A stretch of 62,691 nt of DNA, counting the filler. It is 4 parts of 4 records of this genome, joined end to end, with 100 filler letters (N's around TTAATTAATTAA, not from the genome) between each part and the next. Parts side by side here need not be neighbours in the genome. Positions count along the whole stretch, not along the records: positions 25,461 to 37,173 come from SRR20825010_3792; 3 more parts are not named here. One strand, written 5' to 3'. A program made the translations under genes and the position numbers. The notes below the pieces were generated by a model. That model was not told the origin of the DNA, searched no databases, and saw only the letters and a program-made list of their open reading frames with translations. Positions 1 through 62,691 of the stretch are shown in pieces (the first letter of the stretch is position 1; every line of letters starts with the position of its first letter).

Positions 1-46
1 CTCTTGCCTGCCAGGCAAGCGCTCTAGCCAACTGAGCTAATCCCCC
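1..46 (-). tRNA. tRNA-Ala(GGC), 5' half only (cut by window edge)
   Basis: Reverse complement reads GGGGGATTAGCTCAGTTGGCTAGAGCGCTTGCCTGGCAGGCAAGAG: D-arm, then anticodon stem CTTGC/GCAAG with loop CTGGCAG (anticodon GGC). Confidence 0.92.
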
Positions 47-103
47 AAAGAGAGCGCAAAGGAAATACTTTTTTCCCAAAGTATCAAAAATTGAGCCCTT
101 TCC

Positions 104-901
104 TTAATCTTTTTTAACGCTGAGTACCAATACCGGTATCTTTACGAAGAACTCCGACTTCTGAATCGTGTTCTTTTCCCATAGTTTTTTAAAGAATCCA
201 CGCTTTCTGCGGAACACGCACAACATGTCCGGATGCTCTTTTTGGAAATACTCCGTCACCCCTAAATACGTGGTACCGTTTTCTGTAATCGTCAATTGTG
301 AGCTCAAATCCATCAAAGCTGTGTTCACTTTAAGATCGTCCTCGGTATAGCCGGGTCTCTTTACCAACAAGAGACTGACTTCTGATCTAAACTTGTTCTT
401 GATCATGATCAATGGGGTCAAAATACTGCTCCGTTTTAAAATTCCCGACCCAAAAGCCGTCAATATTTTCTTGACAGGTTTAAACGTTGTTCCTTTAGGA
501 ACGATCAAGGTTGGGATTTCCGTCTGCTTTATTATTCTACCGGAGGTGTTGCCCAAGTAAAGTTCCTCCTGTATATCGTTACTTTTTGGAGCTATAATGA
601 TCAAGTCAATACCAAGTTCTTTATTGATGCTCTTTAATCCATCGATGATGTCACCATTGTAAGTGGCCAATTTTATTTCGACCCCTTTCGTGTCTACCTG
701 ATCAATAACTTCCTTTAAATGTTCCTTACTGCTTTTGGCTACTTTTTCTTCCACATTGGCCAAACTTCCTACGGCTGTGGTTACATTAAATACGTCCATT
801 ACATAGATTTGAGCCCCAAAATTGGATGCAAAATCAACGGCGTATTGCAATGTTTGATGAGAATCTGGAGAAGTTCCAATAGGTACAAGTATATTGTTCA
901 T
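104..901 (-). CDS. Universal stress protein (UspA family, tandem-domain type)
   Basis: N-terminal MNNILVPIG; LYLGNTSGRIIKQTEIPTLIVP Usp motif; start moved to ATG 901. Confidence 0.85.
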   Translation of the reverse strand: MNNILVPIGTSPDSHQTLQYAVDFASNFGAQIYVMDVFNVTTAVGSLANVEEKVAKSSKEHLKEVIDQVDTKGVEIKLATYNGDIIDGLKSINKELGIDLIIIAPKSNDIQEELYLGNTSGRIIKQTEIPTLIVPKGTTFKPVKKILTAFGSGILKRSSILTPLIMIKNKFRSEVSLLLVKRPGYTEDDLKVNTALMDLSSQLTITENGTTYLGVTEYFQKEHPDMLCVFRRKRGFFKKLWEKNTIQKSEFFVKIPVLVLSVKKD

Positions 902-954
902 GGTTTGGTGATTACGATTAAACCTTAAATTTACAATTAAATTGAAACGAATCA

Positions 955-1455
955 ATGATAAGACGCGCAAAGATATCTGAAATCCCCGATATCTTGACCA
1001 TTACCCAAGCCTGTGCCAAAAAAATGCAAGAGAACGGCATTTTTCAATGGAACGAACACTATCCTTCCAGATTGGCTTTCGAAAAAGATATAGAGCGCAA
1101 CGAGCTATTCGTGATCGAAGAAAGCCATGTCATCCAGGGCACTATCGTCATATCCACATTAATGGATGAGGAATACAAACCCATAAAATGGCTGACCCCC
1201 AACGGAAATAGCACGTACATTCATCGGCTTTCCGTCCATCCAGAACTTCAAGGAAAGGGCTTGGCCCAAGAAATGATGGATTTTGCAGAAAATTATTCCA
1301 GGAAAAATAATTTCGAGTCGGTGCGGCTGGATACTTTTTCACTGAATAAAAGAAACCAGCGTTTTTACGAGCAAAGAGGGTATCAAAAACTTGGTGATAT
1401 CTATTTCCCCAAACAAAGCCAGCATCCTTTTCATTGTTATGAATTAGTGCTGTAA
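955..1455 (+). CDS. GNAT family N-acetyltransferase
   Basis: HRLSVHPELQGKGLA acetyl-CoA motif A; N..NQRFYEQRGY motif B. Confidence 0.9.
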   Translation: MIRRAKISEIPDILTITQACAKKMQENGIFQWNEHYPSRLAFEKDIERNELFVIEESHVIQGTIVISTLMDEEYKPIKWLTPNGNSTYIHRLSVHPELQGKGLAQEMMDFAENYSRKNNFESVRLDTFSLNKRNQRFYEQRGYQKLGDIYFPKQSQHPFHCYELVL

Positions 1456-1467
1456 CTTGCGCCCGAT

Positions 1468-2802
1468 TTGAGCACGCAGGTAAATTTTAAGAGCATCAAC
1501 CAACTGGCCATTCCCGCCACTATCTCGGGAATTGCGGAACCTATTCTCTCCATAACGGATACCGCCATCGTGGGCAACATTCCCGTGGACGGGTTGGAGT
1601 CGTTGGCAGCAGCGGGAATCGTGGGTTCCTTTTTGTCCATGCTCATTTGGGTGCTCGGTCAAACACGAAGCTCCATTTCCGCCATCATTTCCCAGTACTT
1701 GGGCGCCGGACGGTTAACAGAGGTAAAAGATTTGCCGGCACAGGCTATTTTCTTCAACATTCTGCTCAGTATCGTGGTCCTTTTATCCACTGTTTTCCTT
1801 ATAGAAGAAATCTTTGCCCTGTTCAACGCATCCGGTAAAATTCTAGAGTACTGTATATCCTATTATGCCATTAGGGTGTGGGGCTTTCCGCTTACACTTT
1901 TCACCTTTGCTGTTTTCGGGATATTTCGTGGATTGCAGAATACTTTTTACCCCATGGTCATTGCCATGTTGGGTGCAGGCCTCAACATTTTACTGGATTT
2001 TGTTCTTGTTTATGGTATCGATGGATGGGTGCCCGCCCTTTACTTGGAAGGAGCCGCTTGGGCAAGCTTGATATCGCAAGCTATCATGGCCATTATCGCC
2101 CTTGTCCTATTATTGAAAAAGACGGAAATCAGCATGAAACTGGTTTTTCCGCTCAATAAAGAAATGAAGCGTGTGGTATTTATGAGCCTAAACCTCTTTG
2201 TGCGCACGCTTGCCCTCAACGCCGCACTCATGCTTGCCGTACGCGAGGCCACCACCTTGGGCGACCAGTTCATAGGGGCACATACCATTGCCATCAACCT
2301 TTGGTTGTTCTCCGCTTTCTTTATTGATGGATTTGCCGCCGCAGGAAACAGTATGGGCGGAAGACTGCTCGGTGCCCAAGACTATAACGGTCTTTGGGAA
2401 TTGGCCAAAAAAATAATGAAGTATGGCACGATTGTAAGCCTTGGACTTATGGCGTTCGGATTTATTTTTTATAGGCCCATTGGCCGGATTTTTTCCAACG
2501 AAACCGTGGTACTGGACACCTTCTACAACATTTTTTACATTGTAATCATCGGTTTGCCGATGAATACGTTGGCCTTTGTTTTTGATGGGCTTTTCAAGGG
2601 AATGGGCGAAATGAAGTATTTAAGGAACGTACTGTTGGCCGCCACCTTATTGGGGTTCATTCCATGCCTCTATCTGGGCATTTATCTAGGTTGGGGGCTA
2701 TATGCCATTTGGATTGCATTTGTGGTCTGGATGATGATTCGTGGATTTTCCCTGGTCTGGAAATTTAGGATAAAATTCCAACCCTTGGTACAAAACCCTT
2801 AA
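1468..2802 (+). CDS. MATE family efflux transporter (DinF-like)
   Basis: 444 aa, about 12 TM segments; LAIPA..TDTAIVG, FRGLQNT and N..LD motifs. Confidence 0.9.
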   Translation: MSTQVNFKSINQLAIPATISGIAEPILSITDTAIVGNIPVDGLESLAAAGIVGSFLSMLIWVLGQTRSSISAIISQYLGAGRLTEVKDLPAQAIFFNILLSIVVLLSTVFLIEEIFALFNASGKILEYCISYYAIRVWGFPLTLFTFAVFGIFRGLQNTFYPMVIAMLGAGLNILLDFVLVYGIDGWVPALYLEGAAWASLISQAIMAIIALVLLLKKTEISMKLVFPLNKEMKRVVFMSLNLFVRTLALNAALMLAVREATTLGDQFIGAHTIAINLWLFSAFFIDGFAAAGNSMGGRLLGAQDYNGLWELAKKIMKYGTIVSLGLMAFGFIFYRPIGRIFSNETVVLDTFYNIFYIVIIGLPMNTLAFVFDGLFKGMGEMKYLRNVLLAATLLGFIPCLYLGIYLGWGLYAIWIAFVVWMMIRGFSLVWKFRIKFQPLVQNP

Positions 2803-2851
2803 TTTAGTGCTCACGGAATACAGGTTTACAACAACTGATAACTGAAAATAA

Positions 2852-3619
2852 ATGTCCACCCATAGAATCAACGGCAGCCTATACACCAAAATTGAAAACA
2901 AGGTAGCGACCATAGAATTTGGTCACCCTGCAAGCAATTCCTTTGTTTCCGAACTTTTGGTGCGGCTTACGAAGGAGTTTGATAAAGTGGGCAAAAACGA
3001 TGACGTTTCTGTAATCGTGTTAAAGTCCGAAGGAGAACGGGCTTTTTGTGCCGGAGCCTCTTTTGATGAATTAGTGGCAGTTTCCAATCTGGAAGAGGGG
3101 AAGGCGTTTTTTAGTGGTTTTGCAAACATCATCAATGCCATGCGCAAGTGTCCCAAGCCGATTATTGGACGAGTACAGGGCAAAACTGTTGGTGGCGGTG
3201 TCGGCTTGGCATCGGCCTGCGATTATGTGCATGCAACGGTAGAAGCAGCCATCAAATTATCGGAAATATCCATAGGAATAGGCCCGTTCGTCATTGCCCC
3301 GGCCGTAGAGCGCAAAATGGGCAAAGCCGCTTTGGCCGAGCTCACTTTGTATCCCACCGAGTGGAAAAATGCCTATTGGGCCAAAGAACAAGGCTTATAT
3401 GCCAAAGTGTACGATTCCATTGCCGAAATGGACAGGGAACTGGAAATCCATGTTCAAAAACTGGCCACCTATAACCCCGAAGCTCTGGAAAAAATGAAGA
3501 AAGTTCTTTGGGAAGGAACCGAACATTGGGACGACCTATTGTTGGAACGTGCTGAAGCATCCGGAAAGTTGGCACTATCGCCAAATACCAAAAAAGCATT
3601 GGAGAAGTTTAAAAAATAA
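2852..3619 (+). CDS. Enoyl-CoA hydratase/isomerase family protein
   Basis: AFCAGASF and KPIIGRVQGKTVGGGVGLASACD crotonase motifs. Confidence 0.92.
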   Translation: MSTHRINGSLYTKIENKVATIEFGHPASNSFVSELLVRLTKEFDKVGKNDDVSVIVLKSEGERAFCAGASFDELVAVSNLEEGKAFFSGFANIINAMRKCPKPIIGRVQGKTVGGGVGLASACDYVHATVEAAIKLSEISIGIGPFVIAPAVERKMGKAALAELTLYPTEWKNAYWAKEQGLYAKVYDSIAEMDRELEIHVQKLATYNPEALEKMKKVLWEGTEHWDDLLLERAEASGKLALSPNTKKALEKFKK

Positions 3620-3627
3620 AAGCAGTT

Positions 3628-3720
3628 ATGAATGATTTGATTTTTCCCATATTGGCCCTTTTTGTAGTCGTGGTGTATGTAGTCAATAGAATACGTAGCA
3701 ATCGTCGTTACAAAAAATAA
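3628..3720 (+). CDS. Putative 30-aa single-TM membrane peptide (absent from ORF track)
   Basis: MNDLIFPILALFVVVVYVVNRIRSNRRYKK*: hydrophobic core plus basic tail; starts 8 nt after the upstream stop. Confidence 0.6.
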   Translation: MNDLIFPILALFVVVVYVVNRIRSNRRYKK

Positions 3721-3748
3721 TATATAAAATATATATTTTATATATTTG
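3719..3748 (+). promoter_or_regulatory. Palindromic operator overlapping the Bacteroidota -7 promoter element of the TA operon
   Basis: Perfect 28-bp palindrome AATATATAAAATATATATTTTATATATT (3719-3746) overlapping TATATTTG (TAnnTTTG, 3741-3748). Confidence 0.65.
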
Positions 3749-3777
3749 CTGGTATATAATTTGAGAGACCACGTTTT

Positions 3778-4038
3778 ATGGAACATGTCAAAAAACTCAT
3801 TGAAGTCGATAAGTCACTGGTAGTAAAACTCAAAGTGCTTTCCGCTTTTGAAAACTTGAGCGTTAAGGCCTTGATGGAAAAGGCCGTGGTCGAGTATGTG
3901 AAAAACAAGGAGCTGGAGCGTTTTGAAAAGCTATCAGAAGAAGAGAAGGAAGACCTTGGTCTTCTACTTTTGATGCAGCAAACAGACAAAGAAGACTTTG
4001 TCAGTGAGGAAGTTGTCTTTAAAATTCTTGATGAATGA
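3778..4038 (+). CDS. Putative type II antitoxin (ribbon-helix-helix-like N-terminus, acidic C-terminus)
   Basis: 86 aa; KKLIEV strand then two helices; acidic tail; ATGA overlap with the toxin gene. Confidence 0.7.
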   Translation: MEHVKKLIEVDKSLVVKLKVLSAFENLSVKALMEKAVVEYVKNKELERFEKLSEEEKEDLGLLLLMQQTDKEDFVSEEVVFKILDE

Positions 4039-4301
4039 AAATCAAATATCATAAATCACTTGAAAAAGATTTAAGAAAGATTAATGATAAAAAGATAAAG
4101 CAAAAATTGAAGCTCATCATTCTCGAAATCAAAGAAGCTGAGGTTTTGGACGAGCTTAAGTCCGTCAAGAAGTTAGCAGGACACCCGAATGCCTTCAGAA
4201 TAAGAGTCGGTACATACCGACTTGGTTTTTATTACGAAAACAATACCTTAATATTGTCTCGTTTTGTAAAACGAAATGACATATATAAACTTTTTCCTTA
4301 G
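4035..4301 (+). CDS. Type II toxin, RelE/StbE (RelE/ParE superfamily)
   Basis: 88 aa, basic; KDLRKI...KKLAG...FRIRVGTYRLGF...KRNDIYK. Confidence 0.88.
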   Translation: MKIKYHKSLEKDLRKINDKKIKQKLKLIILEIKEAEVLDELKSVKKLAGHPNAFRIRVGTYRLGFYYENNTLILSRFVKRNDIYKLFP

Positions 4302-4306
4302 ACCCA

Positions 4307-5074
4307 TTGGACAATATTTCACTTCCTAAAGGCAAAAAAATCTATTTCGCGAGCGATAACCACCTAGGGGCTCCCACCCGAAAGGACAGTCTGCCCCGTG
4401 AGAAAAAATTTGTGGCCTGGCTGGATTCCATTAAGAAGGATGCTGCGGCCATTTTTTTAATGGGCGACCTTTTTGATTTTTGGTTCGAGTATAAAACCGT
4501 GGTGCCCAAAGGCTTTACACGAACGCTTGGCAAACTGGCCGAACTATCGGATATGGGCATTCCCATTACTTATTTTGTGGGCAACCATGATCTTTGGATG
4601 AACGGATATTTTGAAGAGGAACTGAATATCCCGGTGTACCATAAACCGCAGCAGTTCCTCATCAATGACACTTCCTTTTTTATTGGGCACGGTGATGGAT
4701 TGGGTCCACATGACAAGGGTTTTAAACGGATGAAAAAGGTATTTACCAATCCAGTGGCCCAGTGGTTTTTTAAATGGCTTCACCCCGATTTAGGTGTTCG
4801 TTTGGGACAGCATCTGTCCGTAAACAACAAAATTATTTCTGGCGAAGCGGACGCTAAATTTTTAGGAGAGGATAAGGAATGGCTCATTCTGTATGCCAAG
4901 CGCAAGTTGGAAGAGCAACATTTTGACCATTTTATATTTGGTCATCGTCATTTACCGTTGGAAATCAAACTGAACGATACCTCGACCTATACCAATCTCG
5001 GGGATTGGATTTCCTATTTTACCTACGCTGTTTTTGATGGAGAAAAATTGACTTTGGAGAAACTGGAAGATTAG
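4307..5074 (+). CDS. lpxH: UDP-2,3-diacylglucosamine diphosphatase (LpxH-like metallophosphoesterase)
   Basis: SDNHLG, GDLFDFW, GNHD, HGD, GHRH and NLGDW motifs. Confidence 0.85.
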   Translation: MDNISLPKGKKIYFASDNHLGAPTRKDSLPREKKFVAWLDSIKKDAAAIFLMGDLFDFWFEYKTVVPKGFTRTLGKLAELSDMGIPITYFVGNHDLWMNGYFEEELNIPVYHKPQQFLINDTSFFIGHGDGLGPHDKGFKRMKKVFTNPVAQWFFKWLHPDLGVRLGQHLSVNNKIISGEADAKFLGEDKEWLILYAKRKLEEQHFDHFIFGHRHLPLEIKLNDTSTYTNLGDWISYFTYAVFDGEKLTLEKLED

Positions 5075-6330
5075 TCTTCCTTTTCGTGCTCTTCAATGTC
5101 TTTTTGAAGGTCCAATCGCCTAAATGTGGGGGAAGCAATTGCTGTTGCACTTACGGTGAGCAACGTCATGCATCCACCAAAGACCACCGCTGTTACAGTT
5201 CCCATTAGTTTGGCCGTCAACCCACTTTCAAAAGCTCCCAACTCGTTGGAGGAACCTACGAACATAGAATTTACCGAAGCTACCCTACCGCGCATATTGT
5301 CCGGTGTTTTTATTTGCAAAATGGTCTGTCGAATGATCATCGAGATACCATCCACTGCCCCACTTACAAACAAAGCGATCACGGATAACCAAAAAAGTTC
5401 CGACAACCCGAAGACGATAATACAGATTCCAAAGGCAAAGACCGCCATCAATAACTTTTTACCAGCATTTTTATGCAAGGGAAACCTAGTTGAGCCCAAC
5501 ATGGTAATAGATGCCCCTACCGCGGGGGCAGCCCGTAAAATCCCGAAGCCTTCGGAACCCACGTGCAAAATATCTTGAGCATAAACAGGCAAAAGCGCCA
5601 CGGCCCCACCAAAAAGTACGGCGATCATGTCCAAAGTAAGTGCCCCAAAAATGGCCTTGTTCCCAAAAACAAACTTGAGTCCATCCTTCAAACTTTGAAA
5701 AACAGGCTCCCCGATTTTAGGGTTCATAATGGGTTTTGGGGGGATTTGGAAGAGGAAAATCAACGCCATCAACGAGAAACCAAAAATGACGCACATGCTC
5801 CAATGCACTCCGATCCAACTAATGGAAAAACCGGCCAAGGCAGGCCCCAAAACCGATGCCAACTGCCAAGTGGAACTGCTCCAAGTGGCCGCATTCGGAT
5901 ATATTTTCTTCGGAACGATCAAAGCAATCAACGAAAATATGGTCGGGCCCAAAAACGAGCGAACAAATCCTCCCAAAAACACCAGGGCATAAATGGAGTA
6001 CAGTATGGTGGTGGATTCCCATGAATCTTCCAATCCGGGCCAGCTCAATACAAACAATCCGAAGCTTATCACCGAGAACCCGGCGATACAGACCACCAAA
6101 AGGTTCCGTTTTTCCTTTTGGTCCACAATGTGACCTGCGAAGAGGGCCATGCTCACGGCAGGTACCACCTCCATCAAACCGATTATACCCAAAGAAAGCG
6201 GGTCCTTGGTCAAGGAATATACTTGCCATTCAATTACGATAAACTGCATGGACCATGCGAAAACCATGGCAAAACGCACCAATAAAAATATGTTGAATTC
6301 CTTATAGCGAAGTGCTGCGTAGGGGTCCAT
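5071..6330 (-). CDS. MFS transporter (MFS_3/EntS-like)
   Basis: 419 aa, about 12 TM; AGHIVDQKEKR motif A; TPDNMRGRV. Confidence 0.88.
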   Translation of the reverse strand: MDPYAALRYKEFNIFLLVRFAMVFAWSMQFIVIEWQVYSLTKDPLSLGIIGLMEVVPAVSMALFAGHIVDQKEKRNLLVVCIAGFSVISFGLFVLSWPGLEDSWESTTILYSIYALVFLGGFVRSFLGPTIFSLIALIVPKKIYPNAATWSSSTWQLASVLGPALAGFSISWIGVHWSMCVIFGFSLMALIFLFQIPPKPIMNPKIGEPVFQSLKDGLKFVFGNKAIFGALTLDMIAVLFGGAVALLPVYAQDILHVGSEGFGILRAAPAVGASITMLGSTRFPLHKNAGKKLLMAVFAFGICIIVFGLSELFWLSVIALFVSGAVDGISMIIRQTILQIKTPDNMRGRVASVNSMFVGSSNELGAFESGLTAKLMGTVTAVVFGGCMTLLTVSATAIASPTFRRLDLQKDIEEHEKED

Positions 6331-6336
6331 AAATAG

Positions 6337-8025
6337 CTAGCGAATATCTCTTAATTTTAGTTGAAGGCTTACCGTTCCGTTCCATTCATTTTCATCCAAC
6401 GAAAATACGGCATCGAATGGTTTTATTCGCTTAACCACATCCAATTTATCGCCCAAATTAAATCCTATGCCACCAATAGGTTCCGAACCTAGTTGATAGA
6501 GGCTGCATTTTAAGTGTTTCTCGCCTTCGCCAACTCCACGGGCATACCCCGTATCCTTTAATCCTTCGGCCATAAAAACGGGGGTCATGTTGCCGGGACC
6601 AAATGGTGCAAATTGTTTTAGAATACGCATCAGTTTTGGGGTAATCTGGTCCATTTGAATTTTGGCATCAATGGAAATTTCGGGCTGCAAGAGTTTTGGG
6701 TCGATGGTTTCAGAAACCACCCTTTCAAACTGGCTCTTGAACGTTTCATACTGCTCTTCCAACAACGTGAGTCCCGCTGCATACATGTGACCGCCGAACT
6801 GCTCTAAACAATCTGAACATCCCTCCAGGGCATTGTAGATATCAAACCCTTTGACCGATCTTGCGGAAGCTGCCAATTTATCCCCGCTTTTGGTGAAGAC
6901 CAAAGTTGGCCGGTAATATGTTTCTGTCAATCGTGATGCTACAATACCGATTACACCTTTGTGCCAGTTTTCGTTATAGACCACTGAGGTAAACTTCTCC
7001 TCCTCTTTATTTTCTTGGATTTGCACTAAAGCTTCCTGTGTGATTTCTTGGTCCAAACTTCTCCGTTCTGTGTTGAACAGTTCAATTTCAGAAGCAAACT
7101 GTTGTGCCTGGGCAAAGTTGGTTTCGGTGAGTAAGTTTACGGCATGTTGTCCATGCTTCATGCGTCCGGCCGCATTGATTCGTGGGGCAATGATAAAAAC
7201 CACATCCGTGATGGTAAGCTCCCTTTTTTTGGTCTGATCAATTAATGCCTTGATTCCTGTTCTTGGATTTTCGTTGATGACCATTAACCCGTAATAAGCG
7301 AGCACACGATTCTCCCCGGTAATAGGAACAATATCGGCAGCAATGGCAGTTGCCACTAAATCCAAATAAAGCAAAATATCATCGATGGTATTTCCCCACT
7401 TGGTACTCAACGCTTGAATCAATTTAAAGCCAACGCCACAACCGCAAAGTTCCTTGTAAGGATAGTCGCAATCGTGCTGTTTGGGATCTAACACCGCAAT
7501 TGCATCTGGAAGTTCTGCTCCTGGTCGGTGGTGATCGCAAACGATAACATCGATGCCTTTTTCCTTGGCATATTTTATCTGGTCAATGGCCTTGATGCCG
7601 CAATCCAGCGCTATAATCAAAGACATGTCGTTGTCCGAGGCAAAATCAATGCCTTTTAAGGAAATGCCGTAACCTTCCAAATAACGGTCGGGAATGTAGG
7701 TGGCCACATTGGGGTAGGTTTCCATCAAATAGGCGCTCATTAGCGCAACGGATGTGGTCCCATCTACATCGTAATCTCCATAGACCAAAATGTTCTCTCC
7801 TTTGTTGATGGCTTCTTCAATCCGTTCCACTGCTTTGCGCATGTCCTTCATCAAAAAAGGATCGTGCAGATGATTCAACTCGGGCCGGAAGAATGCTTTC
7901 GCCTCTTCGTAATTGGTTATTCCCCTTTGAATTAGGAGCTGCGCTACCAAATCATCAACGCCCAATGCTTTGGACAATTGGTCAATGAATTCTTGTTCCG
8001 GTTTTGGCTTTATGGTCCAGCGCAT
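6337..8025 (-). CDS. recJ: Single-stranded-DNA-specific exonuclease RecJ
   Basis: GDYDVDG, DCG, DHH, PRINAAGR and FGGH motifs. Confidence 0.97.
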   Translation of the reverse strand: MRWTIKPKPEQEFIDQLSKALGVDDLVAQLLIQRGITNYEEAKAFFRPELNHLHDPFLMKDMRKAVERIEEAINKGENILVYGDYDVDGTTSVALMSAYLMETYPNVATYIPDRYLEGYGISLKGIDFASDNDMSLIIALDCGIKAIDQIKYAKEKGIDVIVCDHHRPGAELPDAIAVLDPKQHDCDYPYKELCGCGVGFKLIQALSTKWGNTIDDILLYLDLVATAIAADIVPITGENRVLAYYGLMVINENPRTGIKALIDQTKKRELTITDVVFIIAPRINAAGRMKHGQHAVNLLTETNFAQAQQFASEIELFNTERRSLDQEITQEALVQIQENKEEEKFTSVVYNENWHKGVIGIVASRLTETYYRPTLVFTKSGDKLAASARSVKGFDIYNALEGCSDCLEQFGGHMYAAGLTLLEEQYETFKSQFERVVSETIDPKLLQPEISIDAKIQMDQITPKLMRILKQFAPFGPGNMTPVFMAEGLKDTGYARGVGEGEKHLKCSLYQLGSEPIGGIGFNLGDKLDVVKRIKPFDAVFSLDENEWNGTVSLQLKLRDIR

Positions 8026-8074
8026 AGTTTTAAAAGTTCAAGTGCAAAATTCAAGCTTAAGCTCAAATTTCCAG

Positions 8075-8425
8075 TTACTTCTTCCTTTTGATTACGGTAG
8101 CAGTGATTTTAATCAATTGTTCAATTTCATCCAATAAACCAATGCAAACTCCTTCATTGCCATAGTTTATCTTTTTCAGAATCTTTAGGCTTACCCTCGA
8201 TTCTTTCAATTCCCTTAATGTAATGGTAGCCCTATAAACAAAATCTTTGTTGGTGTTTGTTCCTTGAGCCTATCCAAAGTTCAAAGCAGCACTTCCAGCG
8301 GAACGAAGTAATTGATTTCCGTAATATTGTCCTGTAAAATCGTTGGATAAATCGTGGCAAAAAGTAGCGATACTGGCTGCCAAATCCACAAATCGTTCCT
8401 CTAGATCGAATTTCTTTTCGTTCAT
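8075..8425 (-). pseudogene. Four-helix-bundle protein (TIGR02436 / 23S IVS protein family) with an in-frame TAG at codon 52
   Basis: MNEKKFDLEERFVD...NQLLRSAGSAALNFG*AQG...KDF...LRELKESR...IKRKK; TAG (8270-8272) lies where the conserved Glu of N-x-x-E-A is expected. Confidence 0.85.
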
Positions 8426-8528
8426 ATTTTAAAAATTGATCTTGAGGTTGACCTAATTCTTAAATATAATTGATTATTTGGTAATTGAACTTGTGTTTTG
8501 TTCTTGAGCCTGTTCCTTTGTTTGCCTC

Positions 8529-8951
8529 CTATTTATGATGAAAAATGGTCTTGATGTCCAATTCGGCAAATTTTCTGAACATTTCCATAACGCCGCAATA
8601 TTTTTCAACGGAAAGGTCTACCGCTTTTTTAAGCTTGTCCTCGTTTAAGTTGGCACCGGTAAAATGATACTCGATTACTACGGAATTATAATATTTCGGA
8701 TGTTCGTCGGTAAGGTTGGCTATGGTCTCTATCTTAAAGTCGTCCACTTCCAATTTCATCTTTTTAATGAGCGAGGCCACATCCAAACCCGAACAACCTG
8801 CCAAAGATGACAACATTAGGGCCTTGGGACGCAACCCTGCTCCCGACCCGCCACTATCTTCACCGGCATCGATTCGTACAGTATGTCCAGATGGATTGTT
8901 GCTCTCAAAAGCCATCTCTCCCAACCATTTGGTAGTTATGTGATTTGTCAT
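8529..8951 (-). CDS. OsmC/Ohr (YhfA-like) family protein
   Basis: RPKALMLSSLAGCSGLDV and AVDLSVEKYCGV two-Cys pattern; start at MTNHITT. Confidence 0.9.
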   Translation of the reverse strand: MTNHITTKWLGEMAFESNNPSGHTVRIDAGEDSGGSGAGLRPKALMLSSLAGCSGLDVASLIKKMKLEVDDFKIETIANLTDEHPKYYNSVVIEYHFTGANLNEDKLKKAVDLSVEKYCGVMEMFRKFAELDIKTIFHHK

Positions 8952-9006
8952 GACGTTTAATTTTTGTTTCTTGTAGAGTCCAAAAATACAATTTATAATC
9001 GCAATC

Positions 9007-9609
9007 ATGCCCTTAGTCAATCCCCTATCGCCCAATCACGATCCCCAGACGAAAGAACTGGCCGAGTTCTTTAATGAAACGCTTGGGTTTTGTCCAAATT
9101 CCGTGCTGACCATGCAGCATAGACCGGCCATATCCAAGGCTTTCATTAACCTTAACAAGGCGGTAATGGCCAATGAGGGCCGAGTATCTTCTGCCTTAAA
9201 ACGAATGATTGCGTGGGTAAGCAGCAATGCCACGGGCTGCCGGTATTGCCAGGCACATGCCATCCGGGCTGCGGAGCGTTACGGTGCCAAACAGGAACAA
9301 TTGGACAACATTTGGGAATACCGGACACATAACGCTTTCTCAGAAGCAGAAAAGGCTGCTTTGGATTTTGCCTTGGCCGCTTCCCAAGTGCCAAATACAG
9401 TGAATGCCGACATTAAAAAGGAATTGCACAAACATTGGAACGATGGCGAAATTGTAGAAATGATGGGGGTCATTTCACTTTTTGGGTACCTCAACCGCTG
9501 GAACGATTCCATGGGCACGGATATCGAAGATGGAGCCGTGGAAAGTGCGGAAAAATATTTGGGGGAAGTGGGCTGGCAAAAAGGGAAGCATGATGGGTCC
9601 AAATATTAA
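9007..9609 (+). CDS. Carboxymuconolactone decarboxylase/AhpD-like peroxidase-related protein
   Basis: SNATGCRYCQAH (CxxC-x2-H) motif. Confidence 0.88.
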   Translation: MPLVNPLSPNHDPQTKELAEFFNETLGFCPNSVLTMQHRPAISKAFINLNKAVMANEGRVSSALKRMIAWVSSNATGCRYCQAHAIRAAERYGAKQEQLDNIWEYRTHNAFSEAEKAALDFALAASQVPNTVNADIKKELHKHWNDGEIVEMMGVISLFGYLNRWNDSMGTDIEDGAVESAEKYLGEVGWQKGKHDGSKY

Positions 9610-9615
9610 ATAGAT

Positions 9616-10191
9616 TCAATAATCCAGCCTGCCGGAAACCTTTTCTCGCAAATCTGATAAAACTTCTTCCTCAAACCAAGGATTTTTGCTCAACCAAAAC
9701 CGATTTCTTGGCGATGGATGCGGCAACACAAAATAATCGGGCAAATATTCTTGGTAGTGTTTCACTGTTTCCGTCAAATTTCGCTTCATCGTATTGCCCA
9801 AATAGTAGTTTTGCGCATATTGACCTATCAAGACAGTCAGTGTCAAGTTTGGCATTTGATTTATCAGCGACTCATGCCATAAGGGGGCACACTCGGGACG
9901 TGGTGGTAAATCCCCGGATTTTCCTTTGCCCGGATAACAGAATCCCATTGGGAGAAGGGCCAAAAGTTGTTCATTATAAAATTGTTCATCCGTTACGCCC
10001 AGCCATTTTCTTAGCTGCCTTCCGCTAGGGTCATCCCAAGGAACCTCTGTTTGATGGACTTTGGTACCGGGCGCCTGCCCAATAATCGCAATTCTTGATT
10101 CTGGATGGGCAGCAACAATGGGTCTGGGCCCTAAGGGCAAATGCTCCTCGCAATGTATGCAGTTCCGTATTTGGGATAGTAGTTCGTCCAT
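9616..10191 (-). CDS. Uracil-DNA glycosylase-like family protein
   Basis: IIGQAPG, WDDPSG, MGFCYPG and LPHPSPRN motifs. Confidence 0.9.
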   Translation of the reverse strand: MDELLSQIRNCIHCEEHLPLGPRPIVAAHPESRIAIIGQAPGTKVHQTEVPWDDPSGRQLRKWLGVTDEQFYNEQLLALLPMGFCYPGKGKSGDLPPRPECAPLWHESLINQMPNLTLTVLIGQYAQNYYLGNTMKRNLTETVKHYQEYLPDYFVLPHPSPRNRFWLSKNPWFEEEVLSDLREKVSGRLDY

Positions 10192-10230
10192 CTAATGTAC
10201 TGGGTCGTAAAGTTGTGTTGAAGTTAACAA

Positions 10231-10902
10231 CTATTTCTTCCCGCCGACCACAATCACAAATTCTCCTTTGGGTGCTTTATTGTTGAAGTGTTCCAGTACT
10301 TCAGCAACGGTTCCGCGAACGGTCTCTTCGTATAATTTGGTCAATTCCCTGGAAACGGAAATAGGCCGGTCTTCTCCAAAATACTCGGCGAAATGCGCCA
10401 AAGTTTTGAGTACCTTATGGGGCGATTCGTAAAAAACCATGGTTCTGGTTTCTTCGGCAAGTTCCAAAAGTCGGGTCTGGCGGCCTTTTTTCACAGGTAA
10501 AAATCCTTCAAAAATAAATCGGTCGTTGGGCAATCCACTGTTCACTATAGCTGGAACAAAGGCCGTTGCTCCCGGCAAACACTCTACTTCAATGTCGTTT
10601 TCAATGCAAGCACGGGTCAGTAAAAATCCAGGGTCGGAAATTGCCGGTGTACCTGCGTCCGAAATGAGGGCGTAATTAGTTCCTTCTTTCATTTTTTGCA
10701 CTAAACCATCAACCTGTTTGTGCTCGTTGTGCATGTGATGGCTCTGTAGATGCGTGTTGATCTCAAAATGCTTCAGCAATTTACCGCTGGTTCGGGTATC
10801 TTCCGCCAAAACCACATCCACCTCTTTGAGCACTTTAATGGCTCGGAGAGTAATGTCCTCAAGATTTCCTATTGGCGTCGGAACCAGATATAGCTTTCCC
10901 AT
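10231..10902 (-). CDS. rsmI: 16S rRNA (cytidine(1402)-2'-O)-methyltransferase
   Basis: LYLVPTPIGNLEDIT, SDAGTPAISDPG, FYESPH and RELTK motifs. Confidence 0.96.
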   Translation of the reverse strand: MGKLYLVPTPIGNLEDITLRAIKVLKEVDVVLAEDTRTSGKLLKHFEINTHLQSHHMHNEHKQVDGLVQKMKEGTNYALISDAGTPAISDPGFLLTRACIENDIEVECLPGATAFVPAIVNSGLPNDRFIFEGFLPVKKGRQTRLLELAEETRTMVFYESPHKVLKTLAHFAEYFGEDRPISVSRELTKLYEETVRGTVAEVLEHFNNKAPKGEFVIVVGGKK

Positions 10903-10950
10903 GGACCAAAGTTACGGTCTTACAATCAAAATAAAATTGAAAAAATGGAT

Positions 10951-11643
10951 TTATGCGAACCTACGTTCAATTAGGGCAATAAAGCGAGCCTCATACTCCT
11001 CTTTACCTTCCCAATTATTGTACTCGGGTTTCACCATATTGTTTATAAAAGCAACAGAGCGTTCTTCAGAGTCAATTGTTGTAAGCTGGGAAAGCACACG
11101 GGTATAATCCTCCATGTCATTATTGAACAAGTGCTTCACAAAGGCCAGTTTATCGTTAAGGCCAATCTGGAAGTCTTTGGCCAAACGGTCGTTTAACGAT
11201 TTTGGCTTTATCGATTTTGAAGCTGCGCTGAAATTCTCATCGGGCGTTACCTCATCTTTGTCGTTCTTCATCAAATTGGGCTTTGCCACGAACTCGGCAA
11301 ACACCTTTTCCAAATCCATATTGGAAGGCATTTCGGAAACAATATCCTTGATCGTATCCATAGAAGGTGTCGTAATGATATCTTCCTGGTGCGGATTGCT
11401 CTCCGGAACTGATGTGTTTCCGCTTAAAACGGCATTGGCCATTTTCTCGAACCTTGAGGCTATGACGTTTTGGGACACATCTACCTCAACATCGTTCAAT
11501 TTTTCATCTATGAATTTCAATACGGCCAACTTTTCATAAATCTTTCTTGATTTTTCGTACAATGCCGCAAGATCGGTGTCCTCCCGTGCAGTTATTATCT
11601 CTGTGGACAACTTGATCAACTCTTCCCTCAATTTCCGTATCAT
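10951..11643 (-). CDS. Hypothetical protein
   Basis: 230-aa ORF co-oriented with rsmI; C-terminal IGLNDKLAFVKHLF...F..LIERRF block looks like a conserved Bacteroidota domain. Confidence 0.75.
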   Translation of the reverse strand: MIRKLREELIKLSTEIITAREDTDLAALYEKSRKIYEKLAVLKFIDEKLNDVEVDVSQNVIASRFEKMANAVLSGNTSVPESNPHQEDIITTPSMDTIKDIVSEMPSNMDLEKVFAEFVAKPNLMKNDKDEVTPDENFSAASKSIKPKSLNDRLAKDFQIGLNDKLAFVKHLFNNDMEDYTRVLSQLTTIDSEERSVAFINNMVKPEYNNWEGKEEYEARFIALIERRFA

Positions 11644-11798
11644 AGCTTTTCTTCTTTACTATAAAAATATAACGATTTTGCAAATACCCTATCAACAAAA
11701 GGTTAAAATCTTATTGAAAACAGGGGTGCATTTTTTTAGTAGCTTTGTGGTCGTCCCAAAATAACGGGAAAACAAACAATTTCTTTCAAAAATACGGT

Positions 11799-12443
11799 AT
11801 GTTTCTCGAAAACACAGTCAACCCTAAGGAACAGTTTGGATGGATCGAGGTGATTTGCGGTTCCATGTTTTCCGGAAAGACCGAAGAACTGATCCGAAGA
11901 CTGAAGCGCGCCCAGTTTGCCAAGCAAAAAGTGGAAATATTCAAGCCCATTGTGGATACGCGTTATCATGAAGAAATGGTGGTATCCCACGATTCCAACG
12001 AAATTCGTTCAACACCTGTTCCGGCCGCGGCCAATATTCGACTTTTAGCGGACGACTGTGATGTGATCGGTATTGACGAAGCTCAATTTTTTGATGATGA
12101 AATCGTAACCGTTTGCAATGATTTGGCCAATAGGGGCATACGTGTGGTAGTTGCAGGACTTGACATGGATTTTAAGGGCAATCCTTTTGGTCCCATGCCA
12201 GCCTTGATGGCCACAGCGGAATATGTGACCAAAGTACACGCCGTGTGCACGCGCACCGGAAACTTGGCCAACTATAGCTTTAGGAAATCCCTCAACGATA
12301 ATTTGGTGCTCCTTGGTGAAACCGAGGAGTATGAGCCCTTGAGCCGTGCCGCATTTTATAAAGCCATGCTTCGCGAAAAAATTAAGGAAATGGACGTAAG
12401 TTCGGAAGAGGTCACCTCCAAAAAAGACAAATCCAATGCGTAA
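11799..12443 (+). CDS. tdk: Thymidine kinase
   Basis: [18 protein letters not shown] and AGLDMDF motifs; TAGCTTTG -7 element at 11740-11747. Confidence 0.96.
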
Positions 12444-13545
12444 GGTAGGGGAAACTACGTTAATCTTGGATCTTGCATCCTTGGAACACAATTACAACTA
12501 CTTGCGCTCCAAAATAGACTTTGAAACCAAATTTTTAGGGGTAGTAAAGGCCTTTGCCTACGGTAGCGATATGGTCACTATTGCCCATAAACTGGAACAA
12601 TTGGGTGCCAATTATTTGGCTGTTGCCTATGTGAGCGAAGGAATCCTGTTACGGGAAGCCGGAATTCAACTTCCTATTTTGGTATTGCACCCTTTGGCTT
12701 CCAATTTTGAGGATTTGATCGAGCATCATTTGGAGCCGAGCCTTTATTCGAGAAACATCCTGAACCAGTTCCTTGAAGCTGCGAACACCAAGAACCAAAA
12801 GGATTATCCGGTCCACATTAAATTCAATACCGGATTGAACCGTTTGGGTTTCTCAGAGGCCGATGTAAATTTTATCGCGGAAGAAACCAAGCGTAACGAA
12901 TGCATCAAAATAGTTTCTTGCTTTTCGCACTTGGCGGCGTCGGAAGATAAAAACGAGCGTGATTTTAGTATTGATCAAATCAATTCATTCAAAAATTTGA
13001 GCAGCAATCTCATGGATAAGTTGGGATATGCGCCCATGCGACACATGCTGAACACTTCGGGTATCATCAACTATCCAGAGGCACAGTTTGAAATGGTTCG
13101 TAGTGGAATAGGACTTTATGGCTACGGCAACCAAGCTGAAATTGATGCAGAATTAAAGGCCGTGGCTACCCTAAAAACCATTATTTCTCAGATACATGAG
13201 ATCGGGGCCAATCAATCCGTAGGGTACAACCGAGCATTCAGATCGAGCCACAATATAAAAAGTGCCACGTTGCCCATTGGACATGCCGATGGTATTGGCC
13301 GACAGTACGGAAAGGGCAAAGGCGTTGTGACCATCAATAATAAAAAAGCACCTATTTTGGGCAATGTTTGTATGGATATGATCATGGTGGATGTGACTGA
13401 AATCGACTGTAAAGAAGGTGATGAGGCCATTGTGTTCGGCACGGAAAAATCTGCGGAAAAATTTGCCTCCAACGCGGGCACCATTTCCTACGAAATTCTC
13501 ACGGCCATATCGCAACGGGTAAAAAGAGTGGTTACGGGAGCTTGA
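12436..13545 (+). CDS. alr: Alanine racemase
   Basis: [12 protein letters not shown]-lysine motif; [24 protein letters not shown]. Confidence 0.95.
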
Positions 13546-13599
13546 CTATTACCTTTGATTTACTTAATTTGTATTGGATTAACCAATACTCAACTATAA

Positions 13600-14010
13600 A
13601 TGGGATTTTTAAAAGAATTTAAGGACTTTGCCATGAAAGGAAACCTGGTGGATATCGCCGTAGGTTTCGTTATGGGTGCCGCATTCAACAAAGTGGTGTC
13701 TTCGTTCACGGGAGGAATAGTTTCCCCCTTGATCGGTTTGTTGTTCAAAGCAGATTTCAACGATTTGAAATATGTCATTACCGAAGGAACGGTGAACGAT
13801 GCCGGGGAAACGGTCGGGGAAATCGCTGTGCTGTACGGTGCCTTCCTTACCAATGTAATCGACTTCCTGATAGTGGCCTTTGTGATGTTTGCCATCGTAA
13901 AAAGTGTGAACAAAATGAAGAAAAAGGAAGAACCAGCTCCTGCAGCTCCAAAAGGTCCGACCCAAGAGGAACTGTTGGCAGAAATACGCGATTTATTGAA
14001 AAAACAATAA
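13600..14010 (+). CDS. mscL: Large-conductance mechanosensitive channel
   Basis: FKDFAMKGNLVDIAVG...LLAEIRDLL. Confidence 0.97.
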   Translation: MGFLKEFKDFAMKGNLVDIAVGFVMGAAFNKVVSSFTGGIVSPLIGLLFKADFNDLKYVITEGTVNDAGETVGEIAVLYGAFLTNVIDFLIVAFVMFAIVKSVNKMKKKEEPAPAAPKGPTQEELLAEIRDLLKKQ

Positions 14011-14057
14011 GTACTGAAGTTTTTCGGTACGACCGCTACATCACAATAACCTTTAAA

Positions 14058-14098
14058 AACCGTCAATCTGTTTTCGCTAACATGTTGACGGTTGTTTT
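14058..14098 (+). terminator. Probable terminator hairpin after mscL
   Basis: AACCGTCAA...TTGACGGTT stem followed by GTTTT. Confidence 0.5.
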
Positions 14099-14296
14099 AT
14101 TCATAACATTTTGTTATTTTTTATTGATTGGAGATAAAAAAAGCTTGTTTAACTCGCTGACTAAAGTACCTTTGCGGCAAGAAATATTTTTATAATGAAA
14201 CCGACATGGTTAAAATAATCATTACATATTGCTGGAATGACTATTTTAATTATCAAAGGTTACATCTGACCAATAAAAAAGAATAAAGATATACAG

Positions 14297-15310
14297 ATGA
14301 AAGTAGCAGTTGTTGGTGCCACCGGAATGGTAGGCGAGGTAATGTTGAAAGTATTGGAAGAACGTAACTTCCCTATTTCAGAATTGTTGTTGGTAGCCTC
14401 GGAGCGCTCCGTGGGCAAAAAACTCACCTATAAAAATGAGGAATATACCGTAATCGGTCTGGCGGACGCTGTAGCCGCTCAACCAGACATTGCCATTTTC
14501 TCCGCAGGAGGGGAAACCTCTTTGGAGTGGGCCCCAAAATTTGCCGAGGTGGGTACCACTGTAATCGATAATTCATCGGCTTGGCGTATGGACCCGACCA
14601 AAAAATTAGTGGTTCCCGAAATCAATGCGAGTGCATTGACCGTTGAAGATAAAATCATTGCGAATCCCAACTGCTCCACCATACAAATGGTTTTGGCCTT
14701 GGACCCGCTGCATAAAAAATATCAGATGAAACGAGTGGTGGTTTCCACCTACCAGTCCGTTTCGGGTACTGGCGTAAAAGCTGTGCAACAAATGGAGAAC
14801 GAAGCGGCTGGAATCGAAGGCGAAATGGCCTATCCTTACCCCATCAACCGAAACGCATTGCCACATTGCGATGTATTCTTGGAAAACGGATATACCAAAG
14901 AAGAGATGAAATTGGCCCGTGAGCCTCAAAAAATATTGGACGACCGTTCATTTTCGGTTACCGCAACCGCTGTGCGTATTCCTACCGCAGGTGGTCACTC
15001 GGAATCCGTAAACGTGGAGTTCCACAACGATTTTGATTTGGCGGAAGTGCGACAATTGCTCAGCGAAACCCCAGGAATCGTGGTGCAGGACAATCCTGAA
15101 ACCAACACCTACCCCATGCCCGTTTTTGCCAATGGCAAGGACGATGTTTTTGTGGGCAGGCTCCGTAGGGACGAAACCCAGCCCAACACCTTGAACATGT
15201 GGATTGTTGCGGACAACCTAAGAAAAGGAGCTGCTACCAATGCTGTACAGATTGCAGAGTATTTGGTGGAGAACAGTTTAGTTTCAAATACTTCTGAAGC
15301 TATTTCATAA
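14297..15310 (+). CDS. asd: Aspartate-semialdehyde dehydrogenase
   Basis: VVGATGMVG, DNSSAWRM, IANPNCST and DNLRKGAATN; TACCTTTG -7 element at 14167-14174. Confidence 0.97.
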   Translation: MKVAVVGATGMVGEVMLKVLEERNFPISELLLVASERSVGKKLTYKNEEYTVIGLADAVAAQPDIAIFSAGGETSLEWAPKFAEVGTTVIDNSSAWRMDPTKKLVVPEINASALTVEDKIIANPNCSTIQMVLALDPLHKKYQMKRVVVSTYQSVSGTGVKAVQQMENEAAGIEGEMAYPYPINRNALPHCDVFLENGYTKEEMKLAREPQKILDDRSFSVTATAVRIPTAGGHSESVNVEFHNDFDLAEVRQLLSETPGIVVQDNPETNTYPMPVFANGKDDVFVGRLRRDETQPNTLNMWIVADNLRKGAATNAVQIAEYLVENSLVSNTSEAIS

Positions 15311-15386
15311 AATTCGTTAAAGCATTAACCGTGGCCAATAGGTTTGTGTGTTTTATGTACTTTTATCGGAATCAATCCGAGAAAAC

Positions 15387-17543
15387 ATGAAAAACATAAG
15401 TCTGTTGGCTGCTTTGGTTTTATTTGCGGCCTGCAAAGAAGAATCTAAAACCAGAGAACCTATTACTGTGAACTATCCCACTACCAAAAAAGTTGATACT
15501 GTAGATAATTATTTTGGAACAGAGGTCCCAGATCCATACCGCTGGCTGGAGGACGACCGCAGCGAGGAGACCGAAGCCTGGGTAAAAAAGCAGAATGCGG
15601 CCACCTTCGGATATTTGGAAAAAATCCCTTTTCGCGAAGACCTAAAAAACCGATTGGAAAAACTCTGGAACTACGAAAAAGTCGGTTCCCCTTTTAAAGA
15701 AGGTGATTACACCTATTACTACAAAAACAACGGGCTACAGAACCAATATGTGGTCTACCGCAAAAAGGATAATGGCGAAGAAGAGGTGTTTTTGGATCCC
15801 AATACGTTTTCCGAGGATGGCACCACCTCTTTGATGGGACTTAGCTTCACCAAAGACGGTTCCAAAGCTGCATACCTTATTTCCGAGGGCGGAAGCGATT
15901 GGCGCAAGGGCATTGTTATCGATGCGGAATCCAAAGAAATTGTAGAGGACACCCTGGTGGATATCAAGTTCAGTGGTATCTCTTGGAAAGGCAACGAAGG
16001 TTTCTACTACTCCAGCTATGATAAGCCCGAGGGCAGCGAGTTGTCGGCAAAAACGGACCAGCATAAATTATACTATCACAAATTGGGCACTCCACAGTCC
16101 GAAGATAAGATCATCTTTGGAGGCACACCCGAAGAAAAACACCGCTACGTAGGCGGTTCCGTTTCCGAAGACCAAAAATATCTTTTTATAACAGCTTCTA
16201 TATCCACTTCCGGCAACAAGCTGTTTATGATGGATCTTTCCAAAGAAAACCCTGAACTGGTTACCATTTTGGATGATACCGATTCTGACACCTACCCCAT
16301 AGAAAATGAAGGCTCCAAGCTTTATTTGGTAACCGACAGGGATGCGCCGAATAAAAAGGTAGTGACCGTGGACGCTTCCAACCCAACCCCGGACAATTGG
16401 AAAGATCTGATTCCTGAAACGGAAAATGTATTGACTGCCGCAACCGGAGGAGGTTATTTCTTCGCGGAATACATGGTGGATGCCATTTCCAAAGTACTTC
16501 AATATGATTATGATGGTAACTTGGTCCGAGAAGTGAAACTGCCCGGAGTGGGAAGCGCAGGAGGTTTTGGCGGCAAAAAAGAGGACAAAGAATTCTATTT
16601 CTCATTTACCAATTACAATACCCCGGGCTCCTTGTACAAATACAATGTGGACACTGGCGAGTACGAACAATATTGGAAACCTCAAATCGATTTTAACCCA
16701 GGTGACTACGAGTCCAAACAGGTGTTCTACAACTCTAAGGATGGCACAAAAGTGCCGATGATCATCACCTATAAAAAAGGAACGGAGCTTAACGGAAAAA
16801 ACCCGACCATTCTTTATGGTTATGGAGGCTTTAATGTAAGTTTAACGCCTTCTTTCAGTATTGTGAATGCCGTTTGGATGGAACAAGGCGGTGTATATGC
16901 CGTTCCCAACCTTCGCGGTGGTGGCGAATACGGTAAAAAATGGCACATTGCCGGAACAAAGCTCAATAAACAGAATGTATTTGATGACTTTATCGCGGCT
17001 GCCGAATACCTCATCGAAAACAAATACACCTCAAAAGAGTATCTCGCCATTCGTGGGGGTTCCAACGGAGGCTTGCTGGTTGGCGCCACTATGACCCAAC
17101 GTCCGGACCTAATGCAAGTGGCATTACCGGCCGTAGGTGTAATGGACATGCTCCGTTACCACACCTTTACCGCCGGAGCCGGATGGGCCTATGATTATGG
17201 AACTTCCGAGGACAGCGAGGAAATGTTCAACTACATTAAGGGCTATTCCCCTGTACACAACGTAAAAGAAGGTACGGAATATCCGGCCACCTTGGTGACC
17301 ACAGGAGATCATGATGATCGTGTGGTCCCAGCGCACAGCTTTAAGTTTGCTGCGGAACTACAGGAAAAACAAGCTGGGGAACAGCCAACCCTTATCCGAA
17401 TCGAGACCAATGCAGGTCACGGAGCGGGCACACCGGTGAGTAAAACCATAGAGCAATATGCCGACATTTTCGGGTTCACTTTTTATAATATGGGATACGA
17501 GGAACTTCCCAACCAAGCCGTGCTCAAGGAGTTTAAAGATTAA
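15387..17543 (+). CDS. Prolyl oligopeptidase (S9A), lipoprotein
   Basis: Lipobox LFAAC; DPYRWLE, GGSNGG, DHDDRV and AGHG catalytic motifs. Confidence 0.95.
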
Positions 17544-17564
17544 TCGAATCCGTCGAAAACCATT

Positions 17565-17640
17565 TATGTCAGTTCGAGCGCAGTCGAGAACAAAACACTT
17601 GTAAATCTTATACGATTTCGGCTGTGCTCGAACTGACATA
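17565..17640. repeat. REP-like intergenic inverted repeat
   Basis: TATGTCAGTTCGAGCGCAGTCGAGA ... TTTCGGCTGTGCTCGAACTGACATA form a 25-bp stem. Confidence 0.8.
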
Positions 17641-17667
17641 TTTTAGACAGATGAGCCACTTATATTT

Positions 17668-18663
17668 ATGCTAAAAGTCCAAGTAGATTCTTTCGGTTAT
17701 CAAGATAAAGCCATTTTAAAAGACATTTCTTTTCAAGTGGCCCCTGGGGAACATGTGGCATTGATGGGCGAAAGCGGCTCTGGAAAAAGCACCTTGCTAA
17801 AGATTGTCTATGGCCTGCTTCATGTGGAGGATGGCTCCATTTTTTGGGGCGATACAGAAGCGCTCGGACCCAATTTTAATCTGGTTCCCGGAGAGCCTTA
17901 TATGAAGTATTTGGCCCAGGATTTTGATTTGATGCCTTTTATTTCCGTAGAAGAGAACATAGGTCAGTTTCTTTCGGTTTTTGAACGCGACACCCATCAA
18001 GAACGCATTGATGAACTCCTAGACCTCATCGAAATGAAACCGTTCGCGAAAACCAAAGTAAAATACCTCAGCGGTGGTCAACAACAACGAGTAGCACTTG
18101 CACGTGTATTGGCTCAAGAGCCGGAGATTTTGCTTTTGGACGAACCCTTCGGCCATATTGACAACTTTAAGCGGATATCCTTAAGAAGAAATCTGTTCCT
18201 ATATCTAAAAAAGCAGGGAATTACCGTGCTTACTGCAAGCCACGACCCTAGCGATGTGCTCCCTTTCGCAGAGCGTACCTTAATATTACAGCAAGGGCGT
18301 GTCATTGCAGACAAAAATACCCAAGACCTCTACAAAAATCCTCCTGATTATTACACGGCATCATTGTTCGGGCAAGTAAACCAAATCCCGATGAAGTTGC
18401 TAAAATCCTATTCTGAAATTGAAAGGTCGATTCTGGTCTATCCCCATGAGTTCAAGTTTTCCGATTCGTCCGGGCTAAAGGTAGCGGTTATGAATTCTTT
18501 TTTTAAGGGAACCCACTACCTCAATGAAGGTATGGCGGAAGATGGCACCTTGGTTTTTTTCAACTCGGAGAAAGAACAGGAAAAAGGAGCCACCATTTTT
18601 CTTAATGTATCTTTGAATACCATTAATAAGAGGCTTCAGGTTGGACAAAAAGCAAATACATAG
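17668..18663 (+). CDS. ABC transporter ATP-binding protein (no permease adjacent)
   Basis: [22 protein letters not shown] and LLLDEPF. Confidence 0.93.
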   Translation: MLKVQVDSFGYQDKAILKDISFQVAPGEHVALMGESGSGKSTLLKIVYGLLHVEDGSIFWGDTEALGPNFNLVPGEPYMKYLAQDFDLMPFISVEENIGQFLSVFERDTHQERIDELLDLIEMKPFAKTKVKYLSGGQQQRVALARVLAQEPEILLLDEPFGHIDNFKRISLRRNLFLYLKKQGITVLTASHDPSDVLPFAERTLILQQGRVIADKNTQDLYKNPPDYYTASLFGQVNQIPMKLLKSYSEIERSILVYPHEFKFSDSSGLKVAVMNSFFKGTHYLNEGMAEDGTLVFFNSEKEQEKGATIFLNVSLNTINKRLQVGQKANT

Positions 18664-19048
18664 GGAACTTCAGTTCAAGGCCATGCGCAGTAGTGGGGCG
18701 GGAGGCCAACATGTGAACAAGGTTTCCTCCAAAGTAGAACTCACTTTTAACATTAGTGAATCAGAAGGGCTTTCGGATAGGGAAAAAGGTCGGATTTTCC
18801 TTAAACTACAATCCCGATTGACCAATGATGGAACTCTGGTTCTTCAATGTGATGAAGCAAGGAGCCAACACCGAAACAAAGACCTTGTCGTGAAGCGGTT
18901 TTTTGATATTCTAAAAAATGCGCTCGTAGTCCCAAAAAAAAGAAAGCCTACCAAACCCACTAAATCCTCAAAAGAAAAAAGATTGAAATCCAAAAAAATT
19001 ACGGCCGAAAAAAAAGCCGCTCGTAAAAAACCAGATTTGGGCAAATAA
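18641..19048 (+). CDS. arfB: Alternative ribosome-rescue peptidyl-tRNA hydrolase ArfB
   Basis: RSSGAGGQHVNKV GGQ motif; RSQHRNK; basic C-tail. Confidence 0.95.
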   Translation: MDKKQIHRELQFKAMRSSGAGGQHVNKVSSKVELTFNISESEGLSDREKGRIFLKLQSRLTNDGTLVLQCDEARSQHRNKDLVVKRFFDILKNALVVPKKRKPTKPTKSSKEKRLKSKKITAEKKAARKKPDLGK

Positions 19049-19184
19049 GAATTTGATGATTTTCAATCTATCAGATTATAAACCCATCAAAAAAAAACAA
19101 ATACACGACAATTCCGACCCGTCTAATTTAGTATCCTCGACACAAATGCTTAATTTTCAGTCAAATTATAACTAATTCAAAAAA

Positions 19185-21800
19185 ATGATTTCTAAAAATG
19201 CAAACCTCAAGGCATGGTTGCTCTCCGTTGCCATGTTTTTGTCTTGTGCAGCGTTTTCCGTGGCACAAAGTGTTCCCTCCCCCGAGGACGTTTACGGATT
19301 TAGGGTGGGAGCCGATTACAAATTGGCCGATTATTCCCAAATTGAAGACTATTTGTCCAAATTGGACGCTGCTTCCAATAGGGTCAAAAAAATTGAGATC
19401 GGAGAAACGGTACTTGGCCGTAAAATGTACCTGATGTTCATCTCTACGGAAGAAAACCTTGCCCAGCTGGATAAGTGGAAGGACATCAGTACCAAGCTTG
19501 CCCGTGTTCAAGTGAGCGATGACGAAGCCATGAAACTTTCCCAAGAAGGAAAAGCCATCGTCTGGATCGATGGCGGCATGCACTCCACCGAGTTGGCGCA
19601 TGGCCAAATGACTTCCGAACTGGCCTATACCTTGGCTACTTCAGAAACCCTGGAAATGCAAAAGATCAGGGAAAACGTTATCACCCTTTTAATGCCGGTA
19701 ATGAATCCGGATGGATTGGACATAGTTGTTGATTGGTATCGCAAGAATATGGGAACCGCCTATGAAACTTCGCGTCCTCCGATTCTATACCATTATTATA
19801 TGGGACATGACAACAATAGGGATTGGTTTATGAACATTATGCCCGAAACTTATAATGTTACCAAAATATTGTACAATGAATGGTATCCACAAATCGTTTA
19901 CAATCACCACCAATCGTCCCCATCTTGGACCAAGATTTCCATTCCACCCTATGCAGATCCTGTAAACCCAAAAATTCACCCGGCAATAACTGCCGCAGTG
20001 AGCGAAGTAGGTTCCGCAATGTCCAAGCGTTTTTCTTTGGAAAATATGCCCGGCGCCATTGCCGATAATTTTTACACCATGTTCTGGAACGGTGGTGGGC
20101 GCACCGTGCCATATTACCATAATATGATCGGTATTCTGACCGAAACGGGACATACCACACCAACCCCTCGATTCTATGACCCCGAAAAACTGCCAAAAAC
20201 TGTAGCGGGTGGCACCCCTACGGACGGAACGGACATTATGTACCCGGACCCATGGAAAGGTGGTGAATCCCATTTTAGGGATGCCGTGGATTACATGCTT
20301 ACCGCCACTTGGGCCACTTTGGACCTTGCTGCCGACCGCAAGAGCAATTACCTGTACAACATCTATAAAATGGGTAAATCCGCTGTTGAAAAAGGAAAGA
20401 GCGAAGGGTTGTTCGCCTATATCATAAGCAAGGAACAATGGGATTCCTTTGAAGCCGTAAATCTTGTCAACGTGTTGCTCCAAGGAGGAATCGAGGTCGA
20501 AAAAGCCACAAAAGATTTTACCGTCAATGGTAAGGAATACGAAGAAGGTTCCTATATAATCTACACAGCACAAGCCTTTAGACCTTACCTGATGGACCTT
20601 ATGGAAAAACAAAATTATCCAACACGTTTCCAATATCCCGGCGGTCCTCCCGATACCCCATACGATTTGGCAGGATGGACATTGCCAATGCAAATGGGCA
20701 TCGATGTTGATAAAATTGAAGAATCATTCAAAGCTCCGACGGAGAAAGTCAATGGTCTCGTATCGTATTACGATGGCCAAGTAAACAGGAACGGTTCCTT
20801 TGGATATGCCCTTAGTGCAAACACCAATGCTTCCGTGGCGGCAACCAACAAGGTTTTGAAGGCAGGAGGCACGGCATACAAGAGCATGGGCGAATTCAAA
20901 GCAGGAAAAGAAACGTTGCCCGCTGGGTCTTATATTGTTGCCGGGGACAAAGAAATGATAGAATCCCTTGCAGACGAGTACGGTCTTGAATTCACAGGTT
21001 TAGCAGCTAAACCAGAGGTGCAATTGAAGAAAATCCATCTGCCCAAAGTAGGTCTGTACAAATCCTGGGTGGCCAATATGGACGAAGGATGGACCCGTTT
21101 TGTAATGGATGAGTACGAATTTGATATGGATACTTTGCACGATGCGGACATCAAGACCAAAGACCTCTCGCAGTATGATGCCATTATCATTCCATCGCAA
21201 AGACCAAGTTCCATTTTACATGGACATAGCAATTTGAGCATGCCCGAAAAATTCACAGGAGGCATTGGCCTAAAAGGGTCCATGGCGCTTAGCGACTATG
21301 TGGATGCAGGTGGAACCTTGATTGCTTTTGATGAAGCAAGTGACTTTGTAATAGAACAATTCGGGTTGCCATTGCGCGATGCTGTTGAAGGTGCTGATAG
21401 CAAAGATTTCTTTATTCCAGGATCTTTGATCAAGGCTGGTGTGGACACGTCCCATCCATTGGCCTTTGGTATGAAGGATACCGTTGCCGTTTCATTTAAC
21501 CGAAGTAGGGCCTTTACCATTGATAAACAACGGAAAACAGGTGAAGGAGGCACGGAGGACATCAAAGATGCTCCAGCACCCGATGTTGAGGTAATAGCCA
21601 CCTATGCCGCCAAAGACCTATTGATGAGTGGTTGGGCCATGGGCGAAGACCGGTACATTGCCAAAAAGCCAGCCATGGTAAAAGCAAAGTATGGAAAAGG
21701 TTCCGCCATTTTGTTCGCGTTCCGGCCACAATTTAGGGCGCAGCCTCGCGGCACTTACAAATTGATTTTTAACGCGATTTACGAAGGCGCTTCGGAATAG
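19185..21800 (+). CDS. Secreted M14 zinc carboxypeptidase with C-terminal GATase-like domain
   Basis: Signal peptide; HSTE, NPDG, DNNRDW and NHHQ zinc motifs; PYDLAGWTLP; DEGWTR. Confidence 0.88.
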   Translation: MISKNANLKAWLLSVAMFLSCAAFSVAQSVPSPEDVYGFRVGADYKLADYSQIEDYLSKLDAASNRVKKIEIGETVLGRKMYLMFISTEENLAQLDKWKDISTKLARVQVSDDEAMKLSQEGKAIVWIDGGMHSTELAHGQMTSELAYTLATSETLEMQKIRENVITLLMPVMNPDGLDIVVDWYRKNMGTAYETSRPPILYHYYMGHDNNRDWFMNIMPETYNVTKILYNEWYPQIVYNHHQSSPSWTKISIPPYADPVNPKIHPAITAAVSEVGSAMSKRFSLENMPGAIADNFYTMFWNGGGRTVPYYHNMIGILTETGHTTPTPRFYDPEKLPKTVAGGTPTDGTDIMYPDPWKGGESHFRDAVDYMLTATWATLDLAADRKSNYLYNIYKMGKSAVEKGKSEGLFAYIISKEQWDSFEAVNLVNVLLQGGIEVEKATKDFTVNGKEYEEGSYIIYTAQAFRPYLMDLMEKQNYPTRFQYPGGPPDTPYDLAGWTLPMQMGIDVDKIEESFKAPTEKVNGLVSYYDGQVNRNGSFGYALSANTNASVAATNKVLKAGGTAYKSMGEFKAGKETLPAGSYIVAGDKEMIESLADEYGLEFTGLAAKPEVQLKKIHLPKVGLYKSWVANMDEGWTRFVMDEYEFDMDTLHDADIKTKDLSQYDAIIIPSQRPSSILHGHSNLSMPEKFTGGIGLKGSMALSDYVDAGGTLIAFDEASDFVIEQFGLPLRDAVEGADSKDFFIPGSLIKAGVDTSHPLAFGMKDTVAVSFNRSRAFTIDKQRKTGEGGTEDIKDAPAPDVEVIATYAAKDLLMSGWAMGEDRYIAKKPAMVKAKYGKGSAILFAFRPQFRAQPRGTYKLIFNAIYEGASE

Positions 21801-21824
21801 CAGAAAGCATATGAGTATATAAGG

Positions 21825-21858
21825 AAAGGCCGCATCAAAATTGATGCGGCCTTTTTTT
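21825..21858 (+). terminator. Rho-independent terminator
   Basis: AAAGGCCGCATCAA-AA-TTGATGCGGCCTTTTTTT. Confidence 0.9.
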
Positions 21859-21980
21859 GTGTTCGTCTTGTGCGAAATTTAAATAAAATAATCACTGCAC
21901 CAAAGTGCTTGTAATTTTTTCATCAGTAAAACATTCAAAACCCAAGTATCAAATAATATTGGCTAAAAGCTCTGACTAAA

Positions 21981-23645
21981 CTATGAATGGCTTTCGCCCT
22001 CCAGTTCCCTTGCAATCCACGCAAAACTGTCCTGAACCTTAGGAAAAACTTGTTCTATCGGAACCAAATCGGGAATAATGTCAATATTTTCTATGAGCTG
22101 TTTGGGCTGTTCCTTCAAACCTGTTAAAACGGTTTTCACGTTTTTCTTGGATAATTCGAATATAATATTCTCCAAGGCATAGACCCCGGACTGGTCGATA
22201 TGGGGAACACGATCCATACGTATAACCAGTATTTTTATATTCTCGTCAATATTTTTTATTTGATCCTGAAAATAAGTGGAAAAACCAAAAAACAACGGCC
22301 CGTTCAAATGTTTTATGTATACATGGTCCTTGTATCTCTCATAAAAATTCTCCTCGTCAAGCCAAGGCTTTTCACCCTCAAAACCTGCAATGGTACCAAC
22401 GTCCATGCCTTTTTCCCCAATATCGCTAGCGCGTTTCATAAACAACAATGCCGCCAAGGTTACCCCGACTCCAACAGCTTGGATCAGACTGCCAAATGTG
22501 GTCCATAGTAAGACGATGATCAGCACCACAGAGTCAGCCTTGGGCATAACCCTCATGTGCCTGATACCACGTTTATCTATAATCTTAAATCCAATAGGAA
22601 TCAATATTCCTGCCAGTACGGCCAAGGGAATATAAGCTGCTAGCGAACTTAGTCCCAATAAAACGGCCAAAAGAAATGTACCGTGCAAAGCTCCTGAAAG
22701 CCTTGTTTTACCACCATTATTGATGTTTACCACGGTTCCCTTCGTAGCTCCTGCACCAGGTATGCCCCCAATCAATGCTGCTACCATATTGCCAATACCT
22801 TGGCCAATTAGTTCGCGATTGCTATTATGTTTGGTCTTGGTCATATTATCTGCAATTACCGAGGTCAATAGTGAGTCAATTGAACCCAAAACCGCCAAGA
22901 CGAGTCCATATTCCAAAACCATAAAATAGGCTTCACTATCAATACTGAAAAGGCCATCTATTTGCAATGACGGTAATCCCGAAGGTATTTCACCTATGAT
23001 AGGAACATCCCAATTTATGAAAAAGGAAAAGATGGATACGGCAATCAAGGCCACCAGAGCACTGGGCACGGTCTTATTGATTTTTGGAAAGAGGTAATAA
23101 ATTATCACCGTCATTGCCCCCAAAACCAAAGCTTGCCAATTAAATTCAGAAAATAATCTGGGCAGATCCGACATTACCTTTACAGTGGATTTTGCCGAAT
23201 CCAAACCAACGAACGGGAATATTTGCAAGATGATGATAATGAGTCCCACACCGCTCATAAAGCCTGAAATTACGGGATATGGAAAATATTTGATATATCC
23301 GGCAATGTTTACAAGCCCGAAAATTATCTGCAATACGCCGCCGACAAAGAAACTCAGAATAATGATGCCCATTGCACTTTCCAAACTTCCTGTCAAATCA
23401 ACGGCACTGGCCACCAAAGCAGCCGAAACCACGGTCATTGGTCCGGTAGGGCCGCTAGCTTGTGTTTTTGTTCCCCCAAACAAGGCGGCAAGTATTCCAA
23501 TTGCGATTGCACCGTACAGCCCTGAGATTGCACCGAGACCGGATTGCACACCAAAAGCCAATGCCAGCGGTAGCGCTACGATGCCCGCCACGAGTCCGCC
23601 AGTAAAATCGCCTTTTAAATATTTTGTATCGTAAAATTTTGCCAT
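21981..23645 (-). CDS. SulP family anion (bicarbonate/sulfate) transporter with STAS domain
   Basis: GDFTGGLVAGIVALPLALAFG, SGPTGPM, ELIGQGIGN, GPLFFG and IDQSG. Confidence 0.93.
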   Translation of the reverse strand: MAKFYDTKYLKGDFTGGLVAGIVALPLALAFGVQSGLGAISGLYGAIAIGILAALFGGTKTQASGPTGPMTVVSAALVASAVDLTGSLESAMGIIILSFFVGGVLQIIFGLVNIAGYIKYFPYPVISGFMSGVGLIIIILQIFPFVGLDSAKSTVKVMSDLPRLFSEFNWQALVLGAMTVIIYYLFPKINKTVPSALVALIAVSIFSFFINWDVPIIGEIPSGLPSLQIDGLFSIDSEAYFMVLEYGLVLAVLGSIDSLLTSVIADNMTKTKHNSNRELIGQGIGNMVAALIGGIPGAGATKGTVVNINNGGKTRLSGALHGTFLLAVLLGLSSLAAYIPLAVLAGILIPIGFKIIDKRGIRHMRVMPKADSVVLIIVLLWTTFGSLIQAVGVGVTLAALLFMKRASDIGEKGMDVGTIAGFEGEKPWLDEENFYERYKDHVYIKHLNGPLFFGFSTYFQDQIKNIDENIKILVIRMDRVPHIDQSGVYALENIIFELSKKNVKTVLTGLKEQPKQLIENIDIIPDLVPIEQVFPKVQDSFAWIARELEGESHS

Positions 23646-23934
23646 AATTGGTTAGGTTCTATTGTGAGTTTTATTTTACTTGAAATTTACAACTTTCGAA
23701 ATTAACCCTCGAGCCTTTGGTCCTTTATCTTGGTCTCAGGACATTCATTGTTACATAAATATCTATCGGCATGCGCCTTGTCCACTACTCTACGGATTGG
23801 TTCGACCATGTTCTTGAAATTCCCATCCGACCAGACAATTCTTTGCTGTGGTCCATGGCCAACTCCTGCGGAATCTTCATGAACGAATCATATTAGAAGA
23901 AATAGAGTTTCAAAAAAAGCAAAGGAAAAAAAGG

Positions 23935-24690
23935 TTATTTAAACAAAATCGCCACCGCACCGATTGCCGTCACGATCAAAATAAAGCGCTTATAATTCTT
24001 TTCGTTGATTTTCTTCACCAAGAAAACACCCAAAACCAAACCAATAAGAATGGCGGGCAGTAGCCTTAAGTTGATCAGAAGGCTTTCAACCGTAACCGTT
24101 TTCCAAACAAATACATGAAAAGGAAGTTTGAATAAATTAGTGATGAAGAACAGCCACGCGGCCGTACCCACAAATTCGTTCTTGGGCAATCGCATTGCCA
24201 AAAAGAAAATATTGGTGAAGGCCCCGGCCAAGTTGCCGATCATGGTACAGATTCCTGCCAAAATTCCCATGGAGCCCGAAAACAACCAATGGGTGGGCAC
24301 GGTTTGGGACTTTCTTCTGTCCCACCAAATGAGCATCGCCAAACTTATAAATATCACGATCACCATTCCCCATTTAAATTCCCATTCAGGGAGGTCCTTG
24401 CCGACCAAAACCCCGATGAGTATTCCAAGAATCATCCATGGAATAAACTTAAAAATATATTTCCATTGGGCATGCCGGTTGTAATAGACCACCGCAAAAA
24501 TATCCCCAACAATGAGAAGTGGAATAAAAAGCCCCGTGGAAGCTCTCGAGCCAAAGGCCAAGGCCATAAGGGTCACATTGAAAATGGACATCCCCTTAAG
24601 CCCTGCTTTGGAGACCCCCATTAAAAAGGCAGCAGTAGCGGCCATGGTCCATGCAGCAACAGAAATATCCGAAAAAGTTGAAAGAAACAT
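23935..24690 (-). CDS. Sulfite exporter TauE/SafE family protein
   Basis: 251 aa, hydrophobic; G.SKAG, NLAG and NLFKLPF motifs. Confidence 0.82.
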   Translation of the reverse strand: MFLSTFSDISVAAWTMAATAAFLMGVSKAGLKGMSIFNVTLMALAFGSRASTGLFIPLLIVGDIFAVVYYNRHAQWKYIFKFIPWMILGILIGVLVGKDLPEWEFKWGMVIVIFISLAMLIWWDRRKSQTVPTHWLFSGSMGILAGICTMIGNLAGAFTNIFFLAMRLPKNEFVGTAAWLFFITNLFKLPFHVFVWKTVTVESLLINLRLLPAILIGLVLGVFLVKKINEKNYKRFILIVTAIGAVAILFK

Positions 24691-24759
24691 GAGGATTTTT
24701 TTGCAGGTTCACAAAAGTAACCCAAAAAAACTATCTTTAACTCCAGCCAAACTAAACAA

Positions 24760-25360
24760 ATGAAATTAGAGCTTTTAGATTACACCATCATTTTTGGATT
24801 TTTTGCCCTAGTCCTTTTCATTGGAGTATATGTTTCAAAAAAATCCGGACAAAATTCAACAGAGTACTTTTTATCTGGCCGAAGTATGCCCTGGTGGCTT
24901 TTGGGGTTGTCCATGGTCGCAACCACTTTTTCGACCGATACGCCCAACTTGGTCACCGATTTGGTCCGCTCCAATGGAGTTTCGGGAAACTGGGGATGGT
25001 GGTGCTTTTTGTTGACAGGGATGTTGACCGTTTTTGTGTACGCCAAGCTTTGGAGAAAATCCAATGTGAAAACGGATCTGGAATTTTACGAATTGCGATA
25101 TGGGGGGAAGGCAGCAAGCTTTTTAAGAAAGTTCAGGGCCATTTATCTTGGGGTATTGTTTAATGTAATCACCATGGCTTCCGTCACCTTGGCCGCTATA
25201 AAGATAGGTGGCGTTATGTTGGGGCTGGAGCCTTGGGTAACCGTGGTAAGTGCAGGCCTGATCACTGTTGTTTTTAGTGCTCTTGGTGGATTTAAGGGCG
25301 TTGTCTATAGTGATTTTTTCCTGTTTTTTATGGCAATGGCGGGTGCAATAGGGGCAGCAT
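24760..25360 (+). CDS. Sodium:solute symporter family protein (3'-truncated at contig end)
   Basis: EYFLSGRSMPWW..GLSMVATTFSTDTP; GGFKGVVYSD. Confidence 0.9.
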
Positions 25361-25460
25361 NNNNNNNNNNNNNNNNNNNNNNNNNNNNNNNNNNNNNNNN
25401 NNNNTTAATTAATTAANNNNNNNNNNNNNNNNNNNNNNNNNNNNNNNNNNNNNNNNNNNN
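25361..25460. other. Artificial contig spacer
   Basis: N44-TTAATTAATTAA-N44; genes truncated on both sides; abrupt GC change. Confidence 0.99.
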
Positions 25461-26201
25461 GTCGATGAAGATCACGCCCGGCTCGGCATAGGCATAGGTC
25501 GCGGCCATGATCTTGTCCCAGAGATCGCGCGCCTGCACGGTCTTGTAGACGGTGCCGTCGAAGACAAGGTCCCACGACTCGTCCTGCTTCACCGCTTCCA
25601 TGAACGGATCGGTGGCCAAGACGGAGAGATTGAACATGCGCAGCCGGGCCGGATCCTGCTTCGCCTCGATGAAGGCTTCCACGTCCGGATGGTCGCAGCG
25701 CAGCGTCGCCATCATGGCGCCGCGGCGGGAGCCCGCGCTCATGATGGTGCGGCACATGGCGTCCCAGACATCCATGAAGGAAAGCGGGCCGGACGCATCC
25801 GCCGCCACGCCGTGCACCCGGGCGCCGCGCGGCCGGATGGTGGAGAAATCGTAACCGATGCCGCCACCCTGTTGCATGGTCAGGGCCGCTTCCTTCAGAC
25901 CCTCGAAGATCCCGGCCATATTGTCCGGAACCGTGCCCATGACGAAACAGTTGAACAGTGTGACTTGCCGTCCGGTGCCGGCACCGGCGAAGATCCGGCC
26001 GGCGGGCAGATAACGGAAATCGGCGAGCGCGGTATAGAACTTCTCCGCCCAGGCTTCCTGGTCGGTCTCGACCTCGGCGAGGGCGCGTGCGACGCGCTGC
26101 CAGCTCTCCTCGATCGTGCGATCGATCGGCTCGCCATCTGCGGTCTTCAGGCGGTACTTCATGTCCCAAATCTGCTGGGAAACCGGGGCGATTGAAGTCA
26201 T
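25461..26201 (-). CDS. nrdJ: Adenosylcobalamin-dependent (class II) ribonucleotide reductase, 5' part
   Basis: PAGRIFAGAG, TLFNCFV, GGGIGYDFS, RRGAMMA and EPGVIFID. Confidence 0.93.
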
Positions 26202-26229
26202 TCCGGGCTCGTCCGTTCTGTCTCGTCAA

Positions 26230-26276
26230 ACACTATATATAGCTGCGCGCTATCGGGAGAACGCTATATATATACA
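26230..26276. promoter_or_regulatory. Tandem NrdR boxes
   Basis: ACACTATATATAGCTG (26230-26245) and ACGCTATATATATACA (26261-26276), 31 bp apart, directly upstream of nrdJ. Confidence 0.8.
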
Positions 26277-26331
26277 TCGATGGCACATGTCCATTGCTGC
26301 GCGCCGAAACATCAGCATAACACGATAAGCC

Positions 26332-27027
26332 TCAACCCGACATCACCGAAGCCGCCGTCACGCGCAGCCAAGCAGCCTGATACTTGACGTATTCCGAGAC
26401 CATCAGGAAGCGCGAGTGTGGCGATTTCCACCATTCGGCAAGGCCGGGATAGGCCGGGCGCACCGGGTATTCGGTGATCTCGATATCCGGCATGGCGGCA
26501 TGGAATTCGATTCGCGAGCGGGCCATGTGATAGTTCGAGGTGACCAGGATCATGGAGCGGTAGCCACCCGCCCGCATCCAGCCGGCCGCCTCTTCCGCAT
26601 TGCCGATCGTGTCATGGGCGCCATAGCCGAGCGCGACGCAGCAGGCCATTTTGGCGGCATCGATGGACACGCCGCTTTCCGCCACGGCGGAACGGAATTC
26701 GGGCGGGCTGACGATATCGTTGACCCCGGTCACCAGCAGGGCTTTCGCATGCCCCTCGAGCAACAGGGAGACCGCGACGGGCACCCGGCGGCTGCCGCCG
26801 GTCAGCACCACGATGGCATCGGCCTGCGGAGCAGCACCCGGCGCATCGGACGGCATGACAGCGAGGAACCAGAAAAACCCGCCGATCCATAAACCGGCCG
26901 CAACGACGGCGACACTCAGCATTCCGACGAGCCACCCCCTGAGCGGTCCGGCCTTCCAGTTCCGGCCTTTCTCCCCACTGCCCTGCTGGCTTTCCTGCCG
27001 GTTTCCCTGATGATCTTCCGCGCTCAC
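26332..27027 (-). CDS. YdcF/ElyC (DUF218) family protein
   Basis: DAIVVLTGG..R, DTIGNA and LVTSNYHMARS..EY.K; GTG start overlapping the ftsX stop (start uncertain). Confidence 0.88.
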   Translation of the reverse strand: MSAEDHQGNRQESQQGSGEKGRNWKAGPLRGWLVGMLSVAVVAAGLWIGGFFWFLAVMPSDAPGAAPQADAIVVLTGGSRRVPVAVSLLLEGHAKALLVTGVNDIVSPPEFRSAVAESGVSIDAAKMACCVALGYGAHDTIGNAEEAAGWMRAGGYRSMILVTSNYHMARSRIEFHAAMPDIEITEYPVRPAYPGLAEWWKSPHSRFLMVSEYVKYQAAWLRVTAASVMSG

Positions 27028-27929
27028 GGGTTCATCCTTCGAAGCGCACCAAGCACGGAGAAGCGCGCGGCAATCCAGGCAACAAAGGCAACCAGCACCG
27101 GGGCCGACGCGATCAGCAGCCATTCGATAATTCCGGCGGGCAGTCCGCCGAGCAGGGTCGGGATCAGATTGGCGCTGTCCACCGTTTCCGGCTCCAGCGC
27201 GGCCGCGCCACCGGCCAGCGTCGCAATCGCAAGAAACCCGCCGACCAGACCGCCGCGCAATGCCATTTTCAGGACATGGGCCTGGAATTCGGACGCGATA
27301 TAGCCGTCGCGCGCGCCGATCAGATGCAGGATGGCAATCACCTCGCGGTGGATCGAGACCGAGGTGCGGACGGCGAAGATCACGGCGACGACGGAAGCGC
27401 CCATGACCAGTGCCAGTACCGTCAATCCAAGCGCCTCGACAGCCCGGGTCAGTTTCGCCACATGGCCCATCCACTGGGTATGGGCTTCGACCATGGCGCC
27501 GGGGAAAAGCTCACCCAGACGGGATTCGAACTGCTTCAGGTCGATCTCCGGCGGCGCGGCGAAATGCAGGTCGAACAGGCGTGGCAACGGCAGCTCCGCC
27601 GCCAGATCGGCCCCGAGCCAGGGCGCCAGCAACTCGGCGCTGCTGGAGGTGTCGACCCGGACCATCCGGATAACCCCCGGCAATTGCCGCATCATCCGTT
27701 CCGCCTGGCTCAGGCGCGGGGCGTCGCTGCCCTCCGATACCGCCGACGGAATCTGCACCGTGACCACGCTGCCAAGGGCAAAATCCCAGCGCGCGGCAAG
27801 CTGGTGCGAGGTCACCGCGCCGACCGAGGCGAGCACAGCGAAATAACACATGATGCCAAGCAGCCAGGGCAGGTAGCGGGCGGATGGATCGTGCGACAAT
27901 GGAATGTCGCCGCGGGTCATCAGGGCCAT
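27024..27929 (-). CDS. ftsX: Cell division permease FtsX
   Basis: 4-TM layout; LLAPWLG..LPLPRL; I.ILHLIGARDGYIA.EF; follows ftsE. Confidence 0.88.
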   Translation of the reverse strand: MALMTRGDIPLSHDPSARYLPWLLGIMCYFAVLASVGAVTSHQLAARWDFALGSVVTVQIPSAVSEGSDAPRLSQAERMMRQLPGVIRMVRVDTSSSAELLAPWLGADLAAELPLPRLFDLHFAAPPEIDLKQFESRLGELFPGAMVEAHTQWMGHVAKLTRAVEALGLTVLALVMGASVVAVIFAVRTSVSIHREVIAILHLIGARDGYIASEFQAHVLKMALRGGLVGGFLAIATLAGGAAALEPETVDSANLIPTLLGGLPAGIIEWLLIASAPVLVAFVAWIAARFSVLGALRRMNP

Positions 27930-27933
27930 GGAA

Positions 27934-28677
27934 TCAGCCCCCGTGGCGATGCTGGCTGGAGCCCGTGCCGGCAGTGGCGGCGCCGACCGGGCGCGGTGCG
28001 CTGCGCCGGCTACCCGCCCCCCGGACACGGGTCACCCGCCCGCCATCGACATTGAGGCAGGGATGGGTGAAACGCTCCACCAGCGCCCGATTATGGGTCG
28101 CGATCAGCACCGTCGTGCCCATCTTGTGCAGTTCCTCGAAGAGATAGAGCAGCCGGACGGCCACGCCGTCATCGACATTGCCCGTCGGCTCGTCTGCGAG
28201 CAAGAGCTGCGGCCGGCCGATCACCGCACGGGCAATGGCCACGCGCTGCTGCTGTCCGCCGGACAGGGTATGCGGCAGGGCATCGAAATGACCGGACAGG
28301 CCGACCCATTCGAGCAGTTCCGGCACATATTCGCGGATCGCCGATTCGCGAGCCCCCGCGATGCGCAGCGGCAGCGCGACATTATCCAGCGCGCTCAGAT
28401 GCTGGATCAGCCGGAAATCCTGAAACACGATACCGATACGCCGGCGCAGCGCCGGGATACCGTCCCGGCCGATGCTGGCCGCATTCTGGCCGAACAGGGA
28501 CAACCGGCCGCGCGACGGCTTGAGGCCGAGATACATCAGCTTCAGCAGGCTCGATTTTCCGGCTCCACTGGCCCCGGTGATAAACTGGAACGAGCGCTCC
28601 TCGATCGCGAAACTGACATCGCTGAGGATCGCCGGGCTCCCGGGATAGCGGAGCTCCACCTTGTCAAACTGGATCAC
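27934..28677 (-). CDS. ftsE: Cell division ATP-binding protein FtsE
   Basis: [32 protein letters not shown] and IATH. Confidence 0.93.
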
Positions 28678-28777
28678 GGCGCGGCGCGCCTCCCTCTCCC
28701 AACACCGGTCCGGCCAGCGAATATGGTCTCGCGGGATTTTCCGGTTGCTCAAGTCCCCATGATTTCAGATCGTCAGC

Positions 28778-28831
28778 GCCATTGAAAGCCCGGCCATTGA
28801 AAGTGCCGGTATTAAAGCACGGGCATTGAAG
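28778..28831. repeat. Four imperfect direct repeats (period 14-15 nt) in the ftsE/zitP divergent intergenic region
   Basis: GCCATTGAAAGCCCG / GCCATTGAAAGTGCC / GGTATTAAAGCACG / GGCATTGAAG. Confidence 0.7.
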
Positions 28832-28902
28832 CGTGGTGGACAGTAGGCGCAGACGCCAGCTTTGCCTATAGTGGCCAGACCGTTAGTGGACAACAGGACC
28901 CC

Positions 28903-29739
28903 ATGAAACTCACCTGTCCCGAATGTACCCAGTCCTTCAGCGTACCGGACAACGCCATCGGCCCCAAGGGCCGCAAGCTCCGGTGCAGCAAGTGCAGCCA
29001 CGAATGGCATCAGACGCTGGAAATGCTGGAGGAAAAGAAGGCACCGAAGCCCGCCGCAAAACCGCGCGCCGCCTTGCCTCCTGCTGTCGAATCGGACGCC
29101 CCCGAACCCTCTGACGGCGAGGAAGAGGAGGTCGTCCCCTTCGGACGATTTGGCAGCGGTGAGGCAGATCCAGAGGCGGAACCCGCCTTCGAAAATGACG
29201 GGCAGGAAGAAGATCAGGAAGGCGTGTTCGGTGCGCCGCCGATCCCGCGCGGCCGCATGCCTCTCTCCCGGCCGCCAAAACGCCGGCGCAAGGGGCTGGT
29301 TGCCGCTGTCGCGGGCGTTGGCGTGCTGATCATACTCGCCATTCTGTTCGGTGCGCGAGGCTCTCTCGTCGCCGCCTGGCCGCCGATCGACCGGCTCTAC
29401 GCCTCGATCGGGCTCGGTGTTCCGGTGATCGGCGAAGATCTGGTGATCCAGAATGTCGCCGCCTGGCGCAAGGCGGACGGCTCTATCGAGCTGCTGGTCA
29501 TCAAGGGAGAGATCCGTAACCCGACGGAACAGATGCAAACCGTTCCGACACTGGCCGGCAAGCTCATGGGCACGCATGGCGACGTCATGCAGGAATGGCT
29601 GTTCCGGGCGGAAAATCAGGTCATGCTGCCGGGCGAGAAGACCAGCTTCGAGTATGAGCTGCCGCAACCCGGCGCCGATGCGGCGGAAGTCACCGTTACC
29701 TTTTCGGAAAAGACCCTCGGCGGCGGCCTCGGATATTAA
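28903..29739 (+). CDS. MJ0042-type zinc-finger, TM and DUF3426 protein (ZitP-like)
   Basis: CPEC...GRKLRCSKCSHEW; acidic/Pro-rich linker; single TM; WP..RLY..IGL; divergent from ftsE. Confidence 0.85.
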   Translation: MKLTCPECTQSFSVPDNAIGPKGRKLRCSKCSHEWHQTLEMLEEKKAPKPAAKPRAALPPAVESDAPEPSDGEEEEVVPFGRFGSGEADPEAEPAFENDGQEEDQEGVFGAPPIPRGRMPLSRPPKRRRKGLVAAVAGVGVLIILAILFGARGSLVAAWPPIDRLYASIGLGVPVIGEDLVIQNVAAWRKADGSIELLVIKGEIRNPTEQMQTVPTLAGKLMGTHGDVMQEWLFRAENQVMLPGEKTSFEYELPQPGADAAEVTVTFSEKTLGGGLGY

Positions 29740-29885
29740 CTTCATTAACCGGGGGTGTACCATTCCCGGCCCGCAGCCAGTGGCCCGGCATAACCGTGTT
29801 CCATTTGCCGTAACGGTTATTAAGCCCTAAAAACATTCTGCCCTGACTATCAGCAAAACTCTCATTTTATCAGGAAATTCCTACT

Positions 29886-30773
29886 ATGGATGCCAATAAA
29901 GCCAGTTCGACAGCCTATACGGTCATGCAGGGGCTTTTATGGGCATCGAACCACCCGCATTATGCACCGCTGGTTGACGCCGATATCAGGCAATCAATAC
30001 GGACGTTTCTATCGGCATCCCCCGAGGGACAGCGCCGCATTCAACAGGTGGAAGGCGTGATCTCGACACGCATGCTGCGCCTCTTTGAGAAGCTTCTGGC
30101 GCCCGGCATCAGCGTTCATTACGCGCTGCGGAAAAAGTTCTTCCTGAGCAACGTCGAAAAGCTGATTGCATCAGGCGCCCGGCAGGTCGTGAATATTGGT
30201 GCCGGCTTTGATCTGCTTGCCTGGAATCTCCACAAAAAATACCCCGACGTGAAGTTTGTCGAGATTGATCACCCGTCAACCAGCCAGGAAAAAGTCGCGA
30301 TCATCAATACGGTCTCTACACCGGGGGCGAACCTGTCTTTTCTGGCGTTCGACCTGTCAGAGGAAGGCCTGTACGCCGCACTGTCCTCTCAAAACATCAT
30401 CGAGCCGAACATCTCCACGGTCTTCATTTGTGAAGGCGTGTTCATGTATCTGGATGAAGGGTCCGTCATAAATACATTCAAGGACATTCAGAAATTCGAC
30501 CCCAAAGCGGCTTTCCTTTTCACCGCACTGGCGCCGTTTGAATCATCCGAAAACAACTCCACCTGGCTGCTGCGCACCTATCTTCATCTGAAAAAAGAAC
30601 CCATCGACTGGTGTATCGAGCCCAGCGCGATTGAAGCATTTCTGAAAGGCGTCTCTTTCAAGTGCGACGCCATTCTGGATGATGAAAAAGCATATCTGGA
30701 ATACTTGTCAAAACCACCGGAAACCGCTCTCCACAAGGGCGAATTCATGGTTGCCGCGACGTCAAACATCTGA
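29886..30773 (+). CDS. SAM-dependent methyltransferase, leucine carboxyl methyltransferase (LCM/TIGR00027)-like
   Basis: LRKKFF, QVVNIGAGFD, FVEIDHP and FICEGVFMYL. Confidence 0.85.
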   Translation: MDANKASSTAYTVMQGLLWASNHPHYAPLVDADIRQSIRTFLSASPEGQRRIQQVEGVISTRMLRLFEKLLAPGISVHYALRKKFFLSNVEKLIASGARQVVNIGAGFDLLAWNLHKKYPDVKFVEIDHPSTSQEKVAIINTVSTPGANLSFLAFDLSEEGLYAALSSQNIIEPNISTVFICEGVFMYLDEGSVINTFKDIQKFDPKAAFLFTALAPFESSENNSTWLLRTYLHLKKEPIDWCIEPSAIEAFLKGVSFKCDAILDDEKAYLEYLSKPPETALHKGEFMVAATSNI

Positions 30774-30797
30774 TCACTCTTCCGAAAAAGTGCCTCA

Positions 30798-31772
30798 ATG
30801 CCAATTCAGATAAAAATTGCCGACACTCCGGCTCTGCTGGACGAGCTTTATAAAGTCCGGCACGAGGTTTTCTGCACCGAGGAAGGCTTGTTTCCAGCAA
30901 GACCCGACGGCCGGGTTTTTGACCGGTTTGATGCCTATCCCACATCCACGAATCTCGTCGCGGTCATCGATGACGTGGTGATCGGCGGAATGCGTATCAT
31001 CCTTGATTCGGACGTCGGCTTGCACGCGGATGATTACTACGATTACGGACCGTTGATTCCCGCAGACGCCGTCCGGGCGAGCTCGGGGCATTTCTGCATA
31101 CTCAAACAATACAGATCGTCACAGGTCGCAAACGCGCTGATTTTGATGGCTTGCTATTATGGGTGCTCACAAAATACGGACTGGGTTTTGGCACCGGTTA
31201 ATCCATTGATCGGGCGGATGCTGGGACGGATCGGCTTCAAGAAGGTCGGCGACAGTTTCGAGGTGCCTGGAATCACGGTCAAAGTGCTGCCCATGCTTCT
31301 GGATGTGCGTGACCTGCAGGACATCTTTATTGATTTCCTGCACCAGAATAATCTCTACAACTTCCTTCAATCCTACGAATGTCACATCTTCAGTCCTGAC
31401 GAGACGATCATCCGTGCAGGCGATGTGGGTGATATGGCCTACATCATTCTCGAGGGTGAAGTGAAAGTATTACACCCTGTCGATAACAGTGTTCTCGCTG
31501 TCCTGGGCCAGGGCGATATTGTCGGTGAACTCGCAATCTTCATGGATGATGTGCGGACCGCAAATGTGGTTGCCACCTCCCCCGTGAGAGCGATGACACT
31601 GCATAAGGACACCTTCCTGGAATTCCTGCGCACCAACCCGGATGAAGCCCTCAATCAATTGAAGCTGCTGGGCCGGCGCATGAAGGCAATGGTCGCGAGT
31701 TACGGCTGCCCTCAGTCCGACGCCCAAACAATGCTGCCCGATCAGAACCGCTTCAGCAGCCGCTCGATATAA
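30798..31772 (+). CDS. N-acyl amino acid synthase-like (FeeM/LuxI-like GNAT fold) fused to a cyclic-nucleotide-binding domain
   Basis: N-terminal YKVRHEVF..E, DRFD, IGGMR, VNP..RIGF; C-terminal IIRAGDVGDMAYIILEGEV and GELAIF...RTANVVA. Confidence 0.8.
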   Translation: MPIQIKIADTPALLDELYKVRHEVFCTEEGLFPARPDGRVFDRFDAYPTSTNLVAVIDDVVIGGMRIILDSDVGLHADDYYDYGPLIPADAVRASSGHFCILKQYRSSQVANALILMACYYGCSQNTDWVLAPVNPLIGRMLGRIGFKKVGDSFEVPGITVKVLPMLLDVRDLQDIFIDFLHQNNLYNFLQSYECHIFSPDETIIRAGDVGDMAYIILEGEVKVLHPVDNSVLAVLGQGDIVGELAIFMDDVRTANVVATSPVRAMTLHKDTFLEFLRTNPDEALNQLKLLGRRMKAMVASYGCPQSDAQTMLPDQNRFSSRSI

Positions 31773-34402
31773 TCCAGCTCAAGGCTCGGCCGTGACCGGT
31801 CCCCCGAGCGTTCCCGCAGCTCGTCGAAGATCCGCCGGGCACGCTGGATGTCGGTTTCCGACGGGATTTCGACATCATTGTTGTCGTTGAAGCCATAGCC
31901 GGTGCGCCGCCGGTTCAGCGGATCGCCGTCCTCGCTTTCGAAATCGTCCTCTTCGGCGCTCTGTCCATTCGGGTTTTCCTGCCCCTGACCGTTCGCCATC
32001 TCACGCAGGGCCTCGTTCAGGGACTCCGCGCCCTGCTGCATCTGGCTCAGGGCATCGCCCTGCGGCCCGACGGCCTGTCCGGGTGCGTTCTCCCCGAGGG
32101 CTTCCGTCGCATCGCGCATGGATTGCTCGGCGCCGCCGAAGCCCTCCGGGATCTGCCCGAGGCCTTCACCAACCTTGCGCATGAACTCGCCAAGCTGCTT
32201 GCGCAGCCGTTCCTGCATGTCCGCCAGCTCCGCTGCCAGTTGCTCGGCCGTCATCTGGCCTTCGCCCTGACCGGGTGACTGGCCCTGCTGACCGTTCTGA
32301 CCCTGTTGCTGGCCGGGCTGTTGGCCGCGCTGCCCCTGTTGCTGACCCTGCTGCCCCTGTTGGCCCGGCTGCTGGCCGCGCTGGCGCTGGTGTTGCTGGA
32401 AGGTCCGGTCCATCAGGTCGCGCTGCTGCTGCGACAGGTCTTTCAGCTGGCGCATCATTTCCTGCAGTGCCTGCTGTTGCGGCGACATCTGCTGCTGCTG
32501 CATGCCCATCCGCAGGTTTTCCATCATCTGCTGCAGCTGCGAGAGCATCTGCCGGGCCGCGTCGCGGGCACCGGTCTTTGCCATGTCCCGCATCTGGTCC
32601 AGCATCTTCATCAGATCCTCGCGGCGGACCATCTGGTTCGGATCGATCTGCTGGCGCTGCATCTGCTCGCCACGCTGGGCCTGCTTCATCATCTGCTCGG
32701 CCATGGCCTGGAGATATTCGTCGATCGCTTTCTGCATTTCCTGCATCAGGCGTTCGATCTCCTCGTCACTGGCATCACCGGCCAGCGCCTCCTGCAACCT
32801 GCGCTCGATGTCCCGCAGCTTGCGCATCGCGGTCGACACCTCGCCATCCTCGATCCTGAGGGCGACATCCCAGAGCAGACTTTGCAGCGCCGCGATGCCT
32901 TCCGTGTCCGGCGCTGTGAAATAGAGCCTGTTCGCCGCCGTTTTCAGACCGAGGAAAACAACAATGTCATGGAAATAGCGGTTTGGCCGGGCGGCAAGGG
33001 TCAGCAGGATTTCCGCGATATCGATGCGCTCTTCCGGCTCACTCACCAGACGCTTGCGCTGCTGGATCACGGCGACTGCCACCGGATGATTGAAGACCCG
33101 CTCCGGCAGCACCATCTCGACCGGCGCGCTTGTCCCGGTCTGATCGAGGTCATCCGCCGCCTCAAGCGTGATGCTCACCTTGTGTCCGGCCCAGGGATGC
33201 GGGGTCAGGTCGTTGAAGCTGCGGCCGGTGATTTCCTTCCGCTCACCGGCAACCGCCGGCATGGTGATCTCGATCGGCGCCTCATCGGTGATGCCGTCAT
33301 CCCCGACGCGATGGATCAGCGCCCGGACCCGAGCCACGCCATAATTGTCCTCCGCCTCGTAGCGCAGGATCAGGGCCTGCCGTTCAGAGGCCGCAGGCGG
33401 CTCCATGAAATCGACGGACGGTACCAGATCCGGCAGCACATTGATGCGCCATTGGGCGAGAGCCTCGTCATCCTGCATCACGGCAAGCCGCGTACCGCGG
33501 GAAATCGGTGTCTGTATCTGATGGCTTTCGGGCGCGATGGTCTCGAAGCTCACCCGCTCCGAGGTGCCTTGCGACGTGCCTTCCGCCGTCTTGTCGGCCG
33601 TGCCCGCAAGAGCGCCGTCCTCAATGACCAGCTCCGGTGTCTCCTCGCCGCCATTGACCGTCGCCAGAAAACGGCTGCCAATCGGGATCGCAACGGTTTC
33701 CGGTTCCTTATCTTCCGCTGGTGCGGCTTCCTGCCGGAGCGCCGGCGGGCGGGAGAGCAGGATCGGCGCCATCCCGGTATAATCCGGCGGGCTGACCCAG
33801 ACATCCGCGAGAGAAGACGGTGCCGCCCCCGCGCCGCGCAGCTCGGGCGTCACCGCGGCCCGCAGCCGTTCACCCGGATTCTGCCAGCCCGCAACGATCC
33901 CCATGAAAAGAATGAGCCCGACGAGGGAGCGCAGGCCGAACGGATCCAGCCGCGCCGCGACCGGCTCCGGACTGCCGACATGGACCTGGCGGCGCACATC
34001 GCCGAGCCGCTTCAGATGCGCCTGCCAGAGGGCCGCTTCCGTCCTGCCGCCACCCGCGACCGCATCGCTCAGGGCAGAGAGCGGCCGGTGCCGCAAACCC
34101 GACCAGCTTTCCAGCCGGCGCAGGATCTGGCTTTCGCCCGGCCAGGAGAAGGCGATGATCGCGCGCCGGAGAGTCCAGAGGAAAAGCCCGAGCACGATGA
34201 CAAGAAAGGCCGCCTGCAGCCAGCCACCGCTGATCTGCCCCAGCGCCTGGGGCAGTTCGATCAGAGATAATCCAAGGAATAGTCCGAGCAGGGCGAGCGG
34301 CCAGCGGAAGGCCGGGAAAAACCGTTCCCACGCCAGCACAAGGCCGGTCGTCCATACCTTCAGCCGGTAGGAGAAGGAAGCCGTCTGGGCATCGTCACGC
34401 AT
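31742..34402 (-). CDS. TIGR02302 / DUF4175 family membrane protein
   Basis: LAWER, ALWQAH, DPFGLR, W..PPDYTG, DNYGV, PHPWAG; Q/G-rich region; ELDYIERLL. Confidence 0.9.
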   Translation of the reverse strand: MRDDAQTASFSYRLKVWTTGLVLAWERFFPAFRWPLALLGLFLGLSLIELPQALGQISGGWLQAAFLVIVLGLFLWTLRRAIIAFSWPGESQILRRLESWSGLRHRPLSALSDAVAGGGRTEAALWQAHLKRLGDVRRQVHVGSPEPVAARLDPFGLRSLVGLILFMGIVAGWQNPGERLRAAVTPELRGAGAAPSSLADVWVSPPDYTGMAPILLSRPPALRQEAAPAEDKEPETVAIPIGSRFLATVNGGEETPELVIEDGALAGTADKTAEGTSQGTSERVSFETIAPESHQIQTPISRGTRLAVMQDDEALAQWRINVLPDLVPSVDFMEPPAASERQALILRYEAEDNYGVARVRALIHRVGDDGITDEAPIEITMPAVAGERKEITGRSFNDLTPHPWAGHKVSITLEAADDLDQTGTSAPVEMVLPERVFNHPVAVAVIQQRKRLVSEPEERIDIAEILLTLAARPNRYFHDIVVFLGLKTAANRLYFTAPDTEGIAALQSLLWDVALRIEDGEVSTAMRKLRDIERRLQEALAGDASDEEIERLMQEMQKAIDEYLQAMAEQMMKQAQRGEQMQRQQIDPNQMVRREDLMKMLDQMRDMAKTGARDAARQMLSQLQQMMENLRMGMQQQQMSPQQQALQEMMRQLKDLSQQQRDLMDRTFQQHQRQRGQQPGQQGQQGQQQGQRGQQPGQQQGQNGQQGQSPGQGEGQMTAEQLAAELADMQERLRKQLGEFMRKVGEGLGQIPEGFGGAEQSMRDATEALGENAPGQAVGPQGDALSQMQQGAESLNEALREMANGQGQENPNGQSAEEDDFESEDGDPLNRRRTGYGFNDNNDVEIPSETDIQRARRIFDELRERSGDRSRPSLELDYIERLLKRF

Positions 34403-34569
34403 GCAAAGACCCATCCCCGGCATAAAGCCGTGTCATCAGGGACGGATCCCGACCGCCTCCCCCGCTGGCTAAACCACCCGCGGCGGCACGGGAACCTGTC
34501 GTTAGCTCATACTCTCCCGGAGACGAACGCCCCGGTCAAGTCTGCGACAATTCAGCTAGCCCGGCCGGA

Positions 34570-35817
34570 CTATTCTTCAAGAGCCAGCATTTCATCAAGC
34601 GACTGGCGGCGGCGGACAATTTTGAAGCTGTCGCCATCCACCAGAACTTCCGGCACGAGCGGCCGGGAGTTGTAGTTCGAGCTCATGACGGCGCCGTAGG
34701 CACCCGCCGATTTCAACACGATAAGGTCGCCATCACTGACCGGTCCGAGGCGGCGGCCACGCGCCAGATAATCCCCGCTCTCGCAGATCGGACCGACGAT
34801 ATCGGCCAGACTGTCTTCCTGACTGGAAGCCGTTTCGGCGACGGTGACAATGTCGTGATGTGCCTCATAGAGGGTCGGGCGGATGAGATCGTTCATGGCG
34901 CCATCGACGATGACGAAGCGCCGGGCACCGCCCTGCTTCACGAACATCACCCGGGTCAGGAAATAGCCTTCGTTGCCGACCAGATAGCGGCCCGGCTCGA
35001 CGGAGAGCCGGCAATCGAGATCGCCGACCGTATCCTTCACGATCTCCGCATACTCGTCGAGATCCGGCGGCGTGGCTCCGTCATAGGAAATGCCGATACC
35101 GCCGCCGAGATCGAGATGGTCGACCTGATAGCCCTGCTGGCGAAGATTGAGCGTCATGCCCCGGAGCCGGTCATAGGCCGCGCGATATGGAGTGACATCC
35201 ATCAGCTGCGAGCCGATATGGACCGACATGCTCCTGAGGCTGACATTTTCCAGCTCGGCCGCCAGCGCGAACATGTCCGGCGCCCGGTCTATATCGATAC
35301 CGAACTTGTTCTCTTTCCGGCCGGTCGTGATCTTGGCGTGGGTCTTGGCATCGACATCCGGATTGACCCGGATCGCCGCCGGCGCGATCACACCCTTGGA
35401 GGCCGCAACCTGGTTCAGGAGCCGGAGCTCGCCTTCCGATTCCACGTTGAACTGGTGAATGCCCGCATCCAGAGCAGCCGCCATTTCGTCCGCCGTCTTG
35501 CCGACACCCGCGAAAACGATCTTGTCCGCCGCGACACCGGCCCGCAGGCTGCGCTGCATCTCACCGCCGGACACCACGTCCATGCCCGCACCCAGCTCAC
35601 CGAACAGCCGGACCACGGCAAGGTTCGAGTTGGCTTTCAGGGCGTAATAGATCGAGACCGGGAGACCCGAGAGCGCAGCCTCCAGCGCGCGATACCGCGC
35701 GGTCATTCCGGTCTTGGAATAAACGTAGACGGGGCTGCCCACTTCATCGGCGATACGGGCGAACGGAACCTGCTCAACAGTCAGGGCGCCATCCACGTAG
35801 GAGACTTGCTCACTCAT
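34570..35817 (-). CDS. lysA: Diaminopimelate decarboxylase
   Basis: YALKANSN, HIGSQ, DLGGG, EPGR, GPICESGD and YNSRP. Confidence 0.97.
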   Translation of the reverse strand: MSEQVSYVDGALTVEQVPFARIADEVGSPVYVYSKTGMTARYRALEAALSGLPVSIYYALKANSNLAVVRLFGELGAGMDVVSGGEMQRSLRAGVAADKIVFAGVGKTADEMAAALDAGIHQFNVESEGELRLLNQVAASKGVIAPAAIRVNPDVDAKTHAKITTGRKENKFGIDIDRAPDMFALAAELENVSLRSMSVHIGSQLMDVTPYRAAYDRLRGMTLNLRQQGYQVDHLDLGGGIGISYDGATPPDLDEYAEIVKDTVGDLDCRLSVEPGRYLVGNEGYFLTRVMFVKQGGARRFVIVDGAMNDLIRPTLYEAHHDIVTVAETASSQEDSLADIVGPICESGDYLARGRRLGPVSDGDLIVLKSAGAYGAVMSSNYNSRPLVPEVLVDGDSFKIVRRRQSLDEMLALEE

Positions 35818-35859
35818 TTCATCAAACTTTCGGTCGGGTAACGTCTTCTGGCTGACGCG

Positions 35860-36006
35860 TTATTGGGTCGGATAGCTGCGCGGGAAATCGGAAGATTGTC
35901 CGGAGGGCGGTTTGAGGTTGCCCTTCTTGCCGCACGCGGTCTGAGTGAAGGCCAAACCAGCGAACAGGACCGCAAGCAGTCCAAACCGGGTCATCCGTTT
36001 CAACAT
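35860..36006 (-). CDS. Small lipoprotein, LppL/LptM(YifL)-like, 48 aa (absent from ORF track)
   Basis: MLKRMTRFGLLAVLFAGLAFTQTA-CGKKGNLKPP...YPTQ*; GAGG RBS upstream; sits between argH and lysA. Confidence 0.85.
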   Translation of the reverse strand: MLKRMTRFGLLAVLFAGLAFTQTACGKKGNLKPPSGQSSDFPRSYPTQ

Positions 36007-36029
36007 CGCACCTCTCCCCTGTCCGTGCG

Positions 36030-37173
36030 TCAGCCGAGGAACCGGTCGCGGGCACGGGCGACCTGTTCACGCACATTATCCGGCGCGGTTCCGCCGTAGC
36101 TGGTCCGGCTCGACACCGAGGCATCGACCGTCAGCACATCGAACACACCGTCCGTGATATCCGGCTCAACCGCCTGCATCTCCGCAAGGCTGAGATCTTC
36201 TATACCGCAGCCCTTGTCCTCGGCCAGCTTCACGATTGTGCCAGTGACATGGTGCGCCCGGCGGAACGGCATGCCGGCAGCCCGGACCAGCCAGTCGGCC
36301 AGATCGGTGGCGGTCGGGAACCCGGCCTTCAGCGAGGCCCGCATCGGGCCCTCGTTAGCCTTCATGTCGCTGATCATACCCGTGGTCGCAGCAATGCAGA
36401 GACCGAGAGAGTCGACCGCATCGAACACCGGCTCCTTGTCTTCCTGCATGTCCTTGCCATAGGCCAGCGGCAGGCCCTTCATGACGATCAGTAGCGCATT
36501 CAGATCGCCGATGATCCGGCCTGATTTCGCCCGCACCAGTTCGGCCGCGTCCGGATTGCGCTTCTGCGGCATGATCGAGCTGCCGGTGGTGAAGGCATCG
36601 GACAGCGTGATGTAATTGAACTGCGCACTGGTCCAGATCACGATCTCTTCGGCCAGACGCGAGAAATGCGTGGCGCAGATCGACATGGCGGACAGGAATT
36701 CGAGCGCGAAATCCCGGTCGGACACGGCGTCGAGCGAGTTCGCCGCAGGGCGGGCGAAGCCCAGCGCTTCCGCCGTCTTGTGCCGGTCGATCGGAAAGGA
36801 CGTGCCGGCCAAAGCCGCGGCGCCGAGCGGACATTCGTTCATCCGCTCCCGGCAATCCCGGAACCGGCCAAGATCCCGGCCGAACATCTCGACATAGGCC
36901 AGCAGGTGGTGCCCGAAGGTGACCGGCTGCGCCGTCTGCAAGTGGGTGAAGCCCGGCATCACCACATCGGCATTACGCTCGGCCTGATCGACCAGCGCTT
37001 CGATCAGCCCGGTCAGGCTCGCATCGACGGAGTCGAGCGCGCCACGCACCCAGAGCTTGAAATCGGTCGCCACCTGATCGTTACGGGAGCGTGCCGTATG
37101 CAGCCGCCCCGCCGCGTCACCGATCAGCTCGGCCAGCCGGTTTTCCACATTCATGTGGATATCTTCCAGCGCG
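36030..37173 (-). CDS. argH: Argininosuccinate lyase (5'-truncated at contig end)
   Basis: [17 protein letters not shown] and [12 protein letters not shown]. Confidence 0.97.
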
Positions 37174-37273
37174 NNNNNNNNNNNNNNNNNNNNNNNNNNN
37201 NNNNNNNNNNNNNNNNNTTAATTAATTAANNNNNNNNNNNNNNNNNNNNNNNNNNNNNNNNNNNNNNNNNNNN
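37174..37273. other. Artificial contig spacer
   Basis: N44-TTAATTAATTAA-N44. Confidence 0.99.
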
Positions 37274-37609
37274 CAAAAGCCCTACTGCGAACCACAGTTC
37301 TGAGCTATAGGGAAATACCAATAGACACAGACTTGCTATGACGGCCCCAATCATAAAAAATGGTTTTCTTCGTCCCCACCCCGGAATCCACGTTTTATCG
37401 GAAATGGCTCCAATTATCGGCTGAATGATCAGCCCCGTGACTGGACCTGCAAGGTTTAGCAACGGCAACTCGGCATGGTCGGCTCCCAGAAATGAAAAAA
37501 TTGGGTTGATGGCCGTTTGCTGGAGGCCAAAGCTAAATTGGATCCCAAAGAACCCAACATTCATATTCCAAATTTGCCAAAAGGAAAGTCTCGTTTTTAA
37601 GATATTCAT
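37274..37609 (-). CDS. MFS sugar transporter (SLC45/GPH sucrose-maltose type), 5' part
   Basis: LSFWQIWNMNVGFFGIQF, AGPVTGLIIQPIIG.SD and GRRKPF. Confidence 0.9.
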
Positions 37610-37985
37610 GCCTTTACTTCAGGTTAATTAATAGTGCTTTTGAAATGCCTTTGTTTCAATTTGATGGATCACCAAAAAGGATATCCTAATGAAGTTTCGT
37701 TGTGCTCTTTTCATCACGTAGCTATAGTAAAGCACAAAAGCAATGATGCCCATATCTATCACGCCCAGAGAAACGTTTTCCATTATTTTTTAGGTTTGGA
37801 TAACAATAACAAGCCTAATATTAGCAATAATGAAATAAGATGCCTCTCAAAACATGGTGTTTTTCGAGAATCGCAAAATGATATCGTTTGTATTTTGAAA
37901 ATAATTTCCAGCCCCTTCCTTTTTGGAAGATTTTCGCTCTATTTCGCGTTCCTGATCTTTGGTTAGAACTGGATGAAACAGGTGA

Positions 37986-39641
37986 TTAGTAGTTTGTGGT
38001 TTTAGAAAGCAAACCTAACAATACGCCGTTGGTCCAACCAAAGCCATCCTGAGTTGGGTACTCTCCACCACCAGCCAATAACGTTGTGTCTGCAACGTTG
38101 TATTTTTCCATCATTCTTCCTGTGTTGGCAAAGACTTTCTGGTTCGTGCGAACCCATCGTGCAGCGATAATTTCAGCTAGCCCGTTTTCTCCGTAATGTT
38201 CCAACCCTTTGATGGTGATCCACTGTAAAGGAGCCCATCCATTTGGGGCATCCCATTGCTGACCGGACTGAAGGTTGGTGGTAACCAATCCGCCTGGAAG
38301 CAAGAAGTTCTCTTTTATAAACTTGGATTGACCGATCGCCTGCTCAGGAGAAGCGACCTTGAAATAAAGGGGGAAAGATCCCGCCAAGGTATGTTGATCG
38401 GAAAGAAGCTTATCTGTCCAGACATAATCTACAAATGTTCCGGCTGATTCATCCCAAAATAGCTCCTGAATGGCCGCTTTTCGCTTAGCTGCCACATCCT
38501 TGAAATATTCAGCCAGAGCCTCATTGCGATCCGCCTGATAAAGGTCAGAAAGAATGGATTCGACGGCATACATAAGACAATTTAGATCCACCGGGAGAAT
38601 TTCAATCGTGCGGATGGTTTTAAAATCATATTTATCCTCGAACCAACGCGTGCTGTAATCCCAGCCGGAAGCCGCCCCCGCCCTAAGGTTTCTATAAAGT
38701 TGGGATTTGGCCTCCCCATCTAATTCGGCTGCCAACTCGTAATCCTCTCTGTATGATTCCGGTCTGGGGAAATCCAACTTATCCCAATATCGATTTAATA
38801 TTGACCCGTCTTCCAAACGAACGACTTGATTGATGGCGGGCGTTTCTGCAGATAAGTCCTTCGAGCCATCCATCCAAAAATCATATTCCTTTTGCACGGC
38901 AGGCAGGTATTTTAGTGCCTCTTCTGGGGAGGTGAGCTTGGCATATAGTCCAACCATGGAAGCAAAAAAAGGAGGCTGGCTCCTGCCAAGGTAATAGGTT
39001 CGGTTGCCATTCGGGACAAAGCCGAGTGTATCAATAAGGTAAGCGAAGTTGTCGATCATTGATTCCACCAAATCGGTTCTGCCAGAAGCACCTAAACCAA
39101 TCATGGTAAAGTAACTGTCCCAATAATACACTTCACGAAAACGACCACCCGGAACCACGTATTGACCCTGCATAGGGATTAGTGTGGACCAACCCTCGGT
39201 GGTTTTTGCTGGTCGGGTGAGGTGATCCCACAAATAATTGAGGTGCTGAACGATGACAGAATCGTCGGGATTGGAACAGCCTACACAAACCGACGCATCG
39301 ATATCGCCTTTGGCCAACTCACCGGTATCTGGGCTGATCGGATCATTGAAGTTAGACTGAACAAAGGCCTTAAGGTCAAACCCTTCTTTTTCTTTTTGTT
39401 TCCGGTACTCGGCCAGAATTTGAGCCGGATTCTTTTTAGGAGTGCAATCCACAAAGGTTTTAGAATCAGGATAAACAGCGGCCATCTGCACATCATGAAA
39501 AAGTTCTTCAAGACTTTCCCATGGTTTATAGTAGCCGTCATCTACTGTTGCGGTCTCGCGTGCCGGCGTGCAGCCTATAACAAGCGTCCCAATTAAAAAT
39601 ACCATTGCCGTCGCTTTTCCTAATCCAATCATCGTGTTCAT
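37986..39641 (-). CDS. Alpha,alpha-trehalase (GH37), lipoprotein
   Basis: DSKTFVD, PGGRFREVYYWDSYF, RSQPP, PRPESY, SGWDYSTRW, QQWDAPNGWAPLQ and GFGWTNG; lipobox VIGC; ATGA overlap at 39638-39641. Confidence 0.96.
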   Translation of the reverse strand: MNTMIGLGKATAMVFLIGTLVIGCTPARETATVDDGYYKPWESLEELFHDVQMAAVYPDSKTFVDCTPKKNPAQILAEYRKQKEKEGFDLKAFVQSNFNDPISPDTGELAKGDIDASVCVGCSNPDDSVIVQHLNYLWDHLTRPAKTTEGWSTLIPMQGQYVVPGGRFREVYYWDSYFTMIGLGASGRTDLVESMIDNFAYLIDTLGFVPNGNRTYYLGRSQPPFFASMVGLYAKLTSPEEALKYLPAVQKEYDFWMDGSKDLSAETPAINQVVRLEDGSILNRYWDKLDFPRPESYREDYELAAELDGEAKSQLYRNLRAGAASGWDYSTRWFEDKYDFKTIRTIEILPVDLNCLMYAVESILSDLYQADRNEALAEYFKDVAAKRKAAIQELFWDESAGTFVDYVWTDKLLSDQHTLAGSFPLYFKVASPEQAIGQSKFIKENFLLPGGLVTTNLQSGQQWDAPNGWAPLQWITIKGLEHYGENGLAEIIAARWVRTNQKVFANTGRMMEKYNVADTTLLAGGGEYPTQDGFGWTNGVLLGLLSKTTNY

Positions 39642-40972
39642 TTCTGAGGTTGGTTTATTCTTGTTTCCAGATTTGAGACTACCCAATTACCCACATTTTC
39701 CCCCTGAGCCACACCGTTTTTGATAGCCATCATGTAATGAATGCCGCCATAAAGCCGGCTGATAGCAGCCTCCTCCGAAGCTTGCAAAAAAGAGGTGAAA
39801 TTTCGGGTCGGAAGTCCAAACTCGTTTTCCGTGGTATCGCTAAAGGCAAAATTGTCGCCATAAATATCGGTCAGAGTAACAGCAGCCGCTCTGGAAATAA
39901 CGCTGTGCCCACTGGTGTATTCGGGGAAAGGAGGCGTTTGCAACAAGGGCACCCACTCCTCGTCCATGTATTGATTGATCAGGGTTTCCGGTCTGATCAC
40001 GATACTTCTCCACTTTTCGTCCCAACAACTAATAAAACCGTCGAAAAGTGAAATTGAGGTTCTTGTATATGCGTTCACTGTTTCAGGAAAATTGCTTTTG
40101 GCCATTCGGGCGGCAATAGCGGTAATTCCCATCCAGTGGCCTCCAGGTGTTATCTTTTTGGTGGCAAACATGGCGTGTCCTTTGTGATGGGAAACGTATG
40201 GATTGCAATCCCAGAATTTGGCTATATCAGTTTGGACAGAGTCTAAGCCTTGTCCAACGTTGTAAACTTCAACCAGCTGTTGGTAGAATTCACTTTCCTT
40301 TTCCATTGAAAGTTCTAATGGCGGAACTGGGGGAAACTGACTGGCAGAATCCAACACCAGGGTTCGGATTTTATTCCAATGTGGTTCGATCCCCGCCATG
40401 TAGTCGGGCGGTGTGGGCTTCCATTTAAACTGTTCCTTTTGAACGGTATACTTGGGATAAGTTCGTGTTTGTTTATATAGATCGCCATCTGCCCATTGAA
40501 GTACGTGTTTAGCCATTTGCTCCCCATAAGCAAGTGATTTTTCCTTTACATCGGATGGTAATCCATTTTCTTCCAGGTGCGCGTACAAGGTTTCGCGAAA
40601 AGCATCCATTTTATCTTCAGAAAATATCAACATTTTGCCTACAATCATAAAGGCGTGAAGACTAGCCAGTCTGGAGTTCACTCCCGCTTGAGGGGGAGAC
40701 ATCTCCGTGAAATCGGTTATCTGACCAGCCAATGATCGCAATTCATTCTCAGGAAACTGTGCAAGCACCTCATAAGCAGCAATATTGGAGTAGGCATAGA
40801 CTCTACTGGCTACCGGAGGAGAAAATATATCATAAACGATAATGTCCGAAAGGTTCTTCATCGTCTTATGAAAGGTCTCGGGATCATCAAGAACCTGCTT
40901 ATACGCGGTATTTTCCTGACAGCCTGAAACTATAATTAAAGCAATCAGCAGGAAGGCAATTGTATTTTTCAT
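39638..40972 (-). CDS. PAP2 / vanadium-dependent haloperoxidase superfamily lipoprotein
   Basis: Lipobox VSGC; KWRSIVIRP, TPPFPEYTSGHS and SRLYGGIHY phosphate/vanadate-binding motifs. Confidence 0.9.
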   Translation of the reverse strand: MKNTIAFLLIALIIVSGCQENTAYKQVLDDPETFHKTMKNLSDIIVYDIFSPPVASRVYAYSNIAAYEVLAQFPENELRSLAGQITDFTEMSPPQAGVNSRLASLHAFMIVGKMLIFSEDKMDAFRETLYAHLEENGLPSDVKEKSLAYGEQMAKHVLQWADGDLYKQTRTYPKYTVQKEQFKWKPTPPDYMAGIEPHWNKIRTLVLDSASQFPPVPPLELSMEKESEFYQQLVEVYNVGQGLDSVQTDIAKFWDCNPYVSHHKGHAMFATKKITPGGHWMGITAIAARMAKSNFPETVNAYTRTSISLFDGFISCWDEKWRSIVIRPETLINQYMDEEWVPLLQTPPFPEYTSGHSVISRAAAVTLTDIYGDNFAFSDTTENEFGLPTRNFTSFLQASEEAAISRLYGGIHYMMAIKNGVAQGENVGNWVVSNLETRINQPQK

Positions 40973-40975
40973 GAG

Positions 40976-43900
40976 TTAAAAATTACTGTTTGTCACGGTC
41001 GGTGGATTCTGTTTTTCATTGAGCTTATAAAAAGTTGCAGGACGATTATTCGGCACTATCATGAGAACCGAATCCGTTTCCGATTTTAAATATGCTAGTT
41101 TTTTTATGTCTCCCTTCAAATAAAACCCTGATCTGGATTGGTCGATATAAATCAACTGGCCTGCTTTATTCTGAACAAATAGCTCTCCATAGGAAGCGTC
41201 GTATACTCCTCGCTGAATATTAGCATAGCTAAAATTTCCAGCTGTCAACATGTCCAAAAGCCCATCTTTGTTAAAATCGGCCATTAGAATGGCGCGCACG
41301 GGACTTAATTGACTTTGGTAAGGCAATGGCACTGAGTTAAAGGCATTGTTTTCGGTTTGATAAAACACTTTAGACCGGGTATCTGGGACGCTGTATTTTG
41401 TAGCTTTCATCAGCTGCTCTGGAGTTAATATATCGGTGAATTCCGCCTCAGAAAAGGATTTGAAATCGGTGAATTTCTTTTTCAAAGAAACCATCTGCTT
41501 ACCTAATTCCATTTTGTCGGCGAACACCTGCTCCCTTCCATTAACCTCCATGGTTACTATTTGCTCGACGGTCTCGTTGTTGTCGAAATCCGACACGTAC
41601 ATATTTAAGACTCCCGTACCGTTCTGAGCTAATTTGGAATTGAGCCCGAGATTACCAGCGACAATATCCGGCTTTCCGTCATTATTGAGATCGCTAACGG
41701 CCAAAGCGGACCACAGCCCCTCGGATGCTGGAATTTCATAAAGGCGATCACCGTTTGCTTCCTGATATAAAACCTTCACACTAGACCACTCAGATGCAAC
41801 AATCAAATCCGGTTTACCATTGCCATCCATATCCGTCCATGTGGCATCCACGACCATTCCTAAATCCGACATAAAAACACCCAATCCATCCGTTTTTAAT
41901 ACAAATCCATCACCGGTGTTTTCCAACAAACAACTCACCGGAGGCTTCCCATAATTCCATGGAACAGAACGAGCTCCAACAAAAACATCTATATCACCAT
42001 CCTGATCCATATCCACACAGGCCAGCACGGAGGCATTTAAATAAACATCGGGAACCCAAAGGGAATCCGGCAACAGCTTGCCCGCACCGTCATTCAAATA
42101 CACTCTTGGTTTTCTGTATTTTGAAGGTCCCCGAAATTCATTGCCACCGCTCACAACTAACAAATCCTGATACCCATCACCATTAAAATCCTGGAAGGCA
42201 GCATCCACATCCTCGTAGATGGGGTCGTTTGGCAGACTATCCTCCCGGAATTTGAAATTGCCAGTTTGGACATAGAGTACGCTTTTTTGATGCTTGGCTC
42301 CTCCAAAGAAAACATCGTCTAGGCCATCGTTATTAACATCGCCGACAGCCACAGCAGGACCTTCCGCCGAGATCATATGAGGAATCAACGCTTCGCGGTT
42401 AAACTCTACAAAATCGTTTTCAGTGTGTGCAAAATCGATCCCAATTTCATCGCTTTGAATCGGAACAAAAGCTGTTGGCTTAGGAGCTTGCATTGATTCA
42501 AGTTTTCCGCTCTCATTTGAAAAATCGAAAGTCAAAACCTGATTTGCAACAACATTTTTCATTTCGCTAACAAAACCGCCCGGGTGTACCGCAACAATTT
42601 TGGGAATAGTATCCAAGCTGCCAACACCTGCCTGAATCACATAATCAACCGAGCTTTGGAATCCTCTCACCGGGAAAAGCTCACGTGTTAGGGTTGTGGA
42701 GTCATTGAGAAAAACAGAAATTTTTGTTCCAACACCCATGGTGTTTTCACCTTTCCCGACCACCTCCACCTTAACATAATTGGCTCCTTTACCCTCTTCA
42801 ATTGTTTTGTTCCTGTAAATAGAAGCTTCCTGGTTGATATTGTTAATGGCAAGATCTAAATCACCATCACCATCAAAATCTGCATATACAGCTCCATTGG
42901 AAAAAGTGGCCTCATCCAATCCCCATTTCTTTGATACATTTTCAAATGAAAGGTTCCCATCGTTTCTAAACGCATAATTCGGGATTTTCACTGCTGGCAT
43001 TTTGTCGGTTAGCAACAATTCCTCTTCGTTAATATCCCCTTCCAACCTATACTGAATGGCGTCATTGGAAACATAGTTGATATAATCCATGTCGTTGGTT
43101 CTTCCAAGGATTCCATTGGCAACAAAAATATCGTTGTAGCCATCCAGATCGAAATCAGCCAGCAGCCCCGACCAGCTCCAATCCGTAGCAGCAACACCAG
43201 ATATGAGACCAATTTCGCTGAAATGGCCTTCACCTCTATTCAATTGGAGGGTATTTCTGGCATGCTGATGTTTGTAACCAAAGTTGAGTTTGAATGTATA
43301 GATGTCGTAAGCATCTTCGCCTGCTGAGGATTTCAACTTGTCGTATTCGCGAGGAAGCATGTCCAACGAAAAAATATCCAGACGACCGTCGTTGTTGATG
43401 TCACCTACGTCGTTACCCATCGAAAACCTACTGGTGTGATTGACCATCTCGCCAAGTGATTCTCGAAATGTTCCGTTTTGCTGATTAATGTAGAGATAAT
43501 CATCTTCGTGAAAATCGTTTCCAATATACACATCCGGATAACCATCGTCATTTATATCGCTCACCGTAATACCGAGTCCGTATCCAAGGGGAGAGTTAAA
43601 AATCCCTACCTCGTTTGTCACATCCACGAACTTGCCGTTTCTATTTTCCAGAAAGCGATCACCGGCGAGCGGATGAGATTCTTTCCGTTTATCTGCCGGC
43701 CCGAAAGTTCCATTGGAATGAACGGAGTGATTCAGCACATAGGCATCCAGATCATTATCCAGATCAAAATCGAAGAAGGCTGTCTGCGTACAAAAACCGA
43801 CAATATCCAACCCAAAACTTTTCGCTTCCTCGGAGAAAGTCGGATATCCCGACTCGTCATTTCCCTGATTGATCCAAAGCTTGTTTTCTCCTTCGATTTT

Positions 43901-44320
43901 CAAATAACTTCCAACCTCGTTGATGTAGATATCCAGCTTGCCATCACCATTGATATCGGCAAAACTGACACCTGTGGTCCATTTATGCTTGCGCTCTGGA
44001 TCAGCAATGCGCTCAGAAAGGTCAATAAATTTGAAATCCCCAAGGTTTATATAAAGGCCATTGTCTCCCAGGTTTGAAGTAAAAACCAGATCAGGAAGCC
44101 CATCCCCATTCAAATCTCCCGCCGCAGCGCCTCCTCCATTGTAAAAGTAGAGGTAGTTAAAAATGTTCAAATCACCGGTTGCTTTGATTTCATTTTTGAA
44201 TGCGATCCCTGTCTGCGAAGATTCAATTTTTTCAAATTTGGGATTGCTCCCACATGAAAACAGCAAGGCTCCAAGGCATAGAAAAAGGCTATTTAATTGA
44301 ATATATTTCAGCAAAATCAT
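40976..44320 (-). CDS. FG-GAP/VCBS-repeat ASPIC/UnbV (CRTAC1-like) lipoprotein
   Basis: Lipobox LFSC; many DxNxDGxxD repeats; ATDWSW; RGFQSS UnbV motif. Confidence 0.9.
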   Translation of the reverse strand: MILLKYIQLNSLFLCLGALLFSCGSNPKFEKIESSQTGIAFKNEIKATGDLNIFNYLYFYNGGGAAAGDLNGDGLPDLVFTSNLGDNGLYINLGDFKFIDLSERIADPERKHKWTTGVSFADINGDGKLDIYINEVGSYLKIEGENKLWINQGNDESGYPTFSEEAKSFGLDIVGFCTQTAFFDFDLDNDLDAYVLNHSVHSNGTFGPADKRKESHPLAGDRFLENRNGKFVDVTNEVGIFNSPLGYGLGITVSDINDDGYPDVYIGNDFHEDDYLYINQQNGTFRESLGEMVNHTSRFSMGNDVGDINNDGRLDIFSLDMLPREYDKLKSSAGEDAYDIYTFKLNFGYKHQHARNTLQLNRGEGHFSEIGLISGVAATDWSWSGLLADFDLDGYNDIFVANGILGRTNDMDYINYVSNDAIQYRLEGDINEEELLLTDKMPAVKIPNYAFRNDGNLSFENVSKKWGLDEATFSNGAVYADFDGDGDLDLAINNINQEASIYRNKTIEEGKGANYVKVEVVGKGENTMGVGTKISVFLNDSTTLTRELFPVRGFQSSVDYVIQAGVGSLDTIPKIVAVHPGGFVSEMKNVVANQVLTFDFSNESGKLESMQAPKPTAFVPIQSDEIGIDFAHTENDFVEFNREALIPHMISAEGPAVAVGDVNNDGLDDVFFGGAKHQKSVLYVQTGNFKFREDSLPNDPIYEDVDAAFQDFNGDGYQDLLVVSGGNEFRGPSKYRKPRVYLNDGAGKLLPDSLWVPDVYLNASVLACVDMDQDGDIDVFVGARSVPWNYGKPPVSCLLENTGDGFVLKTDGLGVFMSDLGMVVDATWTDMDGNGKPDLIVASEWSSVKVLYQEANGDRLYEIPASEGLWSALAVSDLNNDGKPDIVAGNLGLNSKLAQNGTGVLNMYVSDFDNNETVEQIVTMEVNGREQVFADKMELGKQMVSLKKKFTDFKSFSEAEFTDILTPEQLMKATKYSVPDTRSKVFYQTENNAFNSVPLPYQSQLSPVRAILMADFNKDGLLDMLTAGNFSYANIQRGVYDASYGELFVQNKAGQLIYIDQSRSGFYLKGDIKKLAYLKSETDSVLMIVPNNRPATFYKLNEKQNPPTVTNSNF

Positions 44321-47300
44321 TGTTTTTAGCTATCAAAAGTTTTCTGTTGGATTTACCGTTAAGCATTTTGGCGGCCCTCACTTCTCCACGCAGGCTTAAT
44401 CCCGTATCGTTAACAATTTCCATAGGGTAGGAAGATGTCATGATCAAACCATGGTTCGCGTCGTAGACCGATTCTTCTGGTCGCGTTGCGAAAAAATTGC
44501 CCAGAGCAATAATTTTGTCCCCTTCCCCAGCCAGTGAATCGATGACTATTTCGAATAACGGCGCAAACTGGGCCCTCATTGGGAGGCTCTCAAGTGTAAA
44601 AGATTTGCCCCGGTTATTGATGCCCACCTTTGACGAAAGGTCATACACTGTCAGATGAATGCTATTGGCTAGCTGCTCCTCGGTAAAAATGTCGTTCATT
44701 GACTTGCCGGCATATTCTTTAAAACTCGGATATTTCTTCTTTATAAAAGCTAGTTGAAAGTTGAGTTCGTTGCGAATGTGGTACGGATAATAGCGGCCAT
44801 TTTCATGAAAGCTATATATCTGATCGAGTGATCCGTTGTTGTCCATATCGCCAACAAATAATCTGACCGGATTCTCCAAAGTTGGCCTAAACATGCTGTT
44901 TTCGCCCATATTCCCTAAAATCAAATCCTGATACCCATCTTTGTTTACATCCGCCACATTGATGCTGTAATAAAGCCCGTCTGAGTTTTCGAGACCGGGG
45001 AAGCTCAATTTTCGCTGAAAGAAATTCCCTTTGTTTTCAAATAAAGTAACCGGCATCCATTCGCCAACGACCACAAGATCAAGATCATCGTCATTGTCAT
45101 AGTCGAACCAAACCGCATCGGTGACCATTCCCAACCGACTTAGTTGGGTGATATACTTCGAGGTTACATTGACGTAATGGCCTTGCCCATCGTTTTCAAG
45201 CAAATGACTATCCGGCGGAAGGCCGTATTTGCCTGGGATGCTACGCCCACCAATGAAGAGATCCAGATCACCATCTTTATCAAAATCGCATGGTCTCACG
45301 CACGAACCCGGGTTGAAGTTCAAAGGCATTCCATTGCTCAGACTGAAGTGAATTTGTCCTTTTTTAAACCCTTCGTTGATGTACAGACGATCCTGATAGA
45401 AATCGGAACCTGCTTCATGTTCATTTCCACCGCTTACTACATATAAGTCCAGATCACCGTCCAAATCGAAATCCAGGAATGCCGCATCCACATCCTCAGA
45501 AACCACTGCTTTTTTGAAGATGGACGGAACCTGCGGTATATATTGATCATTTCCATCATTGATATAGATCGTGCCCGTGTTGCCCATCGCTCCCCCAATG
45601 TAAAAGTCATCTAAACCATCGCCATTTAAATCGGCCACAGCCAAAGCCGGACCTTCTTTGGACAGTTGATGAAAGAGCAGGCGTTCACGATCAAAATCCA
45701 CGAAATCATTTTCCACATGTTTGTGACTGAAATGTTCCTTCTGAAACAATTTCCTTTCCCCATTTACCTCAGAATCATCAAAAGGCTCAGCATCGCTATA
45801 CGCCAAACTCAAAACCTTATCAACGGCTACATTATAAAGCGACGTTTTACGATTAGCATCCCAAATGACTTCCATACTATCTATTGCTGCAGCCTTTCCC
45901 ACGCCCAAACTGATTACATAATCCATAGATGATTGAAATCCCCGTGTAGGATAATGATGGTAACCAATGATGTCAGGACCCACATATAAACGAACTTCCG
46001 CGCCTATTGCTTTGGTGTTTCCTGGCTTTCCTGTCAGGTTGAGTTTGATAAAATGATTCCCCAATCGTTCCGTGTTGTTTCGATACACGAATGACTCCTG
46101 ATTCACATTGTTGACGATCAAATCCAAATCGCCATCATTGTCCAAATCGCCATACGCAGCTCCATTAGAAAATGATGGAGTGGCCAAACCCCAGTCTTCT
46201 GAAACATTTTTAAATTTTAATAAGGTGTCCAGAGTGAAGGCATAATTCGGCAAAGGTGTAGATGGCATCAAATCAACAAATTTTTTAAAATCGACCGTGG
46301 AGTCTTCAAGTGCCTGTCGGATGGTGTTTTCATTGGCTAGGTAGGATATAAAATCCTGATCGGTCACATCCTTATAGATACCATTGGTAATGAATACTTC
46401 CTTATATCCATTGTTATCCATGTCGAATATCAATGTGCCCCAACTCCAGTCTGTGGCGTCTGTTCCAGAATATCTGGAAATTTCAGAAAAACGACCATCA
46501 CCGGAGTTTAGCTGAAGTGTGTTTTTCATAAACTGGTTATAAAAACCTTTGCTCTTTTTGAGGTTGAAGAAATCATAGGAATCAAACATGGTAGTTTGCT
46601 TCAATCGCTCCCTGTTTGGCGGCAACATATCCGTTACGAAAACTTCGTCAAAACCATCGTTGTTGATGTCTGCTGCATCTGCCCCCATTGAAAACAGGCT
46701 TGTCTGGTCGAAATAATTTTCCAAATCTTCCTTAAATCCCTTCCCTTTTTGGTTTACATAGAGGTAGTCACGCTCAAAAAAGTCATTCGACACATAAATG
46801 TCCGTCCAGCTATCAGCGTTTACGTCGAGCAGTGTAATGCCAAGACCAAAACCAATGACACTTCCGAAGACACCAACTGAGTCACTCAAATCTTTGAAAA
46901 ACCCATTATCATTTAAATAAAACTTATCTCCTCCCGCTTTGTCACGCTGATCTCTAATGTTTTCAATTGGCAGTGAGGCCACTGACCGAAAGGAGTTGTT
47001 GAGTAAATAACAATCCAAATCTCCATCCTGATCGAAATCGAAAAAAGCCGCATGGGTAGAGAATCCCTGATCGGCCAAACCAAATTCCTCAGCACGTTCG
47101 GTAAAGGTGCCGTCCTGATTGTTAATAAACAGATCGTTTCCCCGGTTGTTTCCTTTCATGTCGCCCGAATTGCACACATAAATATCCATCCAACCATCGC
47201 CATTCACATCCGCCATGGCCACTCCGGTAGACCAAGGTTTGAATCCCGCAACACCTGCCTGATCGGTTATATTTTTAAACTTAAAGTTTCCCAGATTTTG

Positions 47301-47573
47301 ATAAAGCTGATTTGGGCCCTGATTTGAGGTCAGGAAAACGTCGGATAGTCCGTCGTTATTGATGTCGCATATGCCTACGCCACCACCGTTGTAATAATTT
47401 CTGTATCTGAACACATCGAACCCGGTTTCGTTGTTCAATGCATTGGTAAAGGATATACCTGAATCGTTAATCTGTGAAAAAAGGGTATGCTTTTCCCGCT
47501 TGGTTTTACATCCAAAAAGGTAAATGAAGGCAAACAGAAAAAGTAAAACCCTTGATATCGCTGATGATGACAT
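44289..47573 (-). CDS. FG-GAP/VCBS-repeat ASPIC/UnbV (CRTAC1-like) lipoprotein, paralog
   Basis: Lipobox LFGC; YYNGGGV, DxDxDGDLD repeats, ATDWSW and RGFQSS. Confidence 0.9.
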   Translation of the reverse strand: MSSSAISRVLLFLFAFIYLFGCKTKREKHTLFSQINDSGISFTNALNNETGFDVFRYRNYYNGGGVGICDINNDGLSDVFLTSNQGPNQLYQNLGNFKFKNITDQAGVAGFKPWSTGVAMADVNGDGWMDIYVCNSGDMKGNNRGNDLFINNQDGTFTERAEEFGLADQGFSTHAAFFDFDQDGDLDCYLLNNSFRSVASLPIENIRDQRDKAGGDKFYLNDNGFFKDLSDSVGVFGSVIGFGLGITLLDVNADSWTDIYVSNDFFERDYLYVNQKGKGFKEDLENYFDQTSLFSMGADAADINNDGFDEVFVTDMLPPNRERLKQTTMFDSYDFFNLKKSKGFYNQFMKNTLQLNSGDGRFSEISRYSGTDATDWSWGTLIFDMDNNGYKEVFITNGIYKDVTDQDFISYLANENTIRQALEDSTVDFKKFVDLMPSTPLPNYAFTLDTLLKFKNVSEDWGLATPSFSNGAAYGDLDNDGDLDLIVNNVNQESFVYRNNTERLGNHFIKLNLTGKPGNTKAIGAEVRLYVGPDIIGYHHYPTRGFQSSMDYVISLGVGKAAAIDSMEVIWDANRKTSLYNVAVDKVLSLAYSDAEPFDDSEVNGERKLFQKEHFSHKHVENDFVDFDRERLLFHQLSKEGPALAVADLNGDGLDDFYIGGAMGNTGTIYINDGNDQYIPQVPSIFKKAVVSEDVDAAFLDFDLDGDLDLYVVSGGNEHEAGSDFYQDRLYINEGFKKGQIHFSLSNGMPLNFNPGSCVRPCDFDKDGDLDLFIGGRSIPGKYGLPPDSHLLENDGQGHYVNVTSKYITQLSRLGMVTDAVWFDYDNDDDLDLVVVGEWMPVTLFENKGNFFQRKLSFPGLENSDGLYYSINVADVNKDGYQDLILGNMGENSMFRPTLENPVRLFVGDMDNNGSLDQIYSFHENGRYYPYHIRNELNFQLAFIKKKYPSFKEYAGKSMNDIFTEEQLANSIHLTVYDLSSKVGINNRGKSFTLESLPMRAQFAPLFEIVIDSLAGEGDKIIALGNFFATRPEESVYDANHGLIMTSSYPMEIVNDTGLSLRGEVRAAKMLNGKSNRKLLIAKNNDFAEIYSIK

Positions 47574-47621
47574 GAGTATGCTATTTGTAGTGGCTACTAC
47601 GACTTAAATATTACTTCTAAC

Positions 47622-47658
47622 AAAAAAGCAAGGTAACCAATCCCAGGGCTACCTTGCT
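47622..47658 (-). terminator. Rho-independent terminator after susD
   Basis: Minus strand AGCAAGGTAGCC-CTGGGATT-GGTTACCTTGCT followed by TTTTT. Confidence 0.8.
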
Positions 47659-47679
47659 AATTTCTAGTTTTGAGAAGTG

Positions 47680-49203
47680 TTAATATCCTTCGTTCTGTAT
47701 CAGGTTAGGATTAGAACTAACTGCGACTGAAGGAATTGGGAATTTCACACGATGTGATTCTGTATTCGTTTTATATTCCCATGTCTGAGTGAAAGTTCCG
47801 AATCGGATTTGATCGTTTCTTCTCCACCCTTCTTTATACAACTCTCGTGCTCTTTCATCGATCAGCACCTCCAGAGTAGCTGTGGTGGTTGAAGCATTTC
47901 TCAGCGCTCGAAGTTCATTGAGAAGTGCTGTTGCATCGTCACCTGAGGTACCTCCTCGCAAGATTGCTTCGATTTTCATCAAGTGGGCATCCGCATATCG
48001 GTAAAGCACAAATCCTCTCTTGAAGGCCCCACCCGCTGGATTGGTTGGGTGATATTTCAGCATTCTAATGCCTTCATTTTCACCATTTCCAATCAAACCA
48101 GGAAGTTCTGCTGTAAATACCAAAGGATTACCCTGACGATCGTTAAGTGGTCCAGATCCATTTGGGGCATATTGCTGACCTACCAGAAAACCTACTCCTA
48201 AGCTGTCTGTTGGTACATATCCTCTTCGTTCATCCTGCCCACCGTTTGGAGCGTTCGATCCTGGCCCTTCGAATAACTCATAATTGGCTTTTGTAGTGGA
48301 AAAACCATTCCATCCACCTCCTTCATTTCCAGGGGTTCCCTGAAAATAATGGAGACCATTCCAAATATGGAAGCTTACTTCCTGATCTGTGTAGAAGATG
48401 GTTTCCGTATTGTTATCATGACGAGCGAAAATATTGAAATAATCATCTTCGAGTGCATAGCCACTTGCCTTTATAGCATCAACGAGACCAATGACCTGCG
48501 TCATATCCGCTGTTGAAACGGACTCATTAAGATAGATGTGTTTGTTGAGCAATAGTTTAGCCTTCAAGAATCTTGCAGAAGCTTTAGAGGCCTTGATGTT
48601 ATCGGAGGCAGGGCCTGCATCCGGTAGCACCGGAATGGCCGCATCAAGATCGCTTAGTATTTGCGTGACTATTTCCGAAGAAGTCAACACCGTTGGATCC
48701 ACGTCAGGCCCATCATTAACACCACGAATTGGCGCTTTTCCGTAAAAATCCAACAAATAGAACATATTGAAGGCTCTCAGAAATCTGGCTTCAGCTTCCT
48801 GATCCGCAGATGGAGCAGAAGCATCATCCAACATTTGTCCCAATTTGAATACATAAGAGTTGATCATGTTCCATGAGGTCAACACATAGTTGTGATTGGC
48901 ATCCCACTCATGTGTGTGAAGTACTCTCCAGACACCATTGTCTCCCCAGTCAGTACCTCGGGTAGGTACAAACTGTTGATCACCGGTCACCTCATTCAAG
49001 GCATACATGTGCTCCTGGTTGCAATAGTTTCTCAAATCCAAATAAGCAGATGCCAAAACTGCTGTTGGATCAACGCCAGCAAATTCGCCAGTCGCGGTTT
49101 CAATAACCACCGAGTCCTTTTCTTCCACCGTCAAATCTGTGCAAGCCGTGGCTACAAGAAATATTGACAGGATTGGTGTTATATTTTTTATAAAATTTTT
49201 CAT
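47680..49203 (-). CDS. RagB/SusD family lipoprotein
   Basis: Lipobox ATAC; EARFLRA, YRYAD, ERARELYKEGWRRNDQIRFG and QNEGY. Confidence 0.95.
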   Translation of the reverse strand: MKNFIKNITPILSIFLVATACTDLTVEEKDSVVIETATGEFAGVDPTAVLASAYLDLRNYCNQEHMYALNEVTGDQQFVPTRGTDWGDNGVWRVLHTHEWDANHNYVLTSWNMINSYVFKLGQMLDDASAPSADQEAEARFLRAFNMFYLLDFYGKAPIRGVNDGPDVDPTVLTSSEIVTQILSDLDAAIPVLPDAGPASDNIKASKASARFLKAKLLLNKHIYLNESVSTADMTQVIGLVDAIKASGYALEDDYFNIFARHDNNTETIFYTDQEVSFHIWNGLHYFQGTPGNEGGGWNGFSTTKANYELFEGPGSNAPNGGQDERRGYVPTDSLGVGFLVGQQYAPNGSGPLNDRQGNPLVFTAELPGLIGNGENEGIRMLKYHPTNPAGGAFKRGFVLYRYADAHLMKIEAILRGGTSGDDATALLNELRALRNASTTTATLEVLIDERARELYKEGWRRNDQIRFGTFTQTWEYKTNTESHRVKFPIPSVAVSSNPNLIQNEGY

Positions 49204-49234
49204 TTTCTATTAATTTAAATTCAATGATTTTGAA

Positions 49235-52200
49235 TTAAAAACTTGCGTTCAATCCAAACGAAATCGTACGTGCTCTTGGATAAGACGTGTAATCAATACC
49301 TAATGAAGGAACCCCATCTAAAGCTTTGTTCACATTGACTTCCGGATCAAGTCCAGAGTATTTGGTGAACAACAATAGATTTTGACCATTCACAAACAGA
49401 CTCAATGTTTTGATGAAATCACCGGTGTTCTCGAACCTGTATCGAAGTGAAGCATTTTGCAATCTTACAAAATCGCCTTTCTCAAGGAATCTTGTAGACA
49501 CATCAGGAGCATTGGCAGTCGTTTCGCCTGAAGTCAATACATCCTTTGTGACGTTTCGACCACTGTTAATTGCTCCAATGGTGAAGAAGGCATTTTCTGT
49601 ATTGGAATATACATAATGACCAAACTGTCCAGCAAAGGAGGTTGACAAGGTGAAGTTCTTATACTTCGCGCTCAAATTAAGTCCACCATTCACTTTCGGA
49701 ATAGCCCCTTTTCCAAGAAATTTTTGAACGTCACCTTCTGGATAGATAGAAACACCCTCAGAATCAAACCCACCAAATTCTCTCAGATAAAAGGAGAACA
49801 ACGGTTGTCCATCTGAAATCTGCTGTGCAAAAGCACCCGAAAGGCCTTGTCCATTAATCGTTCCTGTTTTCAGATTTGGACCTTTGTAATTGGTTACTTC
49901 GTTATCGTTTTTAGAAAGGTTTATTCCGGCGCTCATAGAGAAGTCACCTGCCTTGATAAAATCATCGTAATTCAACGTGATTTCAAATCCTTTGTTGATT
50001 ACTTCAGCATCCAGGTTCTTCCACGTAAAAGGAGTAGGAGAAGGTTGAGCTGAGTAAACCTGGATCAAAAGATCTGTGGTGTTTTTGTGGTAGTAATCCA
50101 ATGTACCTGACAATTGACCGTTGAGAACACTAAAATCCAAACCAATATTAATCTGTGAAGTTTGCTCCCATTGCAAATCAGGGTTATTAAAGGCCACATC
50201 GCCTAAACCACCATTGTTTACAGTTCCTCCATCGGCAATACTTGGGTCTCCGTACCGCTGACGTTGCTGATGTACATTATGGGGAAGTTCCTGGTTTCCG
50301 GTTACTCCATACCCTGCTCTCAATTTCAGATCGGTAAACGCATCTGGTATAAAAGATTCATCGGACAACCTCCAGGCTGCTGCCACAGAAGGGAAAATAC
50401 CGTAAACGTTGTTTTCCCCAAATTTGGTTGATCCATCAGCCCTTACCGTAGCAGTAAAGAGGTACTTGTCGTTAATGCTGTAGTTCACTCTTCCGAAGAA
50501 AGACTGTAGTTCATCAGTATAGTCGTAAAGATTCGATACCATTGACGTCACGCCGGCGGTATTGACACTTGCAGAACTTTCAGTGGCCACAGTAGGAAAT
50601 AATCTGTTAACCGTTAAACCATTTACGTCATTGCCAAATTGCTGATAAGAACCTGTAATTTGTCCGGCAATTTGATCATGTGCCGCTCGCATGGCTTTGG
50701 TCATATTATCGATGTTTCCATCATCAAATCCCCATCCCTGGATGTTATTTCCACTTGTTTCGAATTTCTGATAGGAATACCCCGCAAGAGCAGAAAGTTT
50801 GGAGTTTCCAAGTTCCTTGTCGTAAGTCAAAAATGCCTCCAACATATTACTTGCAGTTTCCTTATCAGCTATGAAGCCAATACCATTCCCTCCAATTCCG
50901 TTCCCAAAGACTATGTCTTTAGAAAATCCAGCTTCCCTTTCGGAATTACTCCTGTCAAAGCCTGTGTTGATTTTGAAATTCAAATCACTTGTAATATCAT
51001 AGTCGGCCGAAAGGTTGATCAAAGCTCGGGTGGTGTTGGTGCCATCCTGATAATATTTCAGTAATGAATTAGGACTCTTCACATCACCTACCTGCTGATC
51101 ATCCGGATCTGTACTCCATGTTGGGTTGGCCATGATCATCGCACCAATCAAATCGCCTTCAAACCCTGCATTATCAGTTATCATAGGAGCTTCATCAATT
51201 ACTTTTGAAAAAGTACCCCTCACACCTAAATGCAATTTATCATTAAGGAGATTTTGATTGAGGTTCATTCGACCACTTAAACGATCCATTCCTGAATTTT
51301 CAACAATACCATTCTGATCTGCATAACCTAGTGAAACACGGTAATTACCTGTTTTATAGGAATTCGCATATGACAAATCGTGATTGTGAGAAATAGCAGT
51401 CCTAAGCACTTCATCTTGCCAATCGGTAGAATTACCCTGATCCACCTGAGCAACATTGTTCCCAAGTCCGGCATAGCCATCCAAATACTCCTGTGAGTTA
51501 AGCAAATCATATCTCTGGGCAGCTGACGAGATACTGATTGAGTTGCCATAGGTAAATGAACTCTTTTTACCAGCGCCACTTTTTGTTGTGATTAAAACAA
51601 CTCCATTGGCACCTCGGGAACCATAAATAGCCGTTGCAGATGCATCCTTTAGGATATCTATACTCTCAATATCATTTGGATTAATGAAGTTGAGCGGGTT
51701 TTTGGCGGTAGAAGTACCACGTCCTACATCGGCACCACCTGCAGAAACGTCTTCTGCTGTCAGAGGGATACCATCTACAACAAACAGTGGGTTACTACCA
51801 GATCTGACGGAAGCAGTACCACGAATTTTGATATTCACTCCGGCACCTGGCTCACCACTGTTGGAAGTGATTTGTACACCAGAAGCTTTCCCCTGAAAAA
51901 GTTGCTCGGGAGAAGAAATCACTCCTCCGTTGAAATCCTCCGATTTGATGGAGGATACAGATCCCGTGATGTCTTTGGATTCGATCTGCCCGTATCCTAT
52001 GACTACAACCTCTGCCAATTCTTCGACGTTCAACTCCAATTTCACGTTTACAACCGCTCGATTGCCTACAGCAATTTCCTGCGAAATATATCCTACAAAT
52101 GAGACCTGTAAGACGGCATTATCACCTACTGACAAGCTAAAATTGCCATCAAAGTCTGTGATCGTTCCGGTGGTTGTCCCCTTGATGAGAACACTGGCAC

Positions 52201-52315
52201 CAGGTACAGTTTCGCCTGATTCTGAATCAGTAATTTTTCCTGTGATTGTCCGCTCCTGAGCCCAGACGGAAACCGCCAAAACCAGGGACAATACATAAAG
52301 TAAACCTCTCTTCAT
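49235..52315 (-). CDS. SusC/RagA family TonB-dependent transporter
   Basis: ILKDASATAIYGSRGANGVVLITTK, NPDLQWE and YPRARTISFGLNASF. Confidence 0.97.
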   Translation of the reverse strand: MKRGLLYVLSLVLAVSVWAQERTITGKITDSESGETVPGASVLIKGTTTGTITDFDGNFSLSVGDNAVLQVSFVGYISQEIAVGNRAVVNVKLELNVEELAEVVVIGYGQIESKDITGSVSSIKSEDFNGGVISSPEQLFQGKASGVQITSNSGEPGAGVNIKIRGTASVRSGSNPLFVVDGIPLTAEDVSAGGADVGRGTSTAKNPLNFINPNDIESIDILKDASATAIYGSRGANGVVLITTKSGAGKKSSFTYGNSISISSAAQRYDLLNSQEYLDGYAGLGNNVAQVDQGNSTDWQDEVLRTAISHNHDLSYANSYKTGNYRVSLGYADQNGIVENSGMDRLSGRMNLNQNLLNDKLHLGVRGTFSKVIDEAPMITDNAGFEGDLIGAMIMANPTWSTDPDDQQVGDVKSPNSLLKYYQDGTNTTRALINLSADYDITSDLNFKINTGFDRSNSEREAGFSKDIVFGNGIGGNGIGFIADKETASNMLEAFLTYDKELGNSKLSALAGYSYQKFETSGNNIQGWGFDDGNIDNMTKAMRAAHDQIAGQITGSYQQFGNDVNGLTVNRLFPTVATESSASVNTAGVTSMVSNLYDYTDELQSFFGRVNYSINDKYLFTATVRADGSTKFGENNVYGIFPSVAAAWRLSDESFIPDAFTDLKLRAGYGVTGNQELPHNVHQQRQRYGDPSIADGGTVNNGGLGDVAFNNPDLQWEQTSQINIGLDFSVLNGQLSGTLDYYHKNTTDLLIQVYSAQPSPTPFTWKNLDAEVINKGFEITLNYDDFIKAGDFSMSAGINLSKNDNEVTNYKGPNLKTGTINGQGLSGAFAQQISDGQPLFSFYLREFGGFDSEGVSIYPEGDVQKFLGKGAIPKVNGGLNLSAKYKNFTLSTSFAGQFGHYVYSNTENAFFTIGAINSGRNVTKDVLTSGETTANAPDVSTRFLEKGDFVRLQNASLRYRFENTGDFIKTLSLFVNGQNLLLFTKYSGLDPEVNVNKALDGVPSLGIDYTSYPRARTISFGLNASF

Positions 52316-52462
52316 ATTAAAACATTTGGTTAGTTAATATTTAAGCTCCTCCAAGATAAATTTCTCGGATTTAGCATAATTCGTAAGAGCAAGGAAGGCA
52401 ATATTTGGCAATAGAAAAAACGATTTTTCAATTAAAAAGGCCTTTTTTAAAGAATCTTCAAT

Positions 52463-52476
52463 TGCAAACGTTTGTA
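52463..52476. promoter_or_regulatory. LacI-family operator between divergent susC and lacI
   Basis: TGCAAACGTTTGTA near-palindrome with central CG. Confidence 0.75.
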
Positions 52477-52623
52477 TTCCAAATGTTTTTTCACTTTTTT
52501 AAAAACAGTCTTAAGCTAAATATTAACAAATGCTTGTTAAATTGCCGGTTGAAGGATGTACGGAAGAATTCTTCACCACCCAAATGGGGCCCTTCTAACC
52601 AGCTTTTTGAAACAAAACCACTC

Positions 52624-53649
52624 ATGAAAACCGGAAATATCACACTTAAGGATATTGCTAATGAGCTGAAAATATCCATTTCCACTGTATCACGGGCACT
52701 CGCAGACAACCCCCTTGTGAAACAATCCACCAGAGACGCGGTGAAAATGCTAGCCACAAAGTATCACTATAAACCAAATTTCACTGCGTTAAGTCTGAAG
52801 AACAGCAGAACAAAGGCCATCGGAATCATTATCCCGCAAATAGTTCACGAATTTTTCGCACTTGTTATCCGGGGGATTGAAGACTTTGCCTACTCCAATG
52901 GCTACAGTGTGATTATTTGTTCGAGCCATAATTCATATGAAAGGGAGGTTGTTGACGCCCGAACCCTGATAAATGGCCGGGTGGATGGGCTTTTGGCGTG
53001 TATTAGCCGCGACACTTCCAATTTCGATCACTTCAAAGAGTTTGGCGAGCGAAACATGCCAGTTGTCTTTTTCGATTGCATTTGTGATGAAATCGATTCG
53101 TCGAGGGTAATTATCGACGATTTTGACGCTGGCTATAAAGCCACCAAACATCTGATTGACCAGGGGAGCACTAAAATCGCTTATCTGGGTGGCCCCCAGA
53201 GCCTAAACATCAACAAAGACCGAATGAAAGGCTATAAAAAGGCCCTGACTGATGCCGGACTCCTTTTTAAAGAAAGCTGGGTTCGACACACGTCCGGTGG
53301 TGAAGATTTCGAAGAGGGACTGGTATTAAGCAAGCAATTGATAGAAGAAAATGATGTCGATGGGCTTTTTGCATCGACGGATATGCTCGCTATCGGTGCA
53401 ATGAAAAGCATAAAAGCGAAGGGCTTGAAGATTCCTCAGGATATCGCCGTGATTGGGTTTAGCGACTGGGCTATCTCTAAAATATATGAGCCCTCATTAA
53501 GCACCGTGTCGCAACCAGGTTACGAAATGGGTATGAAAGCAGCGGAACTACTCATGGAACAGATTAACCATCCAGAAATCAAAAAAAACACCACACACGT
53601 ATTAAATACGGAAGTTGTAATCCGCGAAAGTTCTTCAAGAAAACTCTAA
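52624..53649 (+). CDS. LacI family transcriptional regulator
   Basis: TLKDIANELKISISTVSRAL HTH; YKPN; IPQDIAVIGF; RES; start moved to ATG 52624. Confidence 0.96.
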   Translation: MKTGNITLKDIANELKISISTVSRALADNPLVKQSTRDAVKMLATKYHYKPNFTALSLKNSRTKAIGIIIPQIVHEFFALVIRGIEDFAYSNGYSVIICSSHNSYEREVVDARTLINGRVDGLLACISRDTSNFDHFKEFGERNMPVVFFDCICDEIDSSRVIIDDFDAGYKATKHLIDQGSTKIAYLGGPQSLNINKDRMKGYKKALTDAGLLFKESWVRHTSGGEDFEEGLVLSKQLIEENDVDGLFASTDMLAIGAMKSIKAKGLKIPQDIAVIGFSDWAISKIYEPSLSTVSQPGYEMGMKAAELLMEQINHPEIKKNTTHVLNTEVVIRESSSRKL

Positions 53650-53857
53650 ATAAATGGTTATAACCACCCAGAATCTATTCTCTAAAGCGACTTTATCCCT
53701 TTCGCTTGTGAGGGCTCGGTTACTTCCGTCAGGCTAAAGGGGCATCTCCACCACTTGTGGTGATCAAAAGGATTTTCAAAATACAAACCTTAGTATTTTG
53801 AAAGAATGAAAATTGCGCTAACTCGTTAATAAAGCTGTGTTTCGTTTTTTCCATCAC

Positions 53858-53890
53858 AAAAAAAAGCCTGACATTTTAAATTGCCAGGCC
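53858..53890 (-). terminator. Terminator after purA
   Basis: Minus strand GCCTGGCA...TGTCAGGC followed by a T-run. Confidence 0.7.
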
Positions 53891-53916
53891 TCTTCTAGTT
53901 GCAAAATATTCTTGTG

Positions 53917-55194
53917 TTATTCAATGATACTTCCCTTCATAATGGTCTCCGTTCTATCCGGACCCAATGACACCAGGTTGATCGGTGCGCTCACCCGTGC
54001 TTCGATGTAAGCGATATAGTCTTTTAGTCCTAATGGCAGGTTTTCGAAATCTTTAGAATCTGTTTTTCCCCAGCCTTTGAATGAATCGTAACTCACTGAA
54101 AAGTCCTGATTATCGAGATACAATGGTAGCTCATCCGTCAATTCATTTTTATAAAGGTAGCTATGACCGATGTTGATCTCATTGAGATCCTCAAGTACAT
54201 CAGCTTTCATCATAAACAATTGCGTGACGCCATTCAGCATAACCGTATAACGAAGGGCCGGAAGATCCAACCACCCACATCGCCTTGGACGACCGGTAGT
54301 TGCTCCAAATTCATTTCCAATTTTCCGTAGTTCCTCACCCGCTGCATTGTTCAGCTCGGTTGGGAACGGGCCGCTACCTACCCTGGTACAATACGCCTTG
54401 AAGATACCGTAAACCTCCCCAATACGACCGGGGGCAACACCCAAACCTGTGCAAGCACCAGCTGCAATGGTGTTGCTACTTGTCACGTAAGGATAGCTTC
54501 CAAAATCGATATCAAGTAAGGAGCCTTGCGCCCCTTCAGCCAGAACGCTCTGTCCATCCAGAATGGCCTGATTCAATAAATATTCTGTACTCAAAATATC
54601 AAATCCACGAACCACCTCAACTGCCTCAAAGAACCTCTTTTCTTCCTCAGAAAGATCCGCTTCGAAATTATAACGTTCCAATATTTCTAAATGGAAATCC
54701 CTTAGTTGTTGGTACCGTGATTCAAAATCAGGCTCATTGATATCCCCAATTCTTAGCCCCTTTCTGGCTGCTTTATCCTGATATGTCGGGCCAATGCCGC
54801 GAAGTGTAGACCCGATTTTTTTATCTCCTTTGGCTATTTCATAGGCTTTATCCAACATTCTGTGCGTTGGGATAATCATCTGCGCCTTGTTAGAAATGAC
54901 CAGGTGTCGCTTCAGGTCAAGGTTATAAGGTTTCAAATCTTCAATTTCCTTTTTGAAGGTAATCGGGTCCAGAACCACTCCATTCCCAATCACATTGAGA
55001 ATGCCTTCATGAAAAATCCCTGAAGGGATCTGGTGCAACACATGTTTGTGTCCATCAAATTCCAATGTGTGACCAGCGTTCGGCCCTCCCTGAAAACGGG
55101 CAACCACATCATACTTTGGTGCTAAAAAGTCCACAATTTTTCCCTTGCCCTCATCTCCCCATTGAAGACCTAACAAAATATCTACTGATGACAT
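53917..55194 (-). CDS. purA: Adenylosuccinate synthetase
   Basis: GLQWGDEGKGK, GGPNAGHT and GATTGRPRRCGW. Confidence 0.98.
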   Translation of the reverse strand: MSSVDILLGLQWGDEGKGKIVDFLAPKYDVVARFQGGPNAGHTLEFDGHKHVLHQIPSGIFHEGILNVIGNGVVLDPITFKKEIEDLKPYNLDLKRHLVISNKAQMIIPTHRMLDKAYEIAKGDKKIGSTLRGIGPTYQDKAARKGLRIGDINEPDFESRYQQLRDFHLEILERYNFEADLSEEEKRFFEAVEVVRGFDILSTEYLLNQAILDGQSVLAEGAQGSLLDIDFGSYPYVTSSNTIAAGACTGLGVAPGRIGEVYGIFKAYCTRVGSGPFPTELNNAAGEELRKIGNEFGATTGRPRRCGWLDLPALRYTVMLNGVTQLFMMKADVLEDLNEINIGHSYLYKNELTDELPLYLDNQDFSVSYDSFKGWGKTDSKDFENLPLGLKDYIAYIEARVSAPINLVSLGPDRTETIMKGSIIE

Positions 55195-55198
55195 ACGA

Positions 55199-55540
55199 TT
55201 ACTTTGAGATTTTATTTAACGCTTCCGTTTCAGTATTTACAATGCTGAAAATGGCGTGTAGTTTGGTGATTATTAATAATTTTTTCACGTGTTCCGAAGG
55301 GTTGATCAAATAAATTTCCCCGGATTTATTTCTGAATTTTGTAAGTATGGTAATCAACACGCCTATTCCGCTGCTATTGATGTATCGAACATCCGAAATA
55401 TCAATCAGACAATACTTCACATTCTTGTTTAGTGCATCATTTACTAATTCAACAAGATCCGGACCGTTGTTTTCTCCGATTAAGTCCCCTTTAAAAACCA
55501 GCTTTAATGTTTTTTTATCTACCGAATGGGAATAGTTCAT
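55199..55540 (-). CDS. STAS-domain anti-sigma-factor antagonist
   Basis: [16 protein letters not shown]. Confidence 0.9.
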
Positions 55541-56004
55541 TTTGAGGTTGTTTTGTTTTCACAGTTTGCTTTCGTGCAATTTCCGTAAAGGATCAAAGAA
55601 TGATGAATCACATCGAATTGCAAGACTTCACTAACGGTGTTTTGAATGTTTTGGATACGTGGATCACAAAATTCTGATACCTTATTGCAGTCGATACAGA
55701 TCAGGTGGTCGTGCTGCCGGAATCCATATGATTTCTCATACTGCGCCAGATTTTTGCCAAACTGATGTTTGGTTACCAAATCGCACTCTACAAGTAAATC
55801 AAGCGTGTTATAAACGGTGGCACGGCTAACCCTGTAATTCTTATCCTTCATGCTGATGTAGAGGTTTTCCACATCAAAATGCCCCGACCGGAAGTAAATT
55901 TCCTCCAAAATGGCATATCTCTCAGGTGTTTTTCTAAGCGTCTTTCTTTCCAAAAAAGCCGTGAAAATTCTTTTCACCTCCTCAAATATGACCTCTTGCT
56001 GCAT
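55537..56004 (-). CDS. fur: Fur family transcriptional regulator
   Basis: [17 protein letters not shown] and [10 protein letters not shown]. Confidence 0.9.
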
Positions 56005-56040
56005 TTCAACGCAAATATAGGAGAGTCCTGCGATTTATGA

Positions 56041-58248
56041 TTAACTATCTCGGGATACTGAAAATACGCCTTGAACCGCCTCCAAATTCTTAATCAGATG
56101 TTCCAAATGAGATGTATCATTTACATAGAGCTGAATCTCTCCTTCAAAAATACCACCTTCTGTGTTAATAGACATGGAGCGCATGTTTACTTTCAGTTCG
56201 CTTGAAATCAGACGCGAAACGTCGTTGATAAGGCCCATTCGATCCGCTCCAATGATCTTTAGTGATGCCAGAAATGAATTATCCTTGCTGGAAGTCCATC
56301 GGGCCTTTATGATCCTATAACCATAATTGGATAACAAAGCAGCCGCATTAGGACAATTGGTTCTATGGATTTTAATTCCTTCAGTAACCGTAACAAAACC
56401 AAAAACATCATCCCCACTAATCGGATTGCAACATTTTGCAAATTGATAGTCAATCACATCCATATCCTCACCGATCAAAAGCAAATCAGGATTCTGATTT
56501 TTGACGCCCTTGACTGATTCCTTATTTACATTCTGGTCTGAAACCCTGCCCCCCTGTTTCGAGATTTCGGGCTTATGGTCTACAAACTTCTTTATTTCGT
56601 TGTGATCAATTTTTCCTTTCCCAATGAGATAAAAAAGATCCGTAGGCGTTTTTACCTCGAAATAGGAAACGAGTTGTTCTATGACATCCTGATTGAAATT
56701 GAGTTTTAGCTGCTTGATTTTCCTTTTTACAACCTCTTTCCCTTCAACCGCAAATTGCTTTTTCTCTTCTTTCAGGGAGTCTTTGATGTTGTTTTTGGCC
56801 TTCGAGGTGACTACATATTTTAACCAATCTTCCTTTGGTCGTTGTTTTTTAGAGGTCAGTATCTCGACCTGATCCCCATTTTTTAGTTCATAATTAAGTG
56901 GAACCAGTTTTTGATTCACTTTGGCCCCCAAGCAGTGCGCGCCAATTTGCGAGTGAATATCAAATGCAAAATCCAGTGCTGTTGCTCCATTCGGCATGGT
57001 TATCAAATCCCCTTTTGGAGTGAACGCGAAAACCTCCTCCTGAAAAAGACTGGATCGAAAGTCATCGACAAACTCGATGGCCGAAGCATCGTTTTGTTCA
57101 AGAATTTCGCGAACCTTACTAATCCACATCTCCAATCCCTGATCTCCCGGAGCATCTTTACTCTCCTTGTATTTCCAATGCGCAGCATACCCTTTCTCAG
57201 CGATATCATCCATCCGCCTGGTTCGGATTTGCACTTCTACCCATTGCCCACGTCCGCTCATTACTGTTGTGTGTAGCGATTCATAGCCATTTGATTTGGG
57301 AATGCTGATCCAATCCCTCAGACGATCCGGGTTGGGCTGGTAGTAATCCGTGACTATCGAATAAACCTGCCAGCAAGCCGCTTTTTCATTCTCCAGCTCC
57401 GTATCCACGATAATCCGTATCGCAAACAAGTCATATACTTCTTCAAAAGACACGTTTTGCTTACGCATCTTATTAAGGATGGAATGAATGGATTTAGGTC
57501 GTCCTTTGATTTCATAAGAAAAATCCTGAGCATTCAACTCGTCCTTGATTGGCTTTATCAGGTTTCTGATAAACTTATTGCGAACATCTTTGGTAGCGTT
57601 GATTTTGTTCGCAATATGAATGTAGGTCTCCCTGTCGGTATATTTCAGGTATAAATCTTCCAGCTCGGACTTGATCGCATAGAGGCCCAACCTATGAGCC
57701 AGCGGAGCATATATATATATAGTCTCATTGGCGATCTTCAGTTGCTTGTCCCGAGGCATGCTGCCCAGTGTCCGCATATTGTGTAGTCTGTCCGCTAGCT
57801 TAATAAGAATCACACGAACATCATCCGATAGGGTGAGTAGCATCTTGCGGAAATTCTCAGCCTGCTGCGAGCTCCCCTGGTCAAAAACTCCTGAAATCTT
57901 GGTTAATCCGTCAATGATTCTGGCGACTTTTCTACCAAATAATCGCTCAATATCGGCCAAAGTCATATCGGTATCCTCCACAACATCGTGTAGAAGGGCC
58001 GCAATTATGGAAGTAGAACCAAGGCCAATTTCGACTACACAAATCTGAGCCACCTCTAATGGGTGGAAAATATACGGTTCCCCAGATTTGCGGCGCATGT
58101 CTTTATGTGCCTCTGCTGATATCGTAAAGGCCTTTTTGATGATGGTGGAATCTCCATCTTTCAAAACTGGCTTGGCATGTCTGAGGAGTTTTCGGTACCT
58201 GCGAATGATTTCCTTTCTCTCTTCTTCTAAATCAACATCTAAAATCAT
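56041..58248 (-). CDS. Bifunctional (p)ppGpp synthetase/hydrolase (RelA/SpoT homolog)
   Basis: RKSGEPY, LHDVVED, KLADRLHNMRT, NGYESLHT and AAHWKYK; TGS and ACT domains. Confidence 0.97.
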   Translation of the reverse strand: MILDVDLEEERKEIIRRYRKLLRHAKPVLKDGDSTIIKKAFTISAEAHKDMRRKSGEPYIFHPLEVAQICVVEIGLGSTSIIAALLHDVVEDTDMTLADIERLFGRKVARIIDGLTKISGVFDQGSSQQAENFRKMLLTLSDDVRVILIKLADRLHNMRTLGSMPRDKQLKIANETIYIYAPLAHRLGLYAIKSELEDLYLKYTDRETYIHIANKINATKDVRNKFIRNLIKPIKDELNAQDFSYEIKGRPKSIHSILNKMRKQNVSFEEVYDLFAIRIIVDTELENEKAACWQVYSIVTDYYQPNPDRLRDWISIPKSNGYESLHTTVMSGRGQWVEVQIRTRRMDDIAEKGYAAHWKYKESKDAPGDQGLEMWISKVREILEQNDASAIEFVDDFRSSLFQEEVFAFTPKGDLITMPNGATALDFAFDIHSQIGAHCLGAKVNQKLVPLNYELKNGDQVEILTSKKQRPKEDWLKYVVTSKAKNNIKDSLKEEKKQFAVEGKEVVKRKIKQLKLNFNQDVIEQLVSYFEVKTPTDLFYLIGKGKIDHNEIKKFVDHKPEISKQGGRVSDQNVNKESVKGVKNQNPDLLLIGEDMDVIDYQFAKCCNPISGDDVFGFVTVTEGIKIHRTNCPNAAALLSNYGYRIIKARWTSSKDNSFLASLKIIGADRMGLINDVSRLISSELKVNMRSMSINTEGGIFEGEIQLYVNDTSHLEHLIKNLEAVQGVFSVSRDS

Positions 58249-58312
58249 AAAATAAAATTAATCGCACCCTTGACGATTTTAAAATTACGGTTATCTTTGC
58301 ACTCCGTTTCGA

Positions 58313-58342
58313 GCGGATGTGGCGAAATTGGTAGACGCACTA
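58313..58342 (+). tRNA. tRNA-Leu, 5' fragment (cut before the anticodon)
   Basis: GCGGATGTGGCGAAATTGGTAGACGCACTA; TATCTTTG -7 element at 58292-58299. Confidence 0.85.
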
Positions 58343-58442
58343 NNNNNNNNNNNNNNNNNNNNNNNNNNNNNNNNNNNNNNNNNNNNTTAATTAATTAANN
58401 NNNNNNNNNNNNNNNNNNNNNNNNNNNNNNNNNNNNNNNNNN
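58343..58442. other. Artificial contig spacer
   Basis: N44-TTAATTAATTAA-N44. Confidence 0.99.
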
Positions 58443-58443
58443 G

Positions 58444-59649
58444 GGGGCGGGGGCGCAGGGCAAGGGCTTTGCTCCGCAGCGGTTTACCACCTCGCATGAG
58501 GGCAGTGTGGCGCGCGGTGCGCCGATGATCGAGGCGGGGCTGTGGTATCGGCCCTCGTATTTTCCCAAACCGGGCGAAACCACATGGCGCGAAAGCTGTG
58601 ACCGTGAGGTCCGGATGGTGCGCGAAGCGGTCGGCATCTGCGATGTGTCGACCCTTGGCAAGATCGATTTGCAGGGCCGCGATGTGGGCGCGTTCCTTGA
58701 TTTTGTCTACTCCAACACCTTTTCGACGTTGAAGCCGGGGCGGGTGCGCTATGGGCTGATGCTGCGTGAGGACGGGCATGTCATGGATGACGGCACCACG
58801 GCGCGGCTGTCTGACACGCAATGGGTCATGACCACCACCACCGCTGCGGCGGGGCCGGTGATGAAGCACCTCGACTGGGTGCGGCAGGCCTATTGCAGCC
58901 ATATGGACGTGCGGTTCGTATCCGTCACCGAACAATGGGCGCAGTTTGCGGTTGCCGGACCCAAATCGCGTGAGTTGTTGAACGCGCTGCTGGATGAACC
59001 CATCGATGATGGCAGCTTTCCGTTTATGCAAAACGGGCCGGTCAGCATTGGCGGGGTCGCGGCGCGGTTGTTCCGCATCTCGTTCTCGGGCGAGCACGCC
59101 TATGAGATCGCGGTGCCTGCGCGCTATGGCGCCAGTCTCTTCGAGGTGCTGCTAGGGCGGGCAGAGGCACTGGGCGGCGGTCCCTACGGGATGGAGGCGC
59201 TGAACGTTATGCGGATCGAGAAAGGACATATCACCCATGCCGAGATTCACGGCCGCACAACCGCCTTTGACATCGGTTTTGCGCGGATGGTGTCGGCCAA
59301 GAAGGACTGTATCGGTAAGGCGCTGGCGGCCCGTCCCGGCATGGTGGCCGAGGATCGAGAGCAATTGGTTGGCTTGCGGCCCGTGACCGTGGGCAACACC
59401 CTGACCGCAGGGGCGCATCTGTTCGACGAGGGGGCCGAGGCGGTGCGGGTCAACGATCAGGGCTATATCACCTCGGTCGGTTTTTCGCCGACGCTGGGCA
59501 CCTTTCTGGGTCTGGGCTTTCTGCGCAATGGGCGCGCGCGCCATGGCGAAAAGGTGCGGATGGTCGATCACCTGCGCGGGGTCGAAGAGGTCTGTGTTGT
59601 GACCGACCCGGTGGCGTTTGATGCGGATGGAGGACGGTTGCGTGGTTGA
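58444..59649 (+). CDS. soxA: Sarcosine oxidase alpha-subunit family, C-terminal GcvT-like part (5'-truncated)
   Basis: DVSTLGKI, RYGLMLREDG..DDG, RISFSGE.AYE and RIEKGH. Confidence 0.92.
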   Translation, partial: GAGAQGKGFAPQRFTTSHEGSVARGAPMIEAGLWYRPSYFPKPGETTWRESCDREVRMVREAVGICDVSTLGKIDLQGRDVGAFLDFVYSNTFSTLKPGRVRYGLMLREDGHVMDDGTTARLSDTQWVMTTTTAAAGPVMKHLDWVRQAYCSHMDVRFVSVTEQWAQFAVAGPKSRELLNALLDEPIDDGSFPFMQNGPVSIGGVAARLFRISFSGEHAYEIAVPARYGASLFEVLLGRAEALGGGPYGMEALNVMRIEKGHITHAEIHGRTTAFDIGFARMVSAKKDCIGKALAARPGMVAEDREQLVGLRPVTVGNTLTAGAHLFDEGAEAVRVNDQGYITSVGFSPTLGTFLGLGFLRNGRARHGEKVRMVDHLRGVEEVCVVTDPVAFDADGGRLRG

Positions 59650-60193
59650 ATTAACAGCTTTGACACCCTGCAACGGGATTTTGCCGATACAAACGGGTGA
59701 GACAACCCTGAGTGAGGTCGATCCGGGCCGGATCACCGCATTGATGCCATTCAAGGGGCAGTCCGCGGATCTGAAGACCGCGTTGCAGGCGGCGCATGGC
59801 CTGCGCTTTCCAGAACCGGGGCAAGCCACCGTGGCAGAGGGCGCATCCTGCGTCTGGACGGCGCGGGGACAGGCCTTTTTGATGGGTCCGGCGCCGGATG
59901 ACAGCCTAGCGCGCTTTGCCTCTGTGACAGATCAGTCGGACGCCTGGACGGTCGTCTTGTTGGCGGGTCTGGATGCCGAGGACGTGCTGGCGCGGCTTGT
60001 CCCGATTGATCTGCGCCTGTCAGTCTTCCCCGAAGGGACGGCGGCGCGGACGTTGTGCCAGCATATGACGGTTCACATCAGTCGGCGGGCGGAGGGGCTG
60101 CAACTGATGGCGTTCCGGTCGATGGCGCGGACTCTTGCCCATGACATCGGTGAGGCCATGGCCTCGGTTGCGGGGAGGCGTGCGGCGGGCTAA
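59642..60193 (+). CDS. soxG: Sarcosine oxidase gamma subunit
   Basis: TDQSDAW, VLARLVPIDL and FRSMA; overlaps the soxA stop. Confidence 0.88.
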   Translation: MVELTALTPCNGILPIQTGETTLSEVDPGRITALMPFKGQSADLKTALQAAHGLRFPEPGQATVAEGASCVWTARGQAFLMGPAPDDSLARFASVTDQSDAWTVVLLAGLDAEDVLARLVPIDLRLSVFPEGTAARTLCQHMTVHISRRAEGLQLMAFRSMARTLAHDIGEAMASVAGRRAAG

Positions 60194-60235
60194 ATGGCCC
60201 TCTTGCCGCAGGTGAGCCAAAGGAGAGTGAGTGTC

Positions 60236-60511
60236 ATGCGTGTGTTGGCAATGATCGCTGTGATCGGAATGACGGCATCCGGCGCTGTGGCGCAGGATGT
60301 CGATAAATGTGCCTTGACGGAAACATGGTTCAACGCCGCCGTGCAGGCGCGGCTGGACGGTGACACCATCGGCACGGTGCGCCGCGCGTTGCGCAAGGAT
60401 ATGGACCGGACGGCCGCCGAACAATTGGCCGAGTTCGTCTTTGCCCTACCCGAAGAGGCGCTGACGCCCGAGGTGGCCAAGGCCGCCCGCACCCAGTGTG
60501 AGGCGCTCTGA
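60236..60511 (+). CDS. Small secreted hypothetical protein with two cysteines
   Basis: AGGAG RBS; signal peptide ending AVA-Q; DKC...TQC. Confidence 0.7.
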   Translation: MRVLAMIAVIGMTASGAVAQDVDKCALTETWFNAAVQARLDGDTIGTVRRALRKDMDRTAAEQLAEFVFALPEEALTPEVAKAARTQCEAL

Positions 60512-60593
60512 TTCACAGCAGGACGGGACTGTTCGTCTGTCACGCGGTTGACGGCCTCTTGGCATTGGCGCCGCAAAGCCCGATATTGGCTGC

Positions 60594-62558
60594 ATGAGTC
60601 TCCCCCCCGGTTTTCTGGATGAACTGCGCAATCGCTCCAGCCTCGCACAGGTGGTGGGGCGCAAAGTGCTGTGGGACAACCGGAAATCCAATCAGGGCAA
60701 GGGCGACCTGTGGGCGCCGTGCCCGTTTCACCATGAAAAGACAGCGTCCTTTCACGTCGATGACCGCAAGGGCTACTATTATTGCTTTGGCTGCCACGCC
60801 AAAGGCGATGCGATTTCCTTCGTGCGCGAGACGGAAAACGTGAGCTTCATGGAAGCGATCGAGATTCTGGCGCAAGAGGCGGGCATGGAAGTGCCCAAGG
60901 AAGATCCCCGCGCGCAGCAAAAGGCGGACCGCCGGACGCAGCTGGTCGAAGTCATGGAACAGGCTGTCGGGTTCTTTCGCCTGCAACTGAAGACCGGGGC
61001 AGGGGCCGAGGCGCGTGCCTATCTGGCGCGGCGCGGTCTGGATGAGGCGGCGCTGGAACGCTGGGAGATCGGTTTTGCCCCGCCGGGTTGGGAAAACCTG
61101 CGAGAGGCCTTGGCGGGGCGGGGCGTGTCGCCCGACTTGATGCTGGCCGCCGGACTGGTCAAAGCGTCGGACAAGGGGCGCGCGCCCTATGATGTGTTCC
61201 GCAACCGAATCATGTTTCCGATCCGTGATGCGCGCGGCCGGGCGATTGCCTTTGGCGGGCGGGCGATGGACCCGAATGACAACGCCAAATACCTGAATTC
61301 TCCGGAAACCGAACTGTTCGACAAGTCGCGCAACCTGTTCAATTTCAAGCCCGCGCGCGAGGCATCGGGACGGGGGCAAACCCTGATCGTCGGTGAGGGC
61401 TACATGGACGTGATCGCGCTGTCCGAAGCCGGGTTCACGGCCTCTGTCGCGCCGCTGGGCACTGCGGTGACTGAACCGCAGTTGCAATTGATGTGGCGCG
61501 TTTCGGATGAACCGGTGATTGCGCTGGACGGGGACAAGGCCGGGTTGAAGGCTGCCTACCGGGTGATCGACGTCGCCCTGCCGCTGTTGGAGGCGGGCAA
61601 AGGCCTGCGCTTTGCCATCATGCCAGAGGGCAAAGACCCGGACGATCTGTTGCGGGCCGAGGGGCCGGAGGCCGTCAAGACGGTGTTGGATGCGGCGATG
61701 CCCATGGTGCAACTGCTGTGGCGGCAAGAGACCGAGGGTCTGGTGCTGGACAGCCCGGAACGCAAGGCGGCGCTGGACAAGGCCCTGCGGGCGCGGATCG
61801 GCAAGATCCAAGACCCCAGCCTGCGCCATCACTATGGCGAGGCGATCAAGGAACTGCGGTTTCAAGCCTTTCGCGCGCAACGCCCGCAGCAGGCCCCACG
61901 CCAACAGCAGGCCTATCGCGGCAAGGGGTTCAAACCTTTTCAGCCTCCAGCAGTGCCAACGGCTGGGGCAAAGGCGTCATTCCTCGCCTCGTCCGGCGAA
62001 GACGGGGAGCGCCGCTTGCGGTTGGAGGTGATCCTGGCCGCCGTTCTGTCCGCGCCGGGCATCGCTGAGGGGTTCGAGACGCAGTTAGAGGACATGCCCT
62101 GCGCCGACGGGACGCTGGCGGCCTTGCGGGACGCGATTCTCGACAGTATCGCCGAACCAGAGACGATGACCCGGCGTGCAGAGGCGGTGATCGGGGCGGA
62201 AGCCCTTGAAAATCTTTTGATGGGACGCCATGTGGCGGTGGTGCCCTGTATTCGCACGCCCGGAAATGCCGACCAAGCGCGGCTGACCGTGGCAGAGGAA
62301 CTGGCGAAGCTCGCCGCCGCCGACGGGTGGCAAGTAGAACTGAACGAAGCCGTGGAGGACCTGGCTGACCATGCTGATGAGGCGCTGACATGGCGTCTTG
62401 CAGAGGCCGCAAGGGTTCGCGCGCAGGCGGGTCGCCGCCGGGATGAAGATGATGCCGAATATGACGTGGGGCCAAACGGGGCCCCGATTGACCGTGAGGA
62501 ACGCAGCGCGTTCGATTCGCTCCTGTCGCAGATTCGATTCGACAAGGGCCGAAAATGA
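60594..62558 (+). CDS. dnaG: DNA primase
   Basis: CPFHHEKTASF..CFGC zinc finger; FGGR, KYLNSPET, EGYMDV, DGD.AG and KDPDD. Confidence 0.98.
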   Translation: MSLPPGFLDELRNRSSLAQVVGRKVLWDNRKSNQGKGDLWAPCPFHHEKTASFHVDDRKGYYYCFGCHAKGDAISFVRETENVSFMEAIEILAQEAGMEVPKEDPRAQQKADRRTQLVEVMEQAVGFFRLQLKTGAGAEARAYLARRGLDEAALERWEIGFAPPGWENLREALAGRGVSPDLMLAAGLVKASDKGRAPYDVFRNRIMFPIRDARGRAIAFGGRAMDPNDNAKYLNSPETELFDKSRNLFNFKPAREASGRGQTLIVGEGYMDVIALSEAGFTASVAPLGTAVTEPQLQLMWRVSDEPVIALDGDKAGLKAAYRVIDVALPLLEAGKGLRFAIMPEGKDPDDLLRAEGPEAVKTVLDAAMPMVQLLWRQETEGLVLDSPERKAALDKALRARIGKIQDPSLRHHYGEAIKELRFQAFRAQRPQQAPRQQQAYRGKGFKPFQPPAVPTAGAKASFLASSGEDGERRLRLEVILAAVLSAPGIAEGFETQLEDMPCADGTLAALRDAILDSIAEPETMTRRAEAVIGAEALENLLMGRHVAVVPCIRTPGNADQARLTVAEELAKLAAADGWQVELNEAVEDLADHADEALTWRLAEAARVRAQAGRRRDEDDAEYDVGPNGAPIDREERSAFDSLLSQIRFDKGRK

Positions 62559-62681
62559 GCGTCGTATTGGTGACGAACTGGTAAACAAATAAGGTTAAAC
62601 GGGTGTGCGAATCACTTTATCGCGTTATTGAGTCGTTTTAACGAATCGCCCCGTTCCCGAGCCCCCCATCAGGAGAGCCGC

Positions 62682-62691
62682 ATGGCAGCCA
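62682..62691 (+). CDS. Probable start of RNA polymerase sigma-70 (rpoD)
   Basis: AGGAG RBS then ATG GCA GCC A after dnaG; only 10 nt visible, so identity is inferred from gene order. Confidence 0.5.

Follow-up and report, generated by a model that had tools for sequence, protein, structure and literature searches.

A portable two-gene cassette at a Nisaea-like locus pairs a FeeM-type synthase carrying a cyclic-nucleotide-binding domain with an LCM-family methyltransferase and may encode a route to methyl esters of N-acyl amino acids

Do two co-oriented genes lying between two host genes of a Nisaea-like bacterium belong together and, if so, what might they make? The window, i.e., the whole stretch of DNA that was analysed (62,691 nucleotides, filler included), is a concatenation of several contigs, and its N-run joins bound the contig of interest to 25461..37173. 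A previous interpretation made from the letters alone (the sequence-only reading) had proposed a cyclic-nucleotide (cNMP)-gated synthase of N-acyl amino acids (NAS) plus a carboxyl methyltransferase (MT), forming a candidate pathway to methyl esters of N-acyl amino acids (NAMEs). The features of the locus are the following.

25461..37173, no strand: host contig of the cassette, delimited by N runs and GC profile; Nisaea-like, GC ~0.63
28903..29739, + strand: upstream flank, outside the cassette; ZitP-like host gene with MJ0042-type zinc ribbon (Zn_ribbon_4) and DUF3426, from Pfam and NCBIfam
29740..31740, + strand: inserted cassette of ~2.0 kb and low GC, delimited by the homology break against empty-site genomes
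29740..29885, + strand: insert leader of 146 nt, 5' of gene 1, presumed to hold the promoter
29886..30773, + strand: gene 1, predicted carboxyl O-methyltransferase (LCM-family, class I SAM-dependent), 295 aa, from PF04072, the AF2 model and motif I
30774..30797, + strand: spacer of 24 nt between gene 1 and gene 2, from the ORF coordinates
30798..31772, + strand: gene 2, 324 aa, ORF with FeeM and cNMP_binding domains
31742..34423, − strand: downstream flank, outside the cassette; TIGR02302/DUF4175 host gene, from Pfam and NCBIfam (576.9 bits, cut-off 394.3)

The two genes are arranged as had been described, on the + strand and 24 nt apart, and the claim that they are wedged between a zitP-like and a TIGR02302 gene agrees with the flank domains and with the homology break. 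The flanking genes are convergent (ZitP-like +, TIGR02302 −), with the cassette between them. Homology to cassette-free relatives stops at 29739 and restarts at 31737-31744, depending on the locus, and the two genes, with GC contents of 0.519 and 0.532, are poorer in GC than the flanks (0.637 and 0.652). The flank proteins are 86-99% identical to those of Nisaea sp. MAG loci, and the host is Nisaea-like (Rhodospirillales) and not a roseobacter. In the ten genomes of the Nisaea genus set, the ZitP-like gene is present in all, the cassette in three, and an empty site in six. In those three genomes the pair occupies the same insertion site as in the window, and so it does in a TARA contig (L037); the MT and synthase genes move as a unit. 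The ~2.0 kb insert at 29740..31740 has no mobility genes, and neither protein had a match in the plasmid collection. A promoter for the cassette can only be presumed, since a sigma-70 consensus scan of 29600-31900 returned 0 sites. No terminator was found for the cassette; the only terminator-like site lies within the 5' end of gene 2, on the minus strand, and was judged not meaningful. A genome (G001) with a 100% match over 3 kb to the window's low-GC contigs does not match the cassette locus, and the 0 FeeM-domain matches among the 37 genomes of its genus were not taken as strain specificity.

Gene 2 consists of two recognizable parts.

30798..31337, + strand: N-terminal FeeM-type N-acyl amino acid synthase domain, residues 1-180, from PF21926 and 2G0B
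31389..31637, + strand: cyclic-nucleotide-binding domain, residues 198-280, from PF00027

The first part matches the Pfam family FeeM (PF21926) over residues 18-169 with 77.5 bits (cut-off 27), and the second one matches cNMP_binding (PF00027) with 72.1 bits (cut-off 27.5). All of the motifs that the earlier interpretation had named are present: R21-x2-V24-F25-x2-E28, D42-R-F-D45 and G63-G-M-R66 in the synthase, and an intact phosphate-binding cassette (G243-E244...R253-T-A) in the cNMP domain. In an 18-sequence alignment, G243 and E244 are invariant and R253 is nearly so. The relatives carry R-S-A and other variants in place of R-T-A, so this motif cannot tell a preference for cAMP from one for cGMP. 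The AF2 model of gene 2 (pLDDT 83) has the FeeM chains 2G0B as its top structural match (E 5e-11, TM 0.77-0.80 normalised to target), with 17-19% identity in the structural alignment, and its cNMP domain matches cAMP- or cGMP-bound SthK, CRP and PKA-R. The 2G0B chains, of 170-189 residues, align with the N-terminal half of the model and no further; thus, 2G0B contains no cNMP domain. A FeeM-domain search yielded 468 representative clusters at E<=1e-3 and, among the best 150 representatives, 81 carry FeeM followed by cNMP.

Gene 1 is, as had been supposed from its LCM-type motifs, a member of the LCM family (PF04072, 86.5 bits, cut-off 22.3). The motifs are Q100..G105-A-G-F-D109, E126-I-D-H-P130 and E183-G-V..Y188-L189; like those named for gene 2, they fall at positions that are invariant or almost so in the family alignment, and motif I (GAGFD) is invariant. 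Its AF2 model (pLDDT 91.3) has an LCM-type fold with a helical N-terminal lid, and the best fold matches are Rv0731c, PPM1 (TM 0.72-0.73, normalised to query), TYW4, ML2640c and LCMT-1.

Whether the two genes work together is a matter of their linkage beyond Nisaea, for which we defined an MT subfamily by MT similarity alone (20 metagenomic loci, HMM E<=6e-98; the next best at 2e-78). An adjacent FeeM+cNMP gene is found in 12 of these loci, seven times as MT>NAS and five times as NAS>MT, and two more have an adjacent standalone FeeM-like gene. In another locus (L051) the MT adjoins an NRPS gene with C-A-T-TE organization, and in L038 it lies near radical SAM and C-A genes; NRPSs of this kind are another possible route to N-acylated amino acids. 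By comparison, no FeeM gene was found in the 60 loci whose MTs are more distant. Among 400 further Pseudomonadota genomes, sampled evenly, one (G146) also has an MT>NAS pair. The synthase can occur without the MT: genome G322 has a FeeM+cNMP gene and no MT genome-wide at E<=1e-10, and genome G177 has a FeeM-domain gene and no MT. The linked proteins are only 22-29% (NAS) and 35-45% (MT) identical, and chance neighbourhood does not explain a pairing kept in two gene orders at such low identities. Linkage of the MT subfamily to FeeM-type genes is conserved, and the pair is found in distant genomes, in agreement with what the sequence-only reading would have predicted. MT and NAS divergences also vary together (Pearson r 0.75 over 66 pairs, reached by none of 5000 Mantel permutations), with the same groupings in both; their rank correlation is weak (Spearman 0.19, p 0.13). 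In the annotated loci, neither an acyl carrier protein, nor an acyl-activating enzyme, nor an exporter is consistently linked to the pair.

We think that the likeliest explanation, to which we would give somewhat less than an even chance, is that an N-acyl amino acid is synthesized under cNMP gating and receives a methyl-ester cap from the MT. The cassette would then be a horizontally acquired two-enzyme pathway to a small methylated lipoamino acid. Gene 2 would be NasP-like, with its FeeM-type domain moving a long acyl chain, probably from acyl-ACP, to the amino group of an amino acid, and its C-terminal cNMP-binding domain might make this activity dependent on cAMP, or possibly on cGMP too. 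Gene 1 would be an LCM-type SAM methyltransferase dedicated to the product of gene 2; its target could be the free alpha-carboxylate, either on the N-acyl amino acid or on the amino acid before acylation, and the end product would be a neutral N-acyl amino acid methyl ester. We infer the acyl donor, the amino acid, the activation by cNMP, where the methyl group is placed and which of the two steps comes first.

The position of the methyl group admits an alternative. PPM1/LCMT-1 and TYW4 act on amino-acid moieties with a substituted nitrogen, whose alpha-carboxyl group they methylate, and their chemistry is the one proposed here for gene 1, with which they share family and fold. Their sequence identity to gene 1 is 11-17%, however, and they act on a protein C-terminus and a tRNA base, whereas the substrate proposed for gene 1 is a lipid. 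To our knowledge, no substrate has been established for the bacterial relatives Rv0731c and ML2640c, nor for most bacterial LCM-family members; for this reason carboxyl O-methylation by gene 1, suggested by the chemistry of PPM1/LCMT-1 and TYW4, is an extrapolation. The pair might instead make an N-acyl amino acid methylated elsewhere, at the amide or amine nitrogen, at a side-chain hydroxyl or on the acyl chain, which we consider unlikely. Linkage tells us that the MT and the synthase act together and nothing about where the methyl group goes, and gene 1 scores under the cut-off of the SAM-dependent methyltransferase subfamily TIGR00027 (78.3 bits against 93.55 in NCBIfam). Moreover, an excerpt of PMC12479983 describes stieleriacine-type N-acyl tyrosines whose ring O- and C-methyls are attributed to methyltransferases near NAS genes. 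According to the same excerpt, however, those methyltransferases cluster with SfmM2, UbiE and MfnG, which are non-LCM enzymes (PMC12479983). In the fold comparison with gene 1, the small-molecule O-, N- and C-methyltransferases PhzM, MfnG and DnrK (TM 0.41-0.48) rank behind the LCM group of PPM1, LCMT-1, TYW4, ML2640c and Rv0731c, which argues against these other positions.

It is still less probable that gene 2 acylates an acceptor that is not a free proteinogenic amino acid, giving an OlsB-like precursor of ornithine or glycine lipids, a LuxI-like signal of homoserine-lactone type or another acylated amine, and that the MT modifies that lipid. Gene 2 does pass the cut-off of the OlsB-like family Acetyltransf_5 (PF13444, 27.7 bits against 22.4) and falls just short of that of the LuxI-type family Autoind_synth (PF00765, 21.4 against 24); BjaI matches its model with TM 0.60 (normalised to target), and some sources name its relatives 'N-acyl-L-homoserine lactone synthetase'. 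Nevertheless, in this comparison of FeeM/NasP with LuxI, OlsB and Pat, which had been suggested at the outset, FeeM is by far the strongest family and also the strongest fold (TM 0.79), and neither an OlsA-type O-acyltransferase nor a LuxR gene lies beside the pairs in the annotated loci. That the genes are neighbours without a common pathway, gene 2 being a cAMP-regulated protein acetyltransferase of the mycobacterial Pat type (which also has GNAT and cNMP domains in one protein) and gene 1 an unrelated methyltransferase, is very improbable, since the match to ActPatMycb56 (NF058543) is weak (38 bits, cut-off 460) and confined to residues 183-305, i.e., the cNMP part, the FeeM domain precedes the cNMP domain in all 81 fused representatives while the order in Pat is the opposite, and adjacency is kept in two orders at the low identities given above.

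Coming back to a cNMP-gated synthase and its capping MT, the closest known systems each share some part of the arrangement. NasP reportedly has NAS and cNMP-binding domains in one protein, as gene 2 has in one polypeptide; the two are likened by this domain description, and we know of no methyltransferase partner of NasP. Excerpts of two papers that cite the original work state that NasP acylates phenylalanine and that cAMP activates it (PMC4897644, PMC5643525), which bears out what the sequence-only reading had stated about its activation. The product is reported as free N-acylphenylalanine and not as an ester, whereas the predicted product of the cassette is a methyl ester. Nas343 and Nas354, from a biofilm metagenome, resemble gene 2 in that a FeeM-like NAS domain is fused to a second-messenger receptor domain, which in their case is PilZ (c-di-GMP) instead of a cNMP domain; the excerpt of PMC4897644 that describes them does not mention an MT partner.

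NAMEs have been obtained from marine alphaproteobacteria and are the compound class predicted for the cassette. As of 2024, the genomes of the producers had not provided a candidate NAME synthase (PMC11580390); our literature searches yielded no paper describing such a synthase and MT pair, and the earlier remark that no described gene pair for these esters was known fits both. The supplements of PMC11580390 contain no FeeM or cyclic-nucleotide-binding entry, but they list differentially expressed genes only and are not informative on the whole genome of the strain. A word-index search with the synthase alignment gave few named relatives, none of them from a known NAME producer. The nearest link between NAMEs and the cassette, whose host belongs to Rhodospirillales, is a metagenomic locus (L062) that carries the pair and whose synthase is 95% identical to a protein of Fontisubflavum oceani (Rhodobacterales).

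A conserved, compact and portable pair that predicts NAME chemistry turns the question of the NAME synthase into a two-gene expression experiment, and it provides a search rule for producer strains, namely, an LCM-subfamily MT adjoining a FeeM-type gene. If the proposal were correct, a secreted lipid would be controlled by cAMP or cGMP through the enzyme itself and not through transcription. A broader generalization joins two claims: that a second messenger directly gates the enzyme for a neutral, AHL-like diffusible lipid, and that this LCM-type MT subfamily is a general lipoamino-acid carboxyl-capping enzyme, which FeeM-type synthases, whether or not they have a cNMP domain, and single-module NRPSs have recruited. 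We regard both together as plausible, although more apt to fail than to hold.

The surroundings of the pairs and the host genomes offer some cNMP context. A Cache-HAMP-cyclase gene adjoins the MT in one locus (L049), a Crp regulator lies upstream in L062, and cNMP-patatin genes adjoin pairs in L045, with fragments in L043; class III cyclase-domain matches number 8-9 per genome in five Nisaea genomes. Regarding transcription, 11 contig pieces from four marine RNA libraries were placed on 29400-32200, of which eight lie wholly within the two genes with 95-100% identity. One of these eight, at 30547-30831, crosses the gene junction and covers the 24-nt spacer; another piece starts at the end of gene 2 and continues into the flanking gene. 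These contigs are short, shallow and without a control for DNA contamination, and where 29400-32200 is left uncovered in the four runs, this does not indicate silence.

The end of gene 2 presents a peculiarity of its own, which was missing from the sequence-only reading.

31707..31772, + strand: stop-loss tail of gene 2, residues 304-324 and the new stop; TGC in place of the TGA of relatives

Gene 2 exceeds its closest relatives (303 aa) by 21 residues because the stop codon has been lost, the context being GGC TGA in the relatives and GGC TGC in the window. The tail, which is modelled with pLDDT <50, extends 31 nt into the 3' end of the convergent TIGR02302 gene, and the same tail is present in a 98% identical protein cluster (P0001) with 20 member sequences.

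The cassette consists of two co-oriented genes, which were found where the sequence-only reading had placed them, with a spacer of 24 nt on the same strand:

29886..30773, + strand: gene 1, the methyltransferase (MT), an ORF of 295 aa
30798..31772, + strand: gene 2, the synthase (NAS), an ORF of 324 aa

Gene 1 matches the Pfam family LCM (PF04072) with 86.5 bits (cut-off 22.3), as expected from the earlier proposal of an LCM-type carboxyl methyltransferase, and stays below the cut-off of the NCBIfam model TIGR00027 (78.3 vs 93.55). In gene 2, Pfam places FeeM (PF21926) at residues 18-169 with 77.5 bits (cut-off 27) and cNMP_binding (PF00027) at residues 198-280 with 72.1 bits (cut-off 27.5), which is a NasP-like domain architecture. 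Assignment to FeeM was upheld when LuxI, Pat and Acetyltransf_5 relatives were considered, FeeM being the highest-scoring of these families: Acetyltransf_5 gives a weak pass (27.7 bits vs 22.4, below the FeeM score), Autoind_synth is below its cut-off (21.4 vs 24), and the NCBIfam Pat model reaches 38 bits vs 460, covering only the cNMP part. All the motifs quoted by the same reading for both genes are present, and the columns that hold them in the family alignments are invariant or nearly so.

The predicted structures point in the same direction. The best fold match of the synthase model (pLDDT 83, pTM 0.77) is FeeM 2G0B, with E 5e-11 and a TM of 0.77-0.80 normalised to the target, and the AHL synthase BjaI gives a TM of 0.60; the C-terminal half resembles the cAMP- or cGMP-bound domains of SthK, CRP, GlxR, PKA-R and HCN channels. 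The MT model (pLDDT 91.3) matches Rv0731c, PPM1 (TM 0.72-0.73 normalised to the query), TYW4, ML2640c and LCMT-1, with small-molecule O-, N- and C-methyltransferases ranked behind these LCM-type matches (TM 0.41-0.48). PPM1/LCMT-1 and TYW4 methylate alpha-carboxyl groups. An exhaustive HMMER search with synthase residues 1-180 retrieved 468 FeeM-domain representative clusters at E≤1e-3, of which 213 reach E≤1e-10. Of the best 150 representatives, 81 carry a cNMP domain, and in every one of these it lies C-terminal to FeeM. Atlas clusters with both Pfam families are commonest in Pseudomonadota, Cyanobacteriota, Myxococcota and Actinomycetota. One relative (P0147, 533 aa) combines FeeM, cNMP and histidine-kinase domains (PF00512, PF02518) in a single polypeptide.

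The window is not a single molecule; it is formed by four stretches split by pairs of 44-N runs at 25361-25460, 37174-37273 and 58343-58442:

1-25360: GC ~0.43
25461-37173: GC ~0.63, carries the gene pair
37274-58342: GC ~0.43
58443-62691: GC ~0.62

The assembly appears to be a mix of at least two organisms. The low-GC part matches one genome (G001) at 100% identity over 3 kb, and in this genome the flanks of the cassette locus were not found. The contig with the gene pair is, as judged by its sequence, Nisaea-like (Rhodospirillales, Thalassobaculaceae in the NCBI taxonomy): two Nisaea sp. MAG loci show an identical four-gene order, the flank proteins being 86-99% and the cassette proteins 88-95% identical to those of the window.

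In a genus set of 10 genomes around the Nisaea genome G063, the ZitP-like gene is present in all 10, and it is followed by MT and synthase in three (G062, G063 and G096). The site is empty in six, with the ZitP-like and TIGR02302 genes convergent and almost touching, and in the tenth (G098) it holds other cargo, a 172-aa GNAT (Acetyltransf_3; L032:2366-2884). This intergenic site may be a recurrent landing place. At the level of the family set, a strong FeeM-domain match is found in 3 of 63 genomes. Homology of the window to the empty sites stops at 29739 and restarts at 31737-31744, so the insert is ~2.0 kb long; no mobility gene was found inside it. The GC of the cassette genes is 0.519 and 0.532, vs 0.637 and 0.652 in the genes on either side. 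The window's synthase lacks the stop codon of its relatives (TGC vs their TGA), which adds 21 residues (31707-31772), disordered in the structure model, and gives a 31-nt overlap with the convergent TIGR02302 gene. The same tail occurs in a 98%-identical cluster of 20 member sequences, so it is an allele rather than a sequencing error.

At least half of the cassette's sampled words occur in each of 13 DNA or unclassified runs, and small shares in six RNA runs. Four RNA runs, one from each of four studies, were mapped on 29400-32200 and yielded 11 contig pieces of 151-285 nt, eight of them wholly within the two genes at 95-100% identity, including one (30547-30831) that crosses the gene 1/gene 2 junction. 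Another piece (31682-31904) covers the end of gene 2 and continues into the flanking gene, where the other two pieces also lie. These libraries may contain DNA, and this signal is compatible with transcription of the cassette in the sea.

The sequence-only reading had proposed to check whether the two genes are linked elsewhere. Metagenome contigs were scanned with an alignment of MT relatives and the best 80 loci were kept; their six-frame ORFs were searched with our own FeeM-domain, cNMP-domain and MT profiles, and doubtful cases were checked with Pfam. The loci were split by MT similarity only, into 20 close ones (HMM E≤6e-98) and 60 distant ones (E≥2e-78). An adjacent FeeM+cNMP gene is present in 12 of the 20 close loci (L037, L041-L045, L050, L052-L055 and L062; its FeeM domain is incomplete in L044), and a standalone FeeM/Acetyltransf_5-like gene adjoins MT in two (L046, 193 aa; L047, 258 aa). 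In L046:362-3991 MT, the standalone FeeM/LuxI-like gene and a TonB-dependent receptor (Plug domain) form a row. Three contigs (L039, L040 and L048) end 186, 128 and 331 bp past the MT 3' end and are therefore uninformative on that side. The profile search of six-frame ORFs found no FeeM gene in any of the 60 distant loci. Seven of the 12 fused loci, and the window, have MT>NAS; the other five (L041-L045) have NAS>MT, and their synthases are ~400 aa long, with ~90 residues past the cNMP domain that have no Pfam match. Pairwise identity across the linked loci falls as low as 22-29% for NAS and 35-45% for MT; adjacency that outlasts rearrangement in proteins this divergent argues for a shared function. 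MT and NAS show three identical groupings and a Pearson r of 0.75 over 66 pairs, which 0 of 5000 Mantel permutations reached; the Spearman coefficient of their divergences reaches only 0.19, since in the NAS>MT group divergence is greater among the synthases than among the MTs. Indirect evidence comes from four close synthase relatives, whose longest contigs equal in size those of the MT relatives. From the synthase side the evidence is thinner: among 400 other Pseudomonadota genomes, evenly drawn, three have a strong FeeM-domain match, namely G146 with MT>NAS, G322 with a FeeM+cNMP gene and no MT genome-wide at E≤1e-10, and G177 with a FeeM-domain ORF on a 2.2 kb contig, MT not being found. 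Linkage thus extends to other genomes and loci in both gene orders, and pairing is frequent; since G322 and G177 carry FeeM without MT, the methyltransferase looks like an optional tailoring partner of the synthase.

In our opinion, the two genes are very probably functionally coupled, and by its predicted functions the pair joins a NasP-like enzyme to an LCM-type tailoring partner dedicated to it, on a 2 kb mobile unit. From the earlier interpretation, the identities of both enzymes and the NasP-like architecture hold, as does the conservation of the linkage, while we infer the methyl-ester product, the activation by cNMP, the acyl donor and the amino acid. To the full mechanism, in which cNMP-gated synthesis of an N-acyl amino acid would be followed by capping as methyl ester by MT, we give slightly less than an even chance. 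Methyl esters of N-acyl amino acids (NAMEs) are produced by Roseovarius tolerans EL-164, Roseovarius sp. D12_1.68 and Loktanella sp. F13, F14 and D3, and the authors of a 2018 paper (PMC6296433) emphasise that the esters are native. A stieleriacine paper (PMC12479983), on methyltransferases near NAS genes, deals with ring methylation. In a literature collection with few subscription journals, no description of FeeM with cyclic nucleotide-binding and no carboxyl methyltransferase for bacterial N-acyl amino acids were found, nor, by title or abstract, biosynthetic genes for N-acyl alanine methyl ester. The nearest bridge from the gene pair to the roseobacters is L062, with MT>NAS on a 738 kb contig and a synthase 95% identical to a protein of Fontisubflavum oceani (Rhodobacterales).

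In five Nisaea genomes, some with the cassette and some without, class III cyclase-domain matches number 8-9 per genome. In the loci annotated around the pair in other organisms, cNMP-related genes recur, and no acyl carrier protein, acyl-activating enzyme or exporter turns up consistently. A Crp regulator is near the pair in L062. In L049:878-4324 a Cache-HAMP-adenylate/guanylate cyclase (777 aa) comes after a close MT homolog, and next, at the contig edge, an opposite-strand cNMP-domain fragment; this could be a cluster carrying its own cyclase. Patatin/NTE-like lipase genes with their own cNMP domain adjoin MT or the MT-NAS pair in L045:778-2553, L043:5159-6131 (fragments) and L038:1-1335; a lipase under cNMP control, next to an acyltransferase that is also cNMP-controlled, may provide a second point of regulation. 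Near close MT homologs lie also a convergent NRPS, C-A-T-TE (1288 aa), which adjoins MT in L051:2604-7499, and radical SAM and C-A genes in L038:1357-6362, after the divergent cNMP/NTE-like gene. These NRPS neighbours, in loci without FeeM, hint that MTs of this subfamily act in several pathways leading to acylated amino acids. Finally, in a single case (L054:2915-3901) the gene directly upstream of the MT-NAS pair, in the same orientation, encodes an alanine racemase; the amino acid of NAMEs is mainly alanine.
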